59,298 nt of DNA, taken from Gemmatimonadota bacterium (GTDB lineage: Bacteria > Gemmatimonadota > Gemmatimonadetes > Palauibacterales > Palauibacteraceae). Location of the stretch: positions 1 to 59,298 of the forward strand of contig JBDHAC010000019.1 of assembly GCA_039588275.1 (NCBI GenBank), in the 5' to 3' direction. A program made the translations under genes and the position numbers. Position 1 is the stretch's first letter. The number at the start of each line of letters is the position of its first letter. Under the pieces are notes generated by a model. It saw only the letters and a list, made by a program, of their open reading frames with translations. It was not told the origin of the DNA and made no database searches. Below are positions 1-59,298 of this stretch, piece by piece.

Positions 1-207
1 GTCGGTGCGACCCATGTGGAAATGGCCGAGATTCTTTCCGCGCACGGCGTGGAGAGCGCCATGGGCTTTGATCCCGGGGGAAGCAGCACACTCGTGGTCG
101 GGGATCAAACGTTGAACATCAGTCCGTACAACGGGGACTACGAACGAAACGTGTACTCCATGCCTCCCGAGCCCCGAGCCGTCTCCAATGCGGTCATCGG
201 CTTCTGA
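1..207 (+). CDS. C-terminus of a phosphodiester glycosidase (NAGPA/DUF2233-like) protein, truncated by the window edge
   Basis: Frame open from base 1. AMGFDPGGSSTLVV...RAVSNAV resembles the family's AxNLDGGGSS...RxVxNA C-terminal motifs. Confidence 0.65.
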   Translation, partial: VGATHVEMAEILSAHGVESAMGFDPGGSSTLVVGDQTLNISPYNGDYERNVYSMPPEPRAVSNAVIGF

Positions 208-360
208 GATGCGTTGGCGCATGGCTCTGGGCTTGGCCACATGATGGTGATGATATGCCACCGAACCTCGACGACCAGAGACGAGGCGTCTCGACTCCTC
301 GGAGCCGGCGTGGGATTATGAGAACGCTTCTTCGCCCTCCGAGTCCGGAAGGGGGCCAAC

Positions 361-663
361 GTGGCGCGCCATGATGGCGAGACGTTCGAGGGCGCGATTC
401 TCGACGTGGACGGCGAGGAGTATTACGACTGCATCTTCAGAGAATGCACCTTCAACTATGGCGGTGGTCGGACCCCGGTGATCGTCCATTGCCGGCTCGA
501 CTCGGTCCGCTGGCGTTTTCACGGCGCCGCCGAGCACACGGTCAACACGCTGGCCAACATCCACTCACTGGGCGGCTGGCATCGAAAGAAAGTCGAATCG
601 GTGATCGCGCTGATCCGGGCAGGATTCGACGACAACCAGCCCGGCCTCTACCCCAAACACTGA
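361..663 (+). CDS. Small hypothetical protein (100 aa)
   Basis: GTG start after GAAGGGGG, coding-like composition, pattern DGEEYYDCIFRECTFNYGGG...WRFHGAA. Confidence 0.65.
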   Translation: MARHDGETFEGAILDVDGEEYYDCIFRECTFNYGGGRTPVIVHCRLDSVRWRFHGAAEHTVNTLANIHSLGGWHRKKVESVIALIRAGFDDNQPGLYPKH

Positions 664-794
664 TTGGCCCTAGACAGCTTCTCCGCGCCCATCGCGCTCA
701 ACTAGGGAATAATTCCCACCTGCGGACGCCCGAATCGAGTAAGCCTTCCCGGCTCCAGCGTTCTTCGCTCCGTTTCACGATAGCGGCCCGTATC

Positions 795-808
795 CGTAAC
801 CGATTACA
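795..808. promoter_or_regulatory. Possible LacI/GalR-type operator
   Basis: CGTAACCGATTACA differs from TGNAANCGNTTNCA only at position 1, has ATC/GAT flanks, and lies in an AT-richer intergenic patch. Confidence 0.3.
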
Positions 809-933
809 GATGCACTATATAGCGTGCTCTTGCGCTCGTGGCCTGCCGGTTGCCTCACACAGGTCTGCCCCCGGCGCCGGACTGTGCCGCCGGGTAGCGG
901 TCGGATGGACTTGGGTTGCAGGAGGGGTGGGGC

Positions 934-1740
934 ATGACCGACACCGGCGCTCGCAAGCCTTCTGACGACGCCGCGCTTCTACCCGGAGCGAATCCGTTCC
1001 GCCTCCTTCCCTATCAGAGTGGGCGGTTCCCGTTCGGAGCATCCATCCTGTGGACTTCCCGCAAAAAAAACTGGGTTATCGACGAGCAGGTCGAGTCCCG
1101 GCCCGACATCGTCATCAATCAAAGGGTCTTCGCGGGGATCGAGGAGCTCAGCTCGGCCCACCCGGCCGGGGAAGCTGCCGGAGTCCTCCTCGGGCACCTC
1201 TATGAGTGCCCCTGGACGCGTCGCCGCTGGGTGCACGCCGTGATCACCGACGCGGCAACCCTCCCAGAGGACATGCGTTACGATCACGACGCGGGCACGG
1301 CGGAGGATACGGAGCGGGGCTGGATCATTGACGATGCGCTAGTGGCGGTCCTCCGAGAGCCCGACTGGGTGGGCGGCCTGCCCGTCGGCTGGTTTCGAAC
1401 TCGCGAGGGATCCGGCTGCTCGCTCACGGAGGCCGAAGCCGATCTCCACGCCCGGCACTTCACGGAGCCCTGGCAATTCGGCCTGCTGATTGGCCCCTCG
1501 CTGACGAAGTCGCGCCCTCGCCAGGGTGCGGTCTTCGTTTCAAACGGGAGCGGCGAGCTGATGAAGCGTCATTGGTCCTTTTACGAGCTCTTTGACGGAA
1601 TCACCGAGCTCCCCGCAGGCCCCCTGTGCAGCTGGGTGGCATGGGAAAACTATGCAACCAACAGGCGCACCGTCCCGGTCAAGTCCCCCTCAGCCAAGCG
1701 CCGCCCGATCCGGAGCTTACTGTCCATGACCACCTCCTGA
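934..1740 (+). CDS. JAB/MPN (Mov34)-like protein with degenerate JAMM motif
   Basis: ATG 934 after GGAGGG. GEAAGVLLG ... PVGWFRTREG..SLTEAEADLHARHFTEPWQFGLLI follows the ExxGxLLG / VGWYHSHP..LSxxD..H..F..PWQ pattern, but HxH is replaced by RTR. Confidence 0.65.
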   Translation: MTDTGARKPSDDAALLPGANPFRLLPYQSGRFPFGASILWTSRKKNWVIDEQVESRPDIVINQRVFAGIEELSSAHPAGEAAGVLLGHLYECPWTRRRWVHAVITDAATLPEDMRYDHDAGTAEDTERGWIIDDALVAVLREPDWVGGLPVGWFRTREGSGCSLTEAEADLHARHFTEPWQFGLLIGPSLTKSRPRQGAVFVSNGSGELMKRHWSFYELFDGITELPAGPLCSWVAWENYATNRRTVPVKSPSAKRRPIRSLLSMTTS

Positions 1741-1834
1741 GAGGAGCGCGGGTTCTTCCTTCTGGCGTCGTCCTTCAGGTGGGTGATGCTGGACCTGCCC
1801 CTGACGCATCCATAGAGAGGAAAACCGCCCCAGG

Positions 1835-1857
1835 GCACGGGACAGTTTGTCCCGTGC
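1835..1857. promoter_or_regulatory. Perfect inverted repeat upstream of the cyclase (operator or hairpin)
   Basis: GCACGGGACA-GTT-TGTCCCGTGC, 10-bp arms, no U-tract. Confidence 0.45.
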
Positions 1858-2054
1858 AGTCCAGTTGGCCATGGGACGGTCCGCTCACGTACGTCTGCCG
1901 TGAGTCAACCGTCTCCCACCGCCGGTGTTACCGATAAGTACAGCTTCTCAAGACCGGTAGTAGGCCCACGCTATTGGCTGGCTGTGGCGGCGTGATTAGT
2001 GCCGTCGGGTATCGAGAAGTGATCCCACGTCGGACCCAAGAGGTGGCTTGGCTA

Positions 2055-3743
2055 ATGCTCACCCGGTTGCGCCTCTATTCTGCGCTCGTCATGGGGATCT
2101 TCGTCCTCTCTCACCTATCCAACCTCTCCTTGGCGCTCGTTTCAGGCCGCCTCATGGACTGGGGCATGACCTTCTCGATCGATCCATGGAGAACGGTGCC
2201 TGGAACCGTGCTGCTGGCAGGGGCGTTCGTCGTCCATTCTTCGCTCGCCTTCTGGGCGATCTATAAGCGAAAAACCCTTCGATTAAGGGGTTGGGAAGTC
2301 CCCCAGAACATCCTCGGTTTTCTCATCCCGCTGCTGCTCGTGTATCACTTGATGGGGACCAGGCTCGCGCACGAGTTTTGGGGGACGGCAGGCGACTACA
2401 CCAGTCAGCTTCTCCTTTTTTGGCACCTGGCACCCGTCTGGTGCGCCGGTCAGATCCTGCTACTGCTGGTCGCCTGGGTCCATTGCTATGTAGGCTTTCA
2501 CACTTGGCTCCGGCTACGGCCCTGGTATTCCAAATACAGACCTTTGATCTCCGGTTTCTTCGTGGTCCTACCGACACTCGCATTGGCGGGGTTTGTCTCG
2601 GGTGGGATGCAGATTCGTGCTCTGGTCCAAGAGGAGATCGAGGAGAACCCTGCGGAAGCCGCGGACGGGATTCGGGAGTGGCGTGCGGAGTGGGGCCTGA
2701 CCGAGGAGGTGTACGATTCTGTCGTCCGCTACACGTTCATCGGCATGGCAGGGTATGTGGGTCTGATCGCCCTCGTGTTACTGGGACGCCAGACCCGGCT
2801 CAGCGTGCTGTCGCGCTCGAGGGGTTCGGAAGTCGTCTACAATGGCAAGCTCGTGCTGCGAGTGCTTCCGGGAGATACCCTGCTCGAGGCTCTCCGGGCA
2901 GCAGGGGTTCGACACGCGTCCGTCTGCGGGGGACGTGGACGCTGCTCAACCTGCCGCGTCCGCATCACCCGGGGGCTCGAACTCCTGGAGCCACCCTCGC
3001 GGGCGGAAAGGGAGGTCCTGATGCGGATCTCGGCGCCTCCTGCCGTACGGCTGGCCTGCCAACTCCGCCCTACGGCCGACCTGGCCGCTGCTTCACTCCT
3101 GTCCCCCGCGGTAGGTCCGGAAGCCGCCTTCACGAGTCCGTCGCAAGGTGAAGAGCTGGAGCTCGCGGTCCTGTTTTGCGACCTGCGGCATTTCACTCGG
3201 CTCGCGGAGCGGAAGCTGCCGTACGATGTGGTGTTCGTGCTGAACCGCTACTTCGAGGCCATGGGCGGAGCGGTCCAGGAATCGGGGGGACGCATCGACA
3301 AGTTCATCGGCGATGGCGTGATGGCGTTGTTCGGGATCGGCGGCACGGCGTCAAAGGGATGCACTCAGGCTCTGTCAGCAGCTTATCTCATGGCTAAGAA
3401 ACTGGAGGATCTGAATGCCGCTCTCGCCAACGATCTGGAGCGCCCCCTCGAGGTCGGCATCGGAATCGAGGTGGGTCGAGTCATTGTCGGAGAGATGGGC
3501 TATGGAAGGTCAAAGAGTCTGACAGCGATCGGTGATTGTGTAAACACGGCGAGTCGGTTCCAAGAGTTATGCAAGGAGTTTGATTGTCAGCTGGTCGTTT
3601 CCGTAGAAGCCACCTCCGGCAGCCAGTTTGATCTCTCGGGACTCCCAAGGCGTGAAGTCCGCGTGCGCGGACGATCTGAAACCAGGGAAGTATATACAAT
3701 CGACTCCGCGCTGGACCTACAGTCGATCAGGACTGGCCGTTGA
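2055..3743 (+). CDS. Class III adenylate cyclase with heme-b-type membrane domain and 2Fe-2S ferredoxin (CyaC-like)
   Basis: About 6 TM helices with His residues (SHLSN, VVHSS, YHLMG, WVHC..FH). Ferredoxin CGGRGRCSTC...RLACQ. Cyclase motifs LFCDLRHFT, IDKFIGDGVMA (Lys indicates ATP) and TAIGDCVNTASR. Confidence 0.9.
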   Translation: MLTRLRLYSALVMGIFVLSHLSNLSLALVSGRLMDWGMTFSIDPWRTVPGTVLLAGAFVVHSSLAFWAIYKRKTLRLRGWEVPQNILGFLIPLLLVYHLMGTRLAHEFWGTAGDYTSQLLLFWHLAPVWCAGQILLLLVAWVHCYVGFHTWLRLRPWYSKYRPLISGFFVVLPTLALAGFVSGGMQIRALVQEEIEENPAEAADGIREWRAEWGLTEEVYDSVVRYTFIGMAGYVGLIALVLLGRQTRLSVLSRSRGSEVVYNGKLVLRVLPGDTLLEALRAAGVRHASVCGGRGRCSTCRVRITRGLELLEPPSRAEREVLMRISAPPAVRLACQLRPTADLAAASLLSPAVGPEAAFTSPSQGEELELAVLFCDLRHFTRLAERKLPYDVVFVLNRYFEAMGGAVQESGGRIDKFIGDGVMALFGIGGTASKGCTQALSAAYLMAKKLEDLNAALANDLERPLEVGIGIEVGRVIVGEMGYGRSKSLTAIGDCVNTASRFQELCKEFDCQLVVSVEATSGSQFDLSGLPRREVRVRGRSETREVYTIDSALDLQSIRTGR

Positions 3744-3863
3744 TGAGGAACGACGCTTGGGTGCACCCAAATCCCTGCGCCGGTGTCTGTCCCGGACCCC
3801 ACCGATACGGCTATGCTGAATAGCGGTCTACCGATCCGCGGTCCTGGAGGAGTGTTAGAGCCG

Positions 3864-5120
3864 ATGCCACCGTCCGCCGAGCCCCGCCCCCACACTCGTC
3901 GCCGCTTTCTCGAGCTTGCAGGCTGCGCCGTGGGGCTGGCCGCGACTGCCGGGTGCGCGTCCGCTCGACGACGACCGATCCCGGCGTCGGCGGCAATCGC
4001 GTCCGATGTCGACTCCCGCCGGCGATTCGACCCGTGGATCGAGATCGATCGCGCCGCGTACCGTCAGAACGTGCGGGAGGCTGCGAAGCTCGCCGGCGGC
4101 CGCCCCATCCTGGCGGTTGTGAAGAACAACGCCTACGGGCTGGGTGATCGGGCCGTCGGGCCGCTGCTCGCGAGCTTCCCCGAAGTGGGTGGCATTGCCT
4201 GCGTGCGCGTGGAGGAGGCCCTGGCCATGCGGGAGGCCGGTGTCACCAAGCCGATCGTGGTCATGGCCGAGGAGCCGGAGGACGCGATTGGCGAGATGGT
4301 GCATCACGACATACTGCCGACCGTGTGGTTCGATGATGCCCTACAGCGGCTCGAGCGTGTGGCGCGGCGACTCGGCCGTCCGGTCCCGGTCCAGCTGTTC
4401 ATCGATACGGGGATGAACCGGGAAGGCATGCCCTTCCGGCGCGCTCGCCCGTGGATCGAGGAGCTGTGCTCGAGCCCCTCCGTAGAGGTCGATGGCACCT
4501 ACACCATGTTCACGCACGACCTGGACTTCGACCGCGAGCAGCTCGCCCGCTTCGAGTCGCTGCTGGAGTGGGCGCGCGGCGGCGGGCTCGAGCTCGGAAC
4601 GCTTCACGCATCTCCCACGGTCGAGCTCTTTCACCTGCCCGAAGCGCATTACGACATGGTACGGCCCGGGAACGCCCTGTTCGGCAACTATCCGAGCGGC
4701 GAGGACGTGCGAGATCGCGCCGATCTGCGGCCCGTGTTTCGGCTGCGGACCCGCGTGGTCCGGGTCGAGCGGCTCGAGACCGGCGACAGCGCGGGTTTCT
4801 ATCGTACGTTCGCTCCCGGGCGCCCGACCTGGATCGCTTTGCTCCCGATCGGACGGACCGATGGCTATCCGAGTGCGGCGAACGGCACCTGCGAAGTCCT
4901 GATCAACGGGCGGCTATATCCTGTCAAAGGCGGCGTGAACTCGGCGCACGCGATCATCGAGATCGGCGACGAAAAGAGCGTCTCGGTCGGTGACGTCGCC
5001 ACGCTCGTGGGACCCGATGACCCGTCGATCCTGCCACGCGAGATCGCCCGACGAGCCGGCTTGTCCACCCTGGCGTTGATGCAGGGGATGAACCCGCGGC
5101 TTCCACGTAGCGTGGTGTGA
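3864..5120 (+). CDS. Alanine-racemase-fold PLP enzyme with Tat/lipoprotein signal; atypical active site
   Basis: AVVKNNAYGLG (PLP Lys), IDTGMNREG, MVRPG, GxxDGY. N-terminal RRRFL...ATAGC. Start may be 3813 or 3864 (GGAGGAG upstream of 3864). Confidence 0.85.
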   Translation: MPPSAEPRPHTRRRFLELAGCAVGLAATAGCASARRRPIPASAAIASDVDSRRRFDPWIEIDRAAYRQNVREAAKLAGGRPILAVVKNNAYGLGDRAVGPLLASFPEVGGIACVRVEEALAMREAGVTKPIVVMAEEPEDAIGEMVHHDILPTVWFDDALQRLERVARRLGRPVPVQLFIDTGMNREGMPFRRARPWIEELCSSPSVEVDGTYTMFTHDLDFDREQLARFESLLEWARGGGLELGTLHASPTVELFHLPEAHYDMVRPGNALFGNYPSGEDVRDRADLRPVFRLRTRVVRVERLETGDSAGFYRTFAPGRPTWIALLPIGRTDGYPSAANGTCEVLINGRLYPVKGGVNSAHAIIEIGDEKSVSVGDVATLVGPDDPSILPREIARRAGLSTLALMQGMNPRLPRSVV

Positions 5121-5238
5121 CGCGGGGGTCTATCGACCGGGAATCAGGCCCCATTTAGAGGCCAACAGCACTTGACGTGCAGATTGTGATGGCGGACGAT
5201 CGTGAGCCCGAATATGACCCGCTCTCTCGGAGGCAGCC

Positions 5239-5760
5239 ATGAAGTACGCACCTTTCTTGCTCGTCGCAGTTCCCGTTCTCGCGCTGTCTGGTGTTGCATG
5301 CGTGCCCGCTGAGGACCAGGAGGAACCTGCCGCGGAACAGGTCGCCACGACGGAAGCCGACGTGGAAGCGATCGAGGGCTTGCAGACGACATACCTCGCG
5401 GCACTCGACGGCAGCGACGCGGGGCAATACGCGGCCCTGTTCACCGATGACGGAGTGCTGATGGTGCCGAACGAGCCCCCCGTGAACGGTAGCGATGCGA
5501 TCGACGCGCAGCTTCAAGCCGTCTTCGACCGGACTGATTTCGAGAACCACGACATTTCTACCACCGAGATGGTGGTTCTTGGAGATTGGGCGTTTGCACG
5601 AGGGACGCTCACGGGAACCATGGCCCAGATACCCGATGGTGAGCCGCTCGAGTCTACGAGAAGCTGGGTGATGATCTTTCAGCGACAGCCTGGAGGCTCT
5701 TGGCGTATCGCGAGGTACATTCTGAACTCCGACGACCCGACGCCGGTCACCGACGAGTAG
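5239..5760 (+). CDS. NTF2/SnoaL-like (DUF4440) lipoprotein
   Basis: GGAGG RBS, lipobox GVAC, ALFTDDGVLMVPNEPPVNG...GDWAFARG...RQPGGSWRI. Confidence 0.85.
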   Translation: MKYAPFLLVAVPVLALSGVACVPAEDQEEPAAEQVATTEADVEAIEGLQTTYLAALDGSDAGQYAALFTDDGVLMVPNEPPVNGSDAIDAQLQAVFDRTDFENHDISTTEMVVLGDWAFARGTLTGTMAQIPDGEPLESTRSWVMIFQRQPGGSWRIARYILNSDDPTPVTDE

Positions 5761-6013
5761 CCTCCGCCCGTTGTCGAGAGGAGATCGTAGCGCGAACAGG
5801 TTCCCTTAGGGGAGCGCGGGGTCGCGAGAAACGTCACAGTGACGATCCAGTTCCCCGCTGCAACACGTTTGGGGCACGAGGGTGTGAGCCGTTTCCGCTG
5901 AAGAACATCCTGCCCGAATTACGGGTCCTTCTCGGCAGGTAAGGGCCAAGCTTTGTCCCGGTCTCACACCCTTGGAAGGTGCGCCAACATTTGCCGCCGG
6001 CAGACCCAATCGG

Positions 6014-6436
6014 CTAGCCCATCAGCCGTTCGAATAACGGTACGATAATCGAGATGGCGGCGAGACTGCCCAGAATGGCGATGAACAGCTTGTACCTCGT
6101 CGCGTAGACATCCAGGAGACTCGGATCGTAGTACTCGTCCACGCCGTTGTCTTTGTACATCGCGACCAGGCCGGAGAGGAGCTTCAAGCGGGTATCACGG
6201 CCACCAAGTAATGCCCGGACGGCAAACGAGTTTATGAATAAGGTGGCGGTGATAAGCAGGCCCAGGATCCAGTCGTTTTCTGGAGGGTAACCACCGTCCC
6301 CCGGCTCTGAGGCTACTCCCCAGTTGATCCCCATTACGACGAGGTTGAACAAGACGGCGGTCACGACAAATACGGTGTCCGTCCTCGAACTCTGTTGGAG
6401 TTCGCTTACCACATGCTCGTGAACTTCTCGTAGCAT
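6014..6436 (-). CDS. Hypothetical membrane protein (about 3 TM)
   Basis: GGAGGAAG RBS, three hydrophobic segments. Confidence 0.75.
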   Translation of the reverse strand: MLREVHEHVVSELQQSSRTDTVFVVTAVLFNLVVMGINWGVASEPGDGGYPPENDWILGLLITATLFINSFAVRALLGGRDTRLKLLSGLVAMYKDNGVDEYYDPSLLDVYATRYKLFIAILGSLAAISIIVPLFERLMG

Positions 6437-6495
6437 CTTCTTCCTCCGTTTCTACCTTCGTTCCAGTGTCACGCAACGAAGTAGTGCGCTAGGGG

Positions 6496-7065
6496 CTACC
6501 GGACCGACCTCCGCCGCCAAACCCGCCCCCGCGCCCACGCCAGAGCCAGGCTCGCCACGATCGCCATCAGGCCGGCGAGGGCGTTGAACCCGACGTCGCG
6601 GATGTCGTAGACGCGGTTGGGGAGGAGCCACTGGATGCCCTCGTCGAGCCAGCCCAACAACGCGGTCACGACTACCGTGAGGACAGCCGGGATCGGAACC
6701 CGCCGGCCGTTCCGCACGCGCTCGGCGAGAGCTTGATAGATGAGCACGGCCACCAGGCCGTACTCGAACAGGTGGGTGCGCTCCTCGGGACCGACCTGCA
6801 TCCTCATCAACACCGTCGCGTAGACAGCAATGACGCCGACCGCCACCCAGATCTCGAGCCTCCCGGGACGTCTCATCAACCCACTTCCGGCGATGGCCGC
6901 CACCACCAGGAGAAAACAGAGAAAAAACGTGTCGTCCAGCTGGTTCCGCTCGCGCAGCACCTGGGCCAACGTCCCCGCCAACCCCAGGGTGGAGTAGATG
7001 GCCACCATGACGGCCACCGCCCAGAACCAGAGGCGTCGCTCTCGATCGGAGGTGAAGGTAGACAT
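6496..7065 (-). CDS. VanZ-like family membrane protein
   Basis: Multiple TM helices. EERTHLFEYG and GWLDEGIQWLLPNRVYDIRDVGFN motifs. Start 7065 or 7077. Confidence 0.8.
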   Translation of the reverse strand: MSTFTSDRERRLWFWAVAVMVAIYSTLGLAGTLAQVLRERNQLDDTFFLCFLLVVAAIAGSGLMRRPGRLEIWVAVGVIAVYATVLMRMQVGPEERTHLFEYGLVAVLIYQALAERVRNGRRVPIPAVLTVVVTALLGWLDEGIQWLLPNRVYDIRDVGFNALAGLMAIVASLALAWARGRVWRRRSVR

Positions 7066-7109
7066 GACGGTCACCATAGCGTCGAGCAAAAGAGTTAAGG
7101 CGTCGGGGG

Positions 7110-7126
7110 TGTTGACGCTGTCAACA
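7110..7126. promoter_or_regulatory. TetR operator 1
   Basis: Palindrome TGTTGAC-GCT-GTCAACA in the divergent vanZ-like/tetR spacer. Confidence 0.8.
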
Positions 7127-7143
7127 TACAGTCTACGCTCGAA

Positions 7144-7160
7144 TGTTGACTTTGTCAACA
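7144..7160. promoter_or_regulatory. TetR operator 2
   Basis: Palindrome TGTTGAC-TTT-GTCAACA with the same arms as operator 1, 34 bp downstream. Confidence 0.8.
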
Positions 7161-7180
7161 CTCAGGGCCATGTTGAGAGC

Positions 7181-7798
7181 ATGACCAACCTGGCCAGGGC
7201 CTATCACCACGGGGATCTTCGAGCGGCACTGCTCGACGAAGCCGCCGCCATGATTGCCGAGGGAGGGGCTGCGAGCGTGACGATGCGGGCGCTCGGCCGA
7301 CGCCTCGGCGTGTCGCGCGCCGCGCCCTATCGCCACTTCGCGGACAAGAATGCGCTTCTGGTCGCAGTCGCCGCGGCCGGGTTCGAGCGACTCGGAAAGC
7401 GCCTGCGAACCATCGACGCGGGCGCCCCGCGATCCAGCGTCGAGCGGCTCCGGCGCATGGGTGAGGAGTACGTGCGCTTCGCCGTCGAGAATCCGGCGCA
7501 CTACCGCCTGATGTACGGCAGGGAGGCGCTGACTCGCGAGGACCTGCCCGAGTTAGGAGAGGCCGCGACGGCCATCTTCGAGCAGCTGGTCGACGTGATC
7601 CAGGCCTACCAGCGGGCGGGCGCGATCAAACGGCAGGATCCGCGAGCCCAGGCCTACACGGCCTGGGCGGCGGTGCACGGTCTGGCGTCGCTGGTGATCG
7701 AGGGGCAGATACACTCTACCGACGACATCGATGGCCTGATCCGGCACACCACGCGAACGGTGTTGGACGGGATGCGCGTTCGTCGCCGCGGCGCGTAA
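7181..7798 (+). CDS. TetR/AcrR family regulator with WHG-type C-terminal domain
   Basis: YHHGDLRAALL, HTH TMRALGRRLGVSRAAPYRHFADK, YVRFAVENPAHYRLMY, WAAVHGLASL. Confidence 0.93.
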   Translation: MTNLARAYHHGDLRAALLDEAAAMIAEGGAASVTMRALGRRLGVSRAAPYRHFADKNALLVAVAAAGFERLGKRLRTIDAGAPRSSVERLRRMGEEYVRFAVENPAHYRLMYGREALTREDLPELGEAATAIFEQLVDVIQAYQRAGAIKRQDPRAQAYTAWAAVHGLASLVIEGQIHSTDDIDGLIRHTTRTVLDGMRVRRRGA

Positions 7799-7822
7799 GC
7801 GAGCCGAGGAGCGCTCCGCCTG

Positions 7823-8233
7823 TCAGCCGGCGCTGGCGATGCTCACCTTGAACCCGTCAGGGTCGGTGACCGCGAAGGCCATACCCCCCCAGGGGAGCTC
7901 CTCCGGTTCACTGTCCAGAGTGATGCCGGCTGCCTTCGCGCGCTCCGCGAGGCCGAGAAGGTCCTGTGAGGTCGCGATCCAGGTCCTGAAACCCACCCCT
8001 TTCAGGCGGTCGCGTCCCTTGGCAAAGTCGTCCTGCCCGAGCCCGATCTGAACGGCTCCGGCCTTCAGCTGCACGAACCGGAGTTGCCCATCGGACTCGT
8101 GGTCTTCCTGGACTTCAAAGCCGAGACCCTCTGTGTAGAACTGAACGCTCTTCGAAAGGTCGTTCACTGTGAAGCTGAGTGAGAGGCCGACTGCGTTCAG
8201 GTTCGCGACAGCCGCAGGCTCGGTGCTGGACAT
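7823..8233 (-). CDS. VOC/glyoxalase family protein
   Basis: GGAGGA RBS. VNDLSKSVQFYTEGLGF...PWGGMAFAVTDPDG. Confidence 0.88.
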   Translation of the reverse strand: MSSTEPAAVANLNAVGLSLSFTVNDLSKSVQFYTEGLGFEVQEDHESDGQLRFVQLKAGAVQIGLGQDDFAKGRDRLKGVGFRTWIATSQDLLGLAERAKAAGITLDSEPEELPWGGMAFAVTDPDGFKVSIASAG

Positions 8234-8424
8234 GAAATCCTCCATGGTTGAGTGCCAGAAGTCGGCAAGATACAGAAGAAGCCCTCCCCCGCATATCGTG
8301 CGAAGAAGAGCCTCTGGCTCCCGTTCGTACGCTCCACGCTGGGGGCGAACGCGCATCCCGGAGTTGTCTTCGGCGCCGATACCCACCCCGGTCATGCATC
8401 GGGGCTCGAGCACTGCGGATTCTC

Positions 8425-9330
8425 TCAGGCCTTGATCCTCTCCCTCAAGAAGACAGCGAGCTCCTCGATGGACTGGCGAGACTCCGGTACGTACCGCGCA
8501 GCGCTCTGGAATACATGCCACATGCCGGGCCAGATCTTGAAGCTCACCTCCACTCCGTCTTGGATGGCCCGGCTTGCTAGCCGTTCGGCGTGACTGAGGA
8601 AGATCTCGTGGTCACCAACCTGGATCCATAGGGGCGGAAGCCCTTCCAGGTCCATTTCCGCGGGGCGAAGGAGCGGACTGTCGGCGTGGCTCCCGACATA
8701 CAAGGACGAAGTATGCCGGCATTGCGTCGGGCTGACCAGCGGATCCAACGCGGCCCGCGTGACAAAGGAATCCCCTCCAGATACGACCCAATCCGTCACG
8801 GGCGACATGAAGAAGCCGGCACATGGCAGCGGGGCGCCCTCATCCCTCAGAGAGAGCAGCACCTGGAGCGCCAGGCCCGCTCCAGACGAATCCCCGCCAA
8901 TGATCAACTGAGGAGGCGTGTAGCCCCTTGCCAGGAGCCAACGATACGCGGTCTTGGCATCGTCCAAAGCGGCGGGAAAAGGGAACTCGGGAGCAAGCCG
9001 ATAACCCAAACAAAGGACTCTAGCCCCCCCAGCGCTCGAGATACGGGCGGCCAATTCCCGGTGCGTCGCCGGCGAGCACATGACGAACCCACCGCCATGG
9101 AGGTAGAGGATGGCTGCGCCGGTTCCGGAGCCGGGTCCAAGCACCCATTCCGCCGGAAGGTCACTCACTGATACCGGTGAGACTCTCGTCCCTTTCGGCG
9201 GACGCTGGCTGCGAGCGATCAAGTCTTCCAACTTCCGCAATTCCGCGATCGAGAGCCCGGCCTTACGAAATCTCCGCCCGATCGAGTGCTTGAGCATGAT
9301 GCGAATCAGGCGTGCTCGGCGGGTAGGCAT
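8425..9330 (-). CDS. Alpha/beta hydrolase, HSL-family esterase
   Basis: YLHGGG, YRLAPE, GDSSG nucleophile, GMWHVFQ. Confidence 0.92.
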   Translation of the reverse strand: MPTRRARLIRIMLKHSIGRRFRKAGLSIAELRKLEDLIARSQRPPKGTRVSPVSVSDLPAEWVLGPGSGTGAAILYLHGGGFVMCSPATHRELAARISSAGGARVLCLGYRLAPEFPFPAALDDAKTAYRWLLARGYTPPQLIIGGDSSGAGLALQVLLSLRDEGAPLPCAGFFMSPVTDWVVSGGDSFVTRAALDPLVSPTQCRHTSSLYVGSHADSPLLRPAEMDLEGLPPLWIQVGDHEIFLSHAERLASRAIQDGVEVSFKIWPGMWHVFQSAARYVPESRQSIEELAVFLRERIKA

Positions 9331-9541
9331 CAGAGGGCCTCCGCATTCGGCCGCCTCGTCAGGCTCCAGCCGCGTGGGCCTCTCATGGATGACGAGGGTG
9401 GGATCAGCGCGGATTGTGCAGTGCTCCGGACGGTGGAGTTCTCCTCCTGCGTTGGGTTAACGGAGAAGCGCACCGACCGGAGCGCGCTTAAACGTCAGGT
9501 CGTGTTGCTCGTGGATCGGCTTCGCGCAATCCCCTGGCGGC

Positions 9542-9578
9542 GGCGCGCCGACCGAGGCAAGACTGTGGTCGGCGCGCC
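9542..9578 (-). terminator. Strong GC hairpin downstream of the 9634-10107 gene
   Basis: GGCGCGCCGACC-13 nt-GGTCGGCGCGCC, perfect 12-bp stem, no clear U-tract. Confidence 0.4.
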
Positions 9579-9633
9579 TGCGTCAAGGTCAGGACCTGGG
9601 GCGATGAGCCTTGGAGAACTGCCGGGCGCGCTC

Positions 9634-10107
9634 TTACTCCACGTCCATGTCGGGATCTATGTCCACCCTTCCACCGGGGCTCAAAGCTGGGCACGTCACC
9701 AGAATCCTGTACTCGTAGTGTCCTTGTGGTTCGGGTCTCATCTCAGCCGCCCTAGCTGTCCTAACTCCGGTGTGTGGGGCGCCGGTGAAAGGCCAAGGTC
9801 CTTGGGGAGGTGGGCGTCCTATGGGCTTGGGGTGGACCCGGATGCGTGGATCGTCTCCCGCCTCATCGCATGCAGCCCACGTGACGTTCCAAGTCACCGC
9901 GTCCCCCTGATTGATAAAGATGTGATACGGATCGACTGACCATACCCATTGCGACCAGCCCGGCGGGAGGTCTTCCTGCTGGGTAGGGGTGATGGTGACT
10001 CTCACCGTCCATTCTGCGGGCTGCGCCTCCGGTTCTCCCAAGGGAGCGAAAGCGGCCGTTAAGGCGAGAAGGAGTATCGGGATTATGCGGGCGGCGTGGG
10101 TCTTCAT
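9634..10107 (-). CDS. Secreted hypothetical protein, possibly cupredoxin-like beta-sandwich
   Basis: GGAGGT RBS, signal peptide MKTHAARIIPILLLALTAAFA, VDPYHIFINQGDAVTW...YEYRILV...IDPDMDV. Confidence 0.65.
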   Translation of the reverse strand: MKTHAARIIPILLLALTAAFAPLGEPEAQPAEWTVRVTITPTQQEDLPPGWSQWVWSVDPYHIFINQGDAVTWNVTWAACDEAGDDPRIRVHPKPIGRPPPQGPWPFTGAPHTGVRTARAAEMRPEPQGHYEYRILVTCPALSPGGRVDIDPDMDVE

Positions 10108-10278
10108 GGAGACCTCCGGAAAGGGTGCGGTGAGGACAACAAGGCAACCTGATCCAAAAGTCGTTAACTGGCAAGCTGGGAAAACCCCACTCTCCTCCGA
10201 AGCTCTCGCGCTCCGCCGCATCTGTATGCATCTTCATGAGTAACGATCGCCATACTGTACCTGGGAAATGGCGGCTTC

Positions 10279-12591
10279 ATGAGCACAGTCCCTCCCGACC
10301 CACCGGATTCTGAGTCACCCGATTTGCGGACATCTGCCGGTACGCTCGATGTCCCGGCACGAATCGGGCCCTACAAGATCCTCCAGTTGATCGGCGAAGG
10401 GGGCATGGGTGTGGTGTACGAGGCCGAGCAGACCGGGCCGGTGAGTCGCCGGGTGGCCCTCAAGGTCCTGAAGCCCGGTGTCGACACCAAGGAGGTCGTG
10501 GCGCGGTTCGAGGCCGAGCGCCAGGCCCTGGCCGTGATGGACCACCCCAACATCGCGAAGGTCTTCGACGCCGGGGTCACGGAGGACGGCCGACCTTTCT
10601 TCGTGATGGAGCTCGTGCGCGGGATCCCCCTCACCGAGTACTGCGATCTCTTCAAGCTCGACACCGGGCAGCGGCTGGAGGTGTTCGTGACCGTGTGCCG
10701 GGCGGTACAGCACGCGCATCAAAAGGGGGTCATCCATCGCGACCTCAAGCCATCAAACATGCTGGTCTCGGAACGAGATGATCACCCCGTACCGAAGATC
10801 ATCGACTTCGGGATCGCGAAGGCGATCTCTCAGCCGCTGACCGAGCGGACCCTGGTCACCGAGTACGGGCGTGCGCTGGGCACCCCGGCCTACATGAGCC
10901 CGGAACAGGCGGGGATGTCCGGACTCGACGTGGACACGCGCACCGACGTCTACTCCCTGGGCGTGGTACTCTACGAGCTCCTCGTGGGCAACCTTCCGCT
11001 GGATCCACGCGGGGTCGGGAAGCCGGCATTCCTGGCCCAGCTCGTGGCGCGTGAGAAGGACGTGCCCAGGCCCAGCCACCGACTGACCAGCCTGGGTGAC
11101 CGACAGCAGGCGATCGCCAAGTTCCGGCACACCGATCCGCGCTCACTGGTCCGGGAGCTCAAGGGAGACCTGGACTGGATCGTCATGAAGGCGGTGGAGA
11201 AGGACCGGTCGCGTCGCTACGAGACGGTGAACGGGCTGGCGCTGGACATCGAGCGCCACCTGAACCACGAGCCCGTGATGGCTCGGCCGCCGAGCACGGC
11301 TTACCGGGTCCTGAAGTTCGGCAGGCGTCACAAGGGCGGGGTCGCCGCGACGGGCGTGGTGGCTGCCGCGATCGTGATGGGGGTCGTCACGATGATGGTA
11401 GGGTTGGTGCGAGCGACCCAGGCCGAGGCCGCAAGGGCGCGCGAGGCCGAGGCGGCGCAACAGGTTTCAGACTTTCTCGTGGGTCTGTTCGAGGAGTCGG
11501 ATCCGCAGGAGGCCCAGGGCCGCCCGATCTCGGCGCGCGAAGTCCTCGACCGCGGCGCCGACGAGATCACCTCAGAGCTGCAGAATCAGCCCGTTCTCCA
11601 GGCCCGGCTGTTGGCTACCATGGGTCGGGTGTACACGAACATGGGGCTGTTCGACGAAGCTCAGCCGCTGCTGGAGCGTTCCCTGGCGTTGCGAGAGACA
11701 GAGCTCGGACGTGACGATCTTGACGTCGCGGAGAGTCTCCAGCGACTCGCGTGGCTCCTCCGGGAGAAGGGTGACTACGCCGAGGCCGGGCCGCTGCTGG
11801 AACGCACCATCACGATCCGGGAGCAACACCTCGGTCCTGACCATCCAGATGTCGCGGACGGGCTTGTCGCGCTCGGAGCCAACTTCCTCCAGCAGGGCAG
11901 GTACGGCGAGTCCCAGCCGCTCCTGGAACAGGCGCTCGATATCCAGGAGAGAGTCCTGGTACCCGACGCCCCCGAGGTGGCCCGTACAGTCACCAACCTC
12001 GCGATCCTATTCTACCGCCAGAAACGGTACGCCGAGGCAGAACCATTCTTCGAGCGCTCGCTCGCCATCAGGGAGCGAACACTGGACCCTGGCGATACCC
12101 GTCTCGCGACAAGCCTGAACAACCTCGGTGGGCTCTATTTCGACCAGCAGAAGTACGAGGAGGCCGAGCGGGCGTACGAACGTGCGCGCTCGATCTGGGA
12201 GAAAGCGCTCGAACCGAACCATCCGGATATCGCGAAGGTCATCAACAACCTGGCCGAGTTGTACTGGGTGGAAGGCAGATACTCCGACGCCGAGGGTTAC
12301 TTTCGTCGAGCTCTCGCGATCAAGGAAGCGGCGTTGAATCCAAACAACCCGTTGATCGCGAGTAGCCTCAACGGACTCGCCAACGTATACCGGGATCAGG
12401 CCAGGTTTGACGAAGCCGAACCGCTCTACGTGCGTGCTCTGGCGATCCGACGCACGGCGCTGGAGCCGGACGATCCCGCGATCGAAGAGACATTGACGGA
12501 CTACGCCGACATGCTCCGGCGGGCCAACCGTGCGAGCGAGGCAGCAGATCTGGAAGCGCGGGCGCAAGCGATGCGCACAGGGGGCGGCTAG
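10279..12591 (+). CDS. Hanks-type Ser/Thr protein kinase with TM helix and TPR repeats
   Basis: IGEGGMGVVY, VALK, HRDLKPSN, DFG, GTPAYMSPE; one TM; about 42-aa TPR repeats (SLNNLG..Y..AE....RALAI). Confidence 0.95.
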   Translation: MSTVPPDPPDSESPDLRTSAGTLDVPARIGPYKILQLIGEGGMGVVYEAEQTGPVSRRVALKVLKPGVDTKEVVARFEAERQALAVMDHPNIAKVFDAGVTEDGRPFFVMELVRGIPLTEYCDLFKLDTGQRLEVFVTVCRAVQHAHQKGVIHRDLKPSNMLVSERDDHPVPKIIDFGIAKAISQPLTERTLVTEYGRALGTPAYMSPEQAGMSGLDVDTRTDVYSLGVVLYELLVGNLPLDPRGVGKPAFLAQLVAREKDVPRPSHRLTSLGDRQQAIAKFRHTDPRSLVRELKGDLDWIVMKAVEKDRSRRYETVNGLALDIERHLNHEPVMARPPSTAYRVLKFGRRHKGGVAATGVVAAAIVMGVVTMMVGLVRATQAEAARAREAEAAQQVSDFLVGLFEESDPQEAQGRPISAREVLDRGADEITSELQNQPVLQARLLATMGRVYTNMGLFDEAQPLLERSLALRETELGRDDLDVAESLQRLAWLLREKGDYAEAGPLLERTITIREQHLGPDHPDVADGLVALGANFLQQGRYGESQPLLEQALDIQERVLVPDAPEVARTVTNLAILFYRQKRYAEAEPFFERSLAIRERTLDPGDTRLATSLNNLGGLYFDQQKYEEAERAYERARSIWEKALEPNHPDIAKVINNLAELYWVEGRYSDAEGYFRRALAIKEAALNPNNPLIASSLNGLANVYRDQARFDEAEPLYVRALAIRRTALEPDDPAIEETLTDYADMLRRANRASEAADLEARAQAMRTGGG

Positions 12592-12762
12592 CCTGCACCT
12601 CCTGCCCGCGTCAGCAGCGGGATTCTAGATCGGAGCCCGGGGACGGGTGCGACGGCGGGGTGGTCTGCGCTCCTTAGGCCCGGAGCTTGCATCTCGGTCC
12701 GACGCTGGCATCTCGCCGCGAATCATGGTTCGCGCCGCTGGAATCCTCCGTATCGAGACGAC

Positions 12763-13278
12763 GTGCGACTCTTGGGAAGAAGACTCCACTTCCTGTTCCC
12801 GCTGCTTCTTTTGATCGCCTGTGGGCAGTCCGGGACAAGTCCCTCCCAGCGCCCGCCTCCGTCGGCTTTCCTGGCCGAGGATCGGGGCTTTTGCAGCCCG
12901 GTTTCCGATCGTGCGGGCCTTCGGCTCGTATGGTGCCCGGCGTTGGGCTCGACCTGTACTTCCGCCGCGGCATGCGGGTTCGTCGATCCGGAGGCCGAGA
13001 ACCGTGGGCCGCCGGACCCTCCAGGCCCCGGGCCCACCAGTGAGACGCGACTGACGGTCTTCCTGCGAGGGAACTGCGCGGGGCTGGTCAGCTCCGTAAC
13101 GGTCCGCGTCGGCACCAATACGCTCGGGACCACGACACCAGGTGCCTCGGGTCTCGTAACGGCAATATCGGTCGGCGATCACCTGATTACGCCCACTTCC
13201 AACGCGGAGCTCGGATGGGAGCCGTTCACGCGCTCGGTTCCCACGCAGGGATTGGTCCAGCGGCTTACATGCTACTGA
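12763..13278 (+). CDS. Hypothetical Cys-rich lipoprotein
   Basis: GTG start, lipobox LLIAC, beta-rich C-terminal half. Confidence 0.6.
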   Translation: MRLLGRRLHFLFPLLLLIACGQSGTSPSQRPPPSAFLAEDRGFCSPVSDRAGLRLVWCPALGSTCTSAAACGFVDPEAENRGPPDPPGPGPTSETRLTVFLRGNCAGLVSSVTVRVGTNTLGTTTPGASGLVTAISVGDHLITPTSNAELGWEPFTRSVPTQGLVQRLTCY

Positions 13279-13426
13279 TCGAGCGCCGGCCCCCTGAATC
13301 GGCCCCCGCCGACGTCGAAGCATCCGGCCGCTGTCGGGGTCGGATTCCCCTGGATGAGACGAAAGACGGCCTCCCGTTGGCGTATCCGCACATCACGGGA
13401 GATCGCAAAGCTCGTGGGATCGATCC

Positions 13427-14728
13427 ATGACTCGGTCTAAGTCCAGCCCCACCTCACGACTCGCAGGAGGCTCGCTCGTCGCCCTGGGCCTGATCATCAA
13501 CAAGTGGACGTTGGAAGCCCTCGTGGTCCCGGACGGCAGAATCGAGTCTGTAGCTCTCAATCTCCTGCTCGCCCTCACCCAGCTCGCGATCATCGGCCTT
13601 GGCGCAGGGGTCTGGTTCGGTCGGTGGGGATGGCTCACCAACGTGACGACTGCACTCGCCTCGCTTGCGATAACACTGCTCGCACTGGAGGGAGCCTTCC
13701 GAGTCTTGGATATCCAGGGCGAGTACCCTCGCCCGAGAACTGAAGAATTACTTCCCGGCCCCGGGGGCTCGACCGAACGCATGCCCCGAGCCCTCATGCC
13801 ATCGGTCACGATACGCACTACGTACGCGTCCGACCCCAGGGGATATTTCGATCCCGGCAATGTGATCGATCACGTCCACAACTCGGCGGGTTGGCGGGAC
13901 GTCGGTCACACGATCGAGAAACCACGAAGCTCGTTTCGCGTTCTCGGGCTCGGCGATAGCTATCTCTACGGCCGGGGGGTCCGCTACGAAGACGTTGCCT
14001 TGACGAAGCTGGGAGTGCTTCTACAAGACGATGCGCAGGGGGCTACCATCGAGACGATCAACACGGGTGTGCCCGGCGCCAACACGGCCTTTCAGCGAGA
14101 TCTGCTCCGCGATCGTGGGCTGGCGTACGACCCTGACCTTGTTGTCCTGTTCTACGTGCTGAACGATGTGGAGGAGCGCTACGGTGTTCCCTCGATGATG
14201 GAGTTCTTCAGACGCTACACTTCCATCTATCTGACGCCGGACTCGCTTTCAAAGCACTCCTATCTTTGGAGTTGGGCTCGCCAGCGTTTCAAGAAGGCCT
14301 ATACCGCGCGTCAGTATATACGGCAGAGCATCGCCGCTTTCGTATCAGACGACGCGAAGTGGGAACAGAGCCGCCGTGCACTCGAAGAGATCCACCGACT
14401 CTCCACCGCTCACGGCGCGCCTCTGCTCGTCGTGATCTTCCCCTTCTTTCACAATCTCGCTGGGGACTACCCTTTTCAGGTCGTGCACGATGTGGTGCGA
14501 GGATACTGCGAAGATGCCGGGATACCCGTCCTTGACCTCCGGGAAAGCTATCGCGAGTACGACGGTCCCGAGCTTTGGGTGCACCCGACAGACCAGCACC
14601 CAAACGAGATTGCGCACGAGATTGCCGCACACGCCATCTACGACTATCTGAAGGCGCACCCGCACTTGATCGCTGGAGCGGGGGAGCGGGCTGCCCGGGC
14701 AAAGGCGCTCGGTACTTCCATTCCGTAG
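13427..14728 (+). CDS. Membrane-anchored SGNH/GDSL hydrolase
   Basis: N-terminal TMs; blocks LGDSY, INTGVPG, LNDV, DQHPN. Confidence 0.88.
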   Translation: MTRSKSSPTSRLAGGSLVALGLIINKWTLEALVVPDGRIESVALNLLLALTQLAIIGLGAGVWFGRWGWLTNVTTALASLAITLLALEGAFRVLDIQGEYPRPRTEELLPGPGGSTERMPRALMPSVTIRTTYASDPRGYFDPGNVIDHVHNSAGWRDVGHTIEKPRSSFRVLGLGDSYLYGRGVRYEDVALTKLGVLLQDDAQGATIETINTGVPGANTAFQRDLLRDRGLAYDPDLVVLFYVLNDVEERYGVPSMMEFFRRYTSIYLTPDSLSKHSYLWSWARQRFKKAYTARQYIRQSIAAFVSDDAKWEQSRRALEEIHRLSTAHGAPLLVVIFPFFHNLAGDYPFQVVHDVVRGYCEDAGIPVLDLRESYREYDGPELWVHPTDQHPNEIAHEIAAHAIYDYLKAHPHLIAGAGERAARAKALGTSIP

Positions 14729-15001
14729 GTCGTGGGTGGCTCCCCCGGACGACATTCGTCCTCGGAGTGTCTTCGACGCCGATCCCCCCCCAGTGAGACG
14801 AGACAGGTTTTCCCCACACTCCGTGTAGGTCATCTCCCGACTTGCACAAGGGGAAGGCAGCCTCATCGTCAAGCTTGACCGCCTCCGGGGGCCAGGAGCC
14901 CTGCGGTTGACCGATGAGGACCTCTTCGAGACAACCGCTCCCCACGCTCCTCGAAGCCTGCACCTCCCGGAAGCGGCACGTCGTTTCTCAGGAGATGCAT
15001 C

Positions 15002-16147
15002 ATGATCAAACGTGTATTCACCGCTCTGTCGCTCTTGGGCCTTAGCGTTGGCCTCACGTCGTGCGCGGAGAGCAGGCTTCCAACCGACCCTTCAGAGACG
15101 TCAGCCCGGGCCGCCGTCTTCCCCGGGCAGCCGATGGAGACGTCGACCACGGGCATACGGATGATCGATCTCGGTGTGCTCGAGGGTGAGGATCCCGCCG
15201 CCCTCTCGACGGGCTACGGCATCAATCAGGCTGGGCGGGTGGTCGGCGCGTCCGGCTCTTCCGCCTTCCTGTGGAGCCAGTCCCGCGGCTTCCAGCGACT
15301 CGACATTGGCTGGGCGGAGGCTCTCGACATCAACGAGCGCGGACAGGTGACCGGCGATCGCGATTTCGGGTGCTCGGGGGTGGGTGTGTGGATGGGGTTC
15401 ATCTGGAAAAACGGGATGTGGGAGGACTTGGGAAGCCTGTACGGCTCGCACCCATCGACCTGCCAGGCCGGCAGCACGGGTCGCGCCGTGAACAACCGCG
15501 GCCAGGTCGTCGGCTGGAGCGAGACGGCGCCGTTCGACCCCGACCCCGACAATTGGAACCAACACGGGTTCCTGTGGGAGGACGGCGCAATGACCGATCT
15601 GGGCTCGCTCGGCGACTGGAGTGAGGCGTGGGGAATCAACGGGCGTGGCCAGATCGTCGGCTACACGGACAGCCCGCTCGGGGGGCAGGCGTGCGTGTGG
15701 GAGAATGGCTCCATTCAGCCGCTCGGATGGCTTGGCCCGCCCGGCTGGAGCATCGCGGTGGCGATCAACAACGCGGGTACGGTAGTTGGCTGGAGCAGCA
15801 CGGCGGCTGGACCGGAGCACGCGTACCGTTGGCGCGACGGGTTGATGGAAGACCTGGGCGCGCTCGATGGCGGGTATCCCTGGAGCAAGGCCAAGGCGAT
15901 CAACGGTCTCGGCATGATCGTCGGCGTCAGCGTGCCGGACCCGGACGTGCCGGACCCGAACATACCGCACTTCGCCGGGAGGGCCACGATGTGGGAGCCG
16001 GGCGCTGGACCGGGACAGGCAATCGATCTGGGCACGCTGCCGGGCGGCACCTACAGCTCGGCGTTCGCCGTGAACAACCGCGGCGTTATCGCCGGCTGGA
16101 GCGATACGGGATCCGGAGAGTTCCACGCGGTGCTCTGGCTACCGTGA
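15002..16147 (+). CDS. Extracellular HAF-repeat lipoprotein (beta-propeller-like)
   Basis: AGGAG RBS, lipobox LTSC, repeated A..IN.RGQVVG.S...H[AG][FYV].W..G.M.DLG units. Confidence 0.88.
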   Translation: MIKRVFTALSLLGLSVGLTSCAESRLPTDPSETSARAAVFPGQPMETSTTGIRMIDLGVLEGEDPAALSTGYGINQAGRVVGASGSSAFLWSQSRGFQRLDIGWAEALDINERGQVTGDRDFGCSGVGVWMGFIWKNGMWEDLGSLYGSHPSTCQAGSTGRAVNNRGQVVGWSETAPFDPDPDNWNQHGFLWEDGAMTDLGSLGDWSEAWGINGRGQIVGYTDSPLGGQACVWENGSIQPLGWLGPPGWSIAVAINNAGTVVGWSSTAAGPEHAYRWRDGLMEDLGALDGGYPWSKAKAINGLGMIVGVSVPDPDVPDPNIPHFAGRATMWEPGAGPGQAIDLGTLPGGTYSSAFAVNNRGVIAGWSDTGSGEFHAVLWLP

Positions 16148-16209
16148 CCTGCGATCGCACGATCGGGCGGGAGTGAACATTCGCTCGATCCGCAAATCGA
16201 GCTGTCCGT

Positions 16210-16247
16210 ACCCCGCTCCTGGCCATGGGCCGGGGGCGGGGTCTCTT
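16210..16247 (+). terminator. Probable intrinsic terminator
   Basis: CCCCGCTCCTGGCC-ATG-GGCCGGGGGCGGGG stem (with G-U pairs) followed by TCTCTT. Confidence 0.5.
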
Positions 16248-16358
16248 CAGGCGGACGTGAGAGGATGTGTGGTTGTGCGTGACCAGCGTCGCTACGGAAC
16301 CGTCTCCAAGATGACCCCGAAGCTGTTGTGCCGAAGGAGCTCAGATGAGGGGGTAGAG

Positions 16359-16772
16359 ATGCAACGCAGCGTATGCAGCCTGACGTTCACAGTCGTCATG
16401 GTCGGGTGCGCAAGTGTCGGGGGGATACAGTCCGAACCCCTGGATCGTGGTATTGTTCGTCACTTCGACGCGCCTCCCAGCGAAGTCCGCGCCGCCGCCT
16501 ATCATGCGATGTTGGGTGCCGGGCTCATCTTGGACGAGGTCGACGAAGTGGCGGCCGGAACGTGGATGCTCGTCGGGAAGCGAACCACGAGGGAGTGGAC
16601 CGCGGGGGAGATCGTCCGAGTCGTCGTGGAGCCCGCTAATGAGGGTGGCGCGCTCGTACGGGTCCTGTCCAAGCGCAGGATTTCGATCAACGTAACGGCG
16701 AAAGGTGACTATTCGGACGAGATCTTCGACCAGATAGGATTTCAGCTGGCGGCTGGCGCATCCTCGGGGTGA
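16359..16772 (+). CDS. Small lipoprotein (DUF3568-like, tentative)
   Basis: GAGGGGG RBS, lipobox MVGC, alpha/beta body with GEIVRVVVEP. Confidence 0.7.
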   Translation: MQRSVCSLTFTVVMVGCASVGGIQSEPLDRGIVRHFDAPPSEVRAAAYHAMLGAGLILDEVDEVAAGTWMLVGKRTTREWTAGEIVRVVVEPANEGGALVRVLSKRRISINVTAKGDYSDEIFDQIGFQLAAGASSG

Positions 16773-16917
16773 TTCTCGCCCCGGTCACCTCTCACCACAC
16801 GAACTTCGATCAGCTCACCCAGCCTCCGGGTCTTCCCTTCGCATCAGGAGTGAGAAGCCGCTTGGCGATAGCCCTCCAGTGTGCTAGGGTCGTCTCCCAA
16901 CCCGAAGGGGTATTCCG

Positions 16918-18462
16918 ATGAGGTCGAACACGAGTGGTTTCGTGGCCGCAGGAACGGCCGGATGCGCGGTACTGGTCGTCGGTTGCGCAGCGCCCCTGGT
17001 CTCGACCGAGGCACGAGAGGTCGCCCGATACGCGGTCGAGACGTACTACGATTCGACGGTCGCCACCCTCGGCGACTTCGTGACGTTTCGCACCGTCCAG
17101 GAACCCGGCGTTCGGGTTGCCGAGCACCCCGAGGTCCGCGAGATGACTGCGTACCTCGAGCGGAAGGCGGGCGAGCTCGGGCTCGACTTTGAAGACCACG
17201 GCGCCGTCGTGGTCGTCGGGTTGGGGAACGCCTCGGAGCGATTGGGGGTGGTCACCCATGCCGACGTGCAGCCGGCGGATGCGTCGAAATGGGCGCGCGA
17301 TCCCTTCAGCCTGGATCGAGAGAGCGAACCGGGCCGGCTCGTGGGGCGCGGGGTAGAGGACGACAAGGGACCGATCGCCACCGCGCTCTGGGCGATGAAG
17401 GCGCTGAAGGATCGCGGAGTCACCCTGGCGAAACGGATCGAGCTCATCATCTCCTACTCCGAGGAATCCGACTGGGCCCCGTTCCAGCGGTTTCTGGCGC
17501 GCAACGAGCCCCCCGCGCTCAACGTGGTGATCGACGCGGAATACCCGGTGGTGACGGGCGAGAAAGGCTGGAACGCCATCTTTGTCAGCGTGCCGCCCGA
17601 CCAGGTGCCTTCGGCGGCCGGCGACCTCGACCGGGCCCGACTGACGTCGTTCTCAGGGGGATCGTTTCTGTCTCAGGTTCCGGAGGATGGGGTGGCCGTG
17701 ATCGAGGGTGCCGACCCGGACCTGACGTCGGCCCTGCGCGCGGCCGCGGCTTCCGACACCGCGGTCGAGTTCTCGTTTCTGGAGGGTGAGCCCACCGCGG
17801 GCGCACTCACCGTGCGAGCCCGGGGCACCTCGGCGCATTCCTCGAAGCCCTGGGAGGGCACGAACGGGATCACTCACCTGGCAGCCCTCCTCGCGACGTA
17901 CGACTGGCCCGCCGGCCAGGTCGCTACGATGGTCCGCCTCGTGAACGACCTCGTCGGCACCGGAGACTATGCCGAACGGTTCGGCGATCTGGCGTTTTCG
18001 CACGAATTCATGGGACCGCTGACCTTGTCCCTCACCACGCTCGGACGTGAGGATGACGGGAGCCTCAGGGCCGGCATCAACGTCCGGGCGCCCATGGGTC
18101 GGAGTCGGGACGAGATGGAGAACGCGGTCTCGGCGGCGGTGGACGCCTGGAAGGCGCGGACTGGAATCGAGACTGTGGAGCACTCCACGATCACGAGCGA
18201 CCCGCACTATCTGGAGGACGCGCCGCACATCCCCACACTGCTCGGCATCTTCCGGCATTACACGGGGCGGGAGGACGCGGCTCCCACGTCGATGGGCGGT
18301 GGGACACACGCGCGGCTGGTGCCGAACGGCGTCAACTTCGGCCCCGCCATGCCCGACGAACCGTACACGGGGCACAGCGAGCACGAATACATGAGCGAGG
18401 CCCAGTACCGGCTGAACCTGGAAATGTACACGGCGATGCTCGTGGAGCTCGCGGGCGGCTGA
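16918..18462 (+). CDS. M20 family dipeptidase (PepV/Sapep-like), probable lipoprotein
   Basis: HADVQP, GRGVEDDKGP, SEESDW, SAHSS, GGGTHAR, GHSEHE; VVGC lipobox. Confidence 0.9.
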   Translation: MRSNTSGFVAAGTAGCAVLVVGCAAPLVSTEAREVARYAVETYYDSTVATLGDFVTFRTVQEPGVRVAEHPEVREMTAYLERKAGELGLDFEDHGAVVVVGLGNASERLGVVTHADVQPADASKWARDPFSLDRESEPGRLVGRGVEDDKGPIATALWAMKALKDRGVTLAKRIELIISYSEESDWAPFQRFLARNEPPALNVVIDAEYPVVTGEKGWNAIFVSVPPDQVPSAAGDLDRARLTSFSGGSFLSQVPEDGVAVIEGADPDLTSALRAAAASDTAVEFSFLEGEPTAGALTVRARGTSAHSSKPWEGTNGITHLAALLATYDWPAGQVATMVRLVNDLVGTGDYAERFGDLAFSHEFMGPLTLSLTTLGREDDGSLRAGINVRAPMGRSRDEMENAVSAAVDAWKARTGIETVEHSTITSDPHYLEDAPHIPTLLGIFRHYTGREDAAPTSMGGGTHARLVPNGVNFGPAMPDEPYTGHSEHEYMSEAQYRLNLEMYTAMLVELAGG

Positions 18463-18554
18463 GATGAGCCGTCACACGGCCCTGAGGCCCTCCGCGTGAG
18501 GAGAGGACCACGTGTCCGGCGGGGTGCACGCTGTGCTCGCGACGGGAGGCGGGA

Positions 18555-18974
18555 ATGGCTTTGAGTGCCTTTGACGACAAATCGAACGCCCCCTGTGCCT
18601 CCGATCTCGAGAAGATGCTGGGCCGAACGAGTTCTCACTGGGGTCACTTGATCGCGCACATCGCCTCCGAGTATGCGCCGCTGGACGAGACGTGGAACTT
18701 CGCCGGCGCGAAGTGGGGATGGTCGCTGCGGCTGAAGCAGAAGAAACGCACCGTTCTGTACATGACCCCGTGCAGCAAGCACTTCCTGGTGGGTTTCGTG
18801 CTGGGTGACAGGGCCGTCAAAGCGGCTCACGACAGTACTCTACCCGAGTCCGTACTTGCCCTCATAGATGGAGCGAGGAAATACGCAGAGGGTAGAGGCG
18901 TTCGCATCGAGGTCAGGACCAAGAAGGACCGTGATCACGTGATGGAGCTTGCCGCGATCAAGATGGCAAACTAG
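18555..18974 (+). CDS. DUF3788 family protein
   Basis: GGAGG RBS. WNFAGAKWGWSLRLKQKKRTVLY...KYAEGRGVRIEV. Confidence 0.8.
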   Translation: MALSAFDDKSNAPCASDLEKMLGRTSSHWGHLIAHIASEYAPLDETWNFAGAKWGWSLRLKQKKRTVLYMTPCSKHFLVGFVLGDRAVKAAHDSTLPESVLALIDGARKYAEGRGVRIEVRTKKDRDHVMELAAIKMAN

Positions 18975-19084
18975 CCGAACCACCAGATGGATCGAGGGCT
19001 TCGTGCGTGGGTCCTGGGCGTGCCGAGAGCTCCGAGAGATCAGAAGCGAGGCACGGTTAAGCGGTCGTCAGGGCGGCTGGGGAC

Positions 19085-20302
19085 TCAGACCTCGGCGGGC
19101 AGACAGCAGGAGTATTGTCGCCTGGGTACGTAGGCCCCCGCTGGGTTGTTCTTGAGTCTCGCGGGCGCCCAATCAACCCGGAGGGCGTCGAGCCGCGCAC
19201 CGACGACCTCGATCGCTCCCTCGCGGATCTCTCCCAACCCCATGTCGTATGCCATCGTGAGCTGCCTCTGGGCCGCGACATCGTGGCTCATGACCCGGGC
19301 CGCCGTCGCATCGGCTGCCACCGGATCGGTGCTGGCGAGAAGCAACCAGGACCCGAGCCGCGATCGCATGTCCACCGGCCGACCCCCCGACCCGAGAGTC
19401 GGACCGTCTCCCTCCATGCCGATCGAGAAATCGACGATGGCGAGATCCGGCTTCACCGCATCCACAATGTCCAGGTAGATCTCCGCGATCGCTCGGGGGC
19501 TGCTGTGGTCGAAGCCGCTGCTGCGGTCCGCCCAGCCCCCGTCCATCCAAATGCCATAGCGCTCCAAGGGGGTGATCCCGATGAAGTTCTTCAAAGACAG
19601 GGTCAGCCCCGCCCACGAATGCGTTTTCGCGACCGGAATCGAGATGACCCGGTCGGCCCACGCGACCAGGCTCGAGATCGCGATCCGGCCCAGATAAGTA
19701 CGCGACGGGACCTCTACCCACTCCGGTGAGTCGACTTCCAACGAGGCCACACGCGCTTGCCCCGCGTATTGCGCGCTCAGGCGCTCGGTTTCCGCAAGAA
19801 GGTTGGTGGAGCCATCGAAGGTCGTCGCGTACTCCCACTCCAAGGTCGGCATGTGAGAGCCGTCGCCGATGATTACCTCCGCGGCACCGGCCTGCAGACA
19901 CTCCTCGGCTACGGAGATGACGATCTCCGGCTTGGCGCACTCACCACCCACGAAGCAGTTCCCAGACCGGGCCCATGGGAGCGTGACCATGTTTGGTTTG
20001 ATGAAGACCGTCTCACCTTCGTGAACGACCTGCTCCAGGCCGCCCATCGCGTCGAGCACCTGGTGAGTCATCAGGGAAAGATCGTCGCCGCGGGCCGCGG
20101 CGACCTGTGCGGTCGGCTCCAGAGGTGCTGGTGGTTCTGGCGGTTCTGGCGGTTCTGGCGGTGGCCCACCAGTCGGCGCCTCGTCACAATCGGCCAGGAC
20201 TGTCGCGCCGATGGCTGCGGCGGACAGGCGCATGAAGTCTCGCCGCGTGATGGACAGCGGTGGTCCAGATGAGCCTGGCGGCTCGCCAGTCCGAGGTGCC
20301 AT
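19085..20302 (-). CDS. DUF362 domain protein with Tat signal
   Basis: TRRDFMRL signal; VFIKPN, IGDGS, PVAKTH...TLSLKN..G, MEGDGP, STDPVAADA. Confidence 0.85.
   Translation of the reverse strand: MAPRTGEPPGSSGPPLSITRRDFMRLSAAAIGATVLADCDEAPTGGPPPEPPEPPEPPAPLEPTAQVAAARGDDLSLMTHQVLDAMGGLEQVVHEGETVFIKPNMVTLPWARSGNCFVGGECAKPEIVISVAEECLQAGAAEVIIGDGSHMPTLEWEYATTFDGSTNLLAETERLSAQYAGQARVASLEVDSPEWVEVPSRTYLGRIAISSLVAWADRVISIPVAKTHSWAGLTLSLKNFIGITPLERYGIWMDGGWADRSSGFDHSSPRAIAEIYLDIVDAVKPDLAIVDFSIGMEGDGPTLGSGGRPVDMRSRLGSWLLLASTDPVAADATAARVMSHDVAAQRQLTMAYDMGLGEIREGAIEVVGARLDALRVDWAPARLKNNPAGAYVPRRQYSCCLPAEV
20133..20159. repeat. 9-bp tandem repeat x3 encoding a PPE linker
   Basis: (GGTTCTGGC)3 plus a degenerate copy at 20124. 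Confidence 0.8.
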
Positions 20303-20408
20303 GACACCTTCGCCTCGGTCAACAGACCCGGATGACGGCGTTGGGAGTACTCCCTGAGGTAAACCGAATCAAGGCAAGCGTTCCGGAGGTGGCGGCGTCA
20401 TCAGCCTG

Positions 20409-22520
20409 CTAGTTCTGGTCGAGCAGCTCCATGAATCGGGGGTTTGCCCGGAGACGTTCGAGCCTCGGATCGAGACGCAGGAACGCGGCTCTCAGATAGG
20501 TCGGTGCGACGAGGAGAGCGCTGAACGCGTCGATGGCGCGGTCCTCCTCACCCACCGCGGCGTAGATCCGGGCCAGGTCGTCCTCCCGATATACGGCGCG
20601 GAACAGGTCGCGGCTGCGCGGCATGAGCTCGATGGCGCGCTCACCCGCCCGCATCGCATCGTCCCTGCGGCCCAGCGCGGCGTACGCGAGCCCGAGCGAG
20701 CTGTGAACCCGCTCGTCGTCCGGGGCGTCAGCGGCGGCCTGTTCGAGCACGCGGACCGCAGCCTCGAACTCCCGCGCGGCCGGCCCAGGGTCGCCCTTGA
20801 GCTGGAGTACCTGGGCCTTGATCAGGCTCGGAGGCAGATACGAGAACTGGCCGTCGACGAGTCCCCAGGCCCCGGAGTCGATCCGCTGGATGACCTCGTC
20901 GTATTCACGCCGCTGGACCAGTACGCGGATCCATGCCAGAGTGAGGAACGGATCGTCCGAAGGGCGCAGGCCCGCTGTCTCCGCCGCACGCAGCTGAGTG
21001 ATCGCGGCCTCGCCGTCTGCGCTCTGGTAGAGGCTATGAAGCGCCGCGTACCCGACGGCCCGCGCCCACCGGGGCGAGAGCTCGGTCGCCCGCGCCAGGG
21101 AGCGTGCGGCCAGGTCGTCGTCCCGCAGCATCTGGTACGAGGCGCCGAGGTTCAACGCGATTCGGGCCGAGTTCGGATCGAGGTCGAACGCCCGTCGAAT
21201 GTCCTCCGTACCGGCCTCGAGGAGCCCCATCCGACGTCGAGCCGCGCCGAGCGACATGAGCACGCGGGAATCGCTGGGCACCCTGTCCAGGGCGAGTTCC
21301 AGCTCACGCAGGGCCCGCTCGTAGTCGAGCTCGATGTGGTAGTAGTACTGCCCCACGGCGTGCAGGACCTCCGGGTGGTCGGGGGCCAGCGAGCGTGCTC
21401 TCTCGACGGCCTGTCGGGCAAGGACGCGCCGTTCCGCGGTCCGATCGTAGAACCAGAAAAGCTCGATCTGGGCCTCCGCCAGGCGTGCCCAGGCGACCGC
21501 GAAGCCCGGGTCCAGGCGTACGGCCTCGTTGAACATCTGTGCCGCAAACAGAAGATCGCTCTCGGAGTATCTGTCCTCCTGGGGCTCGATGCCGCGGAGG
21601 AAGAACTCGTAGGCCTCGAGGTTCTCGGTCGGTCGGTCCTCGACCAGGACCCGTTCCTCCGGTGTGAGCTCGCTCTGGAGCCTGGAGGTGATCTGCTGGG
21701 CGATGTCGGCCTGGATGGCGAAGATGTTGTCCGCCGTCAGCCGCTCTTCGTAGGTCTCCGCCCACAGATGATCATCGGTCGCGACGTCGATCAACTGGAT
21801 ATTCAGCCGCACCCGGTCGCCCGCCCGCTGGACTCCACCCTCGACGACTGCTCCGGCTCCCAGCTCTTCACCGATCTCGGGGACGTTTCTGACGGCGTCC
21901 CGGTACTGCATCACCGACGTGCGGGAGATTACTCGTAGCCCGCCGACCTTGTGAAGCCGCGTGATGACCTCGTCGTGCAGACCGTTGGCGAAGAAGGCGG
22001 CGTCCTCCGCGCCGGCGGCGCTCTCGTTGGCGAACGGCAGCACGGCCACGGACGGCCGCTCGGATCCGGACCGACGGCTACCCTGATAGCCCGGTCCGAG
22101 GAGCAGCCAGCCGGCCGCAGCGATGCCCCAGAGTGCGAACGCCACCGTCCCCCCGGCGACCGCATTGCGCCACGTCAGTAATCGGTGGGCCGCAGTCGGC
22201 ACGCCACGCCGCTCGGGCGCCTCCGAGCCTTCGATCGACGCTTCTCCTGGTGGGGTGCCGTCGGATGGAGCGTCCGCGAGCACGCGATCCGCTCCCCTTG
22301 GCCCGACCCCCAGCTGCACGAAGGCGGTCGCGAGCACGACCGGGAGGCCGATGATGAGCAAGAACAGGGCGAGAGGCGGCGCCCACTCGGGAAGATTGAG
22401 CGCCCCGGCCAGCGTGTCGACCAGCTGGAGCACGACCCAGCCCCCCGCCAGGTAGATGCCCAGCACCTGCCATAGCGAACGGCGATGGAGTTCCTGGATG
22501 AGTTTCTTCAGACCCGACAT
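20409..22520 (-). CDS. Membrane TolB-N/FlgO-like + TPR protein
   Basis: ELHRRSLWQV N-terminus with 3 TMs, SVAVLPFAN, LRVISRTSVMQY, HLWAETYE, TPR array. Confidence 0.88.
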   Translation of the reverse strand: MSGLKKLIQELHRRSLWQVLGIYLAGGWVVLQLVDTLAGALNLPEWAPPLALFLLIIGLPVVLATAFVQLGVGPRGADRVLADAPSDGTPPGEASIEGSEAPERRGVPTAAHRLLTWRNAVAGGTVAFALWGIAAAGWLLLGPGYQGSRRSGSERPSVAVLPFANESAAGAEDAAFFANGLHDEVITRLHKVGGLRVISRTSVMQYRDAVRNVPEIGEELGAGAVVEGGVQRAGDRVRLNIQLIDVATDDHLWAETYEERLTADNIFAIQADIAQQITSRLQSELTPEERVLVEDRPTENLEAYEFFLRGIEPQEDRYSESDLLFAAQMFNEAVRLDPGFAVAWARLAEAQIELFWFYDRTAERRVLARQAVERARSLAPDHPEVLHAVGQYYYHIELDYERALRELELALDRVPSDSRVLMSLGAARRRMGLLEAGTEDIRRAFDLDPNSARIALNLGASYQMLRDDDLAARSLARATELSPRWARAVGYAALHSLYQSADGEAAITQLRAAETAGLRPSDDPFLTLAWIRVLVQRREYDEVIQRIDSGAWGLVDGQFSYLPPSLIKAQVLQLKGDPGPAAREFEAAVRVLEQAAADAPDDERVHSSLGLAYAALGRRDDAMRAGERAIELMPRSRDLFRAVYREDDLARIYAAVGEEDRAIDAFSALLVAPTYLRAAFLRLDPRLERLRANPRFMELLDQN

Positions 22521-22702
22521 GACGAACGGGGTGACAGGATCCACCTTCCGATATCTCATTCCTAAGGTCGGGGTGGGGCTGAGACGGAGCAAGGCGAAAT
22601 CCGTCGCGGAGACGTAGCCCCAGGGTTGCCCCCCATTAGGGTACTTCACAGCTTTAAATCCGAAATACTTGAAGTGACGCTCCTCGATCCATGGTCGGAA
22701 CC

Positions 22703-23827
22703 ATGAAGCGCGTCCTCCTACTCTTTCCCTTGCTGTTCGCGTTCGCCGCCTGTGGTTCCGATCCGGCGGCCCCGGGATCCGGCGAGCCCACCTTCCCCGT
22801 GGACTTCACGCCGGGCGTGCGCGGGTTCGAGGCCCAGCTGGACACCCTTCGCGTGGGGCACACGATCCCGGGGATGGCGGCGGCCATCGTCGAGAATGGC
22901 CAGGTCGTGTGGTCCGGGGGGTTGGGATACGCGGACATCGCCGCGGGCAAGCCGGTCACGGAGTCCATCTGCTTTCACCTCGCCTCGCTCACCAAGCCCT
23001 TCGCCTCGGTCATCATCATGCAGCTCGTGGAAGAGGGACTCATCGATCTTGACGATCCGGTGTCCGACTACGGCATCGATCTCTCGAGCTCGGGGGTCAT
23101 CCGCGTCCGCCACCTTCTGACCCACACTTCGGAGGGCACGCCCGGATCCGCGTACCGGTATAACGGAAGCCGCTTCGGCCAGCTGGACCGCGTCATCGAG
23201 AGCGCCTCGGGCCGAACGTTCGGCGAGCTTCTGGTAGAGAGGATCCTGGAGCCGCTGCAGCTGACCCAAACCGCACCGAGCCCTTCCTCTCCGGCCGATT
23301 TTGCCCTTACGGGTCTGAATCGGGACGAGTTCATGGCCGACATGGCGACCCCGTACGAACCACGAGGCTCAAGGGTCGTCCGGTCCGAGTACGCGACCGG
23401 GTTCAGTTCCGCGGCCGGCTTGATCTCTTCGGCGCACGATATGGCCACGTTCGCGAGCGCGATCGATCAGGGACTGTTTCTGCAGCCGGCCACCTGGCAA
23501 GCGGTATTCACCCCCGCGGTCTCGAACGGCGGAAGCGTGCTGCCATACGGATTGGGGTGGTTCGTGCAGGAGCGCCAGGGAGTCGAGCTGCAATGGCACT
23601 ACGGGTACTGGAATGCCACCTCGACACTGATCGTCCGGGCCCCCGCCGTCGGACGGACGTTCATCGTCATGGCGAACACGGACATGATGAGCCGGCCGTA
23701 CGATCTCGGACTGGGCGATGTGTCGCGATCGCCGTTCGCACGTCTCTTCCTGGATTCATACGTGTATGGGAATGCCCAACTGCCGGGCGCGACCGTACGC
23801 CGCCCAAACCCGGAACCGATTCACTGA
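22703..23827 (+). CDS. Serine hydrolase, beta-lactamase class C/PBP-like lipoprotein
   Basis: Lipobox FAAC; ASLTK (SxxK), RHLLTHTS, YRYNG, WHYG. Confidence 0.9.
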   Translation: MKRVLLLFPLLFAFAACGSDPAAPGSGEPTFPVDFTPGVRGFEAQLDTLRVGHTIPGMAAAIVENGQVVWSGGLGYADIAAGKPVTESICFHLASLTKPFASVIIMQLVEEGLIDLDDPVSDYGIDLSSSGVIRVRHLLTHTSEGTPGSAYRYNGSRFGQLDRVIESASGRTFGELLVERILEPLQLTQTAPSPSSPADFALTGLNRDEFMADMATPYEPRGSRVVRSEYATGFSSAAGLISSAHDMATFASAIDQGLFLQPATWQAVFTPAVSNGGSVLPYGLGWFVQERQGVELQWHYGYWNATSTLIVRAPAVGRTFIVMANTDMMSRPYDLGLGDVSRSPFARLFLDSYVYGNAQLPGATVRRPNPEPIH

Positions 23828-24099
23828 TCCAGGATCGACTGCTCGGTGATGATCCGACAATCATAGCCTTCGATCGCAGGAGCGCTCCGTAGCAGCCCAA
23901 TCCTGGGCGTCCCCGTGGCACTCAGTCGGACTGTCGCATGCGCCAGCTCCCGGACATCTTAGAGCCTTCGCCGGCAGGTGCCGAGGACGCGATCATCTTC
24001 AAACGCTGAACCTCGGCGCCGTAGCCGCGGCAATTCCAACCCTGCCCGACTTGCGGGCCCACACGGTCGAACGAGGCGATTGCCCCGAGGGGATAGCCG

Positions 24100-25335
24100 A
24101 TGGAAGCTCCGAACGTGGTAGCGAGCGCGAAGTCGCGGCTCGGGATCATGATGTTCCTGCAGTACGCCATCTGGGGTGCGTGGGCGCCCGTGCTGTCATC
24201 GTACCTCATCAACGAAACGGGCTTCAGCGGTGCGCAGGTCGGCTGGATTTACGCGCTACTTCCGCTGGCGACCATCATCTCACCGTTCATCGGCGGGCAG
24301 CTCGCGGACCGCTATCTCTCCTCGGAGAAGCTGATCGGGTTCCTGGCGTTCAGCGGGGGAATCCTGTTGATCGTCGTGTCGCGCGTGACCGACTTCGGCC
24401 TGATGTTCTGGCTGATGCTGGCCTACTGCCTGCTTTACGCGCCCACGCTCGCGCTCACCAACTCGATCGCGATGATCAACCTGACCGACTCCGAGAAGGA
24501 GTTCGGCACGATCCGGGTGTGGGGCACGCTGGGGTGGATCGCGGCGGGCTGGTTGCTCACGGGCTGGCGCTCGCTGGCAGAGGACGCGGTCGCTCCCGCC
24601 GTCGCGGGCGACGCGCTGGTGCTCGCCGGCATCTTTTCGATCGTGATGGGGCTACAGTCGCTCACCCTGCCTCACACGCCTCCGCAGAAGGAAGGCGTCA
24701 AGCCGTGGGCGTTCCTCGAGTCCCTGAAGATGCTGAAGGTGAAGGACTTCGCGATCTTCCTGGGGATCACCTTCGTCGTGGCGACGGAGCTCGAGTTCTA
24801 CTACATCCTGACCGCTCCATTCCTCGAGTCGGATGCGATCGGGGTGTCGAGCGTGAACGTGCCGGCGGTGATGACCATCGCGCAGGTCGCGGAGATCTTC
24901 GTGATGGCGTTCCTGCTGTCGCGTTTCCTGAAGAAGTACGGCATGCGCCGCACGCTGGCCTTCGGTGTCATCGCATGGCCCATACGCTACGTCATCTTCG
25001 CCATCGGCAGCCCGGCCTGGCTGGTGATCGCCTCGCTGGCGCTGCACGGCTTCTGTTACGTGTTCTTCTTCGTGGCCGCGTTCATCTACGTGGACAAGGT
25101 GGCGCCGCCCGACATCCGGGCCTCGGCCCAGAGCCTGATCGCGATTGTGGCTTTGGGGCTCGGGCGATTCCTGGGTAGCCTGTTCGCCGGCACGATCCGC
25201 GACGTGTTCACTACGAGCGCCGGGACGAACTGGACCCTCGTCTTCATCGTGCCGTGCACGCTGACCGTGTTGTGCGCCGTGGCGTTCCTGCTCTTCTTCA
25301 GGGAGGAGGCCGCTCCGGCGGCCGCCGAGGCCTGA
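24100..25335 (+). CDS. MFS transporter, nucleoside:H+ symporter (NupG/YegT-like) family
   Basis: MMFLQYAIWGAW, GQLADRY, IRVWGTLGWI, LPHTPP, LHGFCY, RASAQ. Confidence 0.9.
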   Translation: MEAPNVVASAKSRLGIMMFLQYAIWGAWAPVLSSYLINETGFSGAQVGWIYALLPLATIISPFIGGQLADRYLSSEKLIGFLAFSGGILLIVVSRVTDFGLMFWLMLAYCLLYAPTLALTNSIAMINLTDSEKEFGTIRVWGTLGWIAAGWLLTGWRSLAEDAVAPAVAGDALVLAGIFSIVMGLQSLTLPHTPPQKEGVKPWAFLESLKMLKVKDFAIFLGITFVVATELEFYYILTAPFLESDAIGVSSVNVPAVMTIAQVAEIFVMAFLLSRFLKKYGMRRTLAFGVIAWPIRYVIFAIGSPAWLVIASLALHGFCYVFFFVAAFIYVDKVAPPDIRASAQSLIAIVALGLGRFLGSLFAGTIRDVFTTSAGTNWTLVFIVPCTLTVLCAVAFLLFFREEAAPAAAEA

Positions 25336-25380
25336 TATGAAGGGCCCCTGGCGGGTCGCGGCGCCCGGCCAAATTCCGAG

Positions 25381-26046
25381 TTAGCGATCGAGCGGCCGAA
25401 AGCTCACTTCACGGAAGTACACGACGTCTTCCGGGCCATGGTTCTGCAGCCCGATGAAGCCCTCATCCGGGCGCGGACCTCGCTCCGGTTGCCACTCCTC
25501 CTGTCGTGGCGGCACCCAATCACCCTCGCGGTAATACGTCACCAGCACACCGTTGACCGTGACCACCGTCCGATCGCCGTCCAGAATGATCTCGATCGTG
25601 TTCCACTCTCCTGGTCGAGCCGCTCTGGCCATCGGCCGCGTCAGCGAGTACAGGACGCCCGTCGATTCGTATTCCCTTTCAGTCAGGTCGTCGATCTGGA
25701 CTTCGTAACCGCCGTGCACCGCCATCCACGGATCAGCCGGAGGCTCGGGAATGCGGATGAAGATGCCCGCGTTGCGGCCTTCGGGATTGCGGTACTCCAC
25801 GCGGAGCACACCGTCCCGGATGGGCTCTTCGGTATACCACAAAAGTCCCATGCCACCTTCGGTCTTCAGCACCCCGTCCTCGATGACGAAGCTTCCCGCC
25901 CCCACGTGCTCCCATCCAGTAAGATCCTGACCATTGAAGAGCGGTGTCCACGCCCCCTCTTGCGTGCGTGTCACATCCTGCGCGCGAACACCACCACACG
26001 CCGCCGCCACGACACAGGCCAGCACGATGCTCCTCGCCGTCTTCAT
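25381..26046 (-). CDS. DUF1080 (3-keto-disaccharide hydrolase-like) secreted protein
   Basis: Signal peptide; WTPLFNGQDLTGW, NAGIF, GYEVQIDD, GEWNTIEI, GFIGLQNHG, VYFR. Confidence 0.92.
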   Translation of the reverse strand: MKTARSIVLACVVAAACGGVRAQDVTRTQEGAWTPLFNGQDLTGWEHVGAGSFVIEDGVLKTEGGMGLLWYTEEPIRDGVLRVEYRNPEGRNAGIFIRIPEPPADPWMAVHGGYEVQIDDLTEREYESTGVLYSLTRPMARAARPGEWNTIEIILDGDRTVVTVNGVLVTYYREGDWVPPRQEEWQPERGPRPDEGFIGLQNHGPEDVVYFREVSFRPLDR

Positions 26047-26406
26047 GCTCGATTCTCCAGAATGCGGTGTCCGACTTATCACAGATTCAAGGCCCGTGGG
26101 CGGCCGGGCCACTCGCCGGTTGACCGGCCTTTCCGCGGGGCCTTCCCCGAAACTACGTTCGGGAAGTCAAATTGGCGCGCCGGCGCCTCGCCGGCGCTGA
26201 ATCGGCCCCTGAGCCATGCCTGGGCTGATGGCAACGACTGATCCACCGCGTCGAAGCCTCGATCGTCACACGCCGGCTCGGGTTCGGCGGGCGCTGCCAC
26301 GATCCATGCCGGAGGCGCCGCCCAGCGAGAACGCCGCGCCAATCGCCAGGGTACCCGACCAGCCAAAACGCCCCCGCTTACTACCCCGAGATCGTCGGGG
26401 GAGGAG

Positions 26407-27768
26407 ATGAAGCAGATGTCCAGCCACCTGTCTCGCAGGAGGTTCGTCCAGACCGGAGCGCTAGCGACCGGCGGGCTGTTCGCAGGCAGAGCCGTCGCGC
26501 TCGAGACGGAGGCCTTCGCACCGACGTCGAGACGCGCCGCTCGGAGTGACACCGTGCGCTTCGGGATCATCGGCGTCGGCATGCAGGGCTCAGGCCTGAT
26601 TTCAGACGCCCTCAGCCTCCCGGGGGTCGAGTGCGTGGCTGCCTCGGATCTGTACGATGGCCGTCACACGCTCGCCAGGGAGATGGCCGGCGATGCCAGC
26701 CTGCCGACGACGCGCCGCTATCAAGACCTGCTGGATCGGAGCGACATCGACTGCGTCATCGTTGCCGTGCCCGACCACCAGCACCGACAGATCGTGTTGG
26801 ACGCGATCCAAGCGGGCAAGGACGTCTACTGCGAGAAGCCGATGTCTCACACGGCGTCCGACGGGGTCGAGATGGTCAATGTGGCCAACGCGTCCGACCG
26901 GATCGTGCAGGTGGGATCACAGAGGACCAGCTCCGCCTTGATCGCCAAGGCCCGGGACCTCTATCAGGGCGGAGCCATCGGCGAGGTTTCGATGGTGGAG
27001 CTGTCGCTGGGTCGCAATACGCCCACCGGCGCGTGGCAGTACCCGCCGCCGCTCGATCTGTCACCGTCGAACCTGGACTGGGAGGCCTGGCTGGGAACGG
27101 CCCCGGAGATCCCCTTCAACCCCGAACATTTCGCGCGCTGGCGCTGCTGGAAGGAATACGGCACGGGCGTGGCGGGCGATCTCATGGTTCACCTCATCAG
27201 CGGCATGATGCAGACGCTCGGTTGGAACGAGCCACCGCGGTCCGCACAATCTCTCGGGGGCATCTATCGGTGGAAGGACGGGCGTAACATGCCCGACCTC
27301 CACGCAGTCTTGTTCGACTACGGCGGCGTTCCCGTCTACGTCCGGCTCGGGCTCGGCACGGCCACTCCGGAGCTGGCTCGATACATGGGGCCGAAGGGCA
27401 TCCTCGAAGCGACAGAGGAAACGCTGACGCACTCGCCACAGACCGGCAACGACAGCTACCCGAGCTACTATTCGAACAGCTTTCCCCGGGAGATGAGAGA
27501 GGAGTACCGGGCCGGCTGGCACGCCGAGAACGATCCGACACCGGGCACCGAGCCGGTCCGCGACAGCGCGGCGTACACGGGAAACCACTGGGACGACACG
27601 ATCCCGCACCTGTGGGGTTTCTTCGAGGCCGTGAGGAGCCGCGAGCCCGTCGTTCAGGACGCCGCCTTCGGTAACCACGCCGCCATCGCATGTCACATGG
27701 CGAACGAGTCGTTCTTCCGGGAATCGCCCGTGCGGTGGGACGATCAGTCAGAGGCCATAACGAGCTGA
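26407..27768 (+). CDS. Tat-exported Gfo/Idh/MocA oxidoreductase
   Basis: SRRRFVQ signal; GIIGVGMQG, PDHQH, YCEKPM, QVGSQR, YGTGVAGDLMVH. Confidence 0.93.
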   Translation: MKQMSSHLSRRRFVQTGALATGGLFAGRAVALETEAFAPTSRRAARSDTVRFGIIGVGMQGSGLISDALSLPGVECVAASDLYDGRHTLAREMAGDASLPTTRRYQDLLDRSDIDCVIVAVPDHQHRQIVLDAIQAGKDVYCEKPMSHTASDGVEMVNVANASDRIVQVGSQRTSSALIAKARDLYQGGAIGEVSMVELSLGRNTPTGAWQYPPPLDLSPSNLDWEAWLGTAPEIPFNPEHFARWRCWKEYGTGVAGDLMVHLISGMMQTLGWNEPPRSAQSLGGIYRWKDGRNMPDLHAVLFDYGGVPVYVRLGLGTATPELARYMGPKGILEATEETLTHSPQTGNDSYPSYYSNSFPREMREEYRAGWHAENDPTPGTEPVRDSAAYTGNHWDDTIPHLWGFFEAVRSREPVVQDAAFGNHAAIACHMANESFFRESPVRWDDQSEAITS

Positions 27769-27830
27769 CGGCGGCGATAAGAGTCGGACGCCAACGGAGA
27801 GAAGCCGGACAGATACGGAGAGAGACTGCC

Positions 27831-28916
27831 ATGGGAGCGCGTGTCAGGGTCGGTATCGTCGGCTCGCAGTTCATCTCGAGCATTCACGCCGAAGCCCTTC
27901 AGCAGTGCGCGGCAGCGGAACTGTTCGCCGTGGCCTCGCCCACCGGCCGTCATGCGCAGCGCTTCGCCGAGCAGCATCACATCCCGCACCATCTCACCGA
28001 TTATCGGGCGATGCTCCAGATGGATGAGATCGACATGATCGTCATCGGGGCGCCCAACGACCTGCATTGTTCCATGACTGTCGAGGCGGCGCGAGCAGGC
28101 AAGCATGTCGTGTGCGAGAAACCCCTATGCCTGAATCTGGCCGAAGCCGATCGCATGATAGAGGAATGCCGCAACGCCGGCGTGAAGCTCATGTACGCCG
28201 AGGAGTTGTGCTTCGCACCGAAGTACGTGCGCCTGAAGCAGCTGCTCGACAGCGGTGCGCTCGGGAAGCCGGTCCTGATCAAGCAGTCGGAGAAGCACGA
28301 CGGTCCTCACGCGGATCACTTCTGGGATGTCAACCGATCGGGCGGCGGCGTCACGATGGACATGGGCTGTCACGCGATCGAGTTCTTCCGCTGGATGTTG
28401 GGCCGACCCCTTATCACGTCCGTATACGCGCAGATGGGCACCTACGTGCACGCGGATCGGACCCTGGGCGACGACAACGCCGTGCTGATCCTCGAGTTCG
28501 AGGGTGACGTGTTGGCGGTGGCCGAGGAGAGCTGGAGCAAGCTCGGTGGCATGGACGACCGCGCCGAAGTCCACGGATCCGGGGGCGTCGCATACGCCGA
28601 CCTCCTGCACGGAAATGCCATCGAGACTTACAGTGCGGCCGGCTACGACTACGCCGTCGAGAAGGCGGGCACCACGACGGGCTGGTCGTTCACGATTTAT
28701 GAGGAGGCGTGGAATTACGGCTTCCCGCAGGAGTTCGACCACTTCGTGGCGTGCGTCAGGGACGACCGGCAGCCGCTAGTTACGGGGGAAGACGGACGCG
28801 CGGTGCTCGAGGCCATCTTCGCCGCCTACGAATCTGCGGGCACCGGACGTAAAGTCGAGCTGCCGTTCGAAACGGATGCCGCCAAGCCTCATGACTTGTG
28901 GCACCCCGACGAGTAA
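27831..28916 (+). CDS. Gfo/Idh/MocA oxidoreductase without signal peptide
   Basis: VGIVGS, PNDLH, CEKPL, SGGGVTMDMGCH. Confidence 0.92.
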   Translation: MGARVRVGIVGSQFISSIHAEALQQCAAAELFAVASPTGRHAQRFAEQHHIPHHLTDYRAMLQMDEIDMIVIGAPNDLHCSMTVEAARAGKHVVCEKPLCLNLAEADRMIEECRNAGVKLMYAEELCFAPKYVRLKQLLDSGALGKPVLIKQSEKHDGPHADHFWDVNRSGGGVTMDMGCHAIEFFRWMLGRPLITSVYAQMGTYVHADRTLGDDNAVLILEFEGDVLAVAEESWSKLGGMDDRAEVHGSGGVAYADLLHGNAIETYSAAGYDYAVEKAGTTTGWSFTIYEEAWNYGFPQEFDHFVACVRDDRQPLVTGEDGRAVLEAIFAAYESAGTGRKVELPFETDAAKPHDLWHPDE

Positions 28917-28989
28917 AGCCGTCTTTCGAAGATTGGCTCACCAACGGGGCACCACCTTCGCGATCACCCTCGACTTTGATTGGAGGTGG

Positions 28990-29208
28990 ATGATGAAGCC
29001 GTATACGACGATCGCCACGGTGATTCTCGGTCTCATAGCGCTCGGACACCTACTGCGGCTGATCTTCGGTTGGGGATTCGTCGTCCATGAGACCGTCGTC
29101 CCCATGTGGCCAAGCGTCGTGGTCGTCCTGGTGTTCGGGCTCGTGGCCGTGATGCTCTGGCGCGAGAGGGGAGGAAGCGGGGCCAGAGGCGCCGAAGATG
29201 TAGGTTGA
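28990..29208 (+). CDS. Small two-TM membrane protein
   Basis: GGAGGT RBS; LGHLLRLIFGW...VPMWPS pattern. Confidence 0.75.
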   Translation: MMKPYTTIATVILGLIALGHLLRLIFGWGFVVHETVVPMWPSVVVVLVFGLVAVMLWRERGGSGARGAEDVG

Positions 29209-29263
29209 GGGCCGTGGCGCTCCTGGAGCGACACGCGCCCGAGCTGGCCTCACAACAAGTGGT

Positions 29264-30844
29264 TCACATACTGGCCGCCGCCAACGGGGGCGGCTCTTCG
29301 GCGAGGCGATTCGGCGCCCCGCCGTTCGCATGCAGGTATGCGTGAGGGTTGTGGTGCAGGGCTCCGTCGGGGAGAAAACCCCACAACGGCCCGAGCTCCG
29401 CCTTGACCCGGTCGCGGTAGAAGTCCGGTAGCTGGTCCGTCTCCCCCTCGAAATAGTCGCGGAAGCCCCGGTCGGTCGCGAGCCGGTCCCGGAGGTCGCT
29501 GTAGTACTCGATCCTTCCCCGACCTTCTGACGAGATGGCTCGCACGACGTTCATCATGCGTGGAATCGTGCCACCGTTGGCCCTCAGCCGGCGCCACACG
29601 CGCCGCTTGGAGAAGCTGTATCGGGTGAGGTCGATCACGTGATCATAGAACTCCAACCACTCGTAATTCATGGGCCGGACGTTCATGGCGTGGTTGTTGT
29701 TGAGGAAATGGAACGGGAAGCCGAGCACCCGGTCGTCCTTCTGATATTCGAGGTTGAGGGGTGCGGCCTGTCCGAACGCGGTCAACAGCGAAAACCCGGG
29801 GAATGAGCCGGGCGAGAGATCGATGAACCGCTTGGTTAGCTCGAAGGGCTCCGCACCCTCATCGCCGTCGAGTCCGAGCACGAAGTTCGTCTGCAGGTAC
29901 GGTACATTTCGCAGAAGCATGTTGGTGTGGTCAGCGACCTGCTCGACCTTCTCGAGGCCCTGTTTCTTCCCGGTCTTCGACTTGTTCCCGAGATCGTACC
30001 ACGATTCGATGCCGGGGAGCAGCGCCTTGAAGCCGTTCTTGGCCAGACGCTCCACGTGCGGCTCCGACAACAGCGACAGGCTGCTCTCCGCGATGAAGTC
30101 GATGCTTCCGGGCGGGATGGCCTCTTCGATGGCGTTCATGTAGTCGTCGAATCGCACGCCGAAGTTCGGATCGTGCCAGCCGACCTTCGGCCGCTTCAGC
30201 TTCGTTCGCAGGAACCGCAGATCCTCCTTCATCTCGTCGAAGTCGAGCGGCTGATACTTGACCTCGGAGTCGATGCAGAAGCTGCATGTATAGGGACAGC
30301 CCAGGCTGCCGAGCATCGGGACGATCTTGAGGGTCGGCGCCTTTTTCAGCGTCGGCTCGATGAATTTCCACCGCGCGCGGACGCTCGGAAGCGTGAGTGG
30401 CTGTGTCGTGGCAGCCAGGTGACGGCCCATAGGCCGCTGCGAGGCGCATTCGTCGAGAACCTCCCTCAACACATCCCGGTCGGTGAACCCGAGGACGTAA
30501 TCGAAGTACTTCTGAGCGTCCTGTGGATAGCAGCGGGCATGCGGACCACCGAGACACGTCACGACCCCTCGCTCCCGGAACATGGCGCTGATCGCGTAGG
30601 ATAGCTGCGCCGCCTGCGAGAACGCGCCGATGATCAGAAGATCGATGTCGTCGGGAAGCTCCTCGCTGAGGTTCTCGAAGCCCGTGTAGCAGACCAGGGT
30701 CACCTCGTGACCGTCCTCCTCGCACCACACACCCACCACCTGAGGCATGATGCTGGCCAAGTTGGCGTTCATCACACGGGCGTACAGGGCCTTGGTCGGC
30801 GCTTTCGCGACAAGGTCGATGATGCCGATTCGCAGCTTACGCAA
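29264..30844 (-). CDS. Radical SAM protein with N-terminal B12-binding-like domain
   Basis: TTG start after AAGGAG; LGGPHA, GCPYTCSFC (CxxxCxxC), DPNF, GIES, FVLGLDGD. Confidence 0.88.
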   Translation of the reverse strand: MRKLRIGIIDLVAKAPTKALYARVMNANLASIMPQVVGVWCEEDGHEVTLVCYTGFENLSEELPDDIDLLIIGAFSQAAQLSYAISAMFRERGVVTCLGGPHARCYPQDAQKYFDYVLGFTDRDVLREVLDECASQRPMGRHLAATTQPLTLPSVRARWKFIEPTLKKAPTLKIVPMLGSLGCPYTCSFCIDSEVKYQPLDFDEMKEDLRFLRTKLKRPKVGWHDPNFGVRFDDYMNAIEEAIPPGSIDFIAESSLSLLSEPHVERLAKNGFKALLPGIESWYDLGNKSKTGKKQGLEKVEQVADHTNMLLRNVPYLQTNFVLGLDGDEGAEPFELTKRFIDLSPGSFPGFSLLTAFGQAAPLNLEYQKDDRVLGFPFHFLNNNHAMNVRPMNYEWLEFYDHVIDLTRYSFSKRRVWRRLRANGGTIPRMMNVVRAISSEGRGRIEYYSDLRDRLATDRGFRDYFEGETDQLPDFYRDRVKAELGPLWGFLPDGALHHNPHAYLHANGGAPNRLAEEPPPLAAASM

Positions 30845-31237
30845 TGCAGTCTCCTTGGGGCCTATCGACAGTAGGGAGCAAGATCACGCGAATGCGTGTG
30901 CAATCCGCGATCGGTGGAGGCGGACACCTGATTCCTATCGCTCCAGATAGGAGCCTCGAAGGCGGGAGCGATCAAAGCATCTGAAAAAGGCACCCCCGAA
31001 CCTAGCGGGTCGAGGCTGCGATCGACAATGGAAGGCGCGCGCGGGCGATGGGTGATGGCCCGGGCTCCTCGAACGGATTCAAGGTCCGGGAGCAGCGGTA
31101 GCGACGAACCTGGGGGCGACCTTACTTGCCAACAGGTCGAGATCCGCTGCGATCACGTCGCCGCTCCTGGATAGCTGCGCAGCGGTCGAAGAGAGCATCG
31201 GCTTCCTCGTCCGCGGGCGCGATCCGGTCCGGTCAAA

Positions 31238-31924
31238 TCAGCAGGATGAGGGGTCCACCTCGATCCTTACGGCCAACGCGTCGATCGAGCCCCGACCACC
31301 GCTGACATTGATCAGGGCGTTCGCGCCGAGTCGCCTGGCCTCGTCCACGAGCCGCTCCACCATCTCTCTCATCGCGCCTCGACCCCGCGTGCCCGTCGAT
31401 GCGTAGACTTTCCCCATCTCCTTCTTCGGACACTGCTCGAGCGGTGGCCACTGCGGTTCGCACCGGACTAGACTGCCCAGCTGTATTCGAATCTGCGAGT
31501 CCGGCGGACCGATGCAGGCCCAGATCCGGTCCTCTTCCGCGTCGCCCCCGCCCGTCAGGGAGAAGAGAATGTCCTGACGCGTGATCGGTTCCGTGAGCGT
31601 CAGCGATACGGCTTCTCCGGCCATGTTGCCCAACATCGGCAGAAGGGAAAGATGGGTCTGGAGGGGCAGATAGCACATCGTGTACCTGCCGTCGAGTCCG
31701 GTTTGGGTATCGCCGTGTCCGGGGGTGCCGTCCTTCTCCCACGTCGCGCGCACGGTCACGCCCGGAAGCATCATCTGTGTGTCGACATCCGACACGATCC
31801 CCTGAATGGCCCCGTTCTCGGCCCTCGAGTTGGGGCATAGCTCTTCGAGGTCTTGTGCGCCCAGGGCGGAGACCCCGAGTAGGAGCAGGACGCTCGGTGC
31901 GAGGGCAATTCGGGTGCCGTTCAT
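31238..31924 (-). CDS. Secreted protein: carboxypeptidase-regulatory-like domain plus YbjQ-like C-terminus
   Basis: GAGGA RBS, signal peptide, IQGIVSD...LPGVTV...TGLDGRY, LVDEARRLGANALI. Confidence 0.7.
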   Translation of the reverse strand: MNGTRIALAPSVLLLLGVSALGAQDLEELCPNSRAENGAIQGIVSDVDTQMMLPGVTVRATWEKDGTPGHGDTQTGLDGRYTMCYLPLQTHLSLLPMLGNMAGEAVSLTLTEPITRQDILFSLTGGGDAEEDRIWACIGPPDSQIRIQLGSLVRCEPQWPPLEQCPKKEMGKVYASTGTRGRGAMREMVERLVDEARRLGANALINVSGGRGSIDALAVRIEVDPSSC

Positions 31925-32131
31925 GGTCCTCTCCTATGGCGGGGGCGGCGAGGGAGCCATCACAACGGGCCATCTGGTAAAACACTACTGAGCGGCCGAA
32001 CGCTGCCCGGTCAGTGATGCACAAAAATATGCAGATATGTGCCGGAACTGGACGCGCGGCGCTTGCGGGCATCCGGGTGACTTTCCAAGATTCGCGCGCC
32101 CACTCGAAGTCTGACCTCCTCGCGGACGCGT

Positions 32132-34072
32132 ATGAACGAACTGAAAGCCCTCCGGTCCCTCGCCGAAGCGATGGGTGTTCACACCCGCTACACGGATGGC
32201 CTGAAGAGGCGCGTCACGGTGGCTCCCGACACGCTTGTCAGCGTCTGCGCCGCGCTGGGGGCCTCGGTCACCCGCCCCGGCGACGCCGCCGAAGCGCTGC
32301 GAGCCCACCATGCGAGGCAGGATTCGGGGGCTCTTCCGCCGGTCCTCGTCGCCTGGGACGGCTCGCTGCCTTCCCTCGCGATCTCCGCAGATGGCCTCGT
32401 GCACGCAGAGGTGCTTCTCGAAGACGGCGACGTCGCCCCGCTCGAGATTCGGGACGCTCAGCTGCGAGTGACTCGGCCGCTTCCCGTCGGCTACCACCAA
32501 CTCACGGTCGAGTCCTCGGACAGAGCCGAGATGTGCGCGGTCATCTCGGCGCCGGTGCACGCGTGGCATCGCCCGGGGTCACACCGCAGCTGGGGAGTCG
32601 GGGCACAACTCGCCGCTCTGCGCTCGGCTCGCAGCCGCTCGCTGGGCGATCTCCGAGATCTCGAGTCCGTCTGTCGTTGGGTGGGCGAGCGAGGCGGAGA
32701 CCTGGTCCTGGTCCTCCCGCTGCTTCCCACCTTCAATTCGGAGCCGCCGGAGCCCAGCACGTATTCCGCGGTGAGCCGCCTCTTCTGGTCCGAGCTGATC
32801 CTCGAGCTGGGTGCTGTCCACCGTCCGTCGGAGCCTCCCACGACCCTTGATGTGGCCCGGGCGGACGCCGAGGTCCGTGCCGCCCTGGCGGGACGCCCGG
32901 TCCCCGACCCGTCCCTCCTCGACGACGAGTTGATCCGGTACGCGCGTTTCCGCGGTGCCCAGGCAAGGCTCGGCAGGAACTGGCGCGAATGGCCGTCCGG
33001 GGCGCGGACCGGAAGGCTGGGCCCCGACCACATTGATCCGGAAGAGGAGCGTTTCCACCTCGTGGCTCAAACGCAGGTGCGCCGACAGCTCGAGGACCTG
33101 CGAACGCGCCTCGACGATGGAGGGATCCGGCTCGGGCTGGACCTGGCCGTCGGGTCCCACCCAGACGGCTACGATCCGTGGTCGCGACAAACGCTCTTCG
33201 GGGAGGGGGTGTCGGTGGGGGCACCGCCCGACGAGGGTTTCCCGAGCGGTCAGGATTGGGGCTTTCCACCGGTTCTTCCCGAGGCGTCACGCCGCGAGGG
33301 TCACCGGTACCTGGCGGCGACGATCGCCCACCAGGCGGCCATTTCGGGGGTGCTCCGGGTGGATCACATCATGGCTTGGACCCGGCTCTACTGGATTCCG
33401 CACGGGTTCCCGGTACACGAAGGGACGTATGTTTCGTATCCGCACGATGAGCTCTTCGCGATCCTCACGCTGGAATCGAATCGACACCGGTGCGAGGTGG
33501 TGGGCGAGAACCTGGGCAACGTTCCGCCGGAGATCGACAAGGCGCTTCCCAGGCACCGGATCGGGGGGATGTATCTGGCGCAATTCGAGGCGTGGCGAGC
33601 GACGAAGCGTGCGAAGCGCTCGGCAGGTCTGAAGATCGGAGCCCCCAGCGGGGCGGACATGGCTCTCATCGGCACACACGACACCCCACCATTCGCCGGG
33701 TGGCTCGACGGGTCTGATATCGACGAGCGGGTCCACCACGGCCTGTTGCCGCAAGAGGAGGTCCCGAGCGCTCGGGAGGAACGATCGCTCGCCACGCGAT
33801 TACTTGCCGAGCGCCTCAGCAACCGCGTGGACGAGCCAAGGGTCTTTCTGACGGAGCTGCTGGAGTGGCTCGGCCGGTCCGACAGCCCCCTCGTGGTCCC
33901 CTGGTTGGAGGACCTGTGGCTCGAGGAGGTGGGGGTCAACCTACCGGGGACGAGCTCGTCGGAGCGTCCGAACTGGCAGCGTCCCATGCGGAAGCTCCTC
34001 GACGAGATCTTCACGGACCCCGAGGTGGACGAGCTGATCCGACGCCTCAACCTTGCTCGCAAGCCCGGGTGA
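32132..34072 (+). CDS. malQ: 4-alpha-glucanotransferase (amylomaltase, GH77)
   Basis: LDLAVG, GAPPD, GQDWGFPP, LRVDH, GENLG, GTHD, NLPGT, NW. Confidence 0.93.
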   Translation: MNELKALRSLAEAMGVHTRYTDGLKRRVTVAPDTLVSVCAALGASVTRPGDAAEALRAHHARQDSGALPPVLVAWDGSLPSLAISADGLVHAEVLLEDGDVAPLEIRDAQLRVTRPLPVGYHQLTVESSDRAEMCAVISAPVHAWHRPGSHRSWGVGAQLAALRSARSRSLGDLRDLESVCRWVGERGGDLVLVLPLLPTFNSEPPEPSTYSAVSRLFWSELILELGAVHRPSEPPTTLDVARADAEVRAALAGRPVPDPSLLDDELIRYARFRGAQARLGRNWREWPSGARTGRLGPDHIDPEEERFHLVAQTQVRRQLEDLRTRLDDGGIRLGLDLAVGSHPDGYDPWSRQTLFGEGVSVGAPPDEGFPSGQDWGFPPVLPEASRREGHRYLAATIAHQAAISGVLRVDHIMAWTRLYWIPHGFPVHEGTYVSYPHDELFAILTLESNRHRCEVVGENLGNVPPEIDKALPRHRIGGMYLAQFEAWRATKRAKRSAGLKIGAPSGADMALIGTHDTPPFAGWLDGSDIDERVHHGLLPQEEVPSAREERSLATRLLAERLSNRVDEPRVFLTELLEWLGRSDSPLVVPWLEDLWLEEVGVNLPGTSSSERPNWQRPMRKLLDEIFTDPEVDELIRRLNLARKPG

Positions 34073-34104
34073 ACGAGTCCGGGTGAACGAGTCCGAGTGA
34101 ACGA
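34065..34104. repeat. 14-bp tandem repeat x3 spanning the malQ stop codon
   Basis: CCGGGTGAACGAGT CCGGGTGAACGAGT CCGAGTGAACGA. Confidence 0.85.
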
Positions 34105-34140
34105 AAGACCGAGCATCCACTAGAGAGGCCCGAGTTCCCC

Positions 34141-35703
34141 ATGGAATCACACGCTGCCACCGCTGCTGCCGCCCTCCGGCCCAAGCCGCGTCTGTCGTTC
34201 TGGGAAATCTGGAACATGAGCTTCGGCTTCCTCGGCATTCAGTTCGGCTTCGCGCTACAGAACGCGAACGTGAGCCGCATCTTCGAGACCCTGGGCGCCA
34301 GTGTGGAGAACATCCCGATTCTGTGGATCGCCGCTCCCGTCACCGGGCTCCTGGTTCAGCCCATTGTCGGCTACTTTAGCGACCGAACTTGGAACCGCCT
34401 GGGCCGCCGCCGTCCGTACTTCCTCGGGGGGGCCATCCTGGCCTCGCTGGCCCTGATCGCGATGCCGAATTCCCCCGCCCTGTGGATGGCGGCCGGCATG
34501 CTGTGGATCATGGACGCTTCGATCAACATCTCCATGGAGCCGTTCCGCGCCTTCGTGGGGGACAACCTGCCCTCCGAGCAGCGAACCATCGGGTTCGCCA
34601 TGCAGAGCTTCTTCATCGGTACCGGCGCGGTGGTGGCGTCCATGCTCCCGTGGCTCCTCACGGGGCAGTTCGGCGTGAGCAACGAAGCGCCCGAGGGCGT
34701 AATTCCCGACTCGGTACGCCTCTCGTTCTACCTGGGAGCGGCCGTCTTCTTCCTCGCGGTGCTGTGGACGGTCACTAGATCGAAGGAGTACTCCCCCGAG
34801 GAGATGGCCGCCTTCGAGGAGAACCAGGAGCGGGAGGGCTTCGCCAAGGACATACGGACGGCGGAGGAGTACGCGCTCAACGGCAGACGGCAGATCCGCC
34901 TGGGTTGGATCCTCATCCTCGTGGGAACGCTGCTCAGCCTGTGGCTGGCCCGCGAGGAGATCTATCAGGTCATGGTCCTGTCGGCCGGGGTCGGATTCGT
35001 GGGCGTGCTGCTCATCGTCAGCGGGCTCATGCAGCGCGGCGGCCGATACGACAACGGCTTCGTCACCATCCTGAACGACTTCCAGGACATGCCCCACACC
35101 ATGCGGCAGCTGGCCTGGGTGCAGTTCTTCTCGTGGTTCGCCCTCTTCGCCATGTGGATCTACACGACCGCGGCCGTCACCAGCCACATCTACGGCACGT
35201 CCGACACGGCGTCGGTGCTCTACAACGAGGGGGCCAACTGGGTGGGCGTCGCCTTTGCCGCGTACAACGGTGTCGCCGCCCTGGTGGCCTTCGCCATCCC
35301 TGTCCTGGCGAAGAAGACCAGCCGCAGGATCGCCCACGCCCTCTGCCTCGTCTGCGGTGCGGTCGGGCTCCTGTCCATCTTCGTCATCTCGGACCCCCGG
35401 TACCTGCTGGGCTCCATGGTGGGGGTGGGCATCGCCTGGGCGAGCATCCTCTCCATGCCTTACGCGATCCTGACGGGATCCCTGCCTCCTTCGAAGCTGG
35501 GATACTACATGGGCGTGTTCAATTTCTTCATCGTGATCCCGCAGATCGTCGCGGCGGCGATCCTGGGCTTCTTCGTGGGGCGCTTCTTCGGCGGGGAGGC
35601 CATCTACGCCCTCCTCGTCGGCGGCACGTCCCTCGTGCTCGCCGCCGCGCTGACGCTCCGCGTGGAGGACCGGGACGACGTTGCAGCGGCGGTTTCGGGT
35701 TGA
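34141..35703 (+). CDS. MFS sugar transporter, maltose/sucrose (SUC/MalY-like) family
   Basis: IWNMSFGFLGIQFGFALQNAN, GRRRPY, MEPFRAFVGD, VQFFSWFALFAMW, MGVFNFFIVIPQ. Confidence 0.93.
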   Translation: MESHAATAAAALRPKPRLSFWEIWNMSFGFLGIQFGFALQNANVSRIFETLGASVENIPILWIAAPVTGLLVQPIVGYFSDRTWNRLGRRRPYFLGGAILASLALIAMPNSPALWMAAGMLWIMDASINISMEPFRAFVGDNLPSEQRTIGFAMQSFFIGTGAVVASMLPWLLTGQFGVSNEAPEGVIPDSVRLSFYLGAAVFFLAVLWTVTRSKEYSPEEMAAFEENQEREGFAKDIRTAEEYALNGRRQIRLGWILILVGTLLSLWLAREEIYQVMVLSAGVGFVGVLLIVSGLMQRGGRYDNGFVTILNDFQDMPHTMRQLAWVQFFSWFALFAMWIYTTAAVTSHIYGTSDTASVLYNEGANWVGVAFAAYNGVAALVAFAIPVLAKKTSRRIAHALCLVCGAVGLLSIFVISDPRYLLGSMVGVGIAWASILSMPYAILTGSLPPSKLGYYMGVFNFFIVIPQIVAAAILGFFVGRFFGGEAIYALLVGGTSLVLAAALTLRVEDRDDVAAAVSG

Positions 35704-37427
35704 TGTCGAAGCACAAGATCAACTCGAACATGAAGATGGCGATCCGTGCCGTGGCGCTCACGGGCCTCGGCGCTCTCGCCGTTTCAGGGTGCGGCGCCAG
35801 GCGTCCCGGTGCCGGCGTTCCAGGCGCGGACCTGGCGCCCGCCAGAGCCGCGGATGCGGACGTGTTCTGGAACAGCGCCACGGTCTACTTCCTCCTCACC
35901 GATCGCTTCCATAACGGTGATCCCACCAACGACTTGGCTCTCGGCCGCCCCCAGGACGGGGCGGTGCTGCGCAGCTTTCAGGGCGGGGATCTGGCCGGGG
36001 TGCTCCACAAGCTGGAGGAGGGGTATTTCGATGCCCTGGGGGTCGACGCGGTCTGGATGACCCCGTTCGTGGAGCAGATTCACGGGAGCGTAGACGAAGG
36101 GACCGGTAAGACCTACGGATTCCACGGCTATTGGACGCGGGACTGGACGGCGGTCGAGCCGGCGCTGGGTACTGAGGACGACCTGCGCGCTCTGGTCGAC
36201 GCGGCTCACCGGCGCGGCATCCGCGTCCTGATGGACGCGGTGATCAACCACACGGGCCCGGTGACGCCGCTGGATCCCCAATGGCCAGACGATTGGGTTC
36301 GCACGGGCCCACGGTGCGTCTACCGGGATTATGTGACCACGGTGGACTGCACCCTGGTGGACAACCTCCCCGATGTCCTCACCGACCGGGACGATCCCGT
36401 CGAGCTGCCCCAACCGCTGATCGAGAAGTGGGAGCGGGAGGGCCGCCTGGACCAGGAGATCGCCGAGCTCGACGCCTTCTTCGCGCGCACGGCTTACCCG
36501 CGAGCCCCTCGCTACTACATCATGAAGTGGCTCACGGACTGGGTGCGCGAGCTCGGGTTCGACGGCTACCGGGTGGATACGGCCAAGCACTTCGAAGAGG
36601 CGATCAGCGCGGAGCTGAAGGAGCAAGCCGAACGAGCCTTCGCGGACTGGAAGAGGACCCATCCGGACCGGGTCCTGGACGACCTCCCCTTCTACATGAT
36701 GGGCGAGGTCTACAACTACGAGCTGAGCCATGGGCGGGACTTCGACTTCGGGGACCGGACCGTGGACTTCTTCGACTACGGGTACGACGGCCTCATCAAC
36801 TTCGGCTTCAAGAGGGAGGCCGCCGGGTCCCTGGACGATCTGTTCGCGCGATACTCCGCCGCGCTCCGTGGCGGCGCCCTTCGGGGACTCGCGATCCTCA
36901 ACTACGTCAGCTCGCACGACGACGGCTCACCGTACGACCCCGACCGCGAGGATCCCCTGGGCGCCGGCACCCGGCTGCTGCTCGCTCCCGGTGGCGCGCA
37001 GGTCTATTACGGGGACGAGCTGGCCCGGCCACTGAGGGTGCAGGGCGCCGATGGCGACGCCCGCCTTCGCTCCGTCATGGACTGGGAGGACCTGGAGCGC
37101 GGTGGCTCCACAGCCGAGATCCTGACGCATTGGCGGAAACTGGGCCGGTTTCGGCGGGCCCACCCGGCCGTGGGAGCGGGCGAGCACCGGCGGCTCCAGG
37201 CGGACCCGTACATCTTTAGCCGCACCCTCGAGACTGGCGAGCTCATCGATCGCGTGCTCGTGGCAATGGATCAACGTGAAGGCTCGGTGACCATCCCCGT
37301 CTTCGGCGTGTTTCCCGACGGGACCGAGCTGATGGACGCCTATTCGGGGGAGACGGGCACCGTTACGAACGGAGAAATCTCGCTCGTGACGGAATCCGGC
37401 CTGCTTCTCCTGAGTGAGCGGCGGTAG
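35703..37427 (+). CDS. GH13 alpha-amylase lipoprotein
   Basis: TGATG coupling with the MFS gene; lipobox VSGC; FHGYW, DAVINH, GYRVDTAKH, GEV, SSHD. Confidence 0.92.
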   Translation: MSKHKINSNMKMAIRAVALTGLGALAVSGCGARRPGAGVPGADLAPARAADADVFWNSATVYFLLTDRFHNGDPTNDLALGRPQDGAVLRSFQGGDLAGVLHKLEEGYFDALGVDAVWMTPFVEQIHGSVDEGTGKTYGFHGYWTRDWTAVEPALGTEDDLRALVDAAHRRGIRVLMDAVINHTGPVTPLDPQWPDDWVRTGPRCVYRDYVTTVDCTLVDNLPDVLTDRDDPVELPQPLIEKWEREGRLDQEIAELDAFFARTAYPRAPRYYIMKWLTDWVRELGFDGYRVDTAKHFEEAISAELKEQAERAFADWKRTHPDRVLDDLPFYMMGEVYNYELSHGRDFDFGDRTVDFFDYGYDGLINFGFKREAAGSLDDLFARYSAALRGGALRGLAILNYVSSHDDGSPYDPDREDPLGAGTRLLLAPGGAQVYYGDELARPLRVQGADGDARLRSVMDWEDLERGGSTAEILTHWRKLGRFRRAHPAVGAGEHRRLQADPYIFSRTLETGELIDRVLVAMDQREGSVTIPVFGVFPDGTELMDAYSGETGTVTNGEISLVTESGLLLLSERR

Positions 37428-37438
37428 GCATCCGAATC

Positions 37439-39838
37439 ATGAGGGCGTTTCGTGGAACGTCACATCGCGCGGCCCTGCTCGGCGTCGGACTTGTGCTGGG
37501 CTGCGGCGGGAGCGCAGAAGAGGGTGACGACGGGAGTGCTCGGGGGAGCGCAAGGGCTCAGGCGAGTGCACAGGAGGAATCGTTGGAGGCACGTCTTCGG
37601 GCCGAGATCCACGGCCCCACCGCGATCCGATTTACCCTCACGGGCGTCGAGCGGCCCTCCGAACTCTCGGCCTATCGCCTGACCGACGGCCAGGGTCTGG
37701 AGATCACCATCGCGCAGGTCCTGCCCAACACCGCGTCCGAGTCCCTCGTGATCCCGGAGGTCGCTCTGGACCCCATGCGCGTCCATTACCTGGAGATCCC
37801 CCGATTGGGCCTCCGGGCCCTGGTTCGGCGAGACCCGATCTTCCGCAACATGTATTCGCCCAAGCCTCTGGGCGCCTTGGTCGCGGACGACGGTAGCGAG
37901 ACCACCTTCCGCGTCTTCTCCCCCCGCGCGCAGGCGGTGCGGCTGCATCTGTATCGCGACATGAACGACGCGCCCGATGAGGCCCTGCGCGTCGTGGAGA
38001 TGGCGAAAGACGAAGACGGCGTGTGGGAAGCCACCGAGGCCGGAGATCGCGGGGGCACGTGGTACGACTTCACGGTCCACGGGCCCGCCGACCCCGGGAA
38101 CTGGTTCTACGAGACGCACCCCGTACATGTCTCGGATCCCTACGCCCTGGTCAACGACGATGCCCTGGGCAAGTCACGGGTGTGGCGGGACGGGCCTCCT
38201 CCTCCGCCCCTGGAGGGTGGCCGGCCACCCATGGAAGACGTGGTCGCCTACGAGGTGCACGTCCAGGACTTCACCGATCTGCTTCCGGTGGGGGCGGCGG
38301 AAACCGGGACGCTGCCCGCTATGGCCCGAACGGGCCTGGTGAACGCCCACGGGGAGCCCATCGGATTCGACCACCTGGCGGACCTGGGCGTGAACGTGGT
38401 CCACCTCATGCCGGTGCAGGAGTACCTCCACTACCCCGACCCCGATTGGCAAGCCGCTTTCGCGGACGACCCCTTCGCGCAGGCCATGGGGATCGATCGG
38501 GAGAATTACCAGTGGGGGTACCGGACGACCCACGCCTTCGCCGTGGAGAGCCGCTTCCGTTCGCGGGGTGTGGAGCCCGGTGCCGAGCGGGAGCAGTTCA
38601 GGACGCTCGTCCGTGCGCTCCACGAGCGGGGCATCGCCATCATCATCGATGTCGTGCCGAACCACACCGGCGAGAACATGGACGGCCGGCATCTGCTCCT
38701 GAACTTCAACGTCCTGGATCTGCCCTACTACTACCGCACCGACGAAGATCTCGAGCACATCGGTCCGTTCGGGAACGAGGTCAAGTCCGAGGAGCGACCC
38801 ATGGTGCAGCGCTGGATCGTCGACCAGCTCAAGCACTGGGTGGAGGAGTTGGGGGTGGACGGCTTTCGCATCGATCTGGCGGGACAATTGGACGAGCAGA
38901 CCCTTCTCCGGGTCAAGCAGGAGCTCCCGCAGGATCTCATCATCTATGGGGAAGCGTGGATCCCGCCCAGCGATCCCGACGTCCGCTCGAACCCGGATTG
39001 GAGCTGGTACAAGGCCGACGCCCCCATCACCTTCTTCCAGGACGACGCGCGCGACGCCTTCAAGGGCACCCCCTTCGACGTGGACGAGCGGGGGTGGGCC
39101 GGCGGGGATGGCTCCGCCCGGGAGGCGACCATGCGCGGTCTCGCCAACCAGCATGCCGAGGAGCCGAGCGCCACGAAGGGGATCGCCTACCTGGACATCC
39201 ACGACAACTGGGCCCTGGCCGATCGATACGCACTGAACGACGATCACAACGGACTCGATGGCGTGGATCTGGGTGCCGTTCGGATCGCCGCCGGACTCCT
39301 CCTCACCGCGGCCGGTCCCGTAGTGATCCACGGGGGAACGGAGATGCTGCGCTCCAAGGGGCTGGCGCCGCACGAGGAGTTCGAGGTGGAAGCGGCCGGC
39401 GGGACCATCTGGTTCAAGGGCCGGGACGACACCTACAACCTGCGGGCCCCGAACCGCTTCCTGTGGGACAGCCTGGCCCCCGGCTCCGATCACGCGGCCA
39501 TGCGGGACTACTGGCGAGGGCTCCTGGCCTTGCGCATGTCCGAGCACGGCCGGGTCTTCCGCGTCGCCGACGTGCCCGACGGGCACTACGATTGGATCAC
39601 CCCCGATGTGGAGACGCTTCTGGGCTACGTGGTCGGCGAACGGGTCCTCGTCCTGGCCAACAGCGGTTCGCAAGAGGGCCTGTTCCGCTTCGAGCTGCCC
39701 GAGGGCGACTGGCGACAGGTAGGCGGCCCCGGGCGGATCGACCTGGAAGGCGTCGAAGGCGAGTTCGCTCGCCTCGCCGGCGGGGCACAGGAGGTGCCGG
39801 TACCGGCAGGCTCCTTCCTGGTCTGGGTCTCTCGCTGA
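37439..39838 (+). CDS. GH13 pullulanase-like lipoprotein with CBM48
   Basis: Lipobox VLGC; TTFRVFSPRA, YEVHVQDF, YQWGY (YNWGY-like), DVVPNHT, GFRIDLAG, YGEAW, DIHDN. Confidence 0.9.
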   Translation: MRAFRGTSHRAALLGVGLVLGCGGSAEEGDDGSARGSARAQASAQEESLEARLRAEIHGPTAIRFTLTGVERPSELSAYRLTDGQGLEITIAQVLPNTASESLVIPEVALDPMRVHYLEIPRLGLRALVRRDPIFRNMYSPKPLGALVADDGSETTFRVFSPRAQAVRLHLYRDMNDAPDEALRVVEMAKDEDGVWEATEAGDRGGTWYDFTVHGPADPGNWFYETHPVHVSDPYALVNDDALGKSRVWRDGPPPPPLEGGRPPMEDVVAYEVHVQDFTDLLPVGAAETGTLPAMARTGLVNAHGEPIGFDHLADLGVNVVHLMPVQEYLHYPDPDWQAAFADDPFAQAMGIDRENYQWGYRTTHAFAVESRFRSRGVEPGAEREQFRTLVRALHERGIAIIIDVVPNHTGENMDGRHLLLNFNVLDLPYYYRTDEDLEHIGPFGNEVKSEERPMVQRWIVDQLKHWVEELGVDGFRIDLAGQLDEQTLLRVKQELPQDLIIYGEAWIPPSDPDVRSNPDWSWYKADAPITFFQDDARDAFKGTPFDVDERGWAGGDGSAREATMRGLANQHAEEPSATKGIAYLDIHDNWALADRYALNDDHNGLDGVDLGAVRIAAGLLLTAAGPVVIHGGTEMLRSKGLAPHEEFEVEAAGGTIWFKGRDDTYNLRAPNRFLWDSLAPGSDHAAMRDYWRGLLALRMSEHGRVFRVADVPDGHYDWITPDVETLLGYVVGERVLVLANSGSQEGLFRFELPEGDWRQVGGPGRIDLEGVEGEFARLAGGAQEVPVPAGSFLVWVSR

Positions 39839-39875
39839 ATCTGGAGGCCGGGTGCGACGGACCGCGCCCGGCTCC

Positions 39876-40784
39876 TTACTCTCCGCCCGAGATCTTGCGA
39901 TACATGCCGCGCACGTTGAGCTCCCGCCAATCCTCGTAGCGGTCCCAGCCCTGGTAGTCCTCGAGCAACACCGTCGCCGCCGCCTCATCCTCGCTCAATC
40001 CTGCCTCGACGGCTGCGCGGACGGCTTCATCAAGATCGCGATAATACTGGAGCTGCCGCTCGATCGCCGCGCGATCACCGGGCGGGCCGTGACCGAACAC
40101 GATGCGCTCGAAGGGGATCTCCAGCAGGCCTTCGATCGCCCCGAACATGTCGGGGAAGTAAAAGCTCGCGAGGTCGCGGTACCCGAACCGGTCCCGCGAG
40201 ACGAAGTCGACGGCGAACGCGATTCGGTGCGCCGGCAGGTACCCGACCGCCATGTCGTCGCCGTGACTCCGGCCGAGGTAGTAGAGCTCGACTTCCCCTC
40301 CCGCGAGAGTCGCGCGCTCGGAGAACGTGGAGTCGGGCACCGGCAGGTCGGGATCAGCGGCCTCGCGGAGTGGTGCGTCCGCGTTCTCGTGCGCGAAGAT
40401 GGGCACGCCTGACCCGAAAGCCTCGCGTAGGACCCCGGCGCCGGTGGCGTGGTCGGCGTGGTTGTGGCTGTACACGATCGCGGCGAGCTCGGCGTCCGGG
40501 ATGTGCCCGCGGATCTCGTCGGCGTACAGGGCGGCCGCGTCGACCGAGATGGGATCGAACGCAACGACTCCGGCCGCCGTGCGGACGAACAGCGTGTTGT
40601 GACCCTGGAATCGAAACTGGTAGACGCCGTCCGCGATCTCGGTCGTCTCGTACTGCGGCGGCTCTTCCGGCGAGGCGCTCTCCGTGTCTACCACAGGCGG
40701 CGGAGCCTCGCCCGAGCAGCTCGCCGTTGCACAAGCGGCGACGGTGAGGATCAGGACCCGGGGCGAGAGGTGTTCGCGGATCAT
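39876..40784 (-). CDS. MBL-fold metallo-hydrolase lipoprotein
   Basis: SHNHADH, SHG, VDF, GHG metal ligands; N-terminal Cys signal. Confidence 0.88.
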   Translation of the reverse strand: MIREHLSPRVLILTVAACATASCSGEAPPPVVDTESASPEEPPQYETTEIADGVYQFRFQGHNTLFVRTAAGVVAFDPISVDAAALYADEIRGHIPDAELAAIVYSHNHADHATGAGVLREAFGSGVPIFAHENADAPLREAADPDLPVPDSTFSERATLAGGEVELYYLGRSHGDDMAVGYLPAHRIAFAVDFVSRDRFGYRDLASFYFPDMFGAIEGLLEIPFERIVFGHGPPGDRAAIERQLQYYRDLDEAVRAAVEAGLSEDEAAATVLLEDYQGWDRYEDWRELNVRGMYRKISGGE

Positions 40785-41260
40785 CGGTGCTCCTCCTTCT
40801 GCTGGTTGTGACCCCGCTCCGACAGCCGTTTGCGGTACGCGTGCTGGGTCTTGGCTCGGGCATAGCCGAGTTGCTCATAAAACGGGTGAGATGCGGCTCG
40901 CAAAATGTTGCTCCGTACAGATATACAGTCGAGCCTACGCGTTGCCGCCCAGCGCTCGACCGCGCTCACCAGCTCGCGCCCGATGCCCATCCCGCGGTGC
41001 CCGGAATCCACGATCAGACCGAGGATCTCGCAGCGCCGCTCCGATTCCAATAGCTCTTGCTCGGAGCCATGGATCCAGCCCACGACCTCCCCCGACTCCG
41101 ACTCGGCGACCAGCACGACGTCCGTGGCGCGCCCGATCAGGTTCTTGAGCCGGCGGAGCACGACGTCCTCGGCCACGGGATAGCCGAGGGCCTCGCTCAG
41201 CCCCGCGATCCAGGGTGCGTCCTCGGGTACCGCCGCGCGGACGTTGCGCGACGGCGTCAC
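40781..41260 (-). CDS. GNAT N-acetyltransferase
   Basis: LIVDSGHRGMGIGREL, HPFYEQLGY; ATGA overlap with the MBL gene. Confidence 0.9.
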   Translation of the reverse strand: MTPSRNVRAAVPEDAPWIAGLSEALGYPVAEDVVLRRLKNLIGRATDVVLVAESESGEVVGWIHGSEQELLESERRCEILGLIVDSGHRGMGIGRELVSAVERWAATRRLDCISVRSNILRAASHPFYEQLGYARAKTQHAYRKRLSERGHNQQKEEHR

Positions 41261-41321
41261 CCTGAGTGCCAGGAAACGGTCTGGCCCCGCACTGACTCAG
41301 GCAGCCCGAGCCTCCCGTCGA

Positions 41322-42944
41322 CTACACGATCCGCCGGGCCACCGGATCCCATTCAACCTGCCTCCCGAGCTGGTACGCGCGGGTGGCCATGTGGCACGTA
41401 ATGGCCTCCTGAAACCCCTGCTCGATGTCGCAGCTCGTGCTTCCGCCGTTTCGGATGACATCCAGCCACTCCGCGATGTGCAGGTTGTAGGCGTTCACCC
41501 GCTTGCCACCGCGATACGTGTACAGGAGCCCCCGGCTCGCGAAGTACTGGGCCGTGGCGGATGTGATCGCGTCCACGCCACGGAACCCGGGCTGATACGT
41601 GAACAGGGGCCCCTCCGGGTCGATGAGCCCTTCCTCGATCTGCTCCTTGAACCGGGTGGACGATCCCTCCGCGCTGATCCGGAGTCCCTGGTCCACCTCC
41701 ATCGTGGCGTCGTGCCCCATGAAGATTCGCCCACGCCAGTTCCCGTTCGCCAGTGTGGCGCTGTACACGAGGGTGAGATCGCGATCCGGGTATTCCATCA
41801 CGGCCTGGAACACATCGGGCACATCACGCCCGTCCTTGAAGTAGTAGATGCCGCCCGAAGCCACGCACGTCTTGGGGATCCCAAGCTCCAGGATCTGGTT
41901 CACCGAGTCGTACTCGTGGCTGAACAGGTCTCCCGAGAGCCCGGTCCCGTAGTCGAACCAGCAGCGCCAGCGGAAGAAGCGTTCGGGGGTGAAGGGGTAC
42001 TTGTTGGGCGCGGGGCCCTCGAACTGCTCCCAGTCGATCGTCTCGGGCGTCCCCCGCTCGTCGATGTCCCACACCCAGGCCCCCCACGGGTCGTTCCGGT
42101 TGGTGGTGGTCTCCACGAGGGTGAGCGGACCCAGGATTCCGGCGTCCAGGACCTCTCTGGCTTTGATGTGGCTCTCGGTCTGCCTCTGCTGGTGCCCGAG
42201 CTGGAAGACGATGTCCGAGTTCTTGACGACATCGTACATGCGGTGCGTCTCTTCCTCCTCCCGCGTCATCGCCTTCTCCACATAGATGTGCTTCCCGGCG
42301 GCGACCGCGTCGATGCACATCTGCGAGTGCCAGTGATCGGGTGTGGCGATGATGACCGCGTCCACGTCGTTGCTCTCCAGCAGCTCCGTGTAACGACGGA
42401 AGCGCGTGGCCGGACGTCCGCTGTGCCCGGCCCCGGGGCCCACGCCGTTGGCAGCCGCCACGAGACCCCGTTCGGCGCGCACATCGAACACGTCGCACAC
42501 CGCGGTGAATTCGATGTTCAGCGGGTCCTGCTGCATGAACGTCTCGAGACCCTTGTGACGTGGGTCATCCGCGGCGGCCTGCCGTGCGTCCTCGATCCAC
42601 TCGGGGTGTGCGAAGCCCGCGCTGCGGACGAGGTTTTCTCCCTCACCGCCGAACCCGATGATCCCGAGCCGTATCAACTCCGACGGTGGTCGGCTGATGG
42701 CTTCGGGGATGTAAGCCGGAGCGCCCTCGTCGATCCCGAGCTCGGCCATGATGGCCTCGCGCTTGGCGTCCTGCTCCAGCTTCCTTTGGTACCAGCCCCC
42801 GAAGAACAGCCCGAGGACGGGCACCGAAGCGAGAGCCTTGAGGACATCGCGGCGTGCGATCCCACTCTCCGGGGCTGCGGTCGATTCGCCGGTTTCAGTG
42901 GTGGAATCGGTGACGTCGTTCTGCTTTTCGTCGCTCATCTTCAT
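41322..42944 (-). CDS. Gfo/Idh/MocA oxidoreductase with Tat-like anchor and VDAITSAT motif
   Basis: ARRDVLK plus hydrophobic segment; GIIGFGGEG, ATPDHWH, YVEKAM, QLGHQQR, YGTGLSGDLFSH. Confidence 0.93.
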   Translation of the reverse strand: MKMSDEKQNDVTDSTTETGESTAAPESGIARRDVLKALASVPVLGLFFGGWYQRKLEQDAKREAIMAELGIDEGAPAYIPEAISRPPSELIRLGIIGFGGEGENLVRSAGFAHPEWIEDARQAAADDPRHKGLETFMQQDPLNIEFTAVCDVFDVRAERGLVAAANGVGPGAGHSGRPATRFRRYTELLESNDVDAVIIATPDHWHSQMCIDAVAAGKHIYVEKAMTREEEETHRMYDVVKNSDIVFQLGHQQRQTESHIKAREVLDAGILGPLTLVETTTNRNDPWGAWVWDIDERGTPETIDWEQFEGPAPNKYPFTPERFFRWRCWFDYGTGLSGDLFSHEYDSVNQILELGIPKTCVASGGIYYFKDGRDVPDVFQAVMEYPDRDLTLVYSATLANGNWRGRIFMGHDATMEVDQGLRISAEGSSTRFKEQIEEGLIDPEGPLFTYQPGFRGVDAITSATAQYFASRGLLYTYRGGKRVNAYNLHIAEWLDVIRNGGSTSCDIEQGFQEAITCHMATRAYQLGRQVEWDPVARRIV

Positions 42945-42962
42945 TCTCCGCGCTCGCAGGCC

Positions 42963-43484
42963 CTATGCGACGCTCGTGGCCTGCCGTCTCCGGAATATCA
43001 ATCGATCCAGCCCGACCTGGCGTGAGGTCGGAAAGGCGAAGATGACCAGAAGAGCGGCGAGCTCGACGAGGATCTTGTTCACGATCATGTAGCTCCCCTC
43101 CGTGGGAATCGAGTACTCGAGACCCGGGAAGGGGGGAGCGGCCACGTAGTACAGAAGGAGCATGAGGGCACCGGCCAGCGCAGCGGGCCGCGCGAACGCT
43201 CCGATCAAGAGCGCCAGCCCGACGAGCAGGAGCCCCCATTGGTTCAGGTAGTCCACGACGGTCAGGGCACCCGGACTGGTGGCCAAGGCCAGGAACTGGT
43301 CCTCAAACCAGCCCTGCGACTGTTCCAGGTATCCGGCCGACGTCCAGAAGGGGTTCGTGATCTTGGCCAGCCCTTCGTACATGAAGTGCCAGCCCACCAG
43401 CATCCTGAGACCCACCAGGGCCGTGAGCTGGAACGGTCCGTACTCGGGCGTCCCGGCCACGTCTCCCGTGGCTGCGCTATGCAT
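42963..43484 (-). CDS. DoxX family membrane protein
   Basis: LRMLVGWHFMYEGLAK, WTSAGYL, VGLALLIG, GSYMIVNK, GLDR; 4 TMs; start overlaps the apbE end. Confidence 0.88.
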   Translation of the reverse strand: MHSAATGDVAGTPEYGPFQLTALVGLRMLVGWHFMYEGLAKITNPFWTSAGYLEQSQGWFEDQFLALATSPGALTVVDYLNQWGLLLVGLALLIGAFARPAALAGALMLLLYYVAAPPFPGLEYSIPTEGSYMIVNKILVELAALLVIFAFPTSRQVGLDRLIFRRRQATSVA

Positions 43485-44565
43485 ATAGCCCTGCCTTCGC
43501 TTTCGTGACTTCGGCGACGCTCCGCCAACCATTCGACCTGAGTTGACGGTTCTCCGCGTCGATGATGAGACACGTACAGTCGGGAAGGGAATCAATGAGC
43601 CTCAGTCCCTTCTCCGGGCCCATTACGAATACGGCGGTCGCAAGGGCGTCGGCGGCCACCGCGGTCGGTGCGATGACGGTGACGCTCTGTGACGGCTGAG
43701 GCGAGCTGCCGGTCTGGCCGCTCACGATATGATGACGAGTTCGCTCGCCGTCGAAGTAGATCTCGTAGCTCCCGGAAGTCGCCACCGAGCCCGTGGGCAC
43801 GGCGACCAGATCGGGGAACGTCCCGTCCTTGAGGGGATTCTGGACCGCGACCCGCCAGGGCTCTCCATCCTCCCGTCGCCCCCCCGTCCGGATGTCGCCC
43901 CCGGCGTTGATCAGGTAATCGCGGATCCCCAGCTCCCGGAGACGGCGGGCCATGACATCCACCACGTACCCCTTCGCGATCCCGTCCAGGGTGAGCCCCA
44001 TGCCGCCCTTCTTCAGCGAGATGGCGCGCGAATCGATTCGGACGGCCCGTCCGTCCACCAGCTCGAGCGCCTCGAGGACCTCGACCTCCGTCGGCTGTCG
44101 GGCGGCGGATGGTGGTGGGGCGTCGTTGCCGGTACGGCGCTCCGCCGGGCCGCCTCGAAAAAGATCCACGAGTGGTTGAACCGTAATGTCGAATGCACCC
44201 TTGCTCAGGTCGTGATACTCGCGACCCAGCGAGACCACGGCAGACAGCTCCGGTGGTGGAAGCCGGATCTGGCCCTCGAGACTCAGACAGGAAACGGCTG
44301 AGGCCGGGTCGTAACGATTCAGCAGACCCACCACCCGGTCCATCTCTTCGAAGGCGCGGCCGATGGCCTCGTGCGCCTGGTCGGTGGAAGGATGGATGGC
44401 GGTGATGGATACCAGCGTGCCCATAGAGGGTCGCACGGCCGACGTGCGGAAACGGCCGGCCCTGACAGGATAGGACTCGGTCACGACGGGCGGGCTTTCG
44501 ACCCGCTCGAAGCCCATGTCCTCCAGGGCGGCCAACTTCCGGGCAAGGCGCGCGGTTTCGTCCAC
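43477..44565 (-). CDS. apbE: FAD:protein FMN transferase, no signal peptide
   Basis: MGT, GAFDITVQPL, LDGIAKGY, NAGGDI, ATSGSYE, HHI, ADALAT. Start GTG 44565 (after GGAGGAG) or 44577. Confidence 0.93.
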   Translation of the reverse strand: MDETARLARKLAALEDMGFERVESPPVVTESYPVRAGRFRTSAVRPSMGTLVSITAIHPSTDQAHEAIGRAFEEMDRVVGLLNRYDPASAVSCLSLEGQIRLPPPELSAVVSLGREYHDLSKGAFDITVQPLVDLFRGGPAERRTGNDAPPPSAARQPTEVEVLEALELVDGRAVRIDSRAISLKKGGMGLTLDGIAKGYVVDVMARRLRELGIRDYLINAGGDIRTGGRREDGEPWRVAVQNPLKDGTFPDLVAVPTGSVATSGSYEIYFDGERTRHHIVSGQTGSSPQPSQSVTVIAPTAVAADALATAVFVMGPEKGLRLIDSLPDCTCLIIDAENRQLRSNGWRSVAEVTKAKAGLYA

Positions 44566-44671
44566 ATGCTCCTCCACTCACACCGGCACCGACATCACGG
44601 TCCTCCCCAAATCTCTCTCAAATCAACGAATGCCGCGAGGGGTCCCGACCTGGCTCAGCGCGGATATACTG

Positions 44672-44701
44672 TTGACGATATTTAGCAATTAGGCTAAATA
44701 T
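44672..44701 (+). promoter_or_regulatory. Sigma70-type promoter overlapped by an ArsR-type operator
   Basis: TTGACG-17 nt-TAAATA; perfect inverted repeat ATATTTAGC-AATTAG-GCTAAATAT at 44678-44701. Confidence 0.75.
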
Positions 44702-44730
44702 TGGAGGGTCCTCGAGGAAAAGGACGGGCA

Positions 44731-45051
44731 GTGGAGAGAACGCGAGGGTCGAAGCCGCAGCGGGAAGCGCGAGTGGATGTCTACGAGGCGGTATTCACCG
44801 CGCTGGCTCACCCGACGCGGCGACGGATCCTCATGACGCTCAACTTCGAGGGCGGATCGATGACTGCGGGCGAGATCGCCTCGATCTTCGAGCACGCATG
44901 GCCGACGACTACGCGGCATCTCCGCGTGCTCGAGGCGGCCGGACTGCTGCATCACCGGCGAGAGGGGCGCACGCGCGTGTATCAGATCGAGCGTCGCCGC
45001 CTGGACCTGGTGCACGAGTGGCTCGCGTGGTTCACGAAAACTCCCGCCTGA
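44731..45051 (+). CDS. ArsR/SmtB family transcriptional regulator
   Basis: VFTALAHPTRRRIL, MTAGEIA, TRHLRVLEAAGL, REGRTRVY; start uncertain. Confidence 0.9.
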   Translation: MERTRGSKPQREARVDVYEAVFTALAHPTRRRILMTLNFEGGSMTAGEIASIFEHAWPTTTRHLRVLEAAGLLHHRREGRTRVYQIERRRLDLVHEWLAWFTKTPA

Positions 45052-45101
45052 GACGAGCGATAGCCGCGGGTCGGCCGCCGGAACGGCAAACGGAGGAGAC
45101 C

Positions 45102-45542
45102 ATGGCTGCGCCGAAGGAGAACGTCACGCCCGATCTGACGGAGACGGCAGCCGACGTGCCGAGCCTGTTTCGCCTGAACGTCGAGGTCGGCGATGTAGAT
45201 GAAGCCGCGAAGTTCTACGAAACGCTCCTGGGGCTCGTGGGCCGCAGGCAGGCAGGCTCACGGGTTTATTTCACATGCGGCGAGGTCACGCTGCAGATCG
45301 TCGACGTTTCTTCCGTCCGTGCTCCTCATCCGGCCGCGAAGGCGCTCTACTTCACCGTGAGCGACCTCGACGCGGTCTTCGAGCGCGCCAGATCGCTCGG
45401 GTGCCTGTCGCAGGAGGACGTGCACGGCGAGCCGGGCGGCAGCATCGGCGTGCGGCCGTGGGGCGAGCGCTCGTTCTACGCCGAGGACCCGTGGCGGAAC
45501 CCGCTCTGCTTCGTGGAGGCCGGGACGGTCTACCCCGGATGA
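45102..45542 (+). CDS. VOC/glyoxalase family protein
   Basis: GGAGGAG RBS; EAAKFYETLLG, YFTVSDLD, RPWGERSFYAEDPWRN. Confidence 0.88.
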   Translation: MAAPKENVTPDLTETAADVPSLFRLNVEVGDVDEAAKFYETLLGLVGRRQAGSRVYFTCGEVTLQIVDVSSVRAPHPAAKALYFTVSDLDAVFERARSLGCLSQEDVHGEPGGSIGVRPWGERSFYAEDPWRNPLCFVEAGTVYPG

Positions 45543-45557
45543 GCTCCGGCGCAGTCC

Positions 45558-46055
45558 TCAGTAGGCCTCGTTCGCGTTGAACATGTCGGCGGCGACTTTC
45601 CACTCCCCGTCTTCACGGATCCAGACGACGAGATACTTCATCGACTGGACGCTGCCGTCCGGCAAGGTCAGCGACGCGGTCCCGTAGTCGTACGCCATGT
45701 TCCCGTCCGGGGACACTCGCGCGAACGTGGGTTCCCAGGAAGCTTCGAGCGTGGCGGCCATGCCTTCCCAAGCGGCACGCATCGCCTCGGTCCCGGCGAC
45801 GAGCGGCGCGTCCGGCGGGAGCTGCACCGCTTCTGCGGCGTGGATGTCCACGATCCACTCCACGTCGCCCGCCCCGAACCTGCTCGACCACTCGCGCTCG
45901 AGCGCCATGATCGCCGCTTCTTCGGCGGCCGTATCGACGGCCGGTGCGGTCTCTGCCTCCGTGGTCGTATCGGGCGGAGCGCAGGCGGCGGAGATGATCG
46001 CCAGTGAGATGAAGCTCACGGCATGCACGGTGAAACCCCGGGTGTGTTGTCGCAT
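45558..46055 (-). CDS. DUF4440/NTF2-like lipoprotein
   Basis: Lipobox SAAC; LPPDAPLVAG, GNMAYDYG, KYLVVWIREDGEWKVAAD. Confidence 0.85.
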   Translation of the reverse strand: MRQHTRGFTVHAVSFISLAIISAACAPPDTTTEAETAPAVDTAAEEAAIMALEREWSSRFGAGDVEWIVDIHAAEAVQLPPDAPLVAGTEAMRAAWEGMAATLEASWEPTFARVSPDGNMAYDYGTASLTLPDGSVQSMKYLVVWIREDGEWKVAADMFNANEAY

Positions 46056-46284
46056 GGCTCTTGCCTTTCTCTCGTGCCCGTGCAGGCCGCTCGACGATCT
46101 CCCGGCCTGCCTCCCAGTCTTCCACGGATCACGGTGCCGGACGGATGCCGCGCTGTTAAGCCATGCGTGGCCATTCAGGAGCCACATCTCACAGTGGTGC
46201 CGCCCCCATTTGCCGGACGATCAAGTCTCGCCTACTCTTTACTGCTTCCGAACCTGGTCCGACCCTGAGACCGCGAGGCCAACG

Positions 46285-47799
46285 ATGAAGCGACGCACCT
46301 TTCTCCGTTCCTCCCTCGCCGCTGCCGCCGCCACCGCCGTTACCGTCCCCCGACCCCGATCGCTGGCTGGCCTGTACCAGGAAGCGCCGCAGGTCCCGCC
46401 CGACGTGAAAGCGATCACGGGCGACGGTGCGGAGGTCACTCTCAGGGGCAGCCAGATCGCGGACCTGGCCGGACAGCTGAAGGGACGGGTACTGCTGTCG
46501 GGAGACGAGGGCTACGACGAGGCCCGGCGTCTCCTCAACCCGTCGTTCAACAAGCACCCGGCCCTCATCGCCCAGGTGACGGGCGTATCGGACATTCGGA
46601 CCTCGGTGGACTTCGCGCGCGATCACGACCTGTTGCTGGCGGTGAAGTGCGGCGGCCACAGCGCTTCGGGGAAATCGACCTGCGATGGGGGGATGCAGAT
46701 CGACCTGTCGCCGTTCCGAGGCACACGTATCGATCCCCACGCCCGCAAGGCGTGGGTGACGGGTGGGAGCCTGCTCGGCCAGCTGGATCACGAGGCAATG
46801 GCTTTCGGGCTCGTCACCCCGATGGGTACGGTCTCGCACACGGGCGTGGGCGGCCTGGTGACCGGCGGCGGGTTCGGGCGGCTGGCCCGCCGCTTCGGCC
46901 TCTCCGTCGACAATCTCACAGGCGTACACATCGTGACGGCCGATGGCGGGTTCCACCGCGCGAACGCCGAGGAGAACCCCGACCTGTTCTGGGCGGTACG
47001 CGGGGGCGGCGGGAACTTCGGGATCGTGACGGACTTCGAGTTTGACCTCCACCCGATGCAGCGGGAGGTAGTCGGCGGCTTCATGGTGTGGTCCATCGAT
47101 CGAGCCAGGGACGTCCTCAGCCTCTATTCCGAGTACAGCCTCGAGGCCCCGGACGACCTCGCGATGGGCTTCTTCGTGTCCCATCCGCCGGGTGGGCAGC
47201 CACCCGTGGCCGGCATCGGCGTTTGCTACTCGGGACCCCAAAGCGATGCGGAGCGCGCCCTCGCGCCCATCCGAAAGCTGAGCAATCCGTTGAACGACGG
47301 CTTCCAGATGATGGACTACGTCGCCCTCCAGAAGTCGGGTGACGTCGACGACCCGAGGGCGCGGGCCGGCTACCTGAAGAGCGGCTTCCTCACGGAGATG
47401 CCGGGTGGACTGATCCAGGCGATCGTGGACGGCCTGGAAGGGCACCCGGATCGCTCCACGGCGGTCTTCTACCAGCAGAGCGGCGGTGCGATCAGCCGCG
47501 TCGCGAACGAGGCGACGGCGTTCTCGCACCGGGACGCCATTGGGAACCTCCTGAGCGCGGTCGACTGGGTGCACGGCTGGCAAGATCCGACTGAGCACAT
47601 TGCGTGGGAGAGGCAGTTCTGGTCGACGCTGGAGCCATTCACGAAGGGGTTCTACACGAACGATCTGGAGGTGGAAGAGACGTCTGCCGGGGTCAACGCC
47701 AATTTCCGCGAGAACTACCCGCGGTTGGTGGAAATCAAGAACAGGTACGACCCGGGCAATCTGTTCCGCCTCAACGCGAACATTCAGCCCACGGTCTAA
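46285..47799 (+). CDS. Tat-exported FAD-linked oxidase (BBE/VAO family)
   Basis: KRRTFL signal; KCGGHS (covalent FAD His), TGVGGL.TGGGFG, DLFWAVRGGGGNFG, BBE tail NYPRL..IKNRYDPGNLF. Confidence 0.93.
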   Translation: MKRRTFLRSSLAAAAATAVTVPRPRSLAGLYQEAPQVPPDVKAITGDGAEVTLRGSQIADLAGQLKGRVLLSGDEGYDEARRLLNPSFNKHPALIAQVTGVSDIRTSVDFARDHDLLLAVKCGGHSASGKSTCDGGMQIDLSPFRGTRIDPHARKAWVTGGSLLGQLDHEAMAFGLVTPMGTVSHTGVGGLVTGGGFGRLARRFGLSVDNLTGVHIVTADGGFHRANAEENPDLFWAVRGGGGNFGIVTDFEFDLHPMQREVVGGFMVWSIDRARDVLSLYSEYSLEAPDDLAMGFFVSHPPGGQPPVAGIGVCYSGPQSDAERALAPIRKLSNPLNDGFQMMDYVALQKSGDVDDPRARAGYLKSGFLTEMPGGLIQAIVDGLEGHPDRSTAVFYQQSGGAISRVANEATAFSHRDAIGNLLSAVDWVHGWQDPTEHIAWERQFWSTLEPFTKGFYTNDLEVEETSAGVNANFRENYPRLVEIKNRYDPGNLFRLNANIQPTV

Positions 47800-47857
47800 C
47801 CCACTCCGCCTGGCCCCACGGTCGGATCACCGGACCGTCGGGGCCAGGGGCACCCGC

Positions 47858-49024
47858 GTGAAGCGCGTATCCGCTGTCCTCGCAGCACTGATGCCGGTGC
47901 TCCTCCCCGGGGCGCTGGCGGGGCAGGCGCGCACCTTCGGGCCCGAGCCCGACTACATCCTCGGCCTCGGAGCCGAGCGGACCGCCTCCGTCTTCCTCGC
48001 GGATGTCGACGGGGACGGTGATATGGATGTCCTGCTCGCGAACGGCCGCCACTGGCCACAGCAGAACACGGTCTTCGTGAACCACGGAGACCCCCGCGAT
48101 GCGGGGCACATCCCCACCGGGTCGGGCTACGGCCGCTTCATGGAGGCGTATCCGCTCGGCCCGGAGCGGAGCACCAGCTACGCGGTGCCGGCGGGCGATC
48201 TCGATAAGGACGGCGACCTCGACGTGGTCGTGGCCAACGACCGGGCTCCGAACCACATCTACCTGAACGACGGGCACGGCCGTTTTCACCTGGCCGGATA
48301 CCTGTCTCCTGATCCTGATGTGTCACGCGACGCGTTACTGGCCGACTTCGACGGGGATGGCGACCTGGATGTGGCGGTCGCCAACCGTCGGGATCAAAAC
48401 GTCGTGCACCTCAATGACGGACGGGGCGGTTTCTCCAGTGCTCCGCGCCCGTTCGGCCCCGGCGATGACTCGACCATCAAGCTGGCCGCGGGGGATCTGG
48501 ACGGGGATGGGGACGTGGACTTGGTCCTCGCCAATCGCGACGGGCAGCCAAACGCCGCCTATCTGAACGACGGCGGCGCGGATTTCGGCGAGCAGCGGCC
48601 TTTCGGAACGGGCTCGGACGAGACGTTGGCCACGGCGATCTCCGACCTCGACGGAGATGGCAGCCTCGACATCGTCGCCGTCAACGTGGGACAACCGAAC
48701 GCCGTCCACTTCGGAGACGGCGCCGGGAGCTTCCCGCGCTCGGCGTCGTTCGGCGGTCCGGAGGATGCCAGCTTCTCGGTCGCGGTGGCCGATCTCGACG
48801 GAGACGGAGACCAGGACATCGTGGTCGGGAACGCCGATGGCCGGAACGCCGCGTACTTCAACGAGGGGGAGGGCACGACGTTCCGTGAGCTCCGGTTCGG
48901 CGGCGCGGAGGACGTGACCTACTGGCTCGTCAGCGGCGACGTGGACGGCGACGGCTTCCCCGACATCGCCGTGGCCAACTCAGACGGCGTGAATCAGGTG
49001 TTTTTGAACAAGCCCGTCCGCTAG
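47858..49024 (+). CDS. Secreted FG-GAP/VCBS repeat protein
   Basis: GTG start plus signal peptide; seven D.DGDGD.D...AN repeats. Confidence 0.9.
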   Translation: MKRVSAVLAALMPVLLPGALAGQARTFGPEPDYILGLGAERTASVFLADVDGDGDMDVLLANGRHWPQQNTVFVNHGDPRDAGHIPTGSGYGRFMEAYPLGPERSTSYAVPAGDLDKDGDLDVVVANDRAPNHIYLNDGHGRFHLAGYLSPDPDVSRDALLADFDGDGDLDVAVANRRDQNVVHLNDGRGGFSSAPRPFGPGDDSTIKLAAGDLDGDGDVDLVLANRDGQPNAAYLNDGGADFGEQRPFGTGSDETLATAISDLDGDGSLDIVAVNVGQPNAVHFGDGAGSFPRSASFGGPEDASFSVAVADLDGDGDQDIVVGNADGRNAAYFNEGEGTTFRELRFGGAEDVTYWLVSGDVDGDGFPDIAVANSDGVNQVFLNKPVR

Positions 49025-49062
49025 ACCTGGGGGGACGAATAGACATTCGAGTCGATCAACCT

Positions 49063-51094
49063 GTGCTTCGCCGCTGCCGCCGCCTCGTTCTCACGGTGGG
49101 GTGCGCGGCAATGCTCACGTCGTGCAGTGCGAGGGATGCGGCGGACGAGGTCGCGAGAGCGGCAGATCCCGGGACGGAATGGCGCGCCTACGGAGGCGAC
49201 GTCATGGGATCCCGCTATTCGCACCTGGAGGAGATCGACCGCTCCAACGTCCAGCGACTGGTCCCGGCCTGGCGCTACGACACCGGGGAATCCGACCCGG
49301 GCCTCGCCACTCGTGAGGAGCCCACGCTCGAAGCGACCCCCATCGTCGTAGACGGCGTCTTGTACTTCAGCACCCCGCTCGGTCGTGTGATCGCGCTCGA
49401 CGCGGACACCGGTGAGGAGCGGTGGGTCTACGACGCGCGCATCGACCGGTCACAGAGCTACGGCGACTTCACGAGCCGTGGCGTGTCCGTATGGATCGAC
49501 CGGTCTCGCGTGCCGGGGACGGCGGGCGAACCCGGGTCCGGCGTGCGCCTGAGCCCTGCCGGGTCCGTCTGTTCCCGCCGGATCTTCGTCGCGACCATCG
49601 ACGCGAGGCTAATCGCGCTCGATGCGGCCGAGGGCGGGCCCTGTTCGGATTTCGGCGACGGGGGGCAGATCGATCTCCGGCGCGGACTCCGGGTCCCGCC
49701 CTTCGAGTACCCGGCCTACCAGGTCACTTCGCCACCGCTGGTGATAGGCGATCTGGTCGTCACCGGCTCGGCGATCGCGGACAACAGCCGAAGGGCCCCC
49801 GCCAGCGGAGAAGTACGGGCGTTCGACGTCCGAACGGGCCAGCTCCGATGGAGCTGGGATCCGATCCCACAGACCCCCGCCGATCCAGCGTTCGAGACGT
49901 GGGAGGAGGGAAGCCCCACTCTGACCGGGGTCTCGTGTTCGCGCCGACTTCCAGCCCGGCACCGGATTACTACGGGGGTTTCCGAAAAGGAGCCGGTCGC
50001 TACGGGAACTCCATCGTGGCGCTCGACGCCCGAAGCGGCGAGGTGGTGTGGAGTTTTCAGACGGTGCACCACGACCTGTGGGATTACGACAACGCGTCGC
50101 CGTCCGCCCTGGTGACCGTGCGCCGGTCGCCCGACCCGGAGGTGGAGTCTGCCACCGAGGCGGAGATTCCGGCGGTCCTCCAGGCTACGAAGACCGGAAT
50201 GCTGTTCGTGCTTCACCGGGAGACGGGTGAGCCACTTTTCGAGGTGGTGGAACGCCCCGTCCCGGCGAGCGACGTCCCAGGGGAAGAAGCCTGGCCGACC
50301 CAGCCCTTCAGTACGGCAATCGGTCCTCTGAGCCCACACCGCGTGACCGCCCAGGACGCGTTCGGGGTGACGGACGAGGAGCGGGAGGCGTGCCGGGACA
50401 TCATCGGTGGCCTACGAAACGAGGGGGTCTTCACCCCGCCCAGTCTTCAGGGCACTCTCGTGATGCCTTCAAACATCGGTGGGGCGCACTGGGGCGGTCT
50501 GACCTTCGATCCGGTACGTCAGATCGCGGTCATCCCCGTCAATCGGCACGCGGCCATGGTGCAGCTGATCCCGGCGGAAGGGTTCAGCCGGGACAGCGCC
50601 GAGGCGGAATCGGATCGGCTCGGGCTCCGCTACGAGTACAACATCATGGTCGGGACACCGTATGCCATGCGGCGTCGTAGCTTGCGCTCACCCTCGGGCA
50701 TCCCATGCACACCCCCGCCATTTGGCGCCCTGGTCGCAGTTAGCCTGGCCACAGGCGAGCGGCTCTGGGAGTCGCCGCTGGGGCGCATGCCCGCGGGCGA
50801 CTCGGAAACACTGCGGCTGCTGCCCGATAACGCTGGTTCCATCAACCTTGGGGTCCGATCGCGACCGCCGGGGGATTGGTGTTCATCGCGTCGACAGATG
50901 ATCCGGCGCTCAGGGCCTTCGATATAGAGACGGGTGTAGAGCTGTGGAGGGCGGAGTTGCCGGCGATCGGACAGGCCACCCCCATGACCTATCGCGGCCC
51001 AAGCGGCCGGCAGTACGTGGTCATCGCGGCCGCCGGTGGCGGACCGCATGGAGAAGGTGACTACTTGGTCGCCTTCACCCTGCCTCGGAGGTAG
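49063..51094 (+). pseudogene. PQQ-dependent dehydrogenase (glucose/quinate family) lipoprotein broken by an internal deletion and a frameshift
   Basis: Homology runs across three frames: 49063-49929 (EATPIVVDG, SRGVS, VTSPP), 49926-50852 (DYYGG, HHDLWDYD, TQPF, PPPFG), 50852-51094 (ATPMTY, QYVVIAA). Confidence 0.85.
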
Positions 51095-51130
51095 CCCTCG
51101 AAGCCCAACGCGGTTCTCGCCGACAGGGCT

Positions 51131-51631
51131 TCACGGTGAAGCCGTGGAGGGCGCCTCCAGTTGTTGCTGAAGGGCCGCGAAGTCGAACACGATCCACTCT
51201 TCCGCGATCTTCCCATCGCGGAGACGCGCCACCACGATCTCTTCGACCGAGACGGTACGTCCGGTCGGCGCGATTCCCAGGTACTCGCCGCCGTGTACCA
51301 TGTGCAGCGTGATGCCGGCCGTGACGAGATCGTCCTCGGCCACCATGTAGTGGATCTCGTGACGCATCTCGGGGAAGCCCGCCAGCGCCTCCGACATGAA
51401 CTGGCGATATCCGGCCAAATCGATGGCGTCCTGGCTGTTGAAGTGCGTCTGGAAATCGGGCGTCATCCACTCGTCGATGAACTCCAGCGAGCCACCGCTC
51501 TGGTCGATCGCCTGGAAGAACTGTTGCACGAGCTCCTTGTTCTCTTCCAACGTCGCGGTGTCCGACCCGGTCGCGCACGCGAGGCCGCTTGCCGCCAGGA
51601 GCGCGAGAGGGACGAGTCGACAGTTTGTCAT
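51131..51631 (-). CDS. SnoaL-like ester cyclase family lipoprotein
   Basis: Lipobox GLAC; ENKELV, GFPEM, VAEDDLV, H.GEYLGIAPTGR, DGKIAEEW. Confidence 0.88.
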   Translation of the reverse strand: MTNCRLVPLALLAASGLACATGSDTATLEENKELVQQFFQAIDQSGGSLEFIDEWMTPDFQTHFNSQDAIDLAGYRQFMSEALAGFPEMRHEIHYMVAEDDLVTAGITLHMVHGGEYLGIAPTGRTVSVEEIVVARLRDGKIAEEWIVFDFAALQQQLEAPSTASP

Positions 51632-51683
51632 GATTAGACTCCTTGCCTATCCGGGTCGCAGGCTCCCGGCGCGGGGCCGCTGC

Positions 51684-53090
51684 TCAGGCCCCCAGGGTCC
51701 CGATCAGATCCGAGCGGGTCAGGATCGAGAGCGTGCCGTCCGCCTGCCGCACCAGCACGGCGGGGCTGTCTCCTCCGAGACGGCGCGCGAAGTCCTGGAC
51801 GGGGGTGGACGCTTCCACGACGGGGAAGGGCGGTCCCATGACGTCGCGCACCAGATGCGCGCGCGCGTCCGGGTCCTCGATCAGACACCGCAGGATCTCC
51901 TGCTCCATGAGGCTCCCGACGACCTCATCCTCCTCATCCTGCTCACTGGCTTCGGTGACCGGCATCTGCGAGATGTCGTGCTCGCGCATGACATCGATCG
52001 CATCGGACAGCGTGGTGTCGGAGAGTACCGAGACGAGCTGAGGCCCGGCGGCTCGTGCAGGACGCTGATCGATCAGCTGGGCCGCGGTCAGCGTATCGCC
52101 CTCCTCCAGGAAGCCGTGCTCTCGCATCCACACGTCGTTGTAGGTCTTGCCGAGGGACCGATACCCTCCGTCGGGCATGATCACGACCAGGACGTCGTCC
52201 GCCGCGAGGTCCTCTTTGTGAGCTTCCATCCACTGGAGTGCCCCGGCCATGGCCATCCCGCACGATCCGCCGAGGAACATCCCTTCCTCTTCGGATAGCC
52301 GCCGGGTCATGAGCATGGACTCCTTGTCGGTGACGCGCACGTAGTCATCGACCAGATCGAAGTTCATGTTCCCGGCAAGAATGTCCTCGCCCACGCCCTC
52401 GGTCACATACGGGTAGATCTCGTTCTCGTCGAACTCTCCCGTGTGGAAGTACTTCCAGTAGACGGAGCCGTACGGGTCGACGCCGATGATGCTGACGTCG
52501 GGATTCTGCCTCTTGAGGTACGTGGCGATGCCAGAGATCGTGCCGCCGGTGCCCGCCCCCGCGACGACGTGTGTCACGCGGCCGTCGGATTGTTCCCAGA
52601 TTTCCGGCCCGGTCGATTGGATGTGGGCCTCGGTGTTCGCAGGGTTGTCGTATTGGTTTACATAGGCGGAGTTCGGGATCTCCTCCGCCAGGCGGCGCGC
52701 GACCGAGTAGTACGAGCGCGGGTCTTCGGGGGTGACGGCGGTGGGGCACACGATGACCTCGGCCCCCAACGCCCTGAGGATAGCGATCTTCTCCGGACTC
52801 TGCTTGTCGGTGGTCGTGAAGACGCACCTGTACCCGCGAGACACCGCCGCCAACGCGAGACCGACGCCCGTATTGCCGCTGGTTCCCTCGATAATCGTGC
52901 CGCCGGGCTTGAGATCACCCGCCTCCACGGCGGCGTCGATCATGGACACCCCGATACGATCCTTGACCGAACCGCCGGGGTTGAAGAACTCGAGCTTCGC
53001 CAGAACCGTGCACGGCAGATGCGTCGCGAGCCGGTTCACACGCACCAGCGGCGTGTTCCCTATGGTGCCGAGAATGTCCTCGTGCCACAT
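51684..53090 (-). CDS. cbs: Cystathionine beta-synthase with C-terminal CBS pair
   Basis: IGNTPLV, NPGGSVKDR, EGTSGNTG, GAGTGGT, EGVGED, C-terminal CBS domain. Confidence 0.9.
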   Translation of the reverse strand: MWHEDILGTIGNTPLVRVNRLATHLPCTVLAKLEFFNPGGSVKDRIGVSMIDAAVEAGDLKPGGTIIEGTSGNTGVGLALAAVSRGYRCVFTTTDKQSPEKIAILRALGAEVIVCPTAVTPEDPRSYYSVARRLAEEIPNSAYVNQYDNPANTEAHIQSTGPEIWEQSDGRVTHVVAGAGTGGTISGIATYLKRQNPDVSIIGVDPYGSVYWKYFHTGEFDENEIYPYVTEGVGEDILAGNMNFDLVDDYVRVTDKESMLMTRRLSEEEGMFLGGSCGMAMAGALQWMEAHKEDLAADDVLVVIMPDGGYRSLGKTYNDVWMREHGFLEEGDTLTAAQLIDQRPARAAGPQLVSVLSDTTLSDAIDVMREHDISQMPVTEASEQDEEDEVVGSLMEQEILRCLIEDPDARAHLVRDVMGPPFPVVEASTPVQDFARRLGGDSPAVLVRQADGTLSILTRSDLIGTLGA

Positions 53091-53395
53091 GTGTCGAGCT
53101 TCCTCCAGTCCCTCTCCCACAACCAGGGCCAGGACCTCCGCCAAAAGACCACGGTGACGTACTGCGTCGGCGTGTGCCGGCGGTGGCCGCCACCGTCTCG
53201 GAGCCGCGTGCCGAAAGATGCCGCACGACCTGCGCGGGCGGCAAACGGCTGCGCGCTCCGCAAACCGCCCGAGCCATGTCCGTGGGCTGCTTACACCACA
53301 GTGCGGTTCGGCCGCTGGCCCGTCGGGACTGCCGAGTGCCCGGGCGGCGTGGTAGCTTCACGCGCGACACGCCACCCTTTCGACCCGAGGTGATC

Positions 53396-54673
53396 ATGGA
53401 CAGGCGCGACTTCGTGAAGAGTTCGGCGGCTGGCATCGTGGCGGCGGCGACGCCCGGAGCTCTAGCGGCCGTGACCCCGAGCGCACATGCCGGTGCCGAG
53501 CCGAGGCGAGCCCCGAGCGTCCTGACCCGCGCCGTACGCCCTGTCGTGATATCGGATCTGAGCGGGATCCGGTTCAAGAACGGCGGACCGGAGAGTGCGG
53601 TGGAGCGAGCGTTTCGAGGCATCACCGAGGGAGAGGACGTCCTCGACGCGCTGATCGCCGGCGTGAACATTCCGGAGAACGACCCCACCGAGATGGGGAT
53701 CGGCTACGGCGGACTCCCGAACGCGGATGGCGTCGTGCAGCTCGACTCGTGCTGCATGCACGGACCCCGCCGCTGGGCGGGCGGAGTGGCCGCGCTCGAG
53801 GGAATTCGGACGCCGTCCCTGGTCGCGCAGGCGGTTGCCGAGCTCACCGACCATCACCTGCTCGTCGGGCATGGCGCGCAGGCCTTCGCACGCGCGCTCG
53901 GGTTCGAGGTGGAGGACGACCTGAACACCGCCGAGTCAAGGGCGTTGTGGCTCGAGTGGCGGCGGAGAGTGGACCCAAGCCATTGGCTCGATCCCGTGGA
54001 GCGCCTCCGGGGGCAGGGCCTCCCGGGCGAGGACACCGATCCGGACCACATCGAGCGGCGCCCCGGGGCTCCCGGTCGCGCTTCCGCTGGCGGGCGCCAA
54101 GGCAGGCGCAGTTCAGGGAGGATGCGGGAGTTCGCGGATGCGGCACTCGATGCGGGCCTCTCGATGGTCGACGACGGGCTCATCCCCGCGCACTCGTTCT
54201 GGGGTACGGTCAACTGCGACGGCATCGGCCCCGACGGCGAGGTTTGCGGGGTGACGACCACGAGCGGGCTGTCCTGGAAGATCCCCGGCCGCACAGGCGA
54301 CTCGCCCATCCTGGGTGCCGGGCTGTACGTGGACAACGACGTCGGCGCCGCCGGCTCGACGGGTCGTGGAGAAGCGAACCTGTACAACCTGTCCTCGTTC
54401 CTGGTCGTCGAGCTCATGCGTCAGGGGATGAACCCGAAGGACGCGGGCATGGCCACGCTCCGTCGCATCCAGTCGAACACGGTCGAGCCTCGACTCCTGG
54501 ACTCGCGCGGGCTCCCGAGCTTCGACGTGCGCTTCTTCATCCTGAACAAGCAGGGAGAGTACGCGGGCGTCGCGATGTACGGATCGAGCGAGACGCACTA
54601 CGCCGTCTGCACGGAGAACGGCGCCGAGGAGCTACCGTTCGAGGGGCTGCTTGAGGGCTCACCCCGGGACTGA
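53396..54673 (+). CDS. Tat-exported glycosylasparaginase/isoaspartyl peptidase (Ntn hydrolase)
   Basis: DRRDFVK; IGYGGLPN..G..QLDS, TDHHLLVG, WGTVNC (Thr nucleophile), TTTSGL..KIPGR.GDSP, STGRGE. Confidence 0.9.
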   Translation: MDRRDFVKSSAAGIVAAATPGALAAVTPSAHAGAEPRRAPSVLTRAVRPVVISDLSGIRFKNGGPESAVERAFRGITEGEDVLDALIAGVNIPENDPTEMGIGYGGLPNADGVVQLDSCCMHGPRRWAGGVAALEGIRTPSLVAQAVAELTDHHLLVGHGAQAFARALGFEVEDDLNTAESRALWLEWRRRVDPSHWLDPVERLRGQGLPGEDTDPDHIERRPGAPGRASAGGRQGRRSSGRMREFADAALDAGLSMVDDGLIPAHSFWGTVNCDGIGPDGEVCGVTTTSGLSWKIPGRTGDSPILGAGLYVDNDVGAAGSTGRGEANLYNLSSFLVVELMRQGMNPKDAGMATLRRIQSNTVEPRLLDSRGLPSFDVRFFILNKQGEYAGVAMYGSSETHYAVCTENGAEELPFEGLLEGSPRD

Positions 54674-54710
54674 TCGGGCCGAGCCCCTCCAGGCACTCCA
54701 TGGACGGCCT

Positions 54711-54845
54711 TCAGGGACTCACGAGCCAGATGTCCTCGAGCAACGTCACGAGCGTCGACAGTTCCGTCCCGTCCACCTGCAGCGTGACCCGATAGACCCC
54801 GGGGTCGACCGGCGGACCCTCGTCCTCCGGCTCCTCCCTACCTCC
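54711..54845 (-). pseudogene. Orphan C-terminal fragment of a large secreted (BNR/VPS10-like) protein
   Basis: Start-less frame GGREEPEDEGPPVDPGVYRVTLQVDGTELSTLVTLLEDIWLVSP*, bounded upstream by TGA at 54846-54848. Confidence 0.55.
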
Positions 54846-54932
54846 TCAGGACTTGCGGCCTTTCGCGGGTATTGGGGATATTTCGATCGATTACTCCCGT
54901 CGCCGCCCGTCTCGGTCGGGAGAGCTACACCC

Positions 54933-56123
54933 ATGCGAGGAACACCCAGAGGTGGTGCCGTCAGCCTCGGCCTGTTGGCCGGTGTGCTGGGTTGCGCCAA
55001 TCTGACCGATGCCCCCAGGGCGGATCTGGCCCCCGTCGTCCAGCGGGACGGGCTCCCCTTCGAATTGCCGACCATTCCAGAGGCAGTGCTCGACTGGCTC
55101 TCGGCGCACAGGGTCGTCATCGTCGGCGAGACGCACCTGATTCGCGAGCACCGAGAGATGATGGCAGCGATCGTCCGTGCTCTCCACGCCCGCGGGTTCC
55201 GCCAACTACTGCTCGAATGGCCCCACATGGCAGACTGGGTGGTGAACGACTTCGTGCGGGATGGGGGACGCGGTCCCGGGTGGGTCCCGCCGACCTGGCT
55301 GTTCGGGGACCTGATCACGGCCATGCGGGATTTCAACCGCACGCTGCCCCCGGAGCAACGCTTCGAGGTGCGTGGCATCGATGTAAACCTGCGCGACTAC
55401 GGGGGCGCCAGCGACTTCCTGGGCTCGTTGCGGGCGCTGTCGGAACGGCTTGCGGATCCCGGGCCCGTGGATGCGTTTCTGCAGGGTGCGTACGATACGC
55501 CGGAGCGGCAGACCGACCGGTTGCAGACTCTGCGCGGCGCGCTCGCCACCCGCGAATCCGAGCTCGTCGCGGCTTGGGGGGCGGACTGGTACGAGACGGT
55601 GGCCGAGATGGTCGAAGTGGAGTTGGCTAGCGTGACTGTCCGGGCGCTGCGTGACGATCACTACGACCTGTCGGTCCGACTCCGCGAGGATGTCATGAAG
55701 CGGCTGGCCGATCTCCGCTTGGAGGGTTATCCGCACGCCTCGCTCATCAACGTCGGCGGCAACCATGCACAGAAGGCGTACCTGAAGGGGACCGAGCAGG
55801 AGTGGCTGGGCGATTACCTCGTTCACCGGAGCAACGCGCTGGGAGGCTCCGCAATCGTTCTGAACGTCACACCGGCGCGGATCATGGACTCCGCGGGCGC
55901 GGTCACGACGTACGACATCATGGACGTGTCGCCTGAGAACGAGCTGTTTCGGGTCATGCACGAGACCTGGCCGGATCAAATCGTTTTCCTGCCGCTGGAT
56001 GACTCGGTGTTCCTCGAAGGAGTCGCGATGAACTTCGAGGAGGTGATTCACGTGGGGGCCCCCAAGCGGATTTACGACGCCTTCATATTGCTGCCCTTGG
56101 CCCACCGAGTGCCGCTCCCGTAG
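54933..56123 (+). CDS. Erythromycin-esterase/ChaN-like superfamily lipoprotein
   Basis: Lipobox VLGC; VVIVGETH, GFRQLLLE, GIDV, RE..M, GGNHAQK, YDAFI. Confidence 0.72.
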   Translation: MRGTPRGGAVSLGLLAGVLGCANLTDAPRADLAPVVQRDGLPFELPTIPEAVLDWLSAHRVVIVGETHLIREHREMMAAIVRALHARGFRQLLLEWPHMADWVVNDFVRDGGRGPGWVPPTWLFGDLITAMRDFNRTLPPEQRFEVRGIDVNLRDYGGASDFLGSLRALSERLADPGPVDAFLQGAYDTPERQTDRLQTLRGALATRESELVAAWGADWYETVAEMVEVELASVTVRALRDDHYDLSVRLREDVMKRLADLRLEGYPHASLINVGGNHAQKAYLKGTEQEWLGDYLVHRSNALGGSAIVLNVTPARIMDSAGAVTTYDIMDVSPENELFRVMHETWPDQIVFLPLDDSVFLEGVAMNFEEVIHVGAPKRIYDAFILLPLAHRVPLP

Positions 56124-56159
56124 CGGCTCGGGTCGTCGCGCGGAACAGGGAGTCGTGTC

Positions 56160-56669
56160 ATGCGGCATCGACCGTTTCTCACGAAGTGGCTAGCGCTTCC
56201 CGCTCTCGGTGTGTTCTCGAGCTTCACAGCCGCAACCGGTCAGGTGTCGGCCGGGGTCCAGGCGGAATGGGGTAGCGAGACGGACTTCGGAGTCGGCGCT
56301 CGGGGGATCGTCGGTCTGGGTGTGTTGGTGAACGGCCTCGAGACGGTTGTGTCCTTCGACTATTTCTTCCCGAGCGATCGGTTCGGTGCAGAACGGACCT
56401 ACTGGGAAGCGGGCGCCAACCTCGTCCTCCAGATCAACCCTGGCGCTCATCTGACGACGCCCTACGTCGGTGCGGGGATCCACGTCTCGTACTTCGAGGT
56501 CTCCGAGACCGTGCTAGACGTCGAGGTGGCGGGCGACGAAACGCGAGGTGGGCTGAACCTGCTCGGCGGGCTGATCTTCGATGTCGGCAGGGCGAGACCG
56601 TTCTTCGAAGGCAGGTTCACGATCAACGGCCAGGACCAATTCGTCGCATGTGCGGGCGTGCGGCTCTAA
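56160..56669 (+). CDS. Outer-membrane beta-barrel protein (8-stranded type)
   Basis: Signal peptide, alternating strands, PYVGAG, GLNLLGG, C-terminal GVRL. Confidence 0.82.
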   Translation: MRHRPFLTKWLALPALGVFSSFTAATGQVSAGVQAEWGSETDFGVGARGIVGLGVLVNGLETVVSFDYFFPSDRFGAERTYWEAGANLVLQINPGAHLTTPYVGAGIHVSYFEVSETVLDVEVAGDETRGGLNLLGGLIFDVGRARPFFEGRFTINGQDQFVACAGVRL

Positions 56670-56701
56670 GCCGCATGGCTGGTGACCCCAGTAGCGAATC
56701 T

Positions 56702-57148
56702 CTACTCTCGAAGGTCCGGGAGGGGCTCCCCCTCGGGGACGAAGCGGAGCGCCACCCCGTTGTTGCAGTACCGCTTCCCGGTGGGCTGCGGCCCGTCGCC
56801 GAAGACGTGACCCTGGTGGCCGCCGCAGCGGGCGCAGTGGTACTCCGTGCGCGGCAACAAGAGCTTGAAATCGCGCTTCATTCCTACCCGCCCCGGTAGA
56901 GGGTCGAAGAAGCTCGGCCACCCGGTTCCGCTATCGAACCTGGCGTCGGTCGTGAACAGCGGGAGAAAGCACGCCGCGCACACGAACGTGCCGCTGCGTT
57001 TCTCGCTATCCAGCTCGCTGGACCCCGCAGGCTCCGTCGCATCCTCGAACAGGACGCGGTAGGAGTCGGCGGGCAGCAGCTCGCGCCATTCCGCCTTCGT
57101 CTTCTCGATAGGCGCCCAATTGGGGCGCGTCTCTGCGGTGTCGCTCAT
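56702..57148 (-). CDS. msrB: Peptide-methionine (R)-S-oxide reductase
   Basis: CAAC/CARC Zn sites, DSGTGWPSF, RTE, GHVFGDGPQPTGKRYCNNG. Confidence 0.96.
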   Translation of the reverse strand: MSDTAETRPNWAPIEKTKAEWRELLPADSYRVLFEDATEPAGSSELDSEKRSGTFVCAACFLPLFTTDARFDSGTGWPSFFDPLPGRVGMKRDFKLLLPRTEYHCARCGGHQGHVFGDGPQPTGKRYCNNGVALRFVPEGEPLPDLRE

Positions 57149-57166
57149 GCGGCGACTCGCCTCCCT

Positions 57167-59137
57167 CTACTCTCCGGGGGGTAGCCTCAGCGCCACCAGC
57201 CGGGCACGCTGCGAGGCGCCACCGATCGGGATCACCACGTACTGTGCGCCACCGGCCTCGTACGTCATGAAGTTCCCGGATGCGTTCCCGGGGAGTGGGA
57301 TCTCGGCGATCACCTCGCCGCTCTCCGCGTCCAATGCGCGCAGGCTCGGGTCCGCGTCCTCCGTGTTCAGCCACAGCGCGTTTCCGCGAGGCGAAGGTCC
57401 GCGAATGCTCCACGGCCCCTCCTGGGCAGCCAGCAGCAAGGTCGGTGTCCGTACGACGAACGTCCGGTACGGCCACCCGAGCTCGGGCAGGTCAAGATCC
57501 GCCAGAGCCGGGTGCTCGCGCGGCCCCTCTCCCATCGGGGTCACCCACAGGTGCTCGCCGGTGTTCAGATCGATCGCCGTGATGCGGCCATACGGGGGCT
57601 TGGAGATCGGAAGCCCCTGCGGGCCCGCGGGGCCAACCTCGAAGCGGTTGGCCACAAACGCCCAGGGTGAGTTCGGGTCCGCGGGCGGCTCCGCCGAAAC
57701 AATCCACGGGAGCGTGTACGATGGAACGTACATGACGCCGTGTGCGGGGTCTGTCGCCGCGCCCGCCCAGCTCGCGCCGCCGATGAGCCCGGGCATCAAG
57801 ACCGTCCCTCGCTCCGAGAGGGGCGTGAAGATGGGTCCATGATCGACCTCTCCGAGGATCGCCTCGGCCTCGGCCCGCAGCTCGGGAGTGAAGTCGATGA
57901 TGTCATCGGGCCCCAGCCCCTGCCGATCGAATGCCGCCGGCCGGGTCGGGAACGGCTGCGTGGGCGAGAGCTGCTCGCCCGGGACCGTGGGCTCCTGCGG
58001 GACCGGTCGCTCCTCGATCGGCCACACAGGCTCGCCCGTTTCGCGGTCCAGGACGTACACGAACGCCTGCTTGGACGCCTGCGCCAGCGCCTTGATCTCT
58101 CGCCCGTCGACCGTGATGTCGATCAGGTTGGGCGCGGTCGGGAAGTCGTAGTCCCAGATGCCGTGGTGTACGCCCTGGAAGTGCCACACCTTCTCGCCGG
58201 TCTCCGCGCGAACGGCAATGATGCTCTCCGCATACAGGTTGTCCCCGGGCCGCTCCCCGCCGTAGTAGTCGTTGGTCGGCGTGCTGGTAGGCAGGTACAC
58301 GAGCCCGAGCTCTTCGTCACAGCTCATGTGCGTCCATACGTTCGCGTTCCCCGCCGTCTCCCACGAGCCTTCGCCCCACGATTCGGAAGCGATCAGCTCG
58401 TTCTGAGGGATCGTCTCGAACGTCCACACGTGCTCGCCCGAACCGGGATCGAACGCACGCACGTCTCCCGGCGGCATCTCCGCGACCTCCGGGTTGTCCC
58501 AAATGGAGGCCCCCACGATCACGCGGCCGCGGCACACCATGGGTGGCGACGTGACGCTGTAGTGCTTGCGGTCGACCGGGCGCCGCAGGCCCTGCGTGAG
58601 GTCCATGCGCCCCTCCTCCCCGAAATCGGCGATCGGGACGCCTGTCTCCGCATCCAGCACGTACAGGTACGCGTCTCCGGTCCCGTACAGGATCCGCTTC
58701 TGATCACCCGTGTCCCAGTACGTCACACCTCGATGGACGAAGCCGAGATTGTTGGGGGTGCCATCGACGTACGATTCGGGGTTGAACGTCCACAGCGTCT
58801 CACCGGTGGCACCGTCGATCGCGGCCACCTGACTGAGCGACGTGCTCGTGTACAGGATCCCATCGATCGCGATCGGGGTGGCCTCGTTCCGGGCCGTGTG
58901 CAGCAGCGTATCCGCATCGATCAGCGGCTGGTCGACGGTCGACCACGTCCACGCGATTTCGAGGTCGGCGACATTCTCGGCTCCGATCTGATCGAGGGGG
59001 GAGTACTTGGAGCTGGCCTTGTCGGCCGCGTAGGCGGGCCAGTCGCCGGAGACCTCGGCCACCTCCTCCACGGGAGCGCACGCGGCGATTCCAGTGACGA
59101 GGGCGAGGAGAACCACGCGCGGGCTACCTAACGACAT
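57167..59137 (-). CDS. PQQ-dependent dehydrogenase (glucose/quinate family) lipoprotein, intact
   Basis: GGAGG RBS, lipobox IAAC; YSPLDQI, EATPI, HRGVTYW, VTSPP, NANVW, DYYGG, HHGIWDYD, TQPFP, PPYG. Confidence 0.93.
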   Translation of the reverse strand: MSLGSPRVVLLALVTGIAACAPVEEVAEVSGDWPAYAADKASSKYSPLDQIGAENVADLEIAWTWSTVDQPLIDADTLLHTARNEATPIAIDGILYTSTSLSQVAAIDGATGETLWTFNPESYVDGTPNNLGFVHRGVTYWDTGDQKRILYGTGDAYLYVLDAETGVPIADFGEEGRMDLTQGLRRPVDRKHYSVTSPPMVCRGRVIVGASIWDNPEVAEMPPGDVRAFDPGSGEHVWTFETIPQNELIASESWGEGSWETAGNANVWTHMSCDEELGLVYLPTSTPTNDYYGGERPGDNLYAESIIAVRAETGEKVWHFQGVHHGIWDYDFPTAPNLIDITVDGREIKALAQASKQAFVYVLDRETGEPVWPIEERPVPQEPTVPGEQLSPTQPFPTRPAAFDRQGLGPDDIIDFTPELRAEAEAILGEVDHGPIFTPLSERGTVLMPGLIGGASWAGAATDPAHGVMYVPSYTLPWIVSAEPPADPNSPWAFVANRFEVGPAGPQGLPISKPPYGRITAIDLNTGEHLWVTPMGEGPREHPALADLDLPELGWPYRTFVVRTPTLLLAAQEGPWSIRGPSPRGNALWLNTEDADPSLRALDAESGEVIAEIPLPGNASGNFMTYEAGGAQYVVIPIGGASQRARLVALRLPPGE

Positions 59138-59298
59138 ACCTGTGCCTCCAACGGGAATGGGACGACGGTGAACGATTCTGGATGGACCGGAAGAGAAGGG
59201 CGCGGGCCCCTCGGGCGCAATACTGAGGGCCTTTCGTCGGCAGAAGCCCCTACCACGTACGCGACTGCTTCGCTATCCTACGGCGCCACAGTCGAGCC

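Follow-up and report, generated by a model that had tools for sequence, protein, structure and literature searches.

How might an exported dehydrogenase of the Gfo/Idh/MocA type, which keeps its NAD and stalls once the cofactor is reduced, be re-oxidised? For two such enzymes, AL3 and BT2158, the available text of bioRxiv 2024.03.25.586180 and PMC8121099 describes tightly held NAD and leaves the in vivo re-oxidant open. A 59,298-nucleotide stretch of Gemmatimonadota DNA (hereafter the window) suggests a candidate route. A first-pass annotation had noticed three co-oriented, tightly packed genes, with apbE overlapping doxX and an 18-bp gap to a Gfo gene, and ORF coordinates and Pfam matches agree with this description. 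The apbE stop and the doxX start share 8 nt (ATGCATAG), and an 18-nt gap separates doxX from the Gfo ATG at 42944. The features are listed below.

43477..44565, minus strand: apbE (PF02424, E 3e-70), FAD:protein FMN transferase, signal-less, of a clade seen only beside doxX-gfo
42963..43484, minus strand: doxX (PF07681), four-helix membrane protein
41322..42944, minus strand: Gfo/Idh/MocA oxidoreductase gene (PF01408), DoxX-linked subfamily, kin of the glycoside 3-dehydrogenase AL3
42789..42854, minus strand: predicted Tat signal-anchor, twin-arginine RRDVLK plus hydrophobic helix, without clear cleavage site
41553..41573, minus strand: candidate ApbE site D458-A-I-T-S-A-T464, a conserved motif in the C-terminal insert of the Gfo
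24100..28916: 3-ketoglycoside-type cluster (nucleoside:H+ symporter-family transporter, DUF1080, two Gfo paralogues), 12-17 kb from the trio

Translation of the Gfo probably begins at the second ATG (42938), since GGAG lies 7 nt upstream and homologues open with MSDE; the candidate acceptor would therefore be numbered Thr462. No promoter-like site was found, nor a terminator at the operon end. The peptide GVDAITSATAQ reported for the Gfo is present, with V457 beginning at 41576 and T464 finishing at 41553. Two absences claimed for the window were also borne out: neither of its other Gfo paralogues (26407, 27690) matches even the relaxed motif, and no Rnf, Nqr, Nos or FMN_bind gene was found among the 28 window ORFs scanned. 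An Rnf-like cluster of the same genome, with its own apbE, lies on a different contig.

The Gfo enzyme and its predicted export

The Gfo has the Rossmann domain with GxGxxG and EK motif and the C-terminal alpha/beta domain that define Gfo/Idh/MocA proteins. Its best PDB sequence matches are to AL3 (8tdf/8tdh, E 6e-25), and Q252, R283, D339 and H343, kept in 63, 62, 57 and 64 of 64 sequences, are the counterparts of AL3 active-site residues; the mapping covers Gln, Arg, Asp and His only, AL3 Tyr349 falling beyond the aligned stretch. With AL3 and BT2158 the protein thus shares its fold, these four residues and a twin-arginine N-terminus, and their DUF1080/TIM-barrel neighbours are found at Gfo loci as well. 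It is not an AL3 orthologue: identity in the structural alignment is about 20%, and AL3-type genes adjoin Gfo genes of this subfamily in the same clusters as separate paralogues. Unlike AL3 and BT2158, the Gfo has a predicted uncleaved anchor, a motif-bearing C-terminal insert, and doxX and apbE as partners.

R31 and R32 are nearly invariant in the family alignment (A2), the N-terminal hydrophobic peak spans residues 34-50 and the genome encodes tatC, all as expected of a Tat substrate. From its sequence, the Gfo is predicted to be Tat-exported and held in the membrane by an uncleaved helix. Alternatively, the Gfo could be tethered without being exported, and the module would then act on the inner face as a quinone oxidoreductase linked to NAD(H) or to sugar. 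The shortness of the anchor helix, with basic residues after it, would suit such an arrangement, as would the ApbE, which has no signal peptide here, a feature absent from the first-pass annotation, and no hydrophobic N-terminus in any of the 74 testable copies. However, the twin arginines are nearly invariant both in the Gfo family and in a DoxX-barrel fusion (see below); in fusions the RR is placed after four helices and ahead of a fifth. Signal-bearing ApbE occurs in the cluster of some relatives (L104, L107, L143), and cytosolic ApbEs are known anyway, according to the accessible part of PMC12052999. A cytoplasm-facing module is therefore considered very unlikely.

A candidate flavin-attachment motif shared with an unrelated fold

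A single match to a relaxed pattern means little, because the genome holds 35 in 4.7 million six-frame residues; conservation is what counts. The first-pass annotation had made its proposal depend on conservation, which was confirmed: the relaxed form [DEN]x[VILMF][ST][STAG][AP][ST] is retained in 139/140 Gfo locus copies, and in the close Gfo sequences (121/121) D, A, S and A are invariant, with T or S at 461 and 464. The motif was carried by 15 of 96 long 50%-cluster representatives, every one in the top-scoring group, and two of these 15, both distant relatives, have the canonical DAVSGAT.

The Gfo motif (DAITSAT) departs from the strict Dxx[ST]GA[ST] and corresponds to the relaxed, RnfD-like form with a conserved acceptor Thr/Ser; Gly at position 5 was found in none of the 140 locus copies. 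The Ser noted as a caveat in the first-pass annotation is thus real, but its weight is much lowered because non-Gly and Pro variants occur naturally in RnfD, and non-Gly variants in the DoxX-barrel proteins. The RnfD of the same genome has DAVTSPT, which aligns with the FMN-type motifs of RnfDs of solved structure, DGVTTAT (7zc6), DTVTTAT (9eri) and DGMTGAT (8ahx). RnfD bears Thr-linked FMN (PMC12174285, in the part available), and a Gly-to-Ala change in the motif merely halves flavinylation (PMC12052999, likewise in part).

The strongest support for the Gfo motif comes, at the sequence level, from the same motif on an unrelated DoxX-fused barrel, with a D-to-E shift in parallel. Members of the same DoxX subfamily (36-54% identity) are fused to this barrel, for which no Pfam or PDB match was found, and the motif directly follows the twin-arginine helix (R in 115 or K in 4, then R in 119 of 121). 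The final S/T is kept in 118/118 fusions, of which 77 have the canonical motif; position 5 is G in 98, S in 17 and T in 3. In family f10, E replaces D in all six DoxX-barrel fusions and in all 12 Gfo genes of the 10 doxX loci (an f10 Gfo copy reads EAITSAT), and six stand-alone barrels have no motif ahead of the barrel.

In the structure model of the Gfo, the motif is a low-confidence coil ending at helix 463-470, and Thr464, at the helix start, may be structural rather than a flavin acceptor. The motif would then be a helix cap and the Gfo, in the manner of AL3 or GFOR, a keto-sugar oxidoreductase that works by transhydrogenation, while ApbE would act on some other client or have to do with flavin binding in sugar clusters. 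Pro variants among the 140 locus copies (DAVTTPT in 8, DSVTSPT in 3, DAITSPT in 1) are consistent with this, and so are seven soluble relatives that, read by eye, retain part of the motif (two with T-S-x-T, five with the final Ser alone) and the signal-less apbE genes found beside motif-less Gfo genes (L177, L202, L214, L218). Helix capping nevertheless does not account for the conservation of D458 and T461 in a low-confidence loop, for the motif's drift towards the canonical DAVSGAT, for the parallel D-to-E shift, or for the recurrence of this 7-mer in the unrelated barrel to which the same DoxX is fused. It also leaves unexplained a dedicated ApbE clade in a trio that holds no other motif-bearing gene. 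We judge helix capping improbable, and flavinylation of the Gfo by ApbE, as read from these sequences, likely.

Recurrence of apbE and doxX beside the Gfo

The ApbE triad Ser264, His279 and Asp306 is present and invariant in 81/81 operon copies, which group as a single clade (support 0.85); its sister adjoins NosZ and an FMN_bind protein. The close ApbE type was detected in 9/150 Gemmatimonadota genomes, exactly those with the close Gfo, and in 14/201 Acidobacteriota genomes, all within the 15 with the close Gfo; among the 350 genomes sampled, the signal-less clade occurred in 23, always together with this Gfo. Any apbE match occurred in 21/21 Gemmatimonadota genomes with the Gfo vs 62/130 without, a tally that includes one unpublished genome (G055), which supports no other statement here. 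These co-occurrence counts were drawn among kin and are not independent.

The first-pass annotation had also expected apbE and doxX to recur beside the Gfo in other genomes. In four phyla this Gfo subfamily has doxX as a neighbour, often within 3-ketoglycoside clusters, and doxX is linked in 78/80 Gfo loci and in 13/13 Acidobacteriota loci; a DoxX-Gfo fusion also exists (P0094). apbE is linked in 66/67 loci having at least 1 kb of upstream sequence and in 12/13 Acidobacteriota loci. The expected linkage thus recurs, with the exception that adjacency of apbE, linked and catalytically intact at this locus, is lineage-limited elsewhere: in the sampled stretch it was present at 0/13 f10 loci, 2/12 Marinisomatota loci and 4/16 metagenome loci. 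Genomes without adjacent apbE mostly encode one elsewhere, which is uninformative in Marinisomatota because 90/101 of their genomes have apbE. The metagenome scan took in one part in 64, and of the 80 loci it gave, 16 were full family loci; the Bacteroidota evidence consists of two records and a few contigs, and no relative was found in viral contigs. One MAG of unstated completeness (G234) encodes a motif-bearing Gfo, and neither apbE nor doxX was found in it; in Fulvitalea the Gfo retains the motif but has no DoxX of this type close by. At L227, doxX stands beside an anchored Gfo that belongs to a different subfamily and has no clear motif.

DUF1080 or TIM-barrel lyase-type genes were present in 51/80 and 13/13 loci (examples Pfam-checked), and Parabacteroides distasonis, whose Gfo carries DSVTSPT, is a further instance; f10 TIM-barrel matches, obtained with a custom profile, were excluded from the 3-keto gene counts. 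In many relatives 3-ketoglycoside-type genes directly flank the trio, vs 12-17 kb off here, and we infer a functional link of the trio to the 24100..28916 cluster.

DoxX and the proposed electron route

The DoxX protein shows the profile (PF07681) and four membrane helices of the DoxX/DoxD type; its model (pLDDT 91) has long helices at 17-43, 71-94, 98-115 and 137-150. W32, E37, G38, K41, W47 and K137 are invariant in 133/133 sequences and H33 is kept in 129. In the model these residues are predicted to cluster on the outer face, with sidedness taken from the positive-inside rule. DoxX was also considered as an ApbE client and dropped, its WTSAG having no terminal Thr/Ser.

If the Gfo is flavinylated, DoxX might still be an anchor or assembly partner, with FMN electrons going elsewhere (a cytochrome, a second Gfo, oxygen) or in reverse to reduce a periplasmic substrate. 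The best fold match of DoxX is a non-redox chaperone, NACHO (Z 11.7, rmsd 3.6, 126 aligned), and the GGCX membrane domain matches weakly (Z 6.8); sharing a fold does not establish function. DoxX had no PDB sequence homologue, no Foldseek match at E<=0.001 and no redox homologue by fold search. Only PF07681 DoxX was matched, not DoxD, and the quinone link rests on the DoxD of thiosulfate:quinone oxidoreductase (available part of PMC6335251); moreover, some motif-bearing Gfo copies have no adjacent doxX (L093-L095, L100, L102). Against these points, the motif follows DoxX across two unrelated folds, and the predicted outer face of DoxX carries polar and aromatic residues that do not vary. The reverse direction would require quinol to reduce NAD, which is uphill by redox potentials. 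Another role for DoxX is thus unlikely in our view, though slightly less so than helix capping.

In the route that we favour, the signal-less ApbE would attach FMN to Thr464 of the Gfo. Tat substrates fold before export and the ApbE has no signal, so FMN would be joined in the cytoplasm, ahead of Tat export. Outside the cytoplasm the Gfo, with bound NAD as oxidant, would oxidise a glycoside at C3, a substrate suggested by AL3 kinship and the 3-ketoglycoside neighbours. A flexible FMN arm may then accept hydride from the bound NADH, and DoxX, in the weakest step, would deliver the electrons to quinone. By its net output of keto-sugar the module would start the 3-keto pathway or keep it running, and it would feed respiration. 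The first-pass reading of a flavinylated dehydrogenase wired to quinone is strengthened by the conserved motif, the recurring doxX/apbE linkage and the DoxX-Gfo fusion, and weakened by the lineage-limited apbE adjacency and the lack of a redox homologue of DoxX. On the sequences at hand, we put the full sugar-to-quinone chain through FMN and DoxX at somewhat better than even.

Several known systems resemble parts of this route. AL3 recycles its NAD on a keto-sugar, where the Gfo would use FMN and DoxX. LacA is an FAD-containing GMC enzyme. The respiratory glucoside 3-dehydrogenases LacABC and ThuAB carry out the net periplasmic glycoside to 3-keto oxidation proposed for the module and need cytochrome c, according to the available text of PMC8121099, whereas the trio has no cytochrome gene; here the task would fall to bound NAD, covalently attached FMN and DoxX. 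DoxDA likewise pairs a small DoxD-like membrane protein with an outer catalytic subunit and passes electrons to quinone (PMC6335251, in the part available). Unlike DoxDA, the partner here is an NAD-type sugar enzyme, DoxX matches the DoxX profile only and no sulfur genes are nearby. With the known ApbE clients (NqrC/RnfG FMN_bind, NqrB/RnfD, NosR, PceC, DUF2271, DUF3570, flavodoxin_4, FMN_red) the module shares an operon apbE, a site of the Dxx[ST]xA[ST] type with a final Thr, and a membrane partner. It differs from them in that the Gfo has no FMN_bind or other listed domain, binds NAD and has Ser for Gly, and in its signal-less ApbE. The word Gfo is absent from the main text of the ApbE-flavinylation surveys searched, and a flavinylated Gfo-DoxX module was not found in the literature searched. 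The supplementary text of PMC8238504 (5,406 characters) contains no DoxX or Gfo term, although the gene-cluster tables of that source could list the module.

More broadly, and tentatively, since we place it a little below even, DoxX and the ApbE-attached FMN arm may form a portable adaptor through which exported enzymes that hold NAD, whatever their fold, become respiratory dehydrogenases linked to quinone. In Bacteroidota, Gemmatimonadota, Acidobacteriota and Marinisomatota it may also be the way out for electrons that is missing from the periplasmic 3-ketoglycoside pathway. The flavin arm and DoxX would offer a testable re-oxidation route for exported Gfo-type dehydrogenases. If this is true, an NAD-binding enzyme class would join the ApbE clients, the motif used to find such clients would be widened and a DoxX subfamily would gain a biochemical role. 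Bacteria including the gut commensal P. distasonis would then be able to use sugar oxidation in the periplasm for respiration with no need of cytochrome c.

The apbE-doxX-Gfo trio and the Rnf-type ApbE of the genome

The three open reading frames described in the first-pass annotation, their overlap and gap, and the position of the motif were all borne out on the window sequence:

44565-43477, minus strand: apbE
43484-42963, minus strand: doxX
42944-41322, minus strand: Gfo/Idh/MocA gene, with the candidate site D458-A-I-T-S-A-T464 in a C-terminal insert

Pfam assigned the products to ApbE, DoxX and Gfo/Idh/MocA, and their nearest relatives were from Gemmatimonadota. The true start of the Gfo gene is probably two codons downstream of the called one. 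The trio ApbE is without a signal peptide. A second, twin-arginine ApbE closes an Rnf-like cluster elsewhere in the genome (G000:C54:19421-30356, read by eye), where a pyruvate:ferredoxin oxidoreductase-like gene is followed by rnfC-D-G-E-A-like genes and then by this apbE; by eye, no separate rnfB was seen among the ORFs listed there. Since this cluster has its own apbE and a canonical client (DMISGAT), the ApbE of the window is not required for Rnf. Also in the window, two overlapping ORFs in different frames (49063-50927) resemble, by eye, the halves of one PQQ-type dehydrogenase, which suggests a frameshift.

The candidate flavinylation site in two folds

The expectation that the motif would be conserved in homologues held, as D-A-[VILM]-[TS]-S-A-[TS] was found in all 121 sequences (the trio Gfo plus the 120 homologues nearest to it) while the surrounding loop positions varied; with identities of at least 64% to the query, this counts as evidence of modest weight. 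Among 140 Gfo family copies from fetched loci, selected with a profile of residues 405-540 that itself includes the site, 139 carried [DEN]x[IVLMF][ST][STAG][AP][ST], the exception being DSVATAT. Among 96 representatives taken from a 50%-identity library (at least 380 residues; 54 shorter matches of 150 excluded), the relaxed motif was present in 15, every one in the top-scoring group, and absent from 81; two of the 15 had a canonical DAVSGAT at the same alignment column. Seven relatives with a similar insert and an ordinary soluble signal had lost the Asp, with T-S-x-T retained in two and the final Ser alone in five (by eye).

The ApbE motif is D-x-x-[S/T]-G-A-[S/T], where according to section 8 of PMC12052999 Gly-to-Ala loses about half and Asp-to-Ala little. 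The earlier caveat about Ser in place of Gly was largely weakened: Gly at position 5 occurred in none of the 140 locus copies, but the RnfD encoded in the genome of the window has DAVTSPT, aligning with DGVTTAT, DTVTTAT and DGMTGAT of solved RnfDs. RnfD carries a Thr-linked FMN (stated in PMC12174285), and we infer from the alignment that the corresponding Thr of DAVTSPT is the modified one. The Ser, Thr and Pro variants of the Gfo family motif are thus also found in one known client family. In the Gfo model, residues 451-462 form a low-confidence coil and T464 opens helix 463-470, an arrangement that would fit a flexible arm, and a helix cap as well.

A search for longer DoxX relatives revealed the same DoxX subfamily fused, via the same twin-arginine helix, to an exported barrel unrelated to Gfo and with no Pfam or PDB match (L229-L234, P0293-P0413). 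The ApbE motif of these fusions is mostly canonical and lies right after the anchor, whereas that of trio-type Gfo is in the C-terminal insert. Of 121 aligned members, 118 had the full site; the last residue was Ser or Thr in all 118, position 5 was Gly in 98, Ser in 17 and Thr in 3, and the canonical motif was present in 77. In one family of relatives, f10, Glu replaces Asp in 6/6 fusions (EA[VI]TSAT) and in 12/12 Gfo genes of doxX loci, while three Gfo paralogues distant from doxX retain Asp. Genomes of f10 hold up to about ten stand-alone barrel paralogues, and the motif was absent ahead of the barrel in six of these. A common 7-mer that changes in step in two folds points to a common reader, which would be either ApbE or DoxX; the structure of Gfo can hardly account for it. 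This co-drift from Asp to Glu, seen in a single lineage, is the best evidence of the analysis. We consider it probable that Thr464 carries covalent FMN. Two f10 genomes (L091, L092) have the motif-bearing Gfo tandemly duplicated behind a single doxX.

Linkage of doxX and apbE to Gfo

The proposed co-occurrence with doxX was found, as doxX adjoins Gfo in 78 of the 80 best genome loci (the two misses are at contig ends), and one DoxX-Gfo fusion exists (P0094). For apbE the proposal was only partly upheld. The gene is present in 66/67 best loci with at least 1 kb upstream, but is scarce inside the fetched stretch of Gfo family loci from f10 (0/13), Marinisomatota (2/12) and metagenomes (4/16), and none was within 9 kb of Gfo in Parabacteroides distasonis or Fulvitalea. 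It was found elsewhere in 10/10 f10 genomes and 12/13 others examined; in genome G234, which has the Gfo, the search found neither apbE nor doxX. Acidobacteriota loci had doxX in 13/13 and apbE in 12/13. Trio-type ApbE was detected in 9/150 Gemmatimonadota genomes, exactly those with a close Gfo, and in 14/201 Acidobacteriota genomes, all within the 15 carrying one.

The 81 operon ApbE copies form one clade (support 0.85; FastTree, 104 sequences of at least 240 residues) with the Ser-His-Asp triad kept and, in 74/74 testable copies, no hydrophobic leader; its sister is an ApbE next to NosZ and an FMN_bind protein. Such linkage is a sign of co-inheritance, not of ApbE substrate. Among 64 metagenome loci without the full arm, doxX occurred in four, all of them holding N-terminal fragments of the trio-type Gfo family, and a signal-less apbE adjoined a motif-less Gfo in two. 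Signal-less apbE genes were recorded at L177:272-2710, L202:2-2225, L214, L216 and L218, four directly adjoining motif-less Gfo genes.

Likely substrate, proposed electron route and novelty

The best PDB sequence matches of the trio Gfo were to AL3, a glucoside 3-dehydrogenase (8tdf, 8tdh), whose active-site Gln, Arg, Asp and His correspond to conserved residues of the trio Gfo. AL3 binds NAD tightly and stalls without keto-sugar, other re-oxidants being left open in the account of bioRxiv 2024.03.25.586180. DUF1080 or TIM-barrel lyase-type genes (neighbour families Pfam-checked for 117 neighbours) occur in 51/80 best genome loci and 13/13 Acidobacteriota loci, accompanied by further Gfo genes and a symporter. 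A Bacteroidota-type contig (L137) reads SusD-Gfo-DoxX-Gfo(motif)-Gfo-DUF1080-lyase-apbE-tatC. Such a 3-ketoglycoside-type cluster directly flanks the trio in many relatives, whereas in the window it lies apart (24100-28916; symporter, DUF1080, two Gfo genes). Just downstream of the trio, a maltodextrin cluster (32132-39838; GH77, MFS, two alpha-amylase-family genes) could be a glucoside source. In P. distasonis, a Gfo-DUF1080-doxX-Gfo operon is divergent from cytochrome bd oxidase genes (L099:2719-10653).

The DoxX model has four long helices, with invariant residues clustered at helix ends predicted to face outward. Its top fold match was the chaperone NACHO/TMEM35A (Z 11.7), and the GGCX membrane domain scored Z 6.8. 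One doxX adjoins a Gfo gene from a different subfamily, whose product is membrane-anchored and has no clear motif, only a degenerate GYLTSPT (L227:1441-3424). Menaquinone has a potential of about -74 mV. With NAD at -320 mV (PMC12174285) and a covalent FMN protein at -184 mV (PMC10339131), the potentials run downhill from NAD through FMN to menaquinone; because of this and the analogy with DoxD of thiosulfate:quinone oxidoreductase (PMC6335251), a quinone role is proposed for DoxX. We lean slightly towards the complete chain to quinone via DoxX.

In the open literature searched, with subscription journals and the eLife gene-cluster tables outside coverage, no paper was found that joined flavinylation, ApbE and DoxX, or Gfo, MocA and DoxX, or that treated the doxX-Gfo-apbE module. 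The term Gfo did not occur in the main text of PMC8238504, PMC11334425 and PMC12052999; other background came from PMC8121099, PMC5928378, PMC10339131 and PMC4767422. The trio is real, conserved and apparently undescribed, and would probably represent a new class of ApbE client with a new dehydrogenase layout.
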